Positions 1-64,000 of a stretch of 64,000 bases of DNA are shown in pieces. The stretch is taken from contig NW_025964377.1 of the NCBI RefSeq assembly GCF_023055435.1, forward strand, positions 496,001 through 560,000, in the 5' to 3' direction. The DNA comes from Haliotis rufescens (taxonomy: Eukaryota). The first letter of the stretch is position 1, and each line of letters opens with the position of its first letter. The translations under genes and the position numbers were made by a program. Under the pieces are notes generated by a model. That model did no database searches, was not told where the DNA came from, and worked only from the letters and a program-made list of their open reading frames with translations.

Positions 1-1
1 T

Positions 2-1429
2 TTCGATACTGTCGTACTGTTTGTCCGTCCTCACTCTCTTCTTGAGCGCCATCTGTCCACCAGTGATGACAAAGAAGATTACTTTTTTGTTGATGGTAAT
101 GGCCACCTCCTCTCTGTCGCCACATCTCGTCAAATCTCGTGGTTCCTCGCTGATCTGGATCTGATCAATGAGATCGCCATTAGCGGTGAACTTCTGAACT
201 CGTTTGTTCCGGCAATCAGCCACGATTATCTCCCCCTTCGACGTGCAGGCGACTCCCCACGAGGAGAGACCTTCGTCCGAATTGCAATCCTCGATTTGAA
301 TCTCACCGAGTTCCTCAAAGTCCCTGTTGAACAGTTTCACAGAGTCTGTCACAGCAAAGTTGACCCTGACCATCATGTCTTCAGGGGGTTCCACGGTCGA
401 GTCCCCCTCCTGCCCTATCTGTTGGATCGAGTCTTTGATAGTCTCGTACACCTGCAAGATCTCCACGTCACTTCCGTACTTGAGCAGAGCCTGCATCCGT
501 TCACTTGCGCACTTTAGGGTCGTCATGTGGTCTTTTGGGGGGCCTTTTTTGGACCCGTTTAGTTGGCTACGAAGCTTCTGTGCCGACTCGTTCAGACGAC
601 TGAGAAGTTTGCTCTGGCTCTCTTCGATCCTCTTGATCAAATCTGCCGAGAGGGATTTAATCCTCTCCTCTGAACGCTTAATGGTCTCCTCCAAGACCTC
701 CCCCGAATCCCCCAGGGCCTGACCCCTGGGTTTCCCCTCGGGGTTGAGCTGCAGCGCTTCTGCCTGAACGATAAGTTCGCCTAAATCCTCCTCCCGCTCA
801 GACATAGCTTCCACCACCGTTACACAATTCTTACATGTTCTATGTGACGTCGCTGCACATTGGACACACGCAGGACCTCGACAGTCCACGCAGAACAGCT
901 TGAGCACCTCCCCTTCGTGCTTCCCGCACAGAACACTACGCTTCCGCTTCATGACGTTCTCCAGCGGAAGTTTACGCATCTCGTCAGCGGAAATGACGAC
1001 ATGGTCAGCGGTGGTCGCCCCGTGGAGGTGGACCTTGCCGCACGCGTCACACATTGCGTCATAGCAGTCCATGCACCAGTTGACTGCAGGTGCCGTCACG
1101 TCCCTTCTGTCACATATGTCGCAGGATTTGTCGTCGTTATAAGCGGTCAAGACCTCACTGAGCTTATTTACAAACGAATCATCCTTGAAGCTATCGCCGT
1201 ACCTCCCTCTCCTGCCGTCGGAAGGAAGCAGTGTAGTCTGTCTGCATTTCGGACAAGGGAAAGACTTGGACCCGTTTCGTTCGAGCTCGCCGTTGATGTG
1301 GTCGTTCAGACACGTTTTGCAGAAAGAGTGTAGACAGGGCAAAGCCTTAGGACGTCGCTGAGGACGGCCGCAAATTCCGCAGCTGCAGAGACCCTCCGAA
1401 AGAGCGTTGAGGATCTCTGCGTCCGCCAT
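2..1429 (-). CDS. Tripartite-motif (TRIM) E3 ubiquitin ligase, RING-Bbox1-Bbox2-coiled coil-NHL/beta-propeller type; runs off the window start
   Basis: Manual translation from ATG 1429 (in-frame TAA about 40 nt upstream): MADAEILNALSEGLCSCGICGRPQRRPKALPCLHSFCKTCL...FPCPKCR (C3HC4 RING), CDICDRRDVTAPAVNWCMDCYDAMCDACGKVH (B-box1), CGKHEGEVLKLFCVDCRGPACVQCAATSH (B-box2), a helical region, then SSWGVACTSKGEIIVADCRNKRVQKF (NHL-like). Missing from the ORF track because no stop falls in the window. Confidence 0.93.
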   Translation of the reverse strand, partial: MADAEILNALSEGLCSCGICGRPQRRPKALPCLHSFCKTCLNDHINGELERNGSKSFPCPKCRQTTLLPSDGRRGRYGDSFKDDSFVNKLSEVLTAYNDDKSCDICDRRDVTAPAVNWCMDCYDAMCDACGKVHLHGATTADHVVISADEMRKLPLENVMKRKRSVLCGKHEGEVLKLFCVDCRGPACVQCAATSHRTCKNCVTVVEAMSEREEDLGELIVQAEALQLNPEGKPRGQALGDSGEVLEETIKRSEERIKSLSADLIKRIEESQSKLLSRLNESAQKLRSQLNGSKKGPPKDHMTTLKCASERMQALLKYGSDVEILQVYETIKDSIQQIGQEGDSTVEPPEDMMVRVNFAVTDSVKLFNRDFEELGEIQIEDCNSDEGLSSWGVACTSKGEIIVADCRNKRVQKFTANGDLIDQIQISEEPRDLTRCGDREEVAITINKKVIFFVITGGQMALKKRVRTDKQYDSIE

Positions 1430-1609
1430 TACTGCGGTCGTCTGCTCTTCTTCCTTCTGTCGTCTGCTTTATTCAGTGTCGTCTTCTCCGAAAATTCTAC
1501 ATGTCATCAAACTTCATTGCAAGTCGTTTGACGTAGCCTCTCTTCGTCGTCTACTCTAGCAATGTCGTCTGCCGAGCTCAATGTCGTCTGCTCGCTGTCA
1601 CGTGACGCT
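1430..1609 (-). other. Probable 5' UTR part of the TRIM coding exon, with a splice acceptor at 1610-1611
   Basis: Minus strand reads TCATTGTTTTCCAG|AGCGTC, a pyrimidine tract plus CAG, 180 nt upstream of the ATG. Confidence 0.5.
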
Positions 1610-2569
1610 CTGGAAAACAATGAAGGTATTGTATTGCACGCTAGCAGTATCGAACTATTGATATTCACCTGGTTGTAAATGGAATGCGGTGATTAGCACG
1701 CTCAGCAGAGGGGCTGTTGGGCTTAGAGATTATTCTGTTTACCAGCTTAACGCCGATTAGGACAGGACCTTGCTTATCAAACACACATTTATTCCTTATG
1801 ACCTTGACCCACATTCAAGCAATTAGCTGTGTGACGTGATTTCAATCATCTCCAGCTTGTTTTACATCGGATAAGGGTCACAACCTTTAAAATCAGATTA
1901 GACTACAAGCTTTAACATCTGATTAGGGAACACAGCACATAAACCGCCCTCCAACTTGCGGGTTCACGTGATATACTGAACAGTATAAAAACGCTACATT
2001 GTTACTTAGGAACAGACAATTGACCACCGAGACTGCTGACGTTATTTTCCCACCCGGGGAACCATTTATACATTCAGAATACCACTAACATGGAGCAACA
2101 CTAATGTACAGATGTGGAGCCAAAATTTATAAACCGGCCGGGTTATTTTAGTAGAATGCACATATTGAACATGCCAACCTTTCACGTCGTCCACGTGATT
2201 GTGATGATACAGTTTTCAGAAATGAAGTGTCCCATATCTCTCCACGCGGGATGAAACGTATAGCAACTGACTGTCACTGAAAACTGACTTAACACTTGTT
2301 TCTTCAGGTACAGAATAAGGGATACGACAGATTATCGTCGACAGTCGATCTAATTTTCTCGGTGTATATACGTTGCAGTCAATGTGTAAAATGTGATTTA
2401 CTTGGGTAATTAATAAAATGCCTAAATGTCACATTTCTCAAATATACTGAAAACTCTGTCCTTTTATTTGACTATATATGATTAAGAAGTTCAAACGAAC
2501 TCAAAAACATCACAATGGACTAATTATGTTAGGAGTTGAAGCAAAACAATATATATCAACATATATACC

Positions 2570-2660
2570 CCACTCAGATACAGCATACTGACTCTGAGCC
2601 GACCAGTCCTTGTTTTATCCCCTTAATGCCGAGCGTGAGGCAGGGTGACAACAGGAGGAC
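2570..2660 (-). mobile_element. Fragment of SINE family C, next to the assembly gap
   Basis: ATACTGACTCTGAGCCGACCAGTCCTTGTTTTATCCCCTTAATGCCGA closely matches 14565-14625 and 18170-18210. Confidence 0.75.
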
Positions 2661-2681
2661 TCTATGCACTGGTCCAGAGAG

Positions 2682-2885
2682 NNNNNNNNNNNNNNNNNNN
2701 NNNNNNNNNNNNNNNNNNNNNNNNNNNNNNNNNNNNNNNNNNNNNNNNNNNNNNNNNNNNNNNNNNNNNNNNNNNNNNNNNNNNNNNNNNNNNNNNNNNN
2801 NNNNNNNNNNNNNNNNNNNNNNNNNNNNNNNNNNNNNNNNNNNNNNNNNNNNNNNNNNNNNNNNNNNNNNNNNNNNNNNNNNNNN
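2682..2885. other. Assembly gap (204 N)
   Basis: Run of N in the sequence. Confidence 1.
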
Positions 2886-3279
2886 ACCACTGATTGTCCA
2901 AAGACACAACTGGTCTAGTAGTGACAAGGAAACAATTTAATGGCGTTAGTTGTTTATACTTCAAACAAGGGCTAGCCAGCAAGTGTTAGGTTCAAGATTA
3001 TAGCTTGTTTCAAATATAACACTTCAGCTGTTTCAAGTAGAACTGGATGCGAGCCAAATCTTTCCGATTGATTTCCCCTAAACGAATCGGAACGAACCCT
3101 ACTGCCATAATGCTCCTATCTAAAAACAATGGCGTCTCACTATCCACGTCCGAGGTAGAATTTCTTTCTCAATAACCTGCTTGGTGATTTATCCAAATTA
3201 AAACGAGACCCTTGCCTGTGTATGCCTTCATTGATATGTTGAGCCATCTCTCAGAGCGATAAACAGATTGTGTTCATAG

Positions 3280-3425
3280 CCAGGGCAACTTAACAGGTGT
3301 GCGTTATCCTGACGAGATCCTACGTCCTCGCGTTGTCCTGGCACTGCAAGCATCAGGTGCAATTTTCAGCATGACCGTTACCCCAATTGAGCACCTGTGG
3401 GTTGAGCCAGACAGAAATTTAGGTC
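3280..3425 (+). mobile_element. Internally deleted Tc1/mariner transposase relic
   Basis: Translates GNLTGVRYPDEILRPRVVLALQASGAIF...PIEHLWVE, resembling the Tc1 DDE motifs (Y..EIL.P.V.P; FQHDN; NPIEHLW). The segment between the second D and the E is lost. Confidence 0.75.
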
Positions 3426-4133
3426 AACGTAAACCAAGTCAGACCAACCCTTCACTTCCTTGCTTACCAAAAAATCCGTCTAACGTTTACGGGCCAAACC
3501 AACCAAACCGTCTAACGCTTACGAGCCAAACCAACTAAGCACAACCAACCATTTACTTCTTTGCTAAGCAACCAATCCGTCTAACACTTACGAGCCAAAC
3601 CAGCCAAACACCACCAACCCTTCACTTCCTTGCTTACCAGACCAACACTCCAACACCACCCCCAACTCTCACGACAAATAGATGTGCATCACCGACCCGC
3701 CACGAGGTCTGAACGTTGCTTTCTAACGGTATCTTATCGGTCTAACCTTTTATACAGAAACATATAAATATTTATGACATTATAAGCTGAAGGCATAGTG
3801 AGAATGTCTGAGGTCGGGTATTACAGCTCATAAACCTCTGCTGGCTGTGATCCGGGGTTCAATAGCTGAGCGTCCCTCTGTCAATGTGTCTGTGTCCAGG
3901 ATACATAGTGCAACACAAACCACAGCGAGTTGCTGACCCGGGATGACATTACGACAACACGTTTGATGTGTATGAGGTTAGTACAAATCTGAGGTCAGGA
4001 CAGGGTTTAACGTAAAGTAGTTCGAGTTTTATTGCCGCAATACAAGTCATATATGCCTGCTCGTTTGTGCTTGACATCTGTACATCAAGTCGCTGTTGTA
4101 GGACGATAATGCTGATCTTGGACACGGAATAAG

Positions 4134-4562
4134 TTTGTTTGTTTGGCGGTGGGGTAGCCTAGTGGTTAAAGCGTTCGCTCGTCAGGCCGAAAGCCCGGGT
4201 TCCATTCCCTGCATGGGTACAATGTGTGAAGCCCAATTTTGGTTACCCCCGTAATATTGCTGGAATAATGCTAAGAGCGCAGTAAAACCATACTCACTCA
4301 CTCACTTGTTCTCTGACGTTGCACTCAGCAATATTCCAGCTATATGACGGCGGTCTGTAAATAATCGAGTCTGAACCAGAAATTCCAGTGATTGACATCA
4401 TGAGCATCGATCCACGCAGTTTGGATACGATGACATGCATCAAACAAAGTCAGCGAGCCTGACCACCCAATCCCGTTAGTCGCCTTTCCCAGCAAGCATC
4501 GTCGCCTTTTACGGCAAGCATGGATTGCTGAAGACCTATTCTACCCCGGATCTTCACGAGTC
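4134..4562 (-). mobile_element. SINE-like family B (no tRNA head), full length, with a family A SINE nested in its (CAAA)n tail
   Basis: 12-bp TSD ACACGGAATAAG at 4122-4133 and 4563-4574; body matches 10110-10356 in reverse complement. Confidence 0.9.
4145..4305 (+). mobile_element. tRNA-derived SINE family A
   Basis: A-box-like TAGCCTAGTGGTTAAAGC, B-box-like GGTTCCATTCC, body CATGGGTACAATGTGTGAAGCCC, (ACTC)n tail; matches 37143-37319 and 56398-56555. Confidence 0.9.
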
Positions 4563-5777
4563 ACACGGAATAAGAGTCGTGCTACAATGTATAACGTGGG
4601 TGATGACGTGAACTGATGCTCATGATATCAACCACCTGTTTACCCGACCCAGTCTCGGTTATTTACAAGCTGTGATACAGCCGAGTATTGTTAGATGCGG
4701 TGTGAGGTATTAACCGTCTCATTTATATCACAGAGCGTAATACATCTGAATAAAACTGGTTATCTAACAGCTGGGTTAAAAAGACCCCAGATATTAACAC
4801 AGCACTCAGTCACTCAGTTCAGTTTCTTACTGGATACAGCACCATAAACATATACTTGGGGAACAATACCAATGTGATAACCATTATATCACAATGCATC
4901 CATGATATAATGTACTATCTCGGGACTTTTGACATATCCCCTATTAATCACGTTACGCATGCGCCGTGTTCCACTCTCAGTCCAATTCTGTCAAAAGATG
5001 AAAGGCATTCGTCCAACCACCTGTGGATTTCACACACCCGTCTTTCACCGCTTCCACGTGATTTACGTCACATGTTCCCCCTATATATCATTAATAACAC
5101 CCCTGTTACACACACAACCCTACCTCCCAGGTGTACTCGCGGGGAGCGGGGCGGGGGATCACCTGGTCTTTCATACAGATGCGGTTGTAATGTTATCAAA
5201 GCTATGTGTGTTGACATTGTTCAATATGTTACGAACTATTTTACGAACATGTTGACCTCAACCACCTGTACCGGTGCAGTTGCCAGACGTCAGTGCATGT
5301 GGTAGGTATGCGGATGAATACATGGTTATAAAAGTAGTTCCAGATCGGGCCACCTGGGTGGTTACGAACTGGAGACTTGCCAGCAGGGTGGGCGTCTCAA
5401 AGTTTTTAGATTAATTTACAACCAAGCTGTTATCGAGGATGAGAAAATTGAATTTACACCTGTCTGTCAGAATTTGTTTTGGAGATGTAGACATTAATAA
5501 GACCAACAGTATCTGCAAACTCTCAGTTCATTAGTTCATAGATGCGTGTTTCTTGAAGCCCTGGTGATGGGGTTACAGGATTTATTGTGTAATAGGAAAA
5601 TTCCCATTACTCATACACTGGGTTGCTGGCGATGGAGATGTCTATGTGTACGGAGCAAGGCGGGCCTTGGTGTCGAGTGAGTGTGTGGATATTTCAGTTA
5701 CTGCCAATGACGTGCACATACTCCAGTCTGGACCAAGCTAACCAACCACTGAATCAATAAGCGACGTGCCGAAAAAG

Positions 5778-7065
5778 GTGACCACCCGATCCCCTTATTA
5801 CTGACCACCCGATCCAATGACCACCCTTTCCCTAAATTATTGACCACCCAATCCCCATATTACTGACGACCCGATCCCCTTATTACTGACCACCCGATCC
5901 ACTGACCACCCGATCCCCTTATTACTGACTACCCGATCCCCTTATTACTGACCACCCGATCCCCTTATTACAAACCACCCGATCCACTGACCACCAGATG
6001 CCCTTTTTACTGACCACCCGATCCCCTTATTATAGACCACCCGATCCACTGACCACCTGATCCCCTTATTACTGACCACCCGATCCCCTTATTACTGACC
6101 ACCCGATCCACTGACCACCCGATCCACTGACCACCCTTTCCCTAAATTACTGACCACCTGATTCCCTTATTATTGACCCCCCTATCTCTAATTTACTGAC
6201 CACTATATCCCCTTATTACTGACCAGCCGATCCCCTTATTATAGACCACCCGATCCACTGACCACCAGATGCCCTTTTTACTGACCACCCGATCCCCTTA
6301 TTATAGACCACCCGATCCACTGACCACCTGATCCCCTTATTACTGACCACCCGATCCCCTTATTACTGACCACCCAATCCACTGACCACCCGATCCACTG
6401 ACCACCCTTTCCCTAAATTACTGACCACCTGATTCCCTTATTATTGACCCCCCTATCTCTAATTTACTGACCACTATATCCCCTTATTATAGACCACCCG
6501 ATCCACTGACCACCAGATGCCCTTTTTACTGACCACCCGATCCCCTTATTATAGACCACCCGATCCACTGACCACCTGATCCCCTTATTACTAACCACCC
6601 GATCCCCTTATTACTGACCACCCGATCCACTGACCACCCTTTCCCTAAATTACTGACCACCTGATTCCCTTATTATTGACCCCCCTATCTCTAATTTACT
6701 GACCACCTGATTCCCTTATTATTGACCCCCCTTTCTCTAATTTACTGACCACCTGATTCCCTTATTACTGACCACCCGATTCCCATATTACTGACCACAC
6801 CACCCCCTTATTATTGACCACCCGATCCTCATATTACTGACCACGCCACCCCCGTATTACTGACCACCATATCCCCTTATTACTGACCACCCGTTCCCCA
6901 TATTACTGACCACACCACCCACTTATTACTGACCACCTAACTCCTTTATTATTGACCACCTGACTCCCTTATTACTAACCACGCCTACCCCTTATTACTG
7001 ACCGCACCACCCCCTTATTACTGACCACCATATCCCCTTATTATTGACCACCCGATCTCCTTATT
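5778..7065. repeat. Minisatellite with a ~23-bp unit ACTGACCACCCGATCCCCTTATT and ~16-bp variants
   Basis: Tandem units visible throughout, with repeated higher-order blocks. Confidence 0.95.
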
Positions 7066-7946
7066 TCTTTCAGTACTTCCAACTCGGAGCCAGTGCTTGA
7101 TCACGTAGCACTTATCATGTATATAACACAGGTATTTGTATTACTGGGATTTAAGTCGGAGGTATGTGGAGGTGAAACCGGGTGTGTCCCAACAAAGGCG
7201 TCTTTGTCAGTGCAAGTCTCGTGAATACACTACACAGTGCCTGTTGAACCAGTGACTACAGGACACTATACGCGACAAAGCTGTGATACAAACACCCCCT
7301 GGGACAGTATATCAATACAGCTCGGTACACGGGGGTGAAGACAGCATTGCGACTCTAACATCACTTGGTAGTGGAGAACTGACTGACTGAGTGAGTTTGG
7401 TTTAAGTCTGCATTGAACAGTGTGTCACGATGATTGAGGTGACACTCCTGACTTAATGCAGGTCTTAGACGTTTACCGCACAGCAAAGCGAATTGTTTGA
7501 CACGATAAGGTCCCACGATCCATTAAACATTTTCGATGATAAAGTGAGTTTCAGTCCCGTTCCTCCGCGATCTCCATTATACGCTATGGTGCCTCAAAGT
7601 ATTACGAACAGTTCTCTAAAAAGAAAATATGACTATCTTACTAACTTACTTACAGCTACACATCGAGGCCGATACATCTTCGTGGTATAAGACGTCTATT
7701 CGAGCTTTGCCTGTGGTTTCGGTATTTCTACATATATATTGGTATGTCTAAGGCCCCAAAGGAACAAGTGAATATTGTTTCACGCCGTTGCAAAGAATGG
7801 ACATTGTACCCATGTGAGTAATCGAACCAGGGTCATTAGAATGACGAGCAAAACACTTTAGACTCTTGGCGACTCGACCGCCTCAAAACTTAACTTCACT
7901 TGTCAGCTTTGGGGATTATAGGGTAACTGGTACCATGGATACTACC

Positions 7947-8812
7947 CAGAAAACTGCCCGTCTAGGAAAACTGCCCGTCTGGGATAAATGGCCCTCCAGG
8001 ATAACTGACCCGAAAGGAAAACTGGCACTCTAGGAAGACTGGCCCTCTAGGAAAACTGACCCTCTGGGAAAACTACCCCTCTAGGAAAACTGACCCTCAA
8101 GGAAAACTACCTCTCTAGGAAAACTACCCCTCTAGGAAAACCTGACCTCCAGAAAAACTGACCCAAAAGGAAAACTGACCCTTTTGGAAAACTACCCCTC
8201 TAGGAAAACTGACCCTCTAGGAAAACTACCCCTCTAGGAAAACTGACCCTCTAGGAAAACTGACCCTCTAGGAAAACTACCCATCTAGGAAAACTGACCC
8301 TCTAGGAGGACTGGACCTCTAGAAAAACTGACCCTCTAGGAAGACTGACCCTCTAGGAAAACTACCCATCTAGGAAAACTGACCCTCTAGGAAAACTACC
8401 CATCTAGGAAAACTGACCCTCTAGGAGGACTGGACGTCTCGAAAAACTGACCCTCTAGGAAGACTGACCCTCTAGGAAAACTACCCATCTAGGAAAACTG
8501 ACCCTCTAGGAAAACTACCCATCTAGGAAAACTGACCCTCTAGGAAAACTACCCCTCTAGGAAAACTGACCCTCTAGGAGGACTGGACCTCTAGGAAAAC
8601 TGACCCTCTAGGAAAACTGACCCTCTAGGAACACTGGACCTCTAGGAAAACTGACCCTCCAGGAAGACTGGACATCTAGAAAAAATGACCCTCTAGGGAA
8701 ACTACCCCTCAAGGAAAACTGACCCTATTGGAACACTGGACCTCTAGAAAAACTGACACTCTAGGAAGACTGGACCTCTAGAAAAACTGACACTCTAGGT
8801 AAACGTGCCCTT
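7947..8812. repeat. Minisatellite with a 17-bp unit GGAAAACTGACCCTCTA, about 50 copies
   Basis: Direct 17-nt periodicity, e.g. 8221-8280. Confidence 0.95.
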
Positions 8813-9403
8813 TAATACTGCTGATCTCAAGATGATACTTACATAACCTAGGACATAGCTTGCTGAAACTACCCGCAAGGAGTTCATCATCCCCCTTGAA
8901 CTTCATCGCCCTACCCCTGCTACCCTCGGGTTTCTCAACACCAACCAAAACTTCGGAGCGTTTTATCTAGCTAAGATACTGACAAATATGGATCAACTAT
9001 GTAAAAAAGTGTGTCATAAATGCCGTGGGACGAGGTGTGTGCGTCAGTTGCCCAATTACTTCACAGCGGGGTGTTCAACAAATATATTGCCAACATGACC
9101 CAGGAATCAGAGTCATCTTTTACACGCCTACAGGAATTTTTAATTAACGAATCTTCATCACCAGATGTTATGGATTCAGTTTGCTATTAATGAGCGCCGT
9201 TACGTTGTCAGAATGAGCGTTGAGTGAGTGCAAAACTAACACTGCCAAACATTGCCCCTTCCATCACTGTCCCCCGGCCGGGTGCAAACACATTACTCCC
9301 TGTCACTGAAGAGTTGGTTGTCCTTGAAGGCTGGTGTCGGACTGGCGTATCTGCTCTATACTGTACTCAAGTTGTCAAGTCACAAGACAGGGGAAATAAC
9401 TTG

Positions 9404-9600
9404 TGAGTGAGTGAGTGAGTGAGTGAGTGAGTGGGTGAATGAGTGAGTGAGTGAGTGAGTGAGTGAGTGAGTGAGTGTTACGCAGCCTTTAGCATTATAT
9501 AAACAATTCCACGGTTTGGGGCATCACCAATGGGCTTCACACTTTGCACCCATATGAGAATCGAACCCGGTCCATTGGCATGACTTTAACCACAAGGCGC
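9404..9600 (-). mobile_element. Degenerate SINE family A with an expanded (GAGT)n tail
   Basis: (GAGT)n at 9404-9477, then AATGGGCTTCACAC...ATCGAACCCGG...TTTAACCAC. Confidence 0.8.
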
Positions 9601-10109
9601 CTTTGTCAACCCCGCCCTTCACAAATGAGAAGCACGGCGAGGCGCCAAGTTGCATAAAGACAGACACCCACCAAGGCTTAAGAATTATCTTGAGACTTCT
9701 AATGTTTGCATTTTAATGTGCTATACCTGTTTAATGTGCTATATCTGTTTAATGAGCTATGATAAATGCAGTTTTATACATATAGGTAATAAATGTAACA
9801 AAAGGTTGCATAAATTAAATCGTTTACATATTTTATACATTCTTATTGTTATTTCTATTGTGCTGTTCCATTCCACTAACAGGTAATATGCAGGCAGAAC
9901 TGCGTGCACTGTGCCATGATAATTGTTGTTTTAGTCTGTAGACGTTTTGGCATTTAGAAGTTTTGAGAGAATATCATCTTAAACACTAGCTCGGGGCACA
10001 CGGTGGTGGGTAGTCTAGTGGTTAAAGCTCTCCCTTGTCCATCGGAGGACAGCCCGATCTCAGCGCCCGACCTCAGCGCTCAGGTGATCGTAATTCCCAT
10101 ACCTGAACA

Positions 10110-10356
10110 GCCCCGTGAAGATTCGGGGTAGAATAGGTCTTCAGTAACCCATTCTTGCCGTAAAAGGCGACTATGCTTGTCGTAAAAGGCGACTAACGGG
10201 ATCGGGTGGTCAGGCTCGCTGACTTGGTTGATGGATGTCATTGATCCCAATTGTGTGGATATCAATAACTGGATTGTCTGGTCCAGACTCGATTATTTAC
10301 AGACCACCGTCATATAGCTGGAATATTGCTGAGTGCGGCGTTAAACAACCAACCAA
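10110..10356 (+). mobile_element. SINE-like family B, full length
   Basis: TSD CCATACCT(G/T)AACA at 10097-10109 and 10357-10369; starts GCCCCGTGAAGAT and ends GCGGCGTTAAA(CAAC)n. Confidence 0.92.
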
Positions 10357-11225
10357 CCATACCTTAACATAGACTTACGACAGTCGTAGCGCTAAGGTTG
10401 TTTTCTACAACGACACCCATGGCCATCGGTGAGGATCACAGCGTTCCCCGCCTCCATATCACAGCTAGAAGCCACCTGACATCACACTCACTAATTGTCG
10501 AGCAATGTGTGTACGTTATATTACTCAGCTTTCCTATTGCCGATAAATACATTCTAAAAGCGTGCAGACTCTACCGTTTAATAAGCAACGCCCCACACGG
10601 AGATTATACCCGGTATATGGCCTTTGTACTGACTAACCTTGGCTTTACCTGGTCTTACCTGTGGCGTCCGCCTATCAAGATTAAAGACTTCAATATACTA
10701 GGTAGACCAGTTTAAGTGTGTCGGAGTCACGTAGATTTATAGTGGCATGTCATTTATCTGTGTCCAGTGAGTTGATAACTGAACACTGCCATTGAAACCA
10801 ACGCTGTCACTCGGGCGCACAGTCGCTTGTAATTGAAGTGTTACATTCTTTAGCCATTTTGTAATTGGATTTTCTGCGCTTTGCTCTTTGGGTGGGTAGA
10901 GTCGTGATGCAATTTAAGGAGAATCAAGTGGTCCACCCTTTTTTAAATGTATTGGTGCGTGGCGCAGGGATTAATTCCGTGTAAGTATTTATATACAGAA
11001 GATATTTCGAGATTTTGTGGGTCAAAAGGTTATTTAACGCTGTTTTTCGCGGCGTTTCGCAAGTAACATTATCTTATACCGGTTTAAATTGGTTTGAATA
11101 AACGATGAGTATTTGGACCAATTGGGCAGAACTAGAGCCCCGCATGTGTCACTGGGTTAAGCAGGTAGGAGGAAGGAGTATACAGTATGTCAAATAGTTA
11201 CCAATTTCCCGGATCCAGGGTGAAC

Positions 11226-11371
11226 GAGTGAGTATGGTTTTACGCCGCTTATAGCAACAGTACAGCGATATCACGGTGGGGGACGCCAGAAATGGGCTTC
11301 ACATTATACCCTTGAGGGAATCGAACCCGGACTTTCGGTGTGACGAACGAACGCTTTAACCACTAGACTAA
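11226..11371 (-). mobile_element. SINE family A
   Basis: Reverse complement of the family A consensus, including GGAATCGAACCCGG and GCTTTAACCACTAG. Confidence 0.88.
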
Positions 11372-12295
11372 CAACGAACCCTCTCCAGGAAGCAATGCCC
11401 TAGTGAGTGGTGACTGTCGTACTTCAGGTGTGTCGAAATAGAACATCTTATAATATAATGCATTGTATGGTGTAGCGATTAATGCGCATTCAGCAATCCC
11501 AGGTACCCAGTAACAGTGCGTATGATGTTTTAGGCCGCAGTCAGCAATAGTCAAGTTATATCCAGTGTGATCGAGTGTGGACCAGACAGACCAGTGACTG
11601 GCACAAAGAGCAACGACTCAGCCTTCACGATAACACGCCAACAGCAAAGTCAAACAGCCGAACAGCCATCGATGCAATTTAGCCGCTACTAACGACAAGC
11701 TACACTATAGGTTCATGGATCCCAGACTAAGTCTAACACGGGACGAATCGCGAGTAACCCTGGAAAAACGAATCATCGGTACTCTCTGAAGTAATAAATT
11801 CCAGGAGTAACGAATTATTGGTAACTTCCGAATGCACAAATCATCTGTTCACGTGATTAGTTAATCCGGACGTTCAGGGTGGGATAATGTTCGGATTAAC
11901 GAGGTCTCACTCTGTTTAGTGTCTCTATAGTTTGCTTCATTTGTTTGTCAACATGTTATGGGGACAATAACTTTCGTGAAGTGAAGGGGGTTTACAAGTT
12001 GTGCCTGTCACCACCTCTCCACACTTTGTGTGTATTCTGATAACACTGAAGGGACGTGTTAGGCTACTGAATATCTAACACATCTGGCCGCAGTACTACT
12101 GCATGTACTGACAGAGGGGGTCTATGGAAGCGCTGCAGGGTAAACTACAAGCCCACGCCCAGTCACACCCATGCACGCACCTGCTCCAGAACAGCACAAC
12201 GCTGACTAACACAATGGCATACACATGATATACATGATATAATAAGTGTGATTGGTACTGTACAGTGTATCACAATTCCAATTTTGTGTATGACT

Positions 12296-12514
12296 GGGGC
12301 TCAGCGAATTAAGTCGCTTTACAGAGTTACGTCCCTTACCCATGACAGAATCCGCTGATCGTGGGTTCGAACCTAAGATTTGCCCTGATCTGTCGGCCAA
12401 AGCTCGTAGATCACAAAGTCCAAGACCTGATTTACACTGCGCTTTCCTCCACACAGCTGACATGTGGCTTAACAGAAATACTGTTCAAAGCGGCGTTACA
12501 CTAAACTCACTCGC
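12296..12514 (+). mobile_element. Diverged tRNA-headed SINE related to family D
   Basis: GTGGGTTCGAACC B-box and tail GCTTTCCTCCACACAGCTG...AAATACTGTTCAAAGCGGCGTTACACTAAACTCACTC, similar to the reverse complement of 15855-15945. Confidence 0.6.
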
Positions 12515-13064
12515 TGTGTAAGCAAGGATTTCTCAAAGTACTCACCATGAACATTCCTCCCCCGTCAACCAGCTCCCCGGGTGTGTAGGCGCCCCTATCT
12601 CGCCCTCCTGTCTACCTGCACTGCACAGCTGGCCGTAGGTACCTGTCCACTCCCCGCGGATCTACCTGTCTGCGACACGGAACCCCTCCCCCGGCTACAT
12701 CTGTCCGCTGTCAGCACGGACCAAGTACTCCACGGTAAACAATGCCTGTCCGGCAGTGTATGACGAGTGCACCCCGTGTAACGTCCCTCCCCTGATAGAG
12801 ATATAAACAGGTAACGATTCCTGGGACCGGGCTCCATGTAAATGAGGGTCAAGAGGAATGCGTGCTACACGCGAGAAATGTTGATTCAAGGGAACTTGAC
12901 AGCGTGAAGAGATTTATAACGGCAATGAGGGTGGATATGGGGGTTGGGTGGAAGTGAAAGACATTTCGGATAGGTTGACGATTTGAATTGTGTACCTGTC
13001 GTTTGTCATACCCTTGCATCAGGAAGATCGCTAAGCTGATCTTTGGGTTATTGGTGAAGCGTTT

Positions 13065-13298
13065 GTATTCCAGCAATATATCACAATGGGGCCAGCAATA
13101 TTCCAGCATTATCACAAAGGGGAAAAGCAATACTCCAGCAATATATCACAACAGGGAACAGCCATATTCCAGCAATATCACAACCAGGAACAACAATATT
13201 CAAGCCATATCACAACGAGGAACAGCAATATTCAAGCAATATCACAATGGGGACAGCAATATTCCAGCAATATCCCAACGGGGAACACCAGGAATGGC
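13065..13298. repeat. ~31-bp minisatellite (CAGCAATATTCCAGCAATATCACAAYGGGGA), about 7 units, related to the SINE A tail
   Basis: Visible tandem units ending in GGGGAACACCAGGAATGG, as in the reverse complement of family A. Confidence 0.8.
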
Positions 13299-13937
13299 CA
13301 CCATAAAAGATTCGCGTCGGGGCGAAAAGGTTACCACGTACTCGTAAAAGAGTAGAGTGAGTGAGTGAGTGAGTATTGTTTTACACCGGAGTCAGCAACA
13401 TCACAGCTGTATCATGGCAACCTAACAAAACCGAGCCCTTGCAAACAAACCAGGGCTTCTGGACCAACCAGCGATGAGGTCAGGGTGCACATCCGAGCAT
13501 CTTTAGTCACTTCTTACAACAAGAAGGAATTCTGGGGACCTATTCTCACGGAATTACCAATTGATACATTGTGAAGCCATGTCATAATAAACAGATGAGC
13601 CCCCTCGTCTTGAGCCCCAAAACATACAACTGACACAAAAGACGGCGTGTTGTATGGTCATCGATAGACTACGCCTGATAGACAACACAATCAAGCCGAT
13701 AACATGTCTATGCAGGCGGTGGGCGTATTATAACGCCTGGATGGATAAAGCGTGTGTTGATTGTTGGCTGGTTCTGTGATATGCCTTGCGTTTAAATTAA
13801 ATACTTCCTTTTAAGTCAAATCTGCCCTGAGAAAGCTGTGTTTGGGCAAACGTGTAACAAAGGTAAATGATGATTGTTCATTTTAAAATGTGTATGCTTC
13901 ATTTCCTCGGCGCATCGTTGGCGTCAGCTACAATCGC

Positions 13938-14190
13938 GTTGGTTTGTTGTTTAACTCCGCACTCAGCAATATTCCAGCTATATGACGGCGGTCTGTAAAT
14001 AATCGAGTCTGGATCAGACAATCCAGTGATTGAAATCATGAGCATCGATCCACGCAATAGGGATCGATGACCTGCATCAACCAAGTCAGCGAGCCTGACC
14101 ACCCGATCACGTTAGTCGCCTTTTACGACAAGCATAGTCGCCTTTTACGGCAAGCATGGGTTGCTGAAGACCTATTCTACCCCGGATCAC
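13938..14190 (-). mobile_element. SINE-like family B
   Basis: Near-identical to the reverse complement of 10110-10356. Confidence 0.9.
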
Positions 14191-14390
14191 GACTCAGTGT
14201 GTGGTCAGTACAGTCGATGGGGTTCCGGTTAGAAAAGGTCCTCAGCAATCTATGCTGGTCGCGTAAGCTTTTAGGAGGGTCCAAATGAATGGGCAGGTAG
14301 ACGAACCTCATAATATTAATCACTGGATTGTCTGGTCCAGACTGGATAGTTTACAGGCCGCCGTCCTATTGCCGAGTGTGTATTTAACAA

Positions 14391-14734
14391 TGTGAAATGG
14401 GGTTTAACGTCGCGTCCAAGATTATTGCACTCGTATAGCGACGTGCATGTGTGTGTGTTAGCGCGCGCCTTCTTGTACTAGTCCGGACTAATGCCGGGTT
14501 TGTAGTGCTAGCATAATGAAATATCATGCCAAAGTTTAACACGAATACCCCATCCACAAACAGTATACTGACTCCGAGCCGACCAGTCCTTGTTTTACCC
14601 CCTTAATGCCGACGCCAGGCAGGGTATCAACAAGTACCATCCTTAAATGACTTGTGGTATGACGCAGGCAGGGATCGAACCCCGGAACTTCTGCTCTCCG
14701 GGCGGACGCTCTACCACTAGGCCACGGAGGCGGT
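14391..14734 (-). mobile_element. tRNA-headed SINE family C (MetaSINE-like central domain), full length, inserted in the tail of a degenerate plus-strand family B copy (about 14215-14756)
   Basis: Minus-strand head GCCTCCGTGGCCTAGTGGTAGAGCG...GGTTCGATCCC; body GTCATACCACAAGTCATTTAAGGATGGTACTTG...CCCTGCCTGGCGTCGGCATTAAGG; TSD TAT(T/C)TAACAA at 14381-14390 and 14735-14744. The MetaSINE assignment is from recall, not a search. Confidence 0.82.
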
Positions 14735-14924
14735 TATCTAACAACCAACAAACAAAGACACATGTGTATACCGCCTGCATGGGACGGCGAGCCATTTAAC
14801 GAAAGATATCACTAAAATAAAATACTAAACTGACAATTATGAACTGCATTCCGTGCTTAAACCCCGTAGTGACCCTAGCAAGAGTATGTCCATAGCATTA
14901 TAGTGTTTGTTTGTGTGCTTGACT

Positions 14925-15210
14925 GTTTTTTGTTTTATTTTAACGCTGCACTCAGCACTATTCCAAAATAAATCGAGTCTGGACCAGACAATCCAGGGAC
15001 TGACATCATGAGCATCGATCCACGCAACTGGGATACGATGACATGCATCAGCAAAGTCAGCGAGCTTGTCTACCCGATCCCGTGAGTCGCCTCTTACGAT
15101 AAGCATAGTCGCCTGTTACGACAAGCATAGTCGCCTGTTACGACAAGCATAGTCGCCTGTTACGGCAAGCATAGTCGCCTGTTACGACAAGCATGGGTTG
15201 CTGAAGACCC
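14925..15210 (-). mobile_element. SINE-like family B with an internal 22-bp unit expanded to 5 copies
   Basis: Family B body with AGTCGCCTGTTACGACAAGCAT x5 at about 15085-15194. Confidence 0.88.
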
Positions 15211-15854
15211 TGTCGTGAATTGGGACGTCGCTCATACAGTAAAACCCACGGGTTAAGAACAGGACCCCGTTCAAAGCAGAGTTAAACCCAACTCACTTAC
15301 TCATCAGGACATATTGAAGACGTCCTTTATATTGATTACTACACGAGTGTCTGTCAGATACCATTAATCTTTTAACGAGTGGTTTCAAAACGTGTCTGAC
15401 GAACGAAAGTGAGTTAGATATGCTTGAAACAACAAGTTGTAAGATAAATGGCATCTGACAAGCACATGTGTAGTGACCTGTTTCTTACACAGCCTAAGAT
15501 CGCACCTTTTGGGGATCGAATCGATGCATATTGTTTATTCTCATGATCGCAGTTGCGCATTAATTCATAACACCACGGTCATGAGTGACGTCATCCGATG
15601 TTCTGCTTACTCCTCATATATAATGTGACACTACACAAAAAAGTTTCCGCCGTATCTGTTAATTTTTAAGGCGATGATGATGTTGCAAACTAGATGAGAT
15701 CAAAGAACCTGCGGGATGCCGAGTTAATGATTTTACAACAATGTTTATTTCCATAAGATATCACTGCCGGTGACCGACATTTACATAATGGCATGTTCAC
15801 TGACAACAGTACGCAGGATTTTCTGAGGAGGATTTTCGTTGATTGAGGTATGGT

Positions 15855-16124
15855 GAGTGAGTGAGTTGGGTTTAACGCCGCTTTTAACAGTATTCCAGTT
15901 ATATCACGGCGTTTCAGCTTAATGTGGGAGGAAAGCCCGAAGTGATGCGGGTCTCGGACGTTTACCACTTCGGTGAAACCCACGAGCACGGTTATGGTGC
16001 TGACAAACCTAGAAACATAATCGGGGCGAACAGGGATTCGAACCCACAATCATAGGTTTCTGGCGTGCCCAGGGGACGCAACTTAGATCGCAGCGCCTTA
16101 GACGACTGGGCCACCCGTGCCCCC
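15855..16124 (-). mobile_element. tRNA-headed SINE family D (long variable-arm, Leu/Ser-type head), full length
   Basis: Perfect 14-bp TSD GATTGAGGTATGGT at 15841-15854 and 16125-16138; head GGCACGGGTGGCCCAGTCGTCTAAGGCGCTG...GTGGGTTCGAATCCC; (ACTC)n tail. Confidence 0.92.
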
Positions 16125-16811
16125 GATTGAGGTATGGTACATAAATGTGTTATGTAAGTAATCAGATACAATCAGACAATCTGCGTACTGTTACCAGTAT
16201 TTGTTTGATGTTTTCCAATGCAACCAAGACAATTGGTCGGGAAATGCAGGTAACTACCGTCGTCGTCGTTGTGCGTGACGTTGCGTTACTCATCGCGTCA
16301 CACAGGACGGAAATCTTAACGATTTCTGTTGAATTTACCTGACCCTTGTAATGTACATTACAGTATAGACAAGATGCATCGATTCATTTACGGTGTACCT
16401 AATTTTCAGAGGTCACTTTCAGTAATTTTGTTTTGCCTAAATTGACAGTGGATGCTATCACAGAAGAGGGAAATTCCCACAGAATTTAAAACCGTGAAAT
16501 GTATAAGTGTGCGTGATTTATTTTGCATCTTATCAGACTTCGAAGTGAGCGTTGAAGAGGACGGACATAATGTATGTCGCTGTGGCATTCGGGGGGTTAC
16601 ACTCCAAAAACAACAGCTCGTTCAACACAGACGTAGGCGAACATTCGACTGAAGCTCAAGAAACTTATGAAAGTAGTCCTCATCACCATGGAGTAGCCAA
16701 TCACGGGGCTGGAATTCGACCTCACACATGTGTTTTGTACCAATTATCTCAAATGGGTTTCTAACCCACAGATGTGTTAGAAATTGAGTGTGCACATAGA
16801 CCCCCAGGCCT

Positions 16812-17222
16812 AGTCACGGTGACGCGTGACTGTGGCAAGTGGAGGTGGCGAGTGACGGTGGTGAGTCACGGTGACGAGGGCCAGGGACGAGTGACGGTGA
16901 TGGTGGCGAGCGACGGGGACGTGGGACTGTGGCGAGTGATAGGGACGAGTAACGGGGGCGAGTGACGGGGACGAGGGACTGTGGCGAGTGACGGGGACGA
17001 GTAACAGGGGCGAGTGACGGGGACGGAGGACGAGGGGCTAAGGACGGGGACGAGGGACGGGGACGAGTGACGGGGACGAGGGACGGTGTCGAGTGACGGG
17101 GACGAGTGACGGGGGCGAGTGACGGGGACGAGTGATGGTTGCGAGTGACGGGGACGCGGGACGGGGACGATGGCGAGTGACGGGGACGAGCGACGGTGGC
17201 GAGTGACGGTGATGGTGACGAG
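16812..17222. repeat. G-rich minisatellite built from GGCGAGTGACGGGGACGA-like units
   Basis: Irregular tandem units visible; explains the repetitive Pro/Ser/Arg ORFs here. Confidence 0.85.
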
Positions 17223-18041
17223 CGAATGTGTGCCAGGTGTTTTCCTCACCAACATTACCAGCACCACAATAACAGACTAACCCGAGTTTGTCTCCCCTTC
17301 TAAACATATTAATGGATTGTGAAATGTTCACGTATCGAACCTGTACACATCTTACATAGGGTTTGTGATATATTCCCAGTCGTCTGAGGATGTGCAATTC
17401 GCTCTGCAGAGTTGAAATCTATGAGTGATTCCCGGTGCGTCCTGATTACTTTTCCAGGTTTGTTAGCACCATACCCATGCTTGTGGTTTCTGACGTCGTG
17501 TCACATGCATTTTAGCCGTTACACCTTTCGTGCAATTAAGCATTCACATCTCGCTTTCGGCGACAAAAGTCGCCCGCGGCACTCAAGTACGGATCGTGCA
17601 TTAGCATAACCATTAAGATCTATTAAGTTGTTTGTCCTACCTATTGACATGTCTGGACGACTAAGAGTGTTCATCAGCACTAACTGCGAGGGTACTTTTC
17701 ATTTATCTGCATGGTAAAACCGTACAATGCACGAGACGTGCGCTGGTCATGTGGTTGTCAGGAGACTTCGTCAAAACGTGACACTTCACGCCCTGTGATA
17801 GTCATCAGGGATATACTGCATGGTTAATACTTGCTTGACAACTGTCAATATCGTGTCTATTGTCCCAGGTAAACAGTGATGCATATCAACAACAACAGTA
17901 GATCGATGAGACACGGCAGACCTCTTGTATGAGGTTTAGGTTTTATACAACTCATTCTATCAAGAAGCCCTTAGGCGTCTTAATAGCTGAGAATCGAATG
18001 AGGTGACTCTTTTCTTCAAATCTATGCTCTAAGATCTGTAA

Positions 18042-18232
18042 GGTGAGGTGAAATGGGGTTTAACGTGCGTATGCTTGTACTAGGCCAAATTAATATCGGT
18101 TTTATATGGTGATAGCTCACTGAAATACCATGCCGCAGTTTAACATGGACAAGCGGCTTAGATTCTGTGTACTGACTCCGAGCCGACCAGTCCTTGTTTT
18201 ATCCCGTTATGCTTTACTCACTCACTCACTCA
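18042..18232 (-). mobile_element. 5'-truncated SINE family C
   Basis: GTGAAATGGGGTTTAACGT and ACTGACTCCGAGCCGACCAGTCCTTGTTTTA match 14391-14605. Confidence 0.75.
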
Positions 18233-18924
18233 ATGTCAACCCATCTGTCACTGACGGTTTCATTTGATTGTGTAAGTTTACTGTCTTGGGAGGAGTTGGG
18301 AGAGTAATGACTTGTGACTTTGGGACAGATGCACAATATTTACAAAGGCAGAAATCCCGCACACGCTTGAATTATATTTTACGCCGCTTGTTGCAATATA
18401 TGTAACCATATTTCAGCGAGGAGCACATAGCATAGACTCACTCCTCCAGGGGACATAAGCCGATCCAGACTAGGCGATGGTACATTTTATAACATAAGCT
18501 GTCCGGAGTTATCTCCCCTAGACCATACCATGAACACATTAAGCCGTCCGGAGTTATCTCCCATATACCATTACATTGAGTGTACATAAAGACATAACAC
18601 AGTGGTGATACCCTGATAATCTCAAAATATATAAGGAACTTGGGAACATTTTCCTTCCACACGTCGGCCCGCTTAAATGTATGCACGTGAACTTCTTTTC
18701 TTTTTTGCATTCTTGTAAATCACCCTCAAGGTCGGGGACTCGCCGGCGAAACTATGACATGTTTGAACCATGTTCCTATTTCCTCTCAAGATTTGTAACC
18801 TTCTTATTCTCAGCCTGATTGATCACATTATTAGCTTGTATGTTTCTGCTTATGATAACATTATGTTTTGTGTTCGTGTTAGTTTTGTATGCAGGATAAA
18901 TGTGGATACCAACGCCGACAGCAA

Positions 18925-19128
18925 ACAGCTGTATGACGGCGGTCTGTAAATAGTCGAGTCTGGACCAGATATTCCAGTGATTTGCGTCATGAGCATCGAT
19001 CCACGCAATTAGAATACGATGACATGCATCGAACAAGTCAGCGAGCCTGACCACCCTATTCTGTTAGACGCCTCTTACGACAAGCATGGGTTGCTGAGGA
19101 CCAGTTCTAACCGGGATCTTCACGGGTG
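18925..19128 (-). mobile_element. SINE-like family B, single-hairpin variant
   Basis: Family B body ending CCGGGATCTTCACGGG on the plus strand; only one 22-bp unit. Confidence 0.88.
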
Positions 19129-20964
19129 CTTAATAAGTGGCTCCCTTGGTAAATGAATACCTGTTCTAATCGCCCATGGCTCTTATTACGAGGAGTATGA
19201 TACAGATTGCAGGCAAACACTGAACTAATATACACCCCCTAAAATTTATTTATACTGTTTACTTAAAACAGATTTGTGTTATAAACATGACGTAAGATTA
19301 TTATCAGGTTGTAAGGAACTTTTTATTCATCAGAAGCCTATGATTGCTTAATTTGTTTTGGGTAATCAGTACCTGACTGCCACGTGCGGTTAACGCATGC
19401 GCAGACTGTTTTCTACTAAATCATTAGCGTTAAAATCTGTTCATCTTATCGATTCGATTTCATCGGCATCAGGTGAGGAAACAATGCATAGAAACAGGTT
19501 CCCCTTGTTCCCCAAAACATATAGATCATGTTGTATGTTTTGACGTATGTATCAACACATGGTAAGTCTGGAATTTAAATTTTAGAAGTCAGCAAGCCCG
19601 TCATCGGAAAAACGTCTGCTCGTGGCCGCCATAGTTGTCAGTCGAAGATATATGTTTCCGAAAATGTTGTTATATCATGCTAGTTTAGACATGAGATGGA
19701 GGAGAAATAGTTCTTTGATAGTTTTCACATTGAATACAGTGTCGTTTATGCCTTAGTACAAAGTAATTTTGTTAGAATGGTAGTTTAGCGGCTAAGTCAG
19801 TGTTTTAGCGGAACGCAGAGTGAATCTATGTAGGCAGTAATGTCCCTTGGCTGTCTGCCACAGGGGAAGTAAACAAACTTGACGTCCCGTTCAGTGGCGT
19901 TCAGTGTGAGTTAACGGATGGTTAAGATTTGATCAATATCTCCTACTAAGTGTAGAATCTCTACAATTTATGCCTAACTATGGTACAAGCTTAAGAGGTT
20001 TGATCGGGATATCAGATATTCTCGTAGATTAGTGGGTTGTGCATTGTGAATTACAAAGCTTTCCCAAGTTTTACGCACATAAAAGTTTTAATTTTTCCAA
20101 TGTTGACAAATATGTTTGTGCAGTAGTGTCTTTGTAAATACATGTATAAGGGTTACAGCATTGTTGTAGAATGATTGTGAGGTCAAGAAATAGTCTTTGC
20201 ACAGGAATAACAGTTGCATTGCAATTAAGGGGAGATAATTCTGTCTTGTCTCTTAACAATCAACCGTCAGTTGAAGATGTTCTTTCAGTTTGTGTATCTT
20301 GTGTACGATAGTGTTATTAGTATTTCTGAGATCAAAATAAATATTTACAGGTCAAGTTTGATAAATTTGATATCAAGTTTGATCAAACATTTTGAGTATC
20401 TGTATGCATTTTATCATGTAAAGGGGGATAACTCAAACATGGAGTTCAGTAGGAGATACCCTATTATTGGTACAGTTGTATGGAAATATAACAACTGTAG
20501 CTAATCAATAGCTTCAGAGTATTATGTGTAATAGAAATAATGGGGTGGTGGTGGTGATCTTGGTGGCAACCTGAGCAGGGGTACCTGATGGCATCAAACC
20601 TGTTACAATTTACATGATGTTTAAACTTTTGATTGGACCTTCTTCTGTACGACAACCCAAAGTTTCAAACTCTTTTGGACATTATAGGTGACAATCAGTC
20701 AATGTCTTCAAACATGACCCGATTTGAACCCCTGCGTCTTATGTAAACGAGTAATACCTTTCCTTGTAAAATCCCTAAAGAGGCCCCAGGCTGTATGAAC
20801 ACTGCTTGATTTACTCCACCTGGGCCGTTTTCTTCTCAACCTAATTGTCCACTTCCTAGTTGTGTTTAATCTTACAATTCATAAGCTGGTCGTGTTGATG
20901 TGTATGTACTGCATACGGTATGGACATATCAGCCATTTACATTAAAACAAGGACAACGTGAACT

Positions 20965-21082
20965 AGGCGACTAACTGGATCAGGTGGTCAGGCTCACCGA
21001 CTTGGTTTATTATCGTAGCCCAATCGCGTAGATCGATGCTCATGATGTCAATCACTGGATTGTCTAGACTCGATTATTCACA
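20965..21082 (+). mobile_element. SINE-like family B fragment
   Basis: AGGCGACTAACTGGATCAGGTGGTCAGGCTCACCGACTTGG...ATCACTGGATTGTCT. Confidence 0.8.
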
Positions 21083-21361
21083 ATTTTTATTTTAAAACTG
21101 GCCTAACAACAGACTGAAAACTAGGATTGGTTGTCCAGGCTCTGACTTGGCTGAGTGTGTCATCGTCGTGACCGTCAATGGGACTTAGATGATGTGATCC
21201 ACCCCTGGTGCATGGTTCGACTGGCCAGATTGGAGTATTTACAGGTGATGTAGATGGCAGACAGTTGTCTGCAGTGTAAAACAACATTCACTCACATCCA
21301 GGTGATCACACCACCGCATATTGTAAACCCACAACACAAGACATACACATTGTTAATTTCA

Positions 21362-21378
21362 TTTATTATACATTTATT
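21362..21378 (-). terminator. Candidate polyadenylation signals of the Ihog-like gene
   Basis: Two minus-strand AATAAA hexamers (21362-21367, 21373-21378) followed by a GT-rich tract (TGTGTATGTCTTGTGTTGTG). This would imply a ~4.4 kb 3' UTR. Confidence 0.5.
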
Positions 21379-24268
21379 GACGAGTATTTACACAATGGTG
21401 ACCACAATAAGACAGTGTATCACATGGCAGTCATGTGACCACATAAGACAGCATATCACATGACAGTCATGTGACCATGAGGAAGACGGAGGATTACCCA
21501 CAATCCCTGGACCCTGATTTCAATGATGGGTTAAGACTTCTACTATGGGGAACTGTTTTCAAATCAGAATAATATGTACAAATACACATATTTGCTGTCA
21601 TTCAAACATAATGCCAAACATATTGTTGCCTAAGTACTTGAAATATTCGTCTAGCTGTAATACTTACCCCCACATAATTCCTTTTGTAAGAAGACTCTTT
21701 TTTAACTTAATTTTCAAATTTACTTTGTAAACAACATTTTGATTTTTGAATTTGAAGACAGTCCCACTCACTGACAGACAATTTCTCACAATGGCAAGAG
21801 TTGCATCCACAAGATTACCTAATTTTAAAAAAATACAAAACGGCTTATTTTGCATACTAGGTGCAGGCTAAATAGATAATACATATAACGAGATTGCTAT
21901 CTTTGCAATTGCATAGTTTTTAAATATCATTGTCATGTTACAAACTAATTATGGAAAACTGGTTTGATAATTCATCAACACATTCATCAGAAACAACATG
22001 TCTCCTCTAGATTGAAAACATAATACTCTTTTTGAAATGAAAGGAAAAAATAGTATTTTTCAATATTGTTTTTTTTTTTGGAAACAGTCACCACTAAATT
22101 ATTATTCTGCCAAAACGGACCATCTTTCCATGTAAACATTAAAAAAGCAAAAATACATTCGCATCAATCTAGGGAGAATACGTTATTTTTGAAGAGACAA
22201 TAGACTTGAACATGTCCCTGTAAGATGAAGTTATTGATACATCAAGCAGTGGGAGGTACAGCTCACTGCACAGAATACTTAGGAAGAGTTCTCTCCCCTT
22301 CATGCGGCTGATGCTTTGAAGACTTTCTTATTTTGGTCCAGAACAGCTGCTTCAAAGTGGGTCATCTTATTATCAGCTCTCAAACCTATTTGTGGATCTA
22401 TGAAACTTGGTATGTGAAATGTGTGGCAGCCCTGCCAAGTATTGCAGTACAGGATAATATCACATTTGGAAGTCCCCGTACACCAGTGTCCCACAATGTC
22501 TTGTACATCAGCCTGGTTGGAAACAAGACATGTCCAAACCCATGGCACGGCCCAGTCTAAAATAAATTGTAGTTGTTTGAGACGTGTAGGTCTTCAAAAT
22601 TCCCCCAATCATATAATATTCAGGTGGATTCAACCTTCTAAATCACCCCCGCAAAAAAGAAAAAAAAAAAAGAAAAAAAAGTAATTTTACCTCCCGATTT
22701 TTCAAAACAGTACACATTCCAATTTGTATTTTCCAATAATGTGTACTTTCCAATATTTCAGAGCAGGACCCATGCCAATTTGTACTTTCCAATAATGATG
22801 TACTTTCCGATATTTCAGAACAGGATACATACCAATTTGTACCTTCTGATATTTCAGAACAGGACACATGCCAATTTGTACCTTCTGCTATCTTCAAACA
22901 AACCGGCAAAACATCTGGGGTTGTAGTTTGTATATAACAGGACTGGTTACAGCCTTCCAGAATATAATTCATAAAAAAACTAACCATGGTTGTGTTTTTA
23001 AAGAAAATGAGTTAAACTTCAACCTGAGTATATTAAACAAACATTTTTGTATTTTTACTTTACCCATACTTTGTCATTGTGCGACACTGGTACCCTACCC
23101 ATAATGCAACTGTGCTGAGTATTGTCAACATTAGCCAATGACCGATGGCTCAACAAATGCTTGTCTAGATCGTGAAAATGCAAGCAGGAAAAATTGAATT
23201 TCCACATAGATTACCTCGTAAAACATGATATATATATTTGAGAATATTATTTCTTCTAAATCCTAAAAACAATATCCTGCTTTCAACTTTCATCTGCACT
23301 ACACTCATTTGTGTCCATCTTAGTGTAGTGTTACACTTCGTATCACCCATGTGTTAATTAATACTTTAACACCTTACACTCGCTCATAACAAAACACTTG
23401 TTGGTGGCAACACCCATTTAACACATCCTTCACGCATGACCATGTAGAAATACACACTACACTTAGGTCGCACCATGTATACACAATTACACTTAAGTGT
23501 AACCACTTGACATAGTAAACATGTTTAACACATGTAACAGCTACGTGTCAAATACAAACCTGTTACACTCAAGTGTAATTTGCCAACATCAATACATTCG
23601 AGTTGAACCAATTACATTTAAGTGTAAAATATTCCATATTTCACTGTAGTCAAGTGTGTTTACACCTTAGTGTAACCTATCAGTTACACTAAAATGTAAC
23701 CAGTTATAAACATTTATACCACATATAGCCACTCACGCAATCGATTCGTATCACACATCGGTATAACACCTACTCCAGGAAGTCTATGAACTTGCTTGGT
23801 GTAACCTTACCCCTCCTTTGTGTAACTTAGAACTAAGTGTAACATCAGCTGCCTTATCACTGAACAAATTCAAATACGTTGTATTTCTTTCCAACATAAT
23901 TTCTTATCTGAAACTATTATACCAACATGCACTTTTTTAAATACTTCGCATTTGCACAAGCACTGTTTGTTACATTTATCTTTAAATTACAGGAATTTGA
24001 AGAGTTTGAAATTCATTGTGACAAGAAAATAATCCACTTAACAACCCTGAGATAAGTGTTCACTGAACTCCACAACCATTACATCCTATGCCTTGATTAA
24101 ATTAACACTAAGTCAGTTACATTAATTTCCAAGCACACATCTTAAGAAGCATGGTTGAGAAACCACAAGTCCTGTCCAGACCAGCCGTTCCGGGAAGACA
24201 AGCATTCTCAGTATAGTTTAATGGAGCTGTAATACTGTTCCACAGATTTACACAATATTGTACGCCAT

Positions 24269-24450
24269 AAGAAAGAGAATTTATGCATGTAAACTTCTTT
24301 TTTATGGGGAACAGATGATCTTTTCACCTGCTTTTCACCTGATGGAGGAGTAAGTATATACTCTAAAACGTTTTGTTCCTCATAATAAAGAAGTTGACAT
24401 CCATAAATTCTCTTGGTTATGTGTATCATTTCTAAATGCTTTCAAAGAAG
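24269..24450 (+). mobile_element. Small palindromic Penelope-like insertion with a degenerate hammerhead core
   Basis: TSD TGTAC(G/A)CCAT at 24259-24268 and 24451-24460; inverted arms (about 24273-24312 and 24375-24415); homologous to 37383-37588. Confidence 0.72.
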
Positions 24451-25722
24451 TGTACACCATGTTTTTTGGAACGATGTGAAATCAGTGATGCTGGAAGCAC
24501 TCATAAAATCATCTCTCATGTAACTTGTTCTGAGTATCGCATGTCCTGGGGATACTAAACAAAACATGTACTTTTCAAAAAGAAAATTACTTTTTCACAA
24601 TTTTGAAAAGACTCAAATTGTGACATTACGGAAAAATGAGTATTTACTTTTAGGATTATTAATTTGTTAAAATGAAGTGGCAGTTGCCTCAAAAAGCAGA
24701 CACAAGCAGGAACTGTAAACAAAGTGCCCTATTTGGTAGAAAACATAGAAAATGTCCTATGAATCCTGGTCAGGCCTTGATTTCAAACTCTTCAAACATC
24801 ACAAGTAAAGGTGTAAGGTTGTATCGCTACAAATTCAACACAATGTACATAAGACATCTAACTCTTATGAAACAACAAAAATATAGGCTTAATACTGAGC
24901 AACCCTTATATACAGTATAACACAAAAGTCATAATTTAACATATCTTCTCGTTTTGCCTTGTAGATGCTATACAGTTACCCTAAGTTGAGCAATTCATTT
25001 TTGAAACAACGTTCAAAAAAACATCTGAAAGTGTGAATATATCTTTTGGTGACTGAGGTGGCTACAAGCTGCTTCCGCAGCGTCGGTTAATACCGTCATT
25101 TTACAACACAGACAGCCGGCGATGGCAGCACACTTTATCTGTTTAGCCTCTTATGCACTTCAAGAGCATGATTTATCCATCCAGCCTCTTAACAGTCATT
25201 TATCTGTTTGCAAAAGCTGCCAAAAATACTTGAAACGCTGTAATGTCCTTTCAATACTTATTGCGTGACAGTTTTTAGCATGTCGGTCCCTGAATATGAA
25301 ACGGCTAGGATCCATCGTTCATATAATACAGTGTTACAAGCAAGCCCAAATGCATACTGACGTTCCATCACAAGAGTTTCGCTCCCACCAACAAAGCTTG
25401 TCACATTGGCCTACTTTCTGCCATTTCTCTTCACAGCCTCATTTTGAAAATGGCTCCATAGTTTCCATGGCAACACTCCATGATAAATATCCATTTCGAA
25501 TCTCAGCAGTTTTGCACCAATTTCATCCAATGAAAATATCTCTTGTTGGTCACATGATCTGGACGTTTGTCCAATCAGAATGTTCCGCCTCAAATCTCCT
25601 CCAATGAGACTTGAGCCTGCCCTCTGTTGTGATAATTTATATATACAAACAGCTATATTCAGTCCATATCACTGTGCTTGAAGTTCTCGTTATAATCTCA
25701 ACCCTCGCGCACCCTCCTTTCG

Positions 25723-25844
25723 TCAGAGAGCCCCGTTCATATGGGAGTAGTCAGTACATTGTGTGGCACAGTTCGTGAAAGACTGAGACTTCTCAGACGA
25801 AAGCGATGGTGACTTGTTAAACGTTGTGAACTCTATCGTCCCCT
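25723..25844 (-). CDS. ihog: Ihog-like terminal coding exon
   Basis: Strong acceptor TTTTGTTCTCTTCAG; [40 protein letters not shown]-stop. Confidence 0.78.
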
Positions 25845-28800
25845 CTGAAGAGAACAAAAAATAAATGTCAGTAAATGGACCATTGTAATGCCACAGTCAG
25901 CATTACTCTAGACCTAAATCAGCATTATTCTTGTCATATAATGGTATGCAAATATCAGCTAATCATTATTCAAGCCATACGATGCAGCGTTAGAAACTGG
26001 CACTAGTCCTATAGTCCTTGCCAAACTGCCCAATGGTAAGGGTATCATAAGGGCTAGTAGAAATTTGCCCTTTTTAAGGGTTTTGCTATATGTTATCATT
26101 ATAAGGATTAGTGGCTGAAAACTGTTAGTTTCTAACCCTGCGATGTAATTATATCATGATACATGTACTCTAGCCTTACAGGTCAAGACACAGAGAATGT
26201 TGAGTGGAAATTGATGTTTGCGTTTGCTGTTTACTGTACACGCTAATATACCATCTGGCAAGATAGGACCCCTGACTTAATCAGGCTACAACAGTCATGA
26301 GAACTATACCTCTGTCACCATCACAGTTTGTGACTTAAACCACTAGCCTGCAGCCCCAGCCCAGTAAAATCTCTTTCGGTCTAGTAAGCTTTGAAAATAT
26401 CCACACATAGCGTATAATCTATTTAAATGATGAAAAGATACCTAATAAAAATATTTTTGTCACAGCCTGCCACTATTATTATTATTACAGGTCCAAATAA
26501 ACATACTAAAAAATTGGCACAAAACCCTACTCGTTTTGTTCAGTTTTAGGCAAACGTCATAGAATCATACAATATTCTATCACAGTGAGCTAGTTAATCG
26601 ACTGTTCGTCTCACCATTGCTGCTCAAGTCTGTATTAGTAGCTTGATCCTTTGTTGTGTGTTCACGGCTGTGCGGCCTCTTTCGGCGGCGTTTATGCTTC
26701 CCATGATTCCCTGAAATGTGGTCGCTAGGCGACAGAGAGTCCATAGTATTTCTGGCACTGAATATATTGGGGGTTGTCCCACCATCAAAAGTCCGAAGCT
26801 GTCTATCATTTGGGAGGAAACAGTCAACTCCGCCGGGAACATGCATTCTGGGAGATTTTTGACTATTTGTCTCCGCACCAGACATGTCAGCTTCATTGGA
26901 GGAATGGCCATGACCTTGGGGTGGCACATGTTGTAAGGAACTTGACCTTTGACCCAGCCGGTACAACACAGCAGGGTCGTGAAGTTGTTTTTCTCCGTTT
27001 CTTGTGCCACCATTTTGGTCCAACAAAGGTTGATCTAAGTACAAAAAGTTGACTTTTAGTAGGGAGTTTTGAAATAGTTTGAGGAGAGCATGTTAAGATT
27101 TCATTTCATTTTCTATTTCACTTTACCTGAGATGGCAAGCCTCATGGTCAAAAGCCTTGTCTCCCTTACATATTAATTTTCGAAGCTTCCTTGGCCCTGT
27201 TTTACAAAGCGCTCTCATAGATGACAGTTGAAAGTCATGTTATGATCACCTTAGTATTAAGAAAGCATCACACTAACGTATTGTCAAGGTAACTAACCTG
27301 GGGAAATATCGTCAACGCTTTTCGCTGTGTTGATGCTGTTGAAGTTGTTGTCGCTGGTGCTGTGAGGGCCGCTGTAGTGAGGTATGGACCCGTTCGGCAC
27401 AAGAGTGTGATTCTGTGAACATAACAAACAGTATTGTTTAAGTTCGAGTAGCTGCTGTACAGGGCACCTGGAGGGATCTGACAGACTGGGGCAAGGGAAG
27501 GAAGATGAATGGACAAATAAAAGTCTACACATGCCCTAGGTCCATTGAACCATTTCATATACTTTGTGATCAGTGAAGATCTGGGTTCAAATAGGTCTTA
27601 AGCAAACTATGCTTGCCCTAACAGCCAACTACCCTTGTCGTAAGAGGCGACTAACAGTGATTTGGTGGTCAGACTCTCTGACTTGGTTGATGCATGCCAT
27701 CGTATCCCAATAGCGTAGATCGATGCTCGTGATGTAAATCACTGACTTGTCTGGTCCAAACTTGATTTTTTACAGACTGCCCGTCATATAGCTGGAATAT
27801 TGCTGAGTGCAGCGTTAAAGAACAAAGAAACAAACAAAAACATATTCTTTGTTGTTGTTTTGTACTTACAGGAACGCTGCCTTTCCCAGCTTGGGAGTTA
27901 ATCATCTGACATTCCACTTCAGACATTGGGTTCACGTTGATGTTCATCTTGTTGTTATGGTTACTGTTGCCATGGGGACCGTGTCCATTGGCAACCAGTC
28001 CGTTGAGGCCATTGAGTGGGTATCCATTCATGTATTTCTTCCTCATAGACTCGCTGTAGATTCTCTGGGCTTGATCCTGGTACTTGGAGTGGATCACCCC
28101 GTTCATGGCTGCAACAGAATAGAAGCCATTATGTATACACTATGTATACAATCTGAGTTGGCCCTTAATCCAAACCACAATATTGCCATTATGAATACAA
28201 CCTTAGTAGGCCCTTAATCGACACTATAATGTTGCCATTATGTATACAGTATGCATACAATCTTTGTTGGCCCTTAATCCAAACTCGGTCTGGCCACTAT
28301 GTATACAATCTTGTTGGCCTTCAATCCACCTACAATGTTGCCATTATGAATACAACCTTAGCATTGCTTAGTAGGCCCTTAATCAACACTATAATGATGT
28401 CATTATGTATACACTATGTATACCATCTGAGTTGTCCTTCAATCCACACAACAATGTTGCCACTATGTATACATCTGATGTCATCACTTACCCATCATGC
28501 GACGTTGTTGTCGTTGTTTCCACCAGCACATGACGATGAAGACGAACAACAGCAACAACATGACCCCGAGGACAATTCCCAGCACCATGTAGAGGGTCTC
28601 GCTGCTGGACTGGGTGCTTGTCTTCTCCGTGTCGATCCCGTCTCCCCTGTGTGTCGGATTGCGGGGCTCCTCGACACGGGGTTTGTCCGGGGACGGCATA
28701 TTCCTTGTGTTGGCCTTGTCAGTTACTGGCTCGACCGGGAATGCTTTGGGAGGTTTGGTCAGAGCTGAAAATAGGTGCTGGGTGTGAGTTGGGAACACTT

Positions 28801-31800
28801 CTTAAATTGTACTTTTCAAACATCAACCTAAAGAATCAAAAGTCATTGTACAAAGAGGGCAAAGAAACAAGATCATTCTAGAAATCAAACAACAGTAATC
28901 ATTAATATATTTCTAAGAATACTCCCTCTTTTAAATTAGGAGTAATCCCACCCACCTCCCCGATTATCTGCATCTACAGAGCTCATGTACAGGAGTGAGG
29001 TTTCCCACCAAGTCTTAGCAGCAAGATACTATTGCTTGCACAACTGACTGGATAGTTGACAGTGAAGAGAACTTTTGTTGCAAATCAGAAGATTTTTAAG
29101 TGTGAGGACACCCAAAATAACAGGATTTATGGCTATGATGTAATAGAGGCTTTGTATTTGCAGGCATTATGTGGTATAGCTATCCTCAATAAGAAGGTGG
29201 CATCCATAAAGCGCTGCTACCAATTCCAGTGTGAGCATTAAATATTCCTTGTTTTGAACATTTGAAAGTCAAAACTAAGGTAAAGTAATTTGAAAAGAAT
29301 GTATAATTAAACATGCAACAAAATATGATGAAATAATATGTGATCTTCCTCAAAATTTTAAGTCTGGGGTTAACAGACATCTAAAATCTATCCTGGTTTT
29401 ACTTCACCTCCTCAAGAACCACCAGTAACTACAACCTACCTAATGTTCTCTTCACAACAGTGTTGCTACTGTCACTGTTCCCAGCCGAGTTGAAACATAG
29501 CATACGAATACTGTACTCTGTGTCAGGCTTCAGATAGCCCAACACATGTCCACGAACTTTGGTTTCAAGGATTGTGATCTTTTTCCATTGGTCTTTTGAG
29601 TCGTATGGCTTGTAGAAGATGAAAAAGCCTTCGATTGGTGAGGATTCTGTTAGGATATACTGAAACAAAGCAAACAAAAAATTATATATTTACTATCAGA
29701 CTGAGTGAGCAACTGAAAACTGTAGTTCAGTTATGTCTCAACATGTCAGCTCAGGATGAAGGTACTCCCAAAGTGATACAGCTCTGTTCTCGACATTTAC
29801 GTCATTTGTGAAAACCATGAGCAGAACAAGTATTCTACCCAGGCACATCTGGGATTCCAATCCAGAGTCAGTGTATCCTTGTTTGAAAAAGGGAGATAAC
29901 TCTGTACAGATGCCCCCCGTAGACACAAATCAGATTCAAGTCAGGTCAGTGTGTCCGTGCTTGATTAAGTGGGATCACTCCGTACAACCATGCCCCCACA
30001 GACACAAATCTACAACTGACTGACTGATATAGAAGATTTAACGTGCGCTTTCCGACTGCAGCGTATTTCGCAAATCTACAAATTGGTCTAAGGAGTTAAA
30101 TAGAACAGAATTAAGCTACTGACTTGACCATGCATGGAGCACAAACGAACCAACAACCTTGCAGTTACTTTGAGAAGGTCCAACACATGATGTGTGAAGA
30201 CATACTGCCTGCTGTTACAGTTGTATAAACCTCTGGCTAACGAGTGGTCAGACTAAGAACCCAGTCCCATTAATTACCTGTTTTCTTACCAATTAACACC
30301 TGCAGTGTACACACATGAGGGATTACTTAGATAAGAAGCAGCTTCGTCTGACGGGTAACATCAGCTTGTCAACACTATAACTGTTATGTACACATGGAGA
30401 GCAGGGCGTCAACATTGTCCTTCTAACAAGTGAGGATAGTCAGTGATATAATGCACTTTTGTTCTTGGACTTGCCTGAATTTAATTGCACTGTGTTGCTC
30501 AAACTTGAGCATGATGCTTAAAATAAACTTTCGGATGGACAATCTTATTGTGGGAAATAAACGATCACAATTAAATCATCTAAGGACTGACCCATAATGT
30601 GTTTGTTATCTGTTCGTCAGGCAATTTTGGAAAGAAATGTTATTTTGTTCAAAATTAAGATTTTTTAAAATTTCATATTTTCTTCAATTCTGAAGTAATT
30701 AAGCATTATATTTTGAGACTCATTCGGTGCCAGAAAATAAAACTTAGTATTAATAAATCTCTCTATTATTATTTGTTCTTAAAGGTACACACCTGCCACT
30801 TGATGCCAATGCCGAACACATCCTTCCCCTGTTCCTCATTGTGGAGTGGCATCGCTTCTACAATGGTGGGTCTGTCCACCGGGGGATGGGCTTTGCCAGC
30901 CGGAGCCACCTTCATGAAGAAACGGTGAGAGTTCTGGCCGACCTCGTTGTCATTATTAGAATACACAGCTGCGATACGAAATTTGTAAATTCCCCCTGGA
31001 AAACAAATACAATGTATCAGTTAAATTGGTATCGATAACACTGAGCACAGATCAAATCTAGATAGAACTGATTTTATTACTTATCTCATAATTGAAAAAT
31101 ATATCCTTATTCGAAGAGAAACATTGGTAAGTCAATTGCTGGACATTCATATTGTGACAATAGTAATCAGGAGATGACATAGCGTCCCAGTCTGGTGAAA
31201 ATCGGAAATGGAACTTGGCTACTTATACCCAACTGTTGTTCAGGTCAGTGAAGTAAAAAATAATGCTGTTCAGTATTTCTCAAAATCCTAAATCATCAAA
31301 AGGCACCAGTTCACCACAAGACTGGTCTGTACAGCAAGTTTCAACACGATATATTCAACGAGTTAGGAGTTCTGCTCCAAAAACGTAAAATGGACATGCT
31401 GATAAATATATCACCCCCATTTTTCAAACGGGGGAATAAAAAAGTGACAGGTTTGTTTGTAGAATGCGTACCTGGTTTGAGATTGGACACTTCATACATG
31501 GTGGTGTCCTTGTCGATGTCGTGGTCGTCGGTGTGCCAGCTTGCCTTATTGGGGGCAACCTCCTTGTACTGCACCCGGAAGAACACGATCGGTAGGCCGT
31601 CATTCTGTGGCACTGTCCAGTTCAGTTTGACCGAGGTGTCAGACAGTTGGTCAACATGCGGCTGAGATGGGGGAACCAGTTTGGCTAAAAAGACAACATA
31701 CAAAGTGAGTTGTGGTTCAGTCAACTTTTGTCTGTATAACACCACACTTTGTAATACTCCTGCTATATGACGGTGGCCTGTTGATGAGCGTTTGGACCAG

Positions 31801-34800
31801 TCAATCCAGTGATTGATATAATGAGTACCGTCCGACCCAATTGAAGCACAGTGACATGACCCGAGCTGCATAATAGCGTACTGAGACTGATTGTGCTCAA
31901 ATTCAATCTGAACGTGCTCACCTGTTGGCGACAATGTAGCGGCTATAACATTTTTGAGACCCATGATAGGATTCAAACCAAGGGATTCAAATTCTGATCC
32001 GAGGTCAGACGCCTTGTCCACATGGCCAATCAGGGTAACCCCGAATAAAGAGGTCATGGGATGACTCCACGCACTGCTACACATGTCTGCTACATATGCC
32101 TTCTACACATTCCTGCTTCACGTGTCTGCTACAATTCAACATCTCGTAATGACATTCACCTTTGCCCTTCTTCCTCTTCTTCTTCTTTTTCTTCCTCTTT
32201 CTCTTATTTTTCTTTCCCTTCTTCCTGTTCTTACGGCCACCATTTTTATTTGGCCTGTTCCGTTTCGGGACTTTGATATCTCCGTTGACCTTCAAGTTCT
32301 CAGAAGTCGTCTCATTTGTCCCTGCCTGGTCACTTTCGGTCACGCCAATAGTTGTCTCATCTAAAAAATGAAGTAAATAATTTTAGCATTCACAAAGTTA
32401 AAAATTTATATTAAAGTTGCCCTGCTTTGAGGAAGAAGAAAACAACAGCAGGTTACCATTGATATGCCACAAACGCATTATCTTTTCAATGACAATGAAC
32501 CCACACAACTGCAACAATCTGTGAGTCTCATGCAATTTATAATATGGTCTGAAGATGTCATACCTAACATATTTTGAACTTTTTACTTAAATGTTGAGAA
32601 GAATTTATTCAACACATCATTTTGGCCATTATTGAGTGAAAATGGATCTATGCCGCTTTTAGCAATAACAAGGCAGGGTACACCAGAAATGGGCTTCACC
32701 CATTGAAATCAAACCCTGGTCTTAGGTGTAACCACCAAGCTATTCCGCAGCCATTCACTTTGGCCAATAATGAACTGAAAATCTTACTTAAATTTGAAAT
32801 GATAGAGGGAATGAGTTACCTCCCTTTAATTTGAAATGATATGAATCACAGCATACCAAACGGAGAACAAAGATCAAAGTTCATAAACATGCATTTTTGA
32901 TCCATGACTTGAAAGAAAGCTATTCCTAAGGGGCAAATAATGGTGCTTTAAAGTCTAAAATTTTGGAGTTTTTCTTATTCAGCCATTCAGAGGATACTTG
33001 ACTATCCACAGCAAACGACTAGTTCTCTTTCAGCCATCCAGAGAAAATCTGACTATCCACAGCAAACCTAGGTCTCTATTACAATGCAAGCTGACAACTC
33101 GTGGAAGAACAAACCCAACACATTTAAATAACAGTGTGCCGATGCAGTTCCATTCTCGTTCTTTGCGATACAGGAATACTTTCCGGAATCCTCGGCCCTT
33201 ACACGGAACAGCTGCAGGGACCCGCTCGGTGCAATGTCAAGATGGCCGTGAGTTGGACTCAATCTCTGGCCATCCTTAAACCAGTGGAGTTGGTTGGCAC
33301 GAGCACTCAGACAGGGAATAGCCACCGTCGTGTGTCGCTGCACCGTCATGTGAGTTGGCCATAGTGTGAAGTGGGGCAGGTGCGCGGCTATGGTGTGATT
33401 GAGCTGGGATTGGCTGAGATTTAAAGCTAAGTAAAACAGAAAACGTACAGCACAAATATAGCTGGAAGCAGAGACAACATACAGCTACTGGCTGACTGAC
33501 TGAGAGTGAGCGAGTGACTGAGAGTGAGCGAGTGACTGAGTGTGAGCGAGTGAGTGAGTGAGAGTGAGCGAGTGAGTGAGTGAGAGTGAGCGAGTGACTG
33601 AGAGTGAGCGAGTGAGAGAGTGAGCGAGTGAGTGAGTGACTGACTGAGAGAGAGAGAGTGAGTGACTGAGAGTGAGCGAGTGATTGAGCGTGAGTGAGTG
33701 ACTGACTGACTGACTGACAGAGTGAGTGAGCGAGTGACTGAGAGTGAGTGACTCACTGACTGAGATTGAGTGAGAGAATAGTTTATTACTAGGATGAATG
33801 CTGGTTCTAAAGCAGTCAATAGTTGTATGGTCATGTGAGTGAGTGAGCAGTTCTACATGTTGACCAACTAAGACAATGAGTGAGTGAATGAGTGAGTGGA
33901 TTCATGGTAGAGCTCTACTCCATCGCAGTACTTGATATATATAAACTTCAAACTTCAAACATCAATCATATGCAGGAAGCATTGTGTTAGCACTACCCAA
34001 AGCGATATATAAACAATTAGGTCCCACAGACAAGTTATACAACAGCAAGAGAAATTACATGTGGGTTAGTTTCATTCAACAAATATGTGCTCAGCTAAAT
34101 GATAAAAGTAACATACCTGTGTTACCTGTTGGGTCAAGACCTTGACCCTTGACCTCCAGTTTCATAACAGCGCTGGCTGAGGAAGCGTTGTTCAGGGCCT
34201 GGCACTGATAGAACCCAGCACGTGATGGCACCACCTTGGTGATCACAAGTACCATGGCTGCAAGAAAAGAGGCCAAGTTTTCATTTCTCTCATATCTACA
34301 GACAATCAAGATTTATATACAACATAAATAAATAAAGTTCGAGTGGTGGGTTATCCTAGTGGTTAAAGCGAAGACCTGAGTTCGTTCCCCACATGGGTAC
34401 AATGTGTGAAGGCCATTTCTGGTGTCCCCCGCCATGATATTGCTCGAATATTGCTAAAACCATACAGTATACAGAAAAAGAGTTGGGGCGGTGGGGTAGC
34501 CTTATGGTTAAAGCCAAGACCTGAGTTCGTTCCCGACATGGGTATAATGTGTGAAGGCCATTTCTGGTGTCCCCCGCCATGATATTGCTAGAATATTGCT
34601 AAAACCATACTCTATTGACCAGTATTACCATTCTCACTTAATGTGTCTGTCACAACTGGGATACCATGACTGGAAACAGCCCATTCTGACAGCATATTGA
34701 CCATCTAATACCCATCTCTCTACATGTGTCTGTCACAACTGGGATACCATGACTGGAAACAGTCCGTTCTCACAGCCATCTTGACCATCTAATACCCATC

Positions 34801-37800
34801 TCTCTACATGTGTCTGTCACAACTGGGATACCATGACTGGAAACAGTCCGTTCTCACAGCGATCTTTACCATCTAATACCCATCTCTCTACATGTGTCTG
34901 TCACAACTGGAATACCATGACTGGAAACAGTCCGTTCTCACAGCAATCTTTACCATCTAATACCCATCTCTCTACATGTGTCTGTCACAACTTGGATACC
35001 ATGACTGGAAACAGCCCATTCTCACAGCCATCTTGACCATCTAATTCCTTGGCTTGTAGCAATCATGTGGGACAACATGAAGGTCAACTTCTCAAGTGAA
35101 TCACCATGACAATGGCTTGCCTGGAAATAGGTGCCTACCTCCATTACTGATGCCTGTTGTTTTCGGGACTGGCTTTGCGTTGTAGTACCACATGACTTTG
35201 GGCTCGGGTCGACCAGTCACATTACAGCGTAGCTCCGCCCTCTCACCAGCGTTTACTGTTATCACCAACCTCTGTGCCTTTGCTGTCACAGATTCTGAAA
35301 GAAACAAAATAAAAAATGTTATCACATCAAACTTTTATCTAAATTCACAATTGACGGCAGACAGATGTGAGAAACGTATTTATACCAACCATAACAATTG
35401 TAATTTTCTCAGTCTGTTTAGGCAAAAATATTATTCTCGCTTGTACAGGTCAATAACGAACTCAAAAGGACCACTAATTTTAGTTTGTTATAACTGTAGT
35501 TCAGTATAAGTGTATATACAGCATAAATACAGCAAATAGCTGAGACAAAAAACAAAAAACACTTCCTAATATCTGTCAGATTGTTATAAGCGTGTTCATT
35601 ATAAACATACTTGCTGTAATAATGGTTTAGATTGAACGGGCTTCAACATCAGTTTGTTAACATTTTGTTGAAATATTTATCATAATAATTAGAAATTAAC
35701 CATGAAAATCTGTAAAATCTGTCTTCATTGGTCTGTCTGGAATGTGAGTTGCAATTTCATGAGTGTTCTTGAATATTGAAGAAAGAAATAACGACTACCT
35801 AATACAAACAAACTTCTTACCTTGTACATCCATTGCAATTATTCTGCTTGGCTCTTCTGAAGTTCCTTTACAAATATATGTTCCTGCATCTTCTATCTTT
35901 ACATCCTTAATTCTTAAATTACCTGAAAAATAAAGAAGCCCACCTAGGATGAGAACCCACTTTGAGGCCCTTGATCTTCAATCATCAGTCTATCAGGGAT
36001 ACTACAAGTTATCTCCCCTTGCTCACAAAATGTATTCTTGCCTTCATACCAGTTCATGCAAATCAGTATCAATCAACTCAAAATAGTGACTGAATACCAT
36101 TGAAAATAAAATACATTTGAATTTACTTATATATTTAAATAACTTAAGTTAAGTCAATGAAATCATTATTTTTATATTTTAAACTGTGTGTTTGGGGGAT
36201 TAGAATAGGTTCCTGGCAACTTATGCTGGTCATAAGACATAGGTGACCAAGTGGTCAGACTTGCTGACTCAGTGGACTTGGTGGACGTGTTATCGTAGTC
36301 CAGTGATGTGGATTGTTGTTCATAATATCAATCACTGGATGGATTATATCGTCCAGACTTATTGACAGGATGACGTCACATGCCAGGAATATTGCTGAGT
36401 GCGGCTTTAAACAACAAATAAACACAATTTTAACATTTGAAAATATTACCATTTTCCACTACAGTACGGTCCTGTGGCAGAGTGCCTCCATATTTATCCC
36501 ATGTTACACTTGGGGTTCCAGTTGAGGAGGTAGGACATTCCAGCAGAACGCTTTCACCGATCCAGGGGAAGATCTTCACTCTACTGGTGTCCACTATCGA
36601 GGTTTCAGATCCAGCTGCTGAAAATGACAACATGAAAATTTAAGCAGGCTTCCTACATACCGTCAAATATAATCCTATACATAAACATCATCATACTAAT
36701 GCTATCTCAACTATAACCTCCATTCTTCTATCTAATTCATTGTTAATCATTTAGAAGACACGATTATGTTTATCCCAAGGTGTCTGCTGGCCTGACATAA
36801 GCGTTGACCCGAAAAATAAAAAATAAAAAATAAAAAGTTAGAAAAAGAAAGTATTAAGGAAAGTATTCAACATTTATTGAAAAAGCAATTTCTGAGTTTA
36901 TCTTATAATAATAATATAGTTCCAAAACACATGGACATAGCTTGAACCATCCTTGATCCTCCAGGGTCATATATTTCCATTACATTCCCTGGACACACTC
37001 ACTACCACAGCTTTAAGTTTAGGCTAAATTCTAATGGCTGTCCGACTAAATTACACTCATGATCGAGATTTTAGATATAAGAGAGATGGTGATTGTGACA
37101 TGACTTTCTCAGCAAAGCTTTGGTGGGGACTGGACCCAAGGGCGCGGGCGGGTAGCCTGGTGGTTAAAGCGTTTGCTCATCATGCCAAAGAACTTGGTTC
37201 GATTCCCGACATGGGTACAACGTGTGAAGCCAATTTCTGGTGTCCCCCGCCATGATATTGTTGGAATATTGCTAAAAGCGGCTATAACCTCACTCCCTCA
37301 CTCACTCACCCACTCACTCACTGGACCCAAGGGTTTATCGTAGGAGCATGGAGATGCAGAACATTGGATGACAGAGGAGGAGAGGAAGAGAATTTAGGGA
37401 TGTCAACTTCTTTATTATGAGGAACATAACTTTTGGAGTATATTCGTACTCCATCATGTGCATTTATTCACCTGATGAAGGAGTAAGTGTTTACTCTGAA
37501 ACATTGTGTTCCTCATAATAAAGAAGTTGACATACACAAATTCTCTTCCTTTTGTGTATCACTTCTAAATGCCATTCAAAAACTTACTAGAGGAGGAGCT
37601 GGAATATACATCTTCACAACTTTCAAGGTACATTGAATCTCACACTCTGAATCTTATGATCTTAACACTGAACACTGAAACATTTCCTTAAAATCAAAAT
37701 TCATACAGATGTCTTGCCAGTGTCAATGTGGAGAATATCCACGTCTTTTCTTTAACCTCAAAACATTTTGACAAAAACTTTTCAAATGAAGTGCTTTCAG

Positions 37801-40800
37801 TGGCGCTAACATAGAAGTAGTTGTCCTCCATGAAAGGAATAGTATCTGGGGTCACCTGGGTCAGTCTCAAAGAGAAAATGAAATAACATTGCCACACCAC
37901 TGGCAGTAGTTTTTCATGCACAATACACACAGGCAGGCTGGACGAACGATGAATTCTACATCGGCGCTCGGTGTTAGAATAGTGAATTGTGTGAGGAAAT
38001 GTTTCCCCACTGTCATTCTGATCAGCAACAATCCTTATACAGAGAATATTCCTCTATCATTGAGTCTATTCCCACCATTTCTATAAATCAACCACAAAAA
38101 ATAGGACTACCCTAACAACTTCTTACAATTTGAGAATGTCCTGATCCTATGCCCTGACAAAGGTGGGTCACCTCCAAGCCACCTTATCTCGATGAACGTG
38201 AATATAGCATTTTACGTGGGATCGCGCTGATTGTTCCGATATTGCAGTGGGTATTGATGGAATTGCAACCGAAGCGACATTTCTCCTATTCATCCACAGC
38301 TGAATGTTTGTGTGAATGTAGGACTATGAAGCTCCAACGTGTTACGAAGGAAGTTACTTCTTTTTTGTGTGCCGCCCCGTAGCTGGGGTTGTATGTCAGT
38401 GAAGTCGTTATAGCATGTACCCGGGAACACACCAGATCATACACTCCTGATGCGTCTAATGACTTTTCCACGACTTTACACAATCTGATTTTAACGTCTT
38501 AGTTATATATTATTACTTTCTGTTGAGTAAATGCAATTGAGTCCAAGATACAATGAGAGAGAGAAAGAAAGTTACTCTAATATCAGCAAGTGTGGACAAA
38601 TTTAAGTTTTCCTTTCCACCAAATGCAAAATAGTATAAATCATGTTCACTTCTGTTTTTGTGATAATAAACTTCATATATCATTTTTCAGACACTTCTTA
38701 GGTTTATCAATTATGAACCCATCTGAAGAATGTAAAATATCCCTTGCAACAACAAAGGCCTTTTTAGAAACTAAATCAAAATCTTTCAGGAACACTGTAG
38801 GGAGTCAGAATAATGACGCATATCCACTTTTTAGTCTCAGGAAAAAGGCCATATTTTGAACACGTTGACCTAAGAACTGTCAAATTAAAATCAGAAGATA
38901 AATTTAAGTGAAAAATGACACTGAAATCTTGCACCCGTAACAACACCCTTAACTCCCACAATCCCTTGCAGCGTGTCAGATCCACTACTGTTGTGAGATG
39001 CACATTTCCTCCTCATGATCGGGCATCATACTCGGAACTACAAAAACGTGTCTCCACCTTTCTTATTAGATAAATTTGCCACCAAGAACAGCCATGAAGC
39101 TTACTAATTTACAGAGAAAAAAGATAAAAGCTGAATAGCTGTGGACGTTAATGACAGAGTGGAAGCAAAGATACGCATTCCAATATTCGACTGCGGGACT
39201 CCTATTTTCTGCAAAGTTTGGATTAACAATAGACAGGCCAGTAAATCCTGTCGCTACACATCTTCGTAACCACCAATTACCAACAAGGCTCTGCCAACAT
39301 CTCAACAAAGCTAACACCCTTTTCAAATTGTTGGTTTAACATTTCAGTCAAATGATGGTCAAACTGTCAAATTGAGCCTTTGTGTCAAACTTTTTTTCTA
39401 ATTGTAGGTTTATATTATTTGTTGAAGATAACTCTAGTTCCAAACTTTTCCATCTCATATCCTACCAAAATGTCGAAATTATTAAAATGTTAAATGTTAA
39501 AACCAGCAGACTGAAGCAGATTTTGGTAAAAGAGCCATTGTGTCAACTGAATACCCCCTCCCTCCCTCATTATCCAATAGTGTTGATCATTGCTCAAACT
39601 TTCAACCACGTCATTGTACGATGTTTAGATAATTTGCTTAAACTATAAACCACATCATTGTACAATGTTTGGATCATCGCTCAAACTATAAACCACCAAC
39701 ATTTGCTTGGCAACCCCATTATATATCATCATCAGCTGTAATATTGCTGTTGTATAAAACATTTCCTTTCAACTATAATTGTCACAATTGTGTAGTTACT
39801 TGCAAAAATGTGTCAAGATTGGAAAGTACAATTGTTACAACTAATTCTGCTCAACATGAGATTCAAAATTGCTTTTCAAGAAGTAGTTGTTCATATTCTA
39901 GAAACACAAAACACTGCCAAGCACATGGACTATTTCAGTTGCCTCTACATCTGGCTGTCCAGTAAATCATTCTAACAATGGATTGACAATGGTAAAAATT
40001 GTGCGTTAAACCCGATGTCTAATTTTGTCTCAGATTTCGTACTTTACAGCAGCGTAAATAAGTCCATCAAAAGCCTGTCTCGTGCAGGGCTCTAATCAAA
40101 CCATGGCCACTTAAACTTGCAAACCTGGGCGGATTTGCTAAACATAACTGACCTTGAGCGAAACAATGCACATAGCCCTATAAACACACCCAGACAAATG
40201 AAAAGGCCGCCTTTAATAATACTCCACACCAAAGACAATCTGGACCTGAACTGCCAATCTGCGTGAGGCCCATCCCCAAGTTTCATGACATATATTCCAC
40301 AATGAAGTCAAATTGAATGGAAAGCAAAAAGAAACTGAAGATTAACATGGTTCATTAATTCAAAAATAGAATTGACAAAGTGATGCCTTTTGTCTTTAAA
40401 GTTCAATACAAAAGGCACAATTGGACCATTTTAAGATAAGAAATGCTTAAATCAGTCGAAATATTTCAGAATTTCTTGATTTCCTTAAAAGGGTGTAAAA
40501 GAAGTATAATTTGCAAAGCAATCTTGAAAGCTCCCCTCTCCTGCTCCTATGATAATTCGACCTTGTTGTGTGAAAGACCAGTCATGCACAGCCAACTTTC
40601 TAGTGCGAGGAGCCAGCTCTGAGGGCTATCTGTTTGTATCACCAGAGCGTGAGACACACCAGCCTATTGGGTTGCCAGCAAGACACATGTCAATCAAACT
40701 GCTATATACAACACTTCTATCAATCAGAGTAAAGCAGTAATGTGTTCATTTCCTAGAAAGGTGTTTGAAAACATGGCGTTTGACATTGCCAAGTTTGCAG

Positions 40801-43800
40801 ACAGGTTCACACCTTATTCTGTACTGAGGGAGGATATATAGTGTTGGATTGATGGATAAAAAGAGGGATAGAGGTGGATTGATGGAAGAAAGGATGGATA
40901 GAGAGGATAAGATGGAAGGATAGATGATAGAGAGAAGGATGGTGTTGGATTGAAGAAAGGAAAGATGCATGAATGACAGATAGAGTTGGATTGATAGATG
41001 GATAGAAGGAAGTTTGAATGGGTAGATTGATGATATTACAAATTTAAGGGAAAATGAATTATAGCTTGGAGGATGGAAGGATAGTTTACCTCGAAATATC
41101 AGAAAGATTAAAAAATATGCATTTTTAATTCCAATAACCACTTCACCAATTTCAGCAATTTTGTATGTGTACACGTGACAATGTTGAACTATCCACTGTT
41201 CGTGTTGTGGCCTGGGGTCCCTGTTGTCTACTGCTGAAGCTACTGAATCTATGTCTGCCTGCACAGCAACACTGAACACAATGACAAGGACCCCTTGACT
41301 TGTAACCCTCCATCTATGGACAACCCACAATCCAGCAACCCATGCTTGCCATAAAAGGTGACTATGCTTGTCGTAAAAGGGGACTAACGGGATTGGGTGG
41401 TCAGGCTCGCCCACTTGACCAATGCATGTCATCGTATCTCAATTGCATGGGTCGATGCTCATGATGTCAATCACTAGATTGTCTGGTCCAGACTCGATTA
41501 TTTACAGACTGCTGTCACAGAGCTGGAATATTGCCAAGCTCTGAACAACATACAAACACTCACTCCTTCACTCACTCATCAGAGAGCAAAAACATTCACC
41601 TTGTGCCTGCACAGTGAGATCGATGTCTTGTAACGCTGTGACGTGCTTGCTCATCTTGCACTGGTACCTGCCACTGTGAGACTGCTGCACATTCTTTATC
41701 AACACACTCCCTGATGGTAGCACTGTAAACACATCTGCAACAAAAACAGCAAATGATCATCCAAGAGTTGTGTGTCAGGATCCTCATCCCAACACTGAAC
41801 AAGTGTTTACTGACCAAATTTGAACACAATCTGAACAAATAATGTGGGGATAAAAAACAACAATTTTGAAAAAAACTTATAATAAATCATATATAAATCA
41901 TAATAATCAGGGTATTTCCAGAAACACGTTGCCATGGTTTTTGCCCACTCCCTCAGCTGAAAATGTGCCATTTGCTTAGAATTTATGGTATTCTTACAGA
42001 TCCCTGCCGATTTGTCCAGGATTGTACAAATTCCTCCTTCTCTATGATTTATAGAGGCATCATGCCCAGGATCGGATCTATTAGTTATAACACACACAGC
42101 TCCATCTGCTTCTGTCACTCAGTTGCCAACATCCGCTTGTAAGGGGAGGCAACTCTCCACACTCAGTTGACATCAGCTGGTGAGAGCACTCTCTAACTAA
42201 AGGAGGCGGAAACTTTTGGCCAAGGTATACTGGCAACGTGCAGACAGAAGTTGTCTGTGGAGATGGGAGTGAAGTCGTCAGCCCAAATTGTCTTGATTAT
42301 GAAACATTACCATGAACTGATGATGGAGGATGGTGTGCAAGCGCACGTAATTACAACGCGTAAATCATTATGACGATGCAAGAGGTTCTCATTAGCACTC
42401 GCACTGGAAATGTCTGTCACATAAGTAATGACCAACATCTGACGAGACACATATTCACAAACCAAACTAAACCCATCCAATAGAGTTCCAATTTTTCCAA
42501 TCTCTGTTCTGATTTGCCAAACTTCCCTCTTTCACATGAAACCCAGAGAGGATTGGATGAATGTAGGGCTAAACCATCCTTATCGCTGTATAAGTTCAAA
42601 TTTCCCAAGCCAAAGTCTCCCAACTAGAAGAATGATACCATGTGACATATATGCTCTGGAAGTCTTTCAGTAGTGTTTGATGATGATCCTACTTGCATCT
42701 CCGTCAATTGAAAAGGTACAGTCTGAACAGAAGGGGAGTGACACCTTCATGAAGACCTACACTCAGAAAACAAAGTAAACCTGTCATGATCACACCAGAT
42801 TTACAAAAATACATCTCAACAACTTAAATACTAAAACTATCATTTCCAAATAGCCCTCGAAATCTGTGGTGGACCAGCTGCTTTTTCAACACCAAACACC
42901 ACCCATTTATGACAACCCTCCACACAGACCAGGACATGAAAACTGCTTATTACTGTCACCCCAACAACCACCAAACACCCACCCATTTATGACAACCCTC
43001 CACACAGCCCATGACATGACAACTGCTTATCACTGTCACCCCAACAACCACCAAACACCCACCCATTTATGAGGACATGACAACTGCTTGTCACTGTCAC
43101 CCCAACAAACACCCACCCATTTATGACAACACTCCACACAGACCAGGACATGAAAACTGCTTATTACTGTCACCCCAACAACCACCAAACACCCACCCAT
43201 TTATGACAACCCTCCACACAGCCCAGGACATGACAACTGCTTATCACTGTCACCCCAACAACCACCAAACACCCACCCATTTATGACAACACTCCACACA
43301 GACCAGGACATGAAAACTGCTTATTACTGTCACCCCAACAACCACCAAACACCCACCCATTTATGACAACCCTCAACACAGCCCAGGACATGACAACTGC
43401 TTATCACTGTCACCCCAACAACCACCAAACACCCATCCATTTATGACAACCCTCCACACGGCCCATGACATGACAACTGCTTATCACTGTCACCCCAACA
43501 AACACCCACCCATTTATGACAACCCTCCACACAGCCAAGGACATGACAACTGCTTATCACTGTCACCCCAACAACCACCAAACACCCATCCATTTATGAC
43601 AACCCTCCACACGGCCCATGACATGACAACTGCTTATCACTGTCACCCCAACAACCACCAAACACCCACCCATTTATGACAACCCTCCACACAGACCAGG
43701 ACATGACAACTGCTTATCACTGTCACCCCAACAACCACCAAACACCCACCCATTTATGACAACCCTCCACACAGACCAGGACATGACAACTGCTTATCAC

Positions 43801-46800
43801 TGTCACCCCAACAACCACCAAACATCCACCCATTACTCTATCTTCTCTTGTTTCCTGGACAGAGCCCCCAGTCAGCCCACACCAAGTCACCATTCCTCAT
43901 CCAACTGACTTCTATTCAAAAGATGTTTTTCACAAGATCAAGAATCCATTTGAGAACATAAGTCTGACACCCAACATCCACCCCATTCGAGCGTGACCGA
44001 CACTGTATAAAAGACCCTGATAAGCTCAGCGATATCTACCTCCATTATAACTCTTCCAAGAATTTTTCAAGATAGGGGGCTGTGTATTAAGGGAGATAAA
44101 TGGATTGTCTCCCATTAAAGAACTCTCCTGCCAGGAGACAAAGACACAGTATGTTTCAGCATCTGTTGAGAAGCACTCACTGATGAAAGACGTGGGCATC
44201 CCTATGATGGATGGTGCTCTCGCCACCAACTAGAAATACTGTACGTTTCCCCACTCCCAACCCTCCTGGCAACAGGCTCCACTTGATAAAAGCTCCATTT
44301 ATCAATTGTCAACTTCTCCCCATGGCTCCAAGTCAAACTCCAAAGGTAGTCTGGCAAGGGTTGGAATTTAGATGAGATATTTTGGCTGATTCTGACAAAC
44401 CCGCCTCCAAGAGAGATGAGAAAAATTAGAAGCTGACAAAAAACAGGAGTCGGAGTAACATATTCAATTTTTCAAAAATACAAATTTCGGATCTCCCAGT
44501 GTTTTTAATAAAGCAGTTTCTCTGCTGCCAAAAGATGTCTGTGGGCTTCAATGTGAAAGATCTCTTTCATGAGTGGAAAAACACGGCCTATGCCACTGCA
44601 CTATATCTGAGTGATGTCATGTGTGTTCTTGGTACTCTCTATATTATTGCTCCAAGATTCCAAAGAAAACTGCCCTCAATCGGCAATTCACTTAGTGGAC
44701 TTCAGTCAAAAACAATACCAACTTCACACTTATATAGATGCCAGTATTAGGTTTCAGTATCAAATCTACTGTGAAACTTATTTTTCTTCTTTTGATACGG
44801 CCCACATTAAGATTCAGATTGAATTCATCAATCAACTAGTTTTATCTAATTGAGTGAGTTGTGTTTAACTCAGCTTTTAACAGTATTCAAGTTATATCAC
44901 GGCATGTCAGCTTCATGTGGGAGGACAGCCCGAAGCGATGCAGGTATAAGATGTTTACTATCTTGGTAAAACCCATGAACATGGGTATGGTGCTGACAAA
45001 CCTAGAAACATAATTGAGACGAATCAGGATTCAAATTTTTCATCTAAGATACTGTATGTTACATTCACCTGATAAAGTGGCAAGAGGTAGCTCTTAAACG
45101 CTGTTTACAAAGAATGAAGAAGCTGTTATCCATAAATAAGTGTCAAGTTTTCATGTACAGAACAGTTTTAAAGTAGTAAACAGTAGTGTGTTTTCACATA
45201 TCTAAGGCCAGATATATACACAATACAGGAAACTGTTTGGGTAGATAGCTATCTAATAAAAACAAAGTAACAAGATATATTGGTGAAAGGCCGGGATACT
45301 TAATATTTAATTACAACAGCATTTTTGAATGCCCTACAATTGAAAAGTATGATTTTACAGATGGCTGAATGCATAGGGATGTTTTTATTGAAAGATCAAC
45401 CAGGTCTTTAAGAGACTATCTGACAGTTATGAGATCTTCTAAGAGGCAAAATAAACAGACGAGATGGTCTCCCTATCAAACAACATAAAATTCTTATCCC
45501 CATATTTAACTCCTACTACAAATTACTGACAAGCATAAGAGGCTGTTTACACTTGCGGAACCACAGGAAGTTGTCCCTGGCCAATCAGAATGCCCCATTC
45601 TTCTGAAGCTGATCAAAAAGTCAGATGGGACTGGCTACAAAATCTGAATTGGTTGATTAAAAAGTGGGAATGGAAACTCCATCCTTTAGGACTGTCATCA
45701 ACAATCTGAGTGGCCATTCATTCTGCTGGAGATTCTGTAGGAATTCTGCCCTGGTTTCCATGGTAACTGACATGACATAATTTGTTTTGATTTGTGATAC
45801 TGGTGTTTGTCTTTGGTATGGCAGCTTGTCTGGGCAATTGGCAGACTGGGCAATTGCCCCCCCCCCCCCCCCCCCCCCATTTTCTCCCCCCACCCTCCCC
45901 TGGATCTTCCCAGTCCTTCCAAGCTGGCAGAGAGATTTTCTTCTTCTTCCCTCATCATCTCAGCCTGGCTACCAAGTCAGCAGAGAAGACAACATTTTTT
46001 GTCTACCCTCTTCAGTTTCTTATAGGCAAGTTTACATTTCTTTGAAATCTCTTCATTTTGCTCCAAGGACAGTTCTTTCATAATCTCTTCAACTCATTAT
46101 AAGGACATTTCTTTCATAATCTCTACATCTCATTCTAAGGACAGTTCCTTCATAATCTCTTCATCTCATTCTAGGGATATTTCTTTCATAATCTCTGCAT
46201 CTCATTCTAAGGACAGTTCTTTCATAATCTTTTCATCTCATTCTAGGGACATTTCTTTCATAATCTCTTCATCTCATTCTAGGGACATTTCTTTCATAAT
46301 CTCTTCATCTCATTCTAAGGACATTTCTTTCATAATCTCTTCATCTCATTCTAAGGACAGTTATTTTTTGTATCATCCCACAAATGTATTTCACGAGAAA
46401 CACAATGCTAATTAGTTTGATTGTTTGTTGTTTAACGCCGAACTCGGCAATATTTCATCTATGTGACGATGGTCAGTAAATAACTGAATCTGGACCAGAC
46501 AATCCAGTGATTGACATCATGAGCATCGATCTACACAACTGGGATAGGATGACATGCATCAACCAAGTCAGCGAGCATAACCACCCGATCCCGTTAGTCG
46601 CCTCTTACAACAAACATGGGTTGCTGAAGACCAGTTCTAACCAGGATCTTCACGGGTTGATCAACAATAATAAAGAGTGATATGATAATCTTTAAGATAT
46701 GCACTGTAGCCATTTATGTCTAAATTAGATGGTTTTGAACTGATTTGAAGGGTAAACATTCTACTGACGTACACAACTTGATACTTTTTGACATCATACA

Positions 46801-49800
46801 ATACTACCACTATTGAAATACACCATATCTATCAATATCTATATGTATCAATTTAACAACTATCAGGTGAACAGGTACTTGTAAATTTTCCAAAGAAAGT
46901 CATGACAATCAGAACTGCAGTGTCTCAAAAAGTTGATCCATTTTGGGAGCTACCATTTCCATGACACAGTGAGAGGAACAGAGTTACCTCCCTTCAACTG
47001 AGTGAGAATGCTTAGAGAACCTACAAACATGTTTTCTCCATGCTGTCAACTGCCATCAGCTGTTGTAGCTGAGTGAAACAGATAGGGACAGATAAGCCAC
47101 AATCAATTACCTACCGATAAAAAACAAAACTCCTGCTAAAGTAACAGATATTTCACTAAAACAGTTGCGTTTGGCTCTTGGTTTTGAGTTAATTTTCAAA
47201 GTTTTCTTAATAACCATCCAGTAAACCATCACTTATTGATAGTATTCTAGTACAGTTTTAACAGATAACTGACAAACAAACACGTCATTAATGAGTCTGT
47301 TACTAGTAAACATCAGAACAAATACATCATTTACCTGGATGTCAAGCTACTTGGTTCAAACACCCAGTTTTTCCCACATATTCTTTTAAATATCATCAAC
47401 ATATTTTCATAACACTTAACCCAACACTATGTATAAACTACTCAAAATAGCCATTGCCAAATATTTCAAAAAGCATCAAGAAAGTTTCAAATACTGGAAC
47501 ACTGATCTCGTTACTAAAAAACAAACAATGACTGCAATTTGAAAAATGTTCTCTCTGGTCGTAGATACATATCCCTCCATGACCTGCAACCTAAACACAG
47601 TTCTGTGTAAAGCCAATGGGGACAGATAGGATTTCTCACTCAGGTGTAGAAAAGCCCAGTTTTTTGACTGAGAGGGATTTAGAGCGATTGAGCCAGTGAG
47701 GTAGTTGTGTACTAGTATGTTGTAAACGCTGCAAGCAGGATCTATGCAAGTATAGGGGATCCTGTTTCAACGCCTTTCAACTTCTAACCCTTCCATCGAC
47801 TCATGCATGACTGTCAGATCAGGTTTCTTGGCAAAATTGGTGATAGCTAGTTGATAGGGAAATACCTTCACAGGCAAACCCTGCCTGTCAATCAGCTGTT
47901 GGCTGACCAATCAGTAAGCAGGACGAGCTGGGGTGTGGGGAGTCTGGGCTATGTTGTGTTTTAATGTGTTTGAGGGAAAACAGAGAAATTGGATGAAATT
48001 GACTCAGCTTTAAACCTTGCTGACGGTTCTCTGTAACAAGGTTTAAACTGAATGAAGTCAAGTACTATGTCAATACTTTGTAAAAGTCTCACAAAAGTGG
48101 GAAGATAAGATAAGATAAGATGATATTTATTGCAGAAACATTCCATTATGGGACAGATGCATTTTTTAAAATTAACAAAACATTATGATACATACATACA
48201 GACAGACAGACAGACAGACAGAACAGAACAGAAACCAATCAATATTACATACGGTATTTGATGATATTGTAAATATCTTGTTTTCATGTCTGTGAACATT
48301 TACATTGTGTGTGCATAATTTTCCAAAGCGTATATTTCTTTCTTGAGTGTGTTTAGTACAGTGAAGTAGGTAGAGTTTTTCATCATCAATGGTTGAACAT
48401 GTAGAGCATAGTCTCTGGTGTAGTGGGGTGGGTGATATAGTTAATTTATGGTTACTTAATCTTAGTTTAGAAAAGTGCATTCGATATTTTCTTACTTTAC
48501 AGTGACTGAGATAGGGTTCTAATTTTATATCATTTTTAACTATCCTGTATGTCCTAAGTTTGTTTCCTGTGCCTCTGGTTGCCATTTGAGGCTTCAGTGT
48601 GTTGACCCATGTTTCCAGTAACAGAAAGAGAAGAGTGTTTCCCTGAGGAGTGAACTTGGTGTTCTGGAAGCAAGGTGGCTTCATGTTTGTTGTACAGGGT
48701 GGCTCTTGGAACTGCTGGTTTACATTTATATATTCCCAAGTTTGTAACTAAAAGTATATACCGTCCAGTCCAGTTAATCTGATTGGTTGGTTGCATTTGA
48801 TCATATCAGAGTAGCGAGTATGTCAGATAAACAAAATTAAGAAGTATCAACTTTCGTGATTGAAAATTGGTAAACTACAAACAATACAAACATGTAATTA
48901 AATTTATTTTTTTTAAATTAAAAATTCATATTTTTACGTTATATTGTTATCGGAATATGTTTTCTTATCATGCAACCTCTAAATCTCAACACAAAACAAC
49001 TGTTAAGGGCTGTATGACTTATTCAAGATACTTTAAAAAGCGTAGTCTGGAATGGATGTCACCAGTTGGAAACGTGTTGCAAAGCTCAAGAAAGTTGTTT
49101 CTTAATGGCTAATGTCGACTTCCTGTTAGTCATTTCATTGGTCAGTCAAAGTTCGCAGAAGGTCGTTCTGACGTGACCTGTAATGAGATAGCAAGAACTT
49201 ATACTTGATTTTAAAGAGATTGAGGTAATCTAAGCATGGGATTAATCCTGTTTTGTTTACTTAAAGCATTAATTGTTTATTGTTACAAGTTTATCTCTTC
49301 AGCCATTGTAGTATGCAACCACTAGCCGACTCGACTCACATCAAAATTCGGGGCTGTGTACTCAAGGGGAGATGACCACGGAGTAGGCTGATCAATGTTA
49401 GATAAAGTTATCTTATTTAAAAATAAATATCTACAAAAGTTATCTTATTTAAAAATAAATATCTACAAAATAAAAAGTAATCCAAAAGGAGCCCAGAACG
49501 ATGCTTAATTCAGGATCTAGAGCTAGACTTGCCAAATCATTCTAGACTGGAGTTGGATTAAATTATAATTTATTAATAATGCATTGATCAGAAATGGAGA
49601 ATCATTTGTTTTGTTCATGGGTCATGTGACCAAGGCTTAGTTGTGGCAATGGGAAACTGCCATACACTGATAAACAGTCCCAAACTAGGTTTGGCCTAAA
49701 CCTAACCACAGTGTTTTCATTAGGAAACAAAATACACCCAAACTAATTTTCTGATCATAATGAACTTACGAAAATTCTCATCAGCAAATTAATCTTTAAA

Positions 49801-52800
49801 AAATAACTAGCACCGCGCCATCTGTAGGTTGTTTTTTCCTGCACCCTCTCTATGATAGATGCACACATCAAGGCCCCCAAACAGATGGCAACATAGAGAA
49901 GTAGGCAGATTTGTCATCCATCACCAAACACTGTGAAGCCAGCGACTCTCCTCAAATCCCAAAGCACTAAATATGAAAATCATATTTCTGGGTCATAGGT
50001 TTTAACTCCAGTTTCCCCATCAGCCAAACGTGATGACTCTCGATGTGAAGAGCGTAGGGATTTTGAGCTCGCTGATACCAAACTTCCATGTTTTAAGTGT
50101 TGGGCGAGGTTTTGGCTCATTACCCATGTACAGGCCCACATGTTTCCATTGGGAACGGGAGGGATTCGGTTTCCTATCCTCTTTCTTGCTTCGTTAGTTT
50201 GTGCCGGTACATAATTAAAAGAATATCATAAGGTTCTTCCAGTGCTTCATCTCTGTTAAAGCCACATTGCCATATTGGAAACATTGGCATATTTGAAAAC
50301 AACCAAGTTTCTTGTTTGTGGATGAGCTCAGATCATCACCTCAGATCGGAGGGATTAACAGTTGTTGCAAATGAGGTGGTACATATTTGAAAACAACCAA
50401 GTTTCTTGTTTGTGGATGAGCTCAGATCTTCACCTCAAATCGGAGGGATTATAACAGTTGTTGCAAATGAGATGGTACAGACTTGAAAACACCAGTGTTT
50501 GTTTCTTGATGACCTCAGAACATCACCTCATATTTGAGGGATTGACAGTTTTTGAATGAGATAAGGGTAACCCTTACAAGTCACTTGGTGACATTGTCTC
50601 TCTTAAACCACAAATGGTGTATGAATCTATCCATATACCTCTCATCAGATATGTATTTTAAAGTGAGAAGGGTGGTCTGGTAGCCTTGTGATTAAAGCAT
50701 TTCCTCATTTTAAAATGAGTGAGTGAGCTTAATGTTGCTTTGACCAGTATTTTATTTATATCAAAACATAGAAGTTATGCAGATCACTCATGTTTAACTC
50801 TTAGTGGAAATCTGCAAGCATTTGAATATTGATTTTAGTGATATGCAAACAATCGACATTCAGACTCAAATACCATTTTAACACCAACTTTACACATTGA
50901 ACCAGGATCTGGTGGTCAAATCCCACACTGATTATAACCCTTGGTCTATCTGTAATATTCAAACGTTTATTAGTTTCAGCAAATAGGGAAATATTAAAGA
51001 GAATGTACATTTTTAAGAAAAGTATTCTTCTAACAACTAATTGTACATGATAAATGAATTAAGAAGTCAAAATCTCATCACATGCACTTACAATACATGT
51101 CATTTTCTTCATCCAAGTCATTTTTACTTTGGGATTCTCATGAAAGCTATCAAGTTTCAAAGGCAAGACAGCCTTTTTTCAACCATAACAGATTCTAATC
51201 ACTAAAATGTTTACTCAGTGTTGCCATGGAAACTGATAGTTACTCAAAATGTTTGATTACAGACAAGACAACTATCCGTTGAAACTGACATTAAAACAGA
51301 AATGACAGAAAACAACCCAATTTGATTAAGTCATATGTTCTAGCTTTGTATCAGATAGTATTGTCACTATTACTGAACAAGTATTCAACAATCAAAGAGA
51401 TGTAAATTGTCTGTCTGGGGTTGGAAAATCCGGTGTTTAAACGTCCACGGTTCATACTGCATGTCTACTCCCAAATATATTAGTTACACATCACTTTGCT
51501 TGGATAGATCTAATTATATAATCATCAACATTGTCCGACCATTATTTTCACATTTAACTAAAACTGTTAAAATGGTGATAGTTTCCCCAGAACACATTAA
51601 ATATGGGTTCACAGAGAGAGTATAGTCAACATGTACACAATATGTACTGGCACACGGTACAACACGTATCATGCAGTGGAACCAAATTGTTTCCTCTCCA
51701 AGACGCAAGCACCAAGAGAACCTCTAATACTGTGTGATATCATTATTTATACAACATGACATGCTTCAAGGACTATTTACATTGAATAGTGATGGTGTAA
51801 ATAAAAACACATGTTAGGGGCTCATAGTTTGTAAAGAGCAACCCATAAATCAGTGTTATCTATGTAGGAACCACTTCAAAGCTTCATGGAGGATGGGTGA
51901 TATTCAGTGAATGTGTACATAGCAGAACAGGGGTGGGTGGGGACAGAAGGTTGGAGGGTGAGGGAAAATTGTAGTTGGGGGTGGGGAAAGGGGTGGAAAC
52001 TGAAAATTGGACGGTTGGGGAGAGCAGGTTTGAGGGTGAAGGAAATCTGTAGGAGATGGGGAAGGGGGTGGGGGAGGTCAGTTTAGAGGAAATCCATAGA
52101 AGGGGTGGGGAAGGGGTTGGAATCGGACAACAAGTGCTTGTGACTTTACAGCAATGTATGGGCTGTATGTCTCTCTGTTTCCAATAACTTGATCCTACAA
52201 CATTCAAGTTTTCTTAAACCATCATCAGGTTCTGTTGTGAGACATTTTGATATTCAAAATATGTTCCTAACTGACAACTTGTTTCAAACTGCAAATCTCC
52301 TTCTGACACTTCCAACTTATTCCCTAACCAGCAAATCCCCTGATTCTGTGATTTTGTGATCACATCCCATAAAGCTTTGCCCCAATATCTCTCATGCTCT
52401 GAGGAGCTGGTATCAGACATTCAATCTGGGCCCAACTTAAAAATCTGTTTTTGATCTCAGGGGCAATAAGTGAAGTGAAAATCTTGCTAAGCGTTCCATC
52501 AAAAACATGCAATCTGTTTCACAATCTACAGTGCAGGAAAAAGATCTGGTCCTAGTCAAACACCCTGCTATATCTACCCCCTGCTTGTTATGACCTGATA
52601 GGCAGTAGACATGCCAGTCAATGCAGGTCTTGTCATGACCTGATAGACAGTAGACATACCAGTAAGTGCAGGTCTTGCCATGACCTGATAGACAGTAGAC
52701 ATGCCAGTCAGTGCAGGTCTTGCCATGACCTGATAGACAGTAGACATGCCAGCCAGTGCAGGTCTTGCCATGACCTGATAGGTAGTAGACATGCCAGTCA

Positions 52801-55800
52801 GTGCAGGTCTTGTAGACAGTAGACATGCCAGTCAGTGCAGGTCTTTACACAGTAGACATGCCAGTCAATGCAGGTCTTGTCATGACCTGATAGGTAGTAG
52901 ACATGCCAGTCAGTGCAGGTCTTGTAGACAGTAGACATGCCAGTCAGTGCAGGTCTTTACACAGTAGACATGCCAGTCAATGCAGGTCTTGTCATGACCT
53001 GATAGGCAGTAGACATGCCAATCAATGCAGGTCTTGTCATGACCTGATAGGTAGTAGACATGCCAGTCAGTGCAGGTCTTGTAGACAGTAGACATGCCAG
53101 TCAGTGCAGGTCTTTACACAGTAGACATGCCAGTCAATGCAGGTCTTGTCATGACCTGATAGGCAGTAGACATGCCAGTCAATGCAGGTCTTGTCATGAC
53201 CTGATAGACAGAAGACATGCCAGCCAGTGCAGGTCTTGTCATGACCTGATAGGTAGTAGACATGCCAGTCAATGCAGGTCTTGCCATGACCTGATAGGTA
53301 GTAGACATGCCAGTCAATGCAGGTCTTGCCATGACCTGATAGACAGAAGACATGCCAGCCAGTGCAGGTCTTGCCATGACCTGATAGACAGAAGACATGC
53401 CAGCCAGTGCAGGTCTTGTCATGACCTGATAGGTAGTAGACATGCCAGTCAATGCAGGTCTTGCCATGACCTGATAGACAGAAGACATGCCAGCCAGTGC
53501 AGGTCTTGTCATGACCTGATAGACAGAAGACATGCCAGTCAGTGCAGGTCTTGCCATGACCTGATAGACAGAAGACATGCCAGCCAGTGCAGGTCTTGTC
53601 ATGACCTGATAGACAGAAGACATGCCAGTCAGTGCAGGTCTTGCCATGACCTGATAGGTAGAAGACATGCCAGTCAATGCAGGTCTTGCCATGACCTGAT
53701 AGACAGAAGACATGCCAGCCAGTGCAGGTCTTGTCATGACCTGATAGGTAGTAGACATGCCAGTCAATGCAGGTCTTGCCATGACCTGATAGGTAGTAGA
53801 CATGCCAGTCAATGCAGGTCTTGCCATGACCTGATAGACAGAAGACATGCCAGCCAGTGCAGGTCTTGTCATGACCTGATAGGTAGTAGACATGCCAGTC
53901 AATGCAGGTCTTGCCATGACCTGATAGGTAGTAGACATGCCAGTCAATGCAGGTCTTGCCATGACCTGATAGACAGAAGACATGCCAGCCAGTGCAGGTC
54001 TTGTCATGACCTGATAGACAGAAGACATGCCAGTCAGTGCAGGTCTTGCCATGACCTGATAGACAGAAGACATGCCAGCCAGTGCAGGTCTTGTCATGAC
54101 CTGATAGACAGAAGACATGCCAGTCAGTGCAGGTCTTGCCATGACCTGATAGACAGAAGACATGCCAGTCAGTGCAGGTCTTGCCATGACCTGATAGACA
54201 GAAGACATGCCAGCCAGTGCAGGTCTTGTCATGACCTGATAGGTAGTAGACATGCCAGTCAATGCAGGTCTTGTAGACAGTAGACATGCCAGTCAGTGCA
54301 GGTCTTTACACAGTAGACATGCCAGTCAATGCAGGTCTTGTCATGACCTGATAGGCAGTAGACATGCCAATCAATGCAGGTCTTGTCATGACCTGATAGG
54401 CAGTAGACATGCCAGTCAGTGCAGGTCTTGTCATGACCTGATAGGCAGTAGACATGCCAGTCAGTGCAGGTCTTGCCATGACCTGATAGGCAGTAGACAT
54501 GCCAGTCAGTGTAGGTCTTGCCATGACCTGATAGGCAGTAGGCATGCCAGTCAGTGCAGGTCTTGCCATGACCTGATAGGCAGTAGACATGCCAGTCAAT
54601 GCAGGTCTTGCCATGACCTGATAGGCAGTAGACATGCCAGTCAGTTAAGGTCTTGTCATAAAATGGACGCTCACAACATCAGCTAAATCACGAGATCCCC
54701 AAGTACGTATATACAACCATGAATCATAACTGAGGCAAATCCTGTCACATGATCCTGTTTAGCAGATCCTGGCATTGCTAAGGGAAGGAAGCAAGTCACC
54801 TACCTGTAGAGTTCCCCAGACGGGTGCCGCTACTGTCCTCGAGGTAAACTTTTGGGGGGTTAGGAACGTCGACCGGGGAGGAACAAGGTATGACAACCAT
54901 CCCACTCTCAGCAGCAGTGATAGCCAAGACTGGTTTAACCGGGAAGGAGCCCACTTCTGGAAAACAATCAGTTTCATGGTGTATAAGACAAATATGACAT
55001 CTCCTCTTGTGTATCACATACTGGACATCACACATCACACAATATATATCTATGGGCACAGTGACATTGAGCTGACACTGTTTAAAAACTGTACAGATCA
55101 TAGTCTTTATATATCCTTTGATGAATAAAACTTGTGAATAAAATATATCATTAACTGCTAATCTTCATCCCCCCAACATCTAGTCTTCCTAATTTCTCAC
55201 TGGACCATCTTCCCGAGGCAAGGGCGTTAACTGACAATAAAATTCCAGTTTCCACCCTTGGTAAACTAGGCTGGAACTTCCAGGTTCGATCAAAGTGCCA
55301 CCAGTGGCTATTACAAGTTATGTCCCTTCCATGTCCCTCCTATTGACCAATCAGATTCCATCTCTCATAAAACTTGCATTTGCTTAAAAAAATGACCGTG
55401 CCCAGTCAAGACGTTCTGATTGATGATAAAGATATTTATTGTAATACAACCCTGTGAAGTGCATCAAATCCCTTGAGCACCTTGATTAAAATCATGTAAA
55501 AATTTGTAAAATAATAGTCGACACCCATCGAAAGTCCACCTTTGCCAAACTTGGTTACATTTTGGCTGGACGAATGATTGGTTGGTTGGATGCTTGGTTG
55601 GTTGATTTGTTGTTTGACGGCAGTCTGTAAATAATCAAGTCTGGACAAGACAATCCAGTGATTGACATCTATCCACACAATTGGGATCAATGACATGCAT
55701 CAACCAAGTCAGCAAGCCTGACCACCCGATCCCACTAGTCGACTCTTACGACAAGCATAGTCACCACTGGATTAATGAGTCAATGCAGAGTCCAGTCAAA

Positions 55801-58800
55801 ATCCTGTATCCAACTAGACATCCAGTTTGTAAACAACATGGATCTCAACGTCCAGATTTTGGTTGACTGCAGGATTTGCAACACATGTCAAACCAAAATG
55901 TAACTCTGGAATTCCAGCCAAGTTTGGCAAAGGTGGAAGCTGGACTGTCATAGTCAGTTAATGGGTAGTCGAAGGGGATCAGTGGGCCTAGTTTGATGCC
56001 CCACATGGGTACAAGACCTGTGAAGATCCAGGGTAGAATAGGTCATTGCCGTAAAAGGTGACTATGCTTGTCGTAAGAGGCGACTAACGAGAGTGGGTGG
56101 TCAGGCTTACTGACTTGGTTGATGCATGTCATCGATCCCAATTGTGTGGATTGATGCTCATGATATTAATCACTGGATTGTCTGGTCCAGACTCGATTAT
56201 TTACAGACCGCTATCATATAGCTGAAATATTGCTGAGTGCGGCGTTAAACAACAAACAAACATGGGCACAATGTTTGAAGCCAATTCTGGTGTCCCCTGC
56301 CAGGGTCATTAACTGAAAGCCCCAAACAGAACATTCTAAATCCAAAATTACATCAGAAATTAATCTATAACATATGTACTTGTCTCCTTCACACCAGGGG
56401 CTGTCCGGTAGCCTAGTGGTTAAAGCATTCGCTCGTCACGCCAAAGACCCGGGTTTGATTCCCGTCATGGGTAATGTGTGAAGCCCATTTCTGGTGTCCC
56501 CCACCGTGATATTGCTGGAATATTGGTAAAAGTGGCGTAAAACCATACTCGCTCACTCCTTCACACCAGCCACTACACTTTATCAAATCAACTCAAAGGA
56601 GATATCCGAAATCTTAAACTACAACCATTCTATTCCAACAGAACAGACTGCCGCCACCAACTTATCTCAAAAGTATAACATAATGAATGTCCCATCTACA
56701 ACAAAGCGTTCTCTCAACAACACTTTTTTAATAACACTATCTTAAATTGTCATTACCAGGGGGAGACAACTCTACTAGAACAAAAACTTGACAGTGTACA
56801 CACTGAAAATACACTGTGGTTCCTCACTCGAATCTAACACAACAAACTCTGCCTCTATTTCATTCAGCTTGTTACAGAGCACATAAGCAGTTTTTAATAC
56901 CCCTGGTGTGTTGAAGAAAGCGAAATTCAATACAAGCCCGTGGCCTTAATGTTTTTCCTGAGCGGTTGCCAGGACAGCCATTTTTCCCTTTTCCAGGCTG
57001 CATCCTATGCTTAGCCGCCTGTACTCCAAGACCCCAGCAGTAAAGGCACCATGTACATGTGGGGGATATATGTCTCCGTTAGCCCGGCCTTACAGTAATA
57101 CGGAAACACAATGTTAAGAATAACCCCAAAAAACAAGTACAAAATGTTGTTAAATAAATACATTATAAGCTCGCATAGCGGGAATATCTACACAGATCGG
57201 TGCCATCTTGAAGCCAGAAGGGAGATTCGGCCAGTGAAAGCAGGTGGAACGATGTCGGCTTTCGTCTCCCCACCCTTCCTTTCCCTACCCCAAACCTGGA
57301 CGGATCATGTTTACCTAAATCCCAAATATCCCAGGTGGGGACCAGGTGTAAGTGAACATTTCTACACATAATGTGTCAAAATATATACATAATCTACACT
57401 GCCGAGCTTGCCGAAGCCACGATCTTGCTGCCTGGCGACCTTTCAGGGTTCCTGTAATGTTGCCGATCTGTTTGTTTCTGCGGACATTTAGCATCCAAAC
57501 ATGAAAATAATCACGGAGGGGGTAGTCTTCTCTTAAGGTGTTTTGCTACACACAGGTCTTGTATTGGAATCCGCTAGGGGTCAGAACTTGATAACTCTTC
57601 TGACATATATCCTAAATTGCACGTCTACCTCATACGACAGAAAGTTGGAAAATGTTTGGCTTAGCTTATAAACATTAAATATTGATGCTTTTTGTTTTTC
57701 ATTAACAAATAATCATGTTCCCACTGGAATCATTAATTAAACTTTAAAAGTTCAAATTCAAAGAAGTAGAACTTGATATTGAGCGCCATCTATCACTTCC
57801 TGCGTAGAGTTACTTCCCTTTGAATGGCTGCTCTTAGTGTATGTTCGGAGGTCAGGTGTAGTAATTAAGTCCAAGTTTATAACACTACATTAAGTCTTTT
57901 ACAGCGTTACTTTTTACCTCGTTCACATTATATATCTTAGCAACAAAAAAAGACCCAAACTACCAATAACAATCTCACAAAACCATTTGAAAGTATCTAA
58001 ACAATATGCCCACTGCAAAAATCCCCAACATAATGTGCTCACTTAAAATGCAGCTAGAAATAATATTTATCAAGGAAATTAGTCAATTATGTCATTTTTG
58101 AAATAATAAAATCTCCCCAACCAAATTATGAAAATATTTCTACAAGGTCTTCACCTCTGTTTACAACTGGCACATGGGGGTCGGAGTGGACATCATGTTC
58201 CCATCATCACCACCAGGCTCTGTACCAATGTAGGTTAAACCAACAGCCACAGCACAGAGAGCAATAGTCATCCACAGCAAATCATTAAAGCCGATCATCT
58301 CGAAAGACGGCCATTAGAACAACTACATGCTACCACTTCAACCTGTACGCAAATGTCTTTTTCATGACAGCTCTTCAGATTCGGAAAGAAAACTCAACAA
58401 TAGGTACAACTACCCATAATCCCTGATTTCTCGAACCAGTGAATGTTTGCTCAATTAGGGTTTGAGGTTTCAGTAGAAATTCAAAACAGATTATGCGAAC
58501 GGTTTGTTTTTGATGTGGGTATACCGCAATCTTCCTAATTTCAAAAGCAGTTCTTCTCGCCTCCGAGATAGTCGACTGCAAGGGATCTGTACTGGGAGAT
58601 GTTTCCAATTTTGACAGAACGTTCTCATTAGTGTCAAAGCCAAGCTTTTTTCTCTTACACTCAGTATGAGAACGATGTATTCTGTAACTCTCTGCGGTAT
58701 TAGTTTCAGGGAGCTGATTTTCTGGCCATCTTTGTTTGTGATAATATGAAGCAACATTAGCATTTATTGGGATCTTAACACCTTCCTCTTGGAAAAAGCT

Positions 58801-61137
58801 GGGTTAAAAGGCACACTAAAACACGATAATTGACCCGACTATTTTTTATGTCCATATCCAATTTTTGCATCAGTATCCAGTTTTTACATCAGTTTTTATT
58901 TTGTAAGAAAGAAAAGACATTTAAGCATCAAATAACTTAGTGTAACATCCACTAAAACATGGTAATGGATTAGTTTTAGTTTTCTTGAATCAGTCGGAGT
59001 GTTTCTTTACTCTACAGAGCCATAACATCTCATGAGCATGCTGACTGACCGTTCCACATAGGAACATAATCATGTTTTAATGTGGACTGGCAACATAGAG
59101 GGGCTATTTAAAGCTAATACATTCCCATAAAAATATGCAAAGTTACCGATAAAAACCGATCACACTTATTTTTTTAGAGTTTACAGGCATGTTTTGGGGG
59201 ATTTTTTAAAATATAATAAACAATGATTTATGTTGCAGAGCATGATTTCCATCCTGATAACATCTTCCTGTATGCAGGGTGCATACTTCAAGATATGCTT
59301 AGGGTTAAAAGATGGTGTTACACACATGCTCAGTTGGGGCTACTCTTTCACACACAGTTCTTAACATGGAAAAATAATTAAATTCTGCTGACAGCTTATC
59401 ACATCAATAACCTTTAACCTTTGTCTACAGCAAAAAGCAGAAGTGATAAACTTCTCCCTTCTGGTGCAATTCCATTAAGATTTGTTCAAATACATGTTCT
59501 GGAAGAATTAGTAACTTCCTGCTCAGAGTGATGGCCTTGGAGCGGGGGGAGGAGCAGGACGTCGGGACCAGGATTTCTCCATCTATCGTTCTATTGATGA
59601 ATATTCTATGACCTTGCGCTAAGATATTCAACTTTTGTACAGTATGCTCTCATGCTAAGATGGTCATCTTTCATCTTGCTCTCACACTAAGAATGTCACC
59701 TTTCATCCAGTATGCTCTTACACTAAGATGGTCATCTATCATTCAGTATGCTCTTAGGCTAAGATGGTCATCTCATCCTGTATGCTCTCTCGCCAATGTG
59801 GTCATCAATCATCCAGTATGCTCTCACGCTAAGATGGTCATCTATCATCCAGTATGCTCTCACGCTAAGATGGTCATCTTTCATCTTGCTCTCACACTAA
59901 GAACGTCACCTTTCATCCAGTATGCTCTCACGCTAAGATGGTCATCTATCATCCAGTATGCTCTCATGCTAAGATGGTCATCTATCATCCAGTATGCTCT
60001 CACGCTTAGATGGTCATCTATCATCCAGTATGCTCTCACGCTAAGATGGTCATCTACCATCCAGTATGCTCTCACGCTAAGATGGTCATCTATCATCCAG
60101 TATGCTCTCACGCTAAGATGGTCATCTATCATCCAGTATGCTCTCACGCTCAGATGGTCATCTATCATCCAGTATGCTCTTACGCTAAGGTGGTCATCTA
60201 TCATCCAGTATGCTCTTACGCTAAGACACGTGGACTGCTACCCTGAGAAAGTGATGTCACACAATTGTTTGTTTCTTACTTAACACAACATTCAGCAAGA
60301 TTTCAACTTTTTCTAACAGTGGCCAGTAGTCAAGCCAGACAATCCAGAGATTAAAATTATGAGCAACGATCCACCCAGTAATCAACCAAATCACCGAGCC
60401 TGACCATCCGATCCAGTTCATCGCCTCTTACGAAGACCTTTTCTGACCCAGATCTTCACAGGTCTGATCATTAACTAACTCATTTGGAGTACCATATTCG
60501 ACGTAATAAGCGCCCAGGGCGCTCTCAAAATTAGAAATAGGGGGCTCTTATTAGAATGTTATTTTAGTGAAAAAAACAGAGTTGAAAGATAAATTTCATG
60601 GTTTATGCTGACAGCCTGAAATGTTTATGTACGACAGATATATTTTTCCAGATTTAAATGCCCATAATTATAGGTGCATATAACACACGAGTGCGTATTA
60701 TACGCGAATAAATAAGTCTTGTGTACATTGATCAATCGGAAGGGGAGCTAATTGGGATTGTTCACTAGCCAATATCTTAGCAAATGTGGACGTGGGCACT
60801 TAATAGAGCGGGGCGCTTATTACGTCGAATACGGTAATAAAACTTGTTAACTCACCTGGAGGTCGGAGTACCACCAGAGGGATGCTGATGATGGATCCGG
60901 CAACGGCTGACGCCACACAGTGGTATATGCCTTCATTTGATGAGTATTCAAAATTGTTAAAATATAAATTGTCTCCCCTAAACTCCAATCCATTGTGGTC
61001 TTCCTGTTTCAAAAGCTTGCTGTTAAACAGCCATTTCACTGTGGCATTTGGAGGTGTCACCTCACAATATATTGTCACTGGGGCATGATGGGATATCACA
61101 GAAGTCTTTGGTTCCCTCAGAAATGCCGGCACTGCAC
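25723..61137 (-). CDS. ihog: Interference hedgehog (Ihog/Boi/Cdon/Boc family) Hedgehog co-receptor; 17 coding exons, about 1150 codons, N-terminal signal-peptide exon not located
   Basis: Exons with GT-AG ends and consistent phases: 60856-61137, 54804-54956, 41600-41734, 36450-36617, 35821-35922, 35139-35294, 34117-34257, 33115-33426, 32160-32360, 31472-31684, 30793-30995, 29440-29659, 28492-28764, 27870-28108, 27298-27412, 26615-27034, 25723-25844. Domains: 5 Ig + 2 FNIII + TM. The first FNIII contains [14 protein letters not shown], characteristic of Ihog/Boi. Confidence 0.9.
26615..27034 (-). CDS. ihog: Ihog-like exon: cytoplasmic 3
   Basis: 420 nt, phase 1-1; ...[30 protein letters not shown]. 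Confidence 0.8.
27298..27412 (-). CDS. ihog: Ihog-like exon: cytoplasmic 2
   Basis: 115 nt, phase 0-1, bridging the flanking exon phases; [26 protein letters not shown]. Confidence 0.72.
27568..27842 (+). mobile_element. SINE-like family B, intronic
   Basis: GTGAAGATCTGGG...GTCGTAAGAGGCGACTAAC...GCTGGAATATTGCTGAGTGCAGCGTTAAA plus a CAAA-rich tail. Confidence 0.85.
27870..28108 (-). CDS. ihog: Ihog-like exon: cytoplasmic 1
   Basis: 239 nt, phase 1-0, CAG|...|GTAAGT. Confidence 0.85.
28122..28478. repeat. Degenerate tandem repeat filling most of an intron
   Basis: Recurrent GCCATTATG(T/A)ATACA...GGCCCTTAATC units. Confidence 0.7.
28492..28764 (-). CDS. ihog: Ihog-like exon: stalk and transmembrane helix
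   Basis: 273 nt, phase 1-1; [32 protein letters not shown]. Confidence 0.92.
29440..29659 (-). CDS. ihog: Ihog-like exon: FNIII-2
   Basis: 220 nt, phase 0-1; [11 protein letters not shown]...[24 protein letters not shown]. Confidence 0.93.
30793..30995 (-). CDS. ihog: Ihog-like exon: FNIII-1 C-part and FNIII-2 start
   Basis: 203 nt, phase 1-0; [20 protein letters not shown]...IGIKWQ. Confidence 0.93.
31472..31684 (-). CDS. ihog: Ihog-like exon: FNIII-1 N-part
   Basis: 213 nt; [39 protein letters not shown]...YEVSNLKP. Confidence 0.93.
32160..32360 (-). CDS. ihog: Ihog-like exon: Ig-FNIII linker with a polybasic tract
   Basis: 201 nt, TAG|...G|GTGAAT, phase 1-1, open frame. Confidence 0.78.
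33115..33426 (-). CDS. ihog: Ihog-like exon: complete fifth Ig domain
   Basis: 312 nt, phase 1-1; PHFTLWP...VAIPCLS...WFKDGQRL...[25 protein letters not shown]. Confidence 0.85.
33494..33776. repeat. Compound (GAGT/GACT/GAGC)n microsatellite
   Basis: Visible in sequence. Confidence 0.95.
34117..34257 (-). CDS. ihog: Ihog-like exon: Ig4 C-half (alternative donor possible, exon end 34126)
   Basis: 141 or 132 nt, phase 1-1; [33 protein letters not shown]. Confidence 0.87.
34343..34612 (+). mobile_element. Two tandem SINE family A copies sharing a deletion in the tRNA head
   Basis: About 34343-34465 and 34487-34612; both read GGTTAAAGC(G/C)AAGACCTGAGTTCG and lack the anticodon-arm segment of full copies. 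Confidence 0.85.
34642..35045. repeat. Minisatellite with an 84-bp unit, about 5 copies
   Basis: TGTGTCTGTCACAACTGGGATACCATGACTGGAAACAG recurs at 34642, 34725, 34809, 34893 and 34977. Confidence 0.93.
35139..35294 (-). CDS. ihog: Ihog-like exon: Ig4 N-half
   Basis: 156 nt, phase 1-1; [26 protein letters not shown]. Confidence 0.9.
35821..35922 (-). CDS. ihog: Ihog-like exon: Ig3 C-half
   Basis: 102 nt, phase 1-1; [20 protein letters not shown]. Confidence 0.9.
36195..36425 (+). mobile_element. Degenerate SINE-like family B
   Basis: TAGAATAGGT...GTGGTCAGACTTGCTGACT...GGAATATTGCTGAGTGCGGCTTTAAACAAC. Confidence 0.75.
36450..36617 (-). CDS. ihog: Ihog-like exon: Ig3 N-half
   Basis: 168 nt, phase 1-1; [28 protein letters not shown]. 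Confidence 0.9.
37143..37319 (+). mobile_element. SINE family A, full length
   Basis: 14-bp TSD ACTGGACCCAAGGG at 37129-37142 and 37320-37333; A and B boxes; (ACTC)n tail. Confidence 0.93.
37383..37588 (+). mobile_element. Small palindromic Penelope-like insertion with a hammerhead-like core
   Basis: 10-bp TSD AGAGGAGGAG at 37373-37382 and 37589-37598; ~80-bp inverted arms (37383-37460 and 37469-37550); right arm CAC-CTGATGA-AGGAGTAAGTGTTTACTCT-GAAAC-ATT-GTG followed by AATAAA. Confidence 0.78.
41333..41556 (+). mobile_element. SINE-like family B, 5'-truncated
   Basis: Matches 10142-10350. Confidence 0.87.
41600..41734 (-). CDS. ihog: Ihog-like exon: Ig2 C-half (this frame is not in the ORF track)
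   Basis: 135 nt, phase 1-1; [31 protein letters not shown]. Confidence 0.87.
42890..43834. repeat. Minisatellite with an 80-bp unit, about 12 copies
   Basis: AACCCTCCACACAGACCAGGACATGACAACTGCTTATCACTGTCACCCC... with period 80 (43681, 43761). Confidence 0.95.
44851..45035 (-). mobile_element. SINE family D, head-truncated
   Basis: Aligns to 15860-16045 (TATGGTGCTGACAAACCTAGAAACATAAT). Confidence 0.85.
46052..46362. repeat. Minisatellite with a 36-bp unit, about 8 copies
   Basis: TAATCTCTTCATCTCATTCTAAGGACATTTCTTTCA, period 36. Confidence 0.93.
46415..46658 (-). mobile_element. SINE-like family B, single-hairpin variant
   Basis: Reverse complement of family B, ending GGATCTTCACGGG. Confidence 0.9.
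48190..48570 (-). mobile_element. 3' fragment of a non-LTR retrotransposon (C-terminus of the RT ORF plus a microsatellite tail)
   Basis: KLRTYRIVK...LEPYL...[12 protein letters not shown]...[19 protein letters not shown] resembles the C-terminal Cys/His region of LINE ORF2; followed by (TCTG)n/(TATG)n. Confidence 0.8.
50289..50565. repeat. Local triplication of a ~94-bp unit
   Basis: CATATTTGAAAACAACCAAGTTTCTTG recurs at 50289 and 50382, with a diverged copy near 50478. Confidence 0.85.
52585..54660. repeat. Satellite with a 45-bp unit (CATGACCTGATAGACAGAAGACATGCCAGTCAGTGCAGGTCTTGC) and 33/34-bp variants
   Basis: Homogeneous 45-nt periodicity; intronic in the Ihog-like gene. Confidence 0.97.
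54804..54956 (-). CDS. ihog: Ihog-like exon: Ig2 N-half
   Basis: 153 nt, phase 1-1; [28 protein letters not shown]. Confidence 0.85.
55535..55937. mobile_element. MITE-like inverted-repeat element with a family B copy (about 55575-55762, minus) inside
   Basis: Perfect 20-bp inverted repeat TCCACCTTTGCCAAACTTGG / CCAAGTTTGGCAAAGGTGGA. Confidence 0.6.
56015..56259 (+). mobile_element. SINE-like family B, full length, inserted into a family A copy
   Basis: TSD ACATGGG(T/C)ACAA at 56003-56014 and 56260-56271 is itself family A body sequence; family A resumes TGTTTGAAGCCAATTCTGGTGTCCCC. Confidence 0.92.
56398..56555 (+). mobile_element. SINE family A, full length
   Basis: 14-bp TSD CTCCTTCACACCAG at 56384-56397 and 56556-56569. 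Confidence 0.93.
56919..57575. mobile_element. Possible old non-autonomous DNA transposon
   Basis: Imperfect ~25-bp inverted ends AGCGAAATTCAATACAAGCCCGTG / CACAGGTCTTGTATTGGAATCCGCT. Confidence 0.4.
59640..60226. repeat. Minisatellite with a 36-bp unit CCAGTATGCTCTCACGCTAAGATGGTCATCTATCAT, about 16 copies
   Basis: Direct periodicity. Confidence 0.95.
60265..60464 (-). mobile_element. Degenerate SINE-like family B
   Basis: GAGCCTGACCATCCGATCC...GACCCAGATCTTCACAGGTC. Confidence 0.75.
60492..60834. mobile_element. TA-flanked MITE (pogo/Tc1-mariner type)
   Basis: 24-bp TIRs CCATATTCGACGTAATAAGCGCCC / GGGCGCTTATTACGTCGAATACGG (1 mismatch), TA on both sides. Confidence 0.88.
60856..61137 (-). 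CDS. ihog: Ihog-like exon: Ig domain 1
   Basis: CAG|...G|GTGAG, 282 nt, phase 1-1; PAFLREPK...[17 protein letters not shown]...NEGIYHCVA. Confidence 0.9.
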
Positions 61138-61242
61138 CTGGAAAATAAAATCAAACAAATGTTAAATAAAAAGTATACACAATTTAATCATAATGTAATA
61201 AGTATAGCATTTGTTTTATTTATCTCCTCGTCTTGATGCTAT

Positions 61243-61553
61243 CTTTATACAGTGAAACCCTCTTTACACAGTAAAACCCTCTTTATACAGTGAAACCCTC
61301 TTTGCACAGTGAAACCCTTTTTACACAGTAAAACCCTCTTTAGTGAAACTCTCTTTACACAGTGAAACCCTCTTTACACAGTGAAACCTCTTTATACAGT
61401 GAAACCCTCTTTATACAGTGAAACCTCTATACAGTGAAACCCTCTTTACACAGTGAAACCTCTTTATACACTGAAACCCTCTTTATACAGTGAAACAATC
61501 TTTACACAGTGAAACCCTCCTTATACACTGAAACCCTCTTAATACACTGAAAA
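61243..61553. repeat. Minisatellite with a 19-bp unit ACAGTGAAACCCTCTTTAT
   Basis: Period 19 (61251, 61270, 61289). Confidence 0.92.
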
Positions 61554-61825
61554 TCTATTTATCTCACACTAATGTTTCAAGTGAAATCATCCCGACTAAC
61601 AAATTTCCAGTTTCACAATCCAGACTTTTTAAAATCCTCGTTGACAGGTTGTTAGATGAACTTTTTATGGATATAGAATCAACCTGTTCTGAAAACCAGT
61701 TTAGAAAGAAATAACCTATCCCTCAACCTTTTCATTCCTGCTATTCCTGCCAGCTAGCGACAGTTGAAGAAACTGTCCCCCGTAACTGTCCCTAGAGGTG
61801 GTCAAGTTAACAACATGTACTAATA

Positions 61826-62379
61826 CAGTCAAGTCTCGTTAATCCGACACTTGTTAATCTGACAATCAGCTTTATCCGACACTAATGATGGGAACCAACT
61901 AAATCAGTGCTATTTAGACCCATTAATCCCACAGTCTTGCACTCCGACTGCGACTCACCTAATTTGCAACAAATTACCGAAATCACTCATTAATCAGTCA
62001 TGTTATCTGACACAGTGACCAGCGTACTCTGTGGTCATCTGCCCGTGAGTACACAGCCCGTGTTTTGATGCGAGACAAGTCGGCTGGTAGCTGCATATTA
62101 CAACGGCTGCAGTGATAAACTTCCTTAACAATAAACAATTATTGTTTTAAATTTACCCTTAGAGGTTGCATGAAAAATAAAAAAATTCCGTTAACAATGT
62201 AACATAACCTTAGAAATATTTCTTTTTTCATTTTTCCATTACATGTTTATATTGTTATCTATCATGTAGTTTTTCATGATTTTTTATCACAAACATTGAT
62301 ACTACTTAATTTCGTGCATCCCACACTCATTAATCCGATCATATGCAACCATCCTTGTCAGATTAACGGGACTTGACTG
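61826..62379. mobile_element. Tigger/pogo-like MITE
   Basis: 24-bp TIRs CAGTCAAGTCTCGTTAATCCGACA / TGTCAGATTAACGGGACTTGACTG; TA on the left; internal TTAATCCGAC subrepeats. Confidence 0.85.
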
Positions 62380-64000
62380 CACTTTAAGGATTTCCAATTC
62401 TTACAGTTGCTTATGGAAAGCCAACACTCAAGACGACAAAAGCATAAAAATAACAATAAAAAAGCTGTAGTTTATTCTATTTCAATAATATTACATTTTT
62501 TTATTTTTTAAAAAACTGTTTAATAGTTTCTGAAATCTGTGAAATGTGTGAACACAAAACTTAACTTTTTTTACGACAAAACCTTAAAACAAGAACGAAA
62601 CATGCCATCAGCAAGTGTAGAAGTCCACACGGTCAACAAGCACATTGAGACCCATTTCTCAATTTCTGTGTTTGACTGACAGATGATACAACAACATGAA
62701 ATACAAGATTTTGACCACAAATACACGAAGCAGCTGATTGGTCAGATGTGACGAGCCAGCGACCTATTTGAAGCAGGGAGACCAGTCCCATGATTTCCAC
62801 AACCTGAACTAACTCCATGGTATTTACCAGGCAATGGCTTCATGACAGGACAAACAAGGAATCCAATGAGCTGAACTGTCGGGGACCTTTCAGAAAGACA
62901 CAGTGCTCCCTTTTTCTCAATATCCTCTTGCTTTTCCAACTGTGAAAGTAGGCACAGGTCACTAGTCATTCATACTGCTTGCTAGCATACCCAAGCATTC
63001 AGCTTGTGCAAAATCCCAACCATTTCCCCTAATAGTCTGTGGGCCTTGTCAAAAATGGGGAATTCTTAAAAGATTCAGTCAAGCAGTCTTCTACGTTATT
63101 ACTTCAGGCTGACAACCTCACAAAAGCCGCCCATGTTAAAACTGGCCGACACAATGGCCGATTTCGGGGCAGTTCTTCACCATTCATTCCCTCCCTTCCC
63201 CCTTCAAGATGCAAACATGGGCGCACAGAAAACCTACGATTTACTCATTCGCATATTCCACCAGTGAACCGTGCTCAGGCCAGAGAAAATCACCAGTCTG
63301 GTTGTCACAACCCCCAATTTCCAAAACAGTAACGTCCTATCGGAAATAATAAGGACAAATCAAGGGGGATAATTTGCCACGGGGATGATTGCCTCTCCCA
63401 AGAATTGTAGTGCTAATTGGAGACTTGTCCTGCCGTACAATCGTGCCAAGTCACGTGAAAACCCTGTTGGCTCGATTCTATATCACCTTCACCTCAAAGC
63501 TCTTCGCATTATAGGTTCACACAATTAAAAAAGATTTTCACTCAACTGATGCGTAAACGTGAATTTCCGTATTTTGAAACCCCTTTCAGACAAACCGTTT
63601 TACAAAAAAAGTCGACTCAGCCTTCCGTGTGGTCTATATTGTAACCATAGCAACCAGTAGGCCCATCTTAACAAATGGTGTAATTCTCGGCTCGTGTGCT
63701 CGCTTCTGTGGAGGATATTCCCCAATGGAGGACTCGCACAGCCACCTTCTCCTCGTCCATGGACACAATAAGCGAGTAGAGGGATTTCGAGTTCTTTTGT
63801 CGCCAGTGAATTCCCCTTGACTTTTGACAATCCAAAAACATTTCAAAAGCTCAGCGGGAATGCTCGTACCAAGAACACAGTTACTATGGACTAACTCAGA
63901 GAGCATTATCAGTTTCAGTGTAGACAAACCAGTGAAGTCTTTTGCTTCACGTCTTCAATTACAGCAGCTAACAACAGCCTATTGTGTAGGAAAACTTAGC

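Follow-up and report, generated by a model that had tools for sequence, protein, structure and literature searches.

At position 10110 of the window (the whole stretch of 64,000 nucleotides from Haliotis rufescens that was analysed) begins a complete copy of a SINE family about 255 nt in length, which is flanked by TSDs, has no tRNA head by either Rfam or ARAGORN, and resembles the published LP-SINEs of molluscs (Table 1). The first-pass annotation had described a tRNA-less repeat family with more than a dozen copies or fragments, and this is borne out: with the 10110 copy as the BLAST query, 19 merged loci were recovered in the window, of which 16 belong to this family and the other three are tail-only matches to a tRNA-headed SINE. 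The hairpin core of the head, with two or fewer mismatches allowed, is found 14 times in the window against an expectation of 0.01. Across 40 evenly spaced 10-kb stretches of the genome (400 kb), 65 fragments other than tails were counted, 32 of them reaching the first 10 bases, and extrapolation from this 400-kb sample gives about 200,000 fragments genome-wide.

Table 1. Coordinates of the SINE copies and of the structured head in the window, and placement of the motif in RNA-virus contigs.
Feature	Position	Strand	Basis or detail
Full SINE copy: structured head, body, LINE-type tail, (CAAC)n	10110..10356	+	sequence, BLAST
Left TSD, 13 nt	10097..10109	+	1 mismatch to right copy
Right TSD	10357..10369	+	
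Full SINE copy, TSD-bounded	4308..4562	-	tRNA-headed SINE nested at tail
TSD-bounded SINE copy	56015..56261	+	deletion in head
Older TSD-bounded SINE copy	27568..27826	+	start unchanged
Near-full SINE copy	13938..14198	-	
SINE copy, single hairpin unit	46423..46658	-	
SINE copy, single hairpin unit	18926..19128	-	3' end lost
SINE copy, five tandem 22-nt hairpin units	14939..15254	-	
Decayed SINE copy	60381..60464	-	start unchanged
P1 (predicted pseudoknot)	10110-10115 pairs with 10124-10129	+	minimum-free-energy fold
P2 (predicted)	10116-10123 pairs with 10136-10143	+	8/8 pairs with compensatory changes
Conserved AGAAUA linker	10130-10135	+	
P3 (predicted)	10148-10150 with 10198-10200	+	threading across families
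Hairpin inside P3, duplicated in the 10110 copy	10157-10171 (degenerate), 10179-10193; then UAA	+	
Motif in L165 (RdRP_4)	23 nt past last listed ORF		
Motif in L166 (RdRP_3)	415 nt past last listed ORF		
Motif in L168 (RdRP_3)	73 nt past last listed ORF		
Motif in L310 (RdRP_3)	122 nt past last listed ORF		tandem
Motif in L163 (A21 capsid)	about 10 nt past last listed ORF		
Motif in L162 (S-domain capsid; long ORF without Pfam match)	100 nt past last listed ORF		tandem

Several other repeats share the window with this family. Sequence of the tRNA-headed SINE, which has a related LINE-type tail, lies at 4140-4305 (+), 56400-56560 (+), 14668-14725 (-) and 15865-15990 (-), with weak Rfam tRNA matches at 56408 and 14668; the tail of the 4562 element contains one such copy, inserted within it. 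Large minisatellite arrays occupy 7864-8850, 52464-54476, 42780-43926 and 59607-60199, with units of 17, 45, 80 and 36 nt, respectively. On the body of one SINE copy, a piRNA-like antisense small RNA of 31 nt (L018:1673-1703, minus strand) dominates the few reads of two small-RNA runs, 63 and 9 of which begin at 1703. The 142 small-RNA reads on one SINE copy form no pile at the head, and are too few to count either way. A search of sequencing runs for the motif listed no RNA run.

The three TSD-bounded copies had been said to begin at the same G, five bases before GTGAAG. The four starts quoted, at 4562 (-), 10110 (+), 56015 (+) and 60464 (-), are all present in the sequence, and the three copies described as TSD-bounded have TSDs of 13 nt with one mismatch (10110), 12 nt with one mismatch (56015) and 12 nt (4562), the last of which sits beyond the nested tRNA-headed SINE. 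Among 34 heads from the 400-kb genome sample, the bases before GTGAAG are conserved as A (30/34), C (32/34), C (28/34) and C (29/34), the fifth base before GTGAAG is G in 21, and the sixth is random. TSDs were recognized in 16 of 26 head-plus-tail copies, and in 11 of these they end 3-5 bases before GTGAAG; in the best-hit set, 24 of 32 copies have a TSD, 19 of them ending in the same interval. Given this base conservation and the ends of the TSDs, the start of the SINE is precise to about one base, although the G itself is not constant. An alignment of 24 young copies, made to test whether the first base is inherited, gave no clear link.

The evidence supports the head, about 75 nt in length, as a conserved RNA motif with a predicted H-type pseudoknot at its very 5' end. 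By threading, the 5' strand of P1 is followed by the 5' strand of P2, the 3' strand of P1, a linker ending in AGAAUA, and the 3' strand of P2. Farther 3', and common to the families threaded, P3 encloses an internal loop and the GUCGU/GCGAC hairpin, after which comes UAA; both the unpaired AGAAUA and the UAA of the hairpin are highly conserved. In the 10110 copy, the 22-nt hairpin unit is present twice, so that the head spans 10110-10205. This unit, or a unit of about 82 nt containing it, has also grown into tandem arrays, at 15083-15209 (-) in the window and at G000:C13:31924009-31924524 and G000:C24:33891527-33891711.

In a MAFFT alignment of 12 representatives, which were picked by hand and from which P3, being out of register, was left out of the count, 89.4% of cells are paired and 38 cells are double-changed, in comparison to 14.4 after shuffling. 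Compensatory changes occur at all eight pairs of P2 in this alignment, and again at 8/8 in a model-fitted alignment of 61 matches, in which P2 is 75.8% paired. For P1, 75-100% of cells are paired across the 12 families with modest covariation, as several families keep CCCG/CGGG and the outer pair fails in five of the 12. The hairpin was the search pattern and is hence invariant by selection. Threading scores were above those of shuffles (p<0.05) in 12 of 22 representatives, with three failing to thread in that run, and single-sequence folding z-scores are weak for SINE copies (-1.2 and -1.6), pseudoknots being outside the folding model. From the fold proposed in the first-pass annotation, the two hairpins, UGAAGAUC/GGUCUUCA and GUCGU/GCGAC, are correct, as is its view of the head as a conserved structured RNA tied to 5'-end definition. 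Its outer helix CCCGU/ACGGG and its pseudoknot between the loop GGGU and ACCC are poorly supported, with 56.7% and 57.4% of cells paired across the 12 families, respectively; in the 12-family alignment, the partner of the 5' CCCG is instead the CGGG of the loop.

The head had also been reported not to take a canonical HDV fold, and this agrees with the present analysis, as there is no Rfam match and covariation gives another helix order. Rfam returned no match to the motif in the window, in 15 relatives, in five viral loci or in one LINE locus. Neither Rfam nor covariation reveals the nested P3/L3/P1.1 core of an HDV-like ribozyme in the head, and no Rfam match to hammerhead, twister, twister-sister, pistol or hatchet was obtained at E values up to 1, 5 and 10. 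Threading of the head onto the HDV, twister, pistol and hatchet folds failed as well.

A search for autonomous LINEs with the same head, suggested earlier as a check, recovered intact elements carrying the motif at or near the 5' end; in a pattern search, two LINE-like loci were present among 30 heads with other downstream sequence. The element L240 is an intact LINE of 6.2 kb with a 14-nt TSD, an ORF1 of 432 aa and an ORF2 of 1228 aa comprising endonuclease, RT and RNase H, and its domains and the published Nimb homology would place it in the I group. At its 5' end are 58 nt predicted to fold as an HDV-like ribozyme, with the motif directly 3'; they match RF02682 (E=0.0019) at 28.5 bits, under the gathering cut-off of 44 bits. 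These 58 nt can be modelled with P1 containing a G1-U pair, P2, P3, L3, P1.1 and J4/2, and the TSD abuts G1. The candidate ribozyme (L240:8413-8470, minus strand, G000:C2) has a minimal P4, and its 3' end is preserved in more than 900 copies. The ribozyme-bearing clades listed in the part of the source drawn on here do not include Nimb (PMC5786205).

With a query lying wholly 3' of the motif, two LINE subfamilies were found among 30 loci, one bearing the ribozyme (14 loci, 13 of them with the whole ribozyme and one with part of it) and one without it (16 loci). In the motif-only subfamily, 15 of the 16 rows start at the motif and have unrelated flanks, except that two share flanks. In eight of the 11 longer loci, the TSD runs up to the first T and an extra G is absent; an intact ORF2 of 1238 aa is present in four of the 11. 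In the ribozyme-bearing subfamily, the ribozyme 3' end precedes 919 of 981 exact motif copies, and the first 30 such copies in genome order start at G1 (28 copies) or inside the ribozyme (two copies), and never at the motif. The motif alone fixes the 5' end, but it does not do so behind the ribozyme.

This contrast bears on what the motif does. If the motif were an efficient cutter or a promoter that sets the start, it ought to prevail over a ribozyme in front of it, since the latter would be removed or skipped; the absence of motif starts among these 30 copies therefore argues against the motif as either. Self-cleavage by a ribozyme of a new class cutting just 5' of the pseudoknot, as first envisaged, would need the motif to be silenced or slow in these elements. 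Its appeal is that the motif stands in for the HDV-like ribozyme at the same place in the sister LINEs, that AGAAUA and the UAA of the hairpin are highly conserved, and that motif-only LINE copies have no extra G; set against this are the lack of a match to any Rfam ribozyme and the variability of the first base, which may be G or T or may be missing.

An internal RNA polymerase II promoter, which the first-pass annotation considered the main alternative, has in fact already been published as a proposal for the LP-SINEs (Matetovici et al., 2016, PMC4758252), and it would account for the 5'-end position. The same paper describes the 77-nt head of L1Tc as promoter and ribozyme in one (PMC4758252). 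In addition, in 21 of the 34 SINE heads the first-position G could have arisen by reverse transcription of a cap, and would in that case suggest that the transcripts are capped. The 0/30 count is at odds with a promoter that would fix the start at its first base whatever the context: transcription of the ribozyme-bearing LINEs begins 58 nt or more upstream, with no starts at the motif. The first base of motif-only LINEs is T, and an extra G is absent from eight TSD-bounded copies of them. Furthermore, compensatory pairing and presence in RNA viruses require a role at the RNA level, and the promoter reading is regarded as improbable.

The hairpin core was found in nine viral contigs. A relaxed pattern gave 15 viral matches, with the full fold in eight contigs; seven of the 15 were dropped as chance, and L305 was outside the model search. 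The motif is present in six distinct RNA-virus contigs (Table 1), and L167 is near-identical to L163 over the part compared. In all six, it lies on the coding strand, 3' of the last listed ORF and less than 190 nt from the contig end, and the tandem copies in L162 differ by compensatory changes. A DNA-virus contig of 212 kb holds one intergenic copy with a decayed P3, which may be a captured relic. A case is known in which an iridovirus took up an insect SINE at a different site (PMC6401454), so that little weight is placed on this copy.

The iridovirus case and the decayed P3 would also suit a broader proposal, in which the copies in viruses are SINE heads acquired by capture and without function there, and the motif serves in retrotransposons as a binding site for the LINE protein, fixing the 5' junction. 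This is very improbable, given that the viral copies have compensatory P2 sequences of their own, even between tandem copies, and lie in every case at the 3' end, on the coding strand. Moreover, the motif also heads RTE-type elements (L320, and RTE-9_CPB as described in PMC4758252), so that it is not tied to a single LINE protein. The viral location weakens self-cleavage too. RNA viruses do have ribozymes in their UTRs, but those in the part of the source drawn on here are found for the most part in 5' UTRs, ahead of ORFs or as tandem pairs (PMC13725137), and a cut on the 5' side of a motif in the viral 3' UTR would presumably remove the genome end. Taken with the LINE starts, this leaves a self-cleaving head unlikely, while the tie between the head and 5'-end definition stands.

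Beyond these viruses, the hairpin core is found in at least 122 metagenome stretches, mostly as repeat-like heads with unrelated upstream flanks. One metagenome repeat (L065:357-502) has two complete motifs in tandem, like two of the viruses, and in L125, L117, L134 and similar metagenome loci the linker before AGAAUA appears to be interrupted by a long stretch of simple repeat, and the pseudoknot's 5' half was not located there. A collection of prokaryotic genomes gave 11 matches, five with the fold, all of which were taken as eukaryotic contamination: two are microsatellite-tailed SINE-like pieces near contig ends, one runs into LINE-like UTR sequence in a bivalve-symbiont assembly, and two are in Sedimenticola bins. 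Eukaryote-like SINE or LINE sequence in bacterial bins was seen at L316:86-290, L320:474-1046 and L321, near contig ends in L316 and L320, and likely reflects contamination or chimeric assembly. The motif was found in none of 150 further prokaryotic genomes, and no phage record contained most of it. The lack of a credible prokaryotic copy fits a role that needs a host factor.

One such role would be that of an element for cap-independent translation or ribosome binding, placed in the LINE 5' UTR and the viral 3' UTR and helping SINE RNA to reach the LINE protein, with the 5' end set otherwise or by nuclease stalling as a side effect. It would account for the retention of the motif behind an HDV-like ribozyme on an uncapped mRNA, for the viral 3'-UTR position, and for the absence from the prokaryotic genomes searched; cap-independent initiation has been proposed for ribozyme-led retrotransposon RNAs (PMC6765202). 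By itself, it leaves the starts of SINEs and LINEs at the first base of the pseudoknot unexplained, and the motif is kept in the non-coding SINEs of many hosts. Such an element is considered quite unlikely.

The reading preferred here, at a probability of roughly one in two, is that the head would act as an xrRNA-like block to 5'-to-3' exoribonucleases, of an undescribed class, and in this way set the precise 5' end. A block to exonucleases should not prevail over an upstream ribozyme, because the end that results from ribozyme cleavage is a 5'-OH. Under this proposal, a copy would be transcribed by read-through from host promoters, and after decapping or an upstream cut an enzyme of the Xrn1/Xrn2 type would degrade the leader and stall at the pseudoknot, giving an uncapped, stable RNA that begins at the motif. 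Through the LINE-type tail, the protein of an I-group LINE would then copy this RNA by target-primed reverse transcription. In elements with an HDV-like ribozyme ahead of the motif, the ribozyme would be the first to cut, and its 5'-OH product would not be a loading site for these enzymes, so that copies would start at the ribozyme. Counting against this reading, the motif remains intact in LINEs in which it never forms the 5' end, and there it may serve some other purpose. In RNA viruses, the fold would protect a short 3'-terminal RNA.

Also against it, a ring encircles the 5' end in known xrRNAs, and resistance to Xrn1 does not necessarily follow from a plain H-type pseudoknot. The motif is modelled with at least one pseudoknot, as P1 and P2 are predicted to cross, and in the RNA viruses it is on the coding strand of the 3' UTR in 6/6 contigs and in tandem in two of them. 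This 3'-UTR position and the tandem copies fit a block, as described for xrRNAs, for which a pseudoknot is a requirement as well (PMC8374639). No known xrRNA model in Rfam was matched by the motif, and the coremin consensus, as given in the part of PMC10520033 drawn on here, is absent from it. The HDV fold has itself been argued, in the discussion of one paper, to resist 5'-3' exonucleases (PMC11331408).

For the precise 5' ends of retrotransposons without a promoter, the current explanations are an internal promoter or a self-cleaving ribozyme. If true, a block to exonucleases would add a third mechanism. The wider proposal, held with slightly less than even confidence, is that the motif represents a new structural class of xrRNA common to unrelated RNA viruses and to cellular LINEs and SINEs, that it is the first xrRNA to operate within a cellular genome, and that it offers a third route to a precise 5' end that is exchangeable with an HDV-like ribozyme between sister LINEs. 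A 2021 review named cellular xrRNAs as still to be found, and as a goal (PMC8374639). Whatever its activity, a single RNA module of about 75 nt is conserved among LINEs, the SINEs of several hosts and unrelated RNA viruses, and the sister LINE subfamilies with and without an upstream ribozyme form a natural control pair.

In comparison with known systems, the SINE family is, by description, length and head, very likely already known as an LP-SINE. LP (LINE promoter) SINEs, including Hdi_LP and Hmi_LP, were described in Haliotis, Littorina and oysters, with a head of about 70 bp homologous to the 5' ends of Nimb-17_LMi, I-3_DR and RTE-9_CPB (Matetovici et al., 2016, PMC4758252). Like the present family, they are tRNA-less and have TSDs and a tandem-repeat tail, the Hdi_LP consensus being 255 bp, and by eye the 'Nimb-17 homology' rows of the scallop alignment in Suppl. 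Fig. S2 show matching helices, the AGAAU linker and the hairpin. The tail hexamer is AATATT in this SINE and AATATA in that paper. There, the head was read as a LINE-derived promoter, with the promoter-plus-ribozyme of L1Tc as analogy, and the parts of the paper drawn on here contain no RNA structure, virus link or upstream ribozyme (PMC4758252). The literature searched, a scope that excludes subscription papers, figures and bioRxiv supplements, gave no report of the fold, of its occurrence in viruses, of its pairing with an HDV-like ribozyme or of the contrast between sister subfamilies. These four points appear to be new here; what has been published already is the SINE family and the conservation of its head at the sequence level. 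The head is a real, undescribed RNA motif within a known SINE family, most likely a variant of the xrRNA kind.

The viral xrRNAs (flavivirus 1a/1b/2, Tombusviridae/Luteoviridae and coremin) are likewise compact and pseudoknotted, lie in 3' UTRs and are often in tandem (PMC8374639). In coremin xrRNAs, Xrn1 is reported to stall one base before the first stem, an offset resembling that of the motif's start (PMC10520033). They differ from the motif in helix order and sequence, and the motif is also present in cellular retrotransposons. HDV-like ribozymes do the same job that is proposed for the motif, providing a precise 5' end from a read-through transcript, but the SINE head is without their nested P3/L3/P1.1 core. 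Similarly, Pr77 of L1Tc/ingi and the bipartite non-autonomous LINEs offer a parallel in that a short 5' module is shared across different elements and kept in their non-autonomous derivatives; Pr77 is an HDV-like ribozyme plus promoter, whereas the motif has another predicted fold and is also found in RNA viruses.
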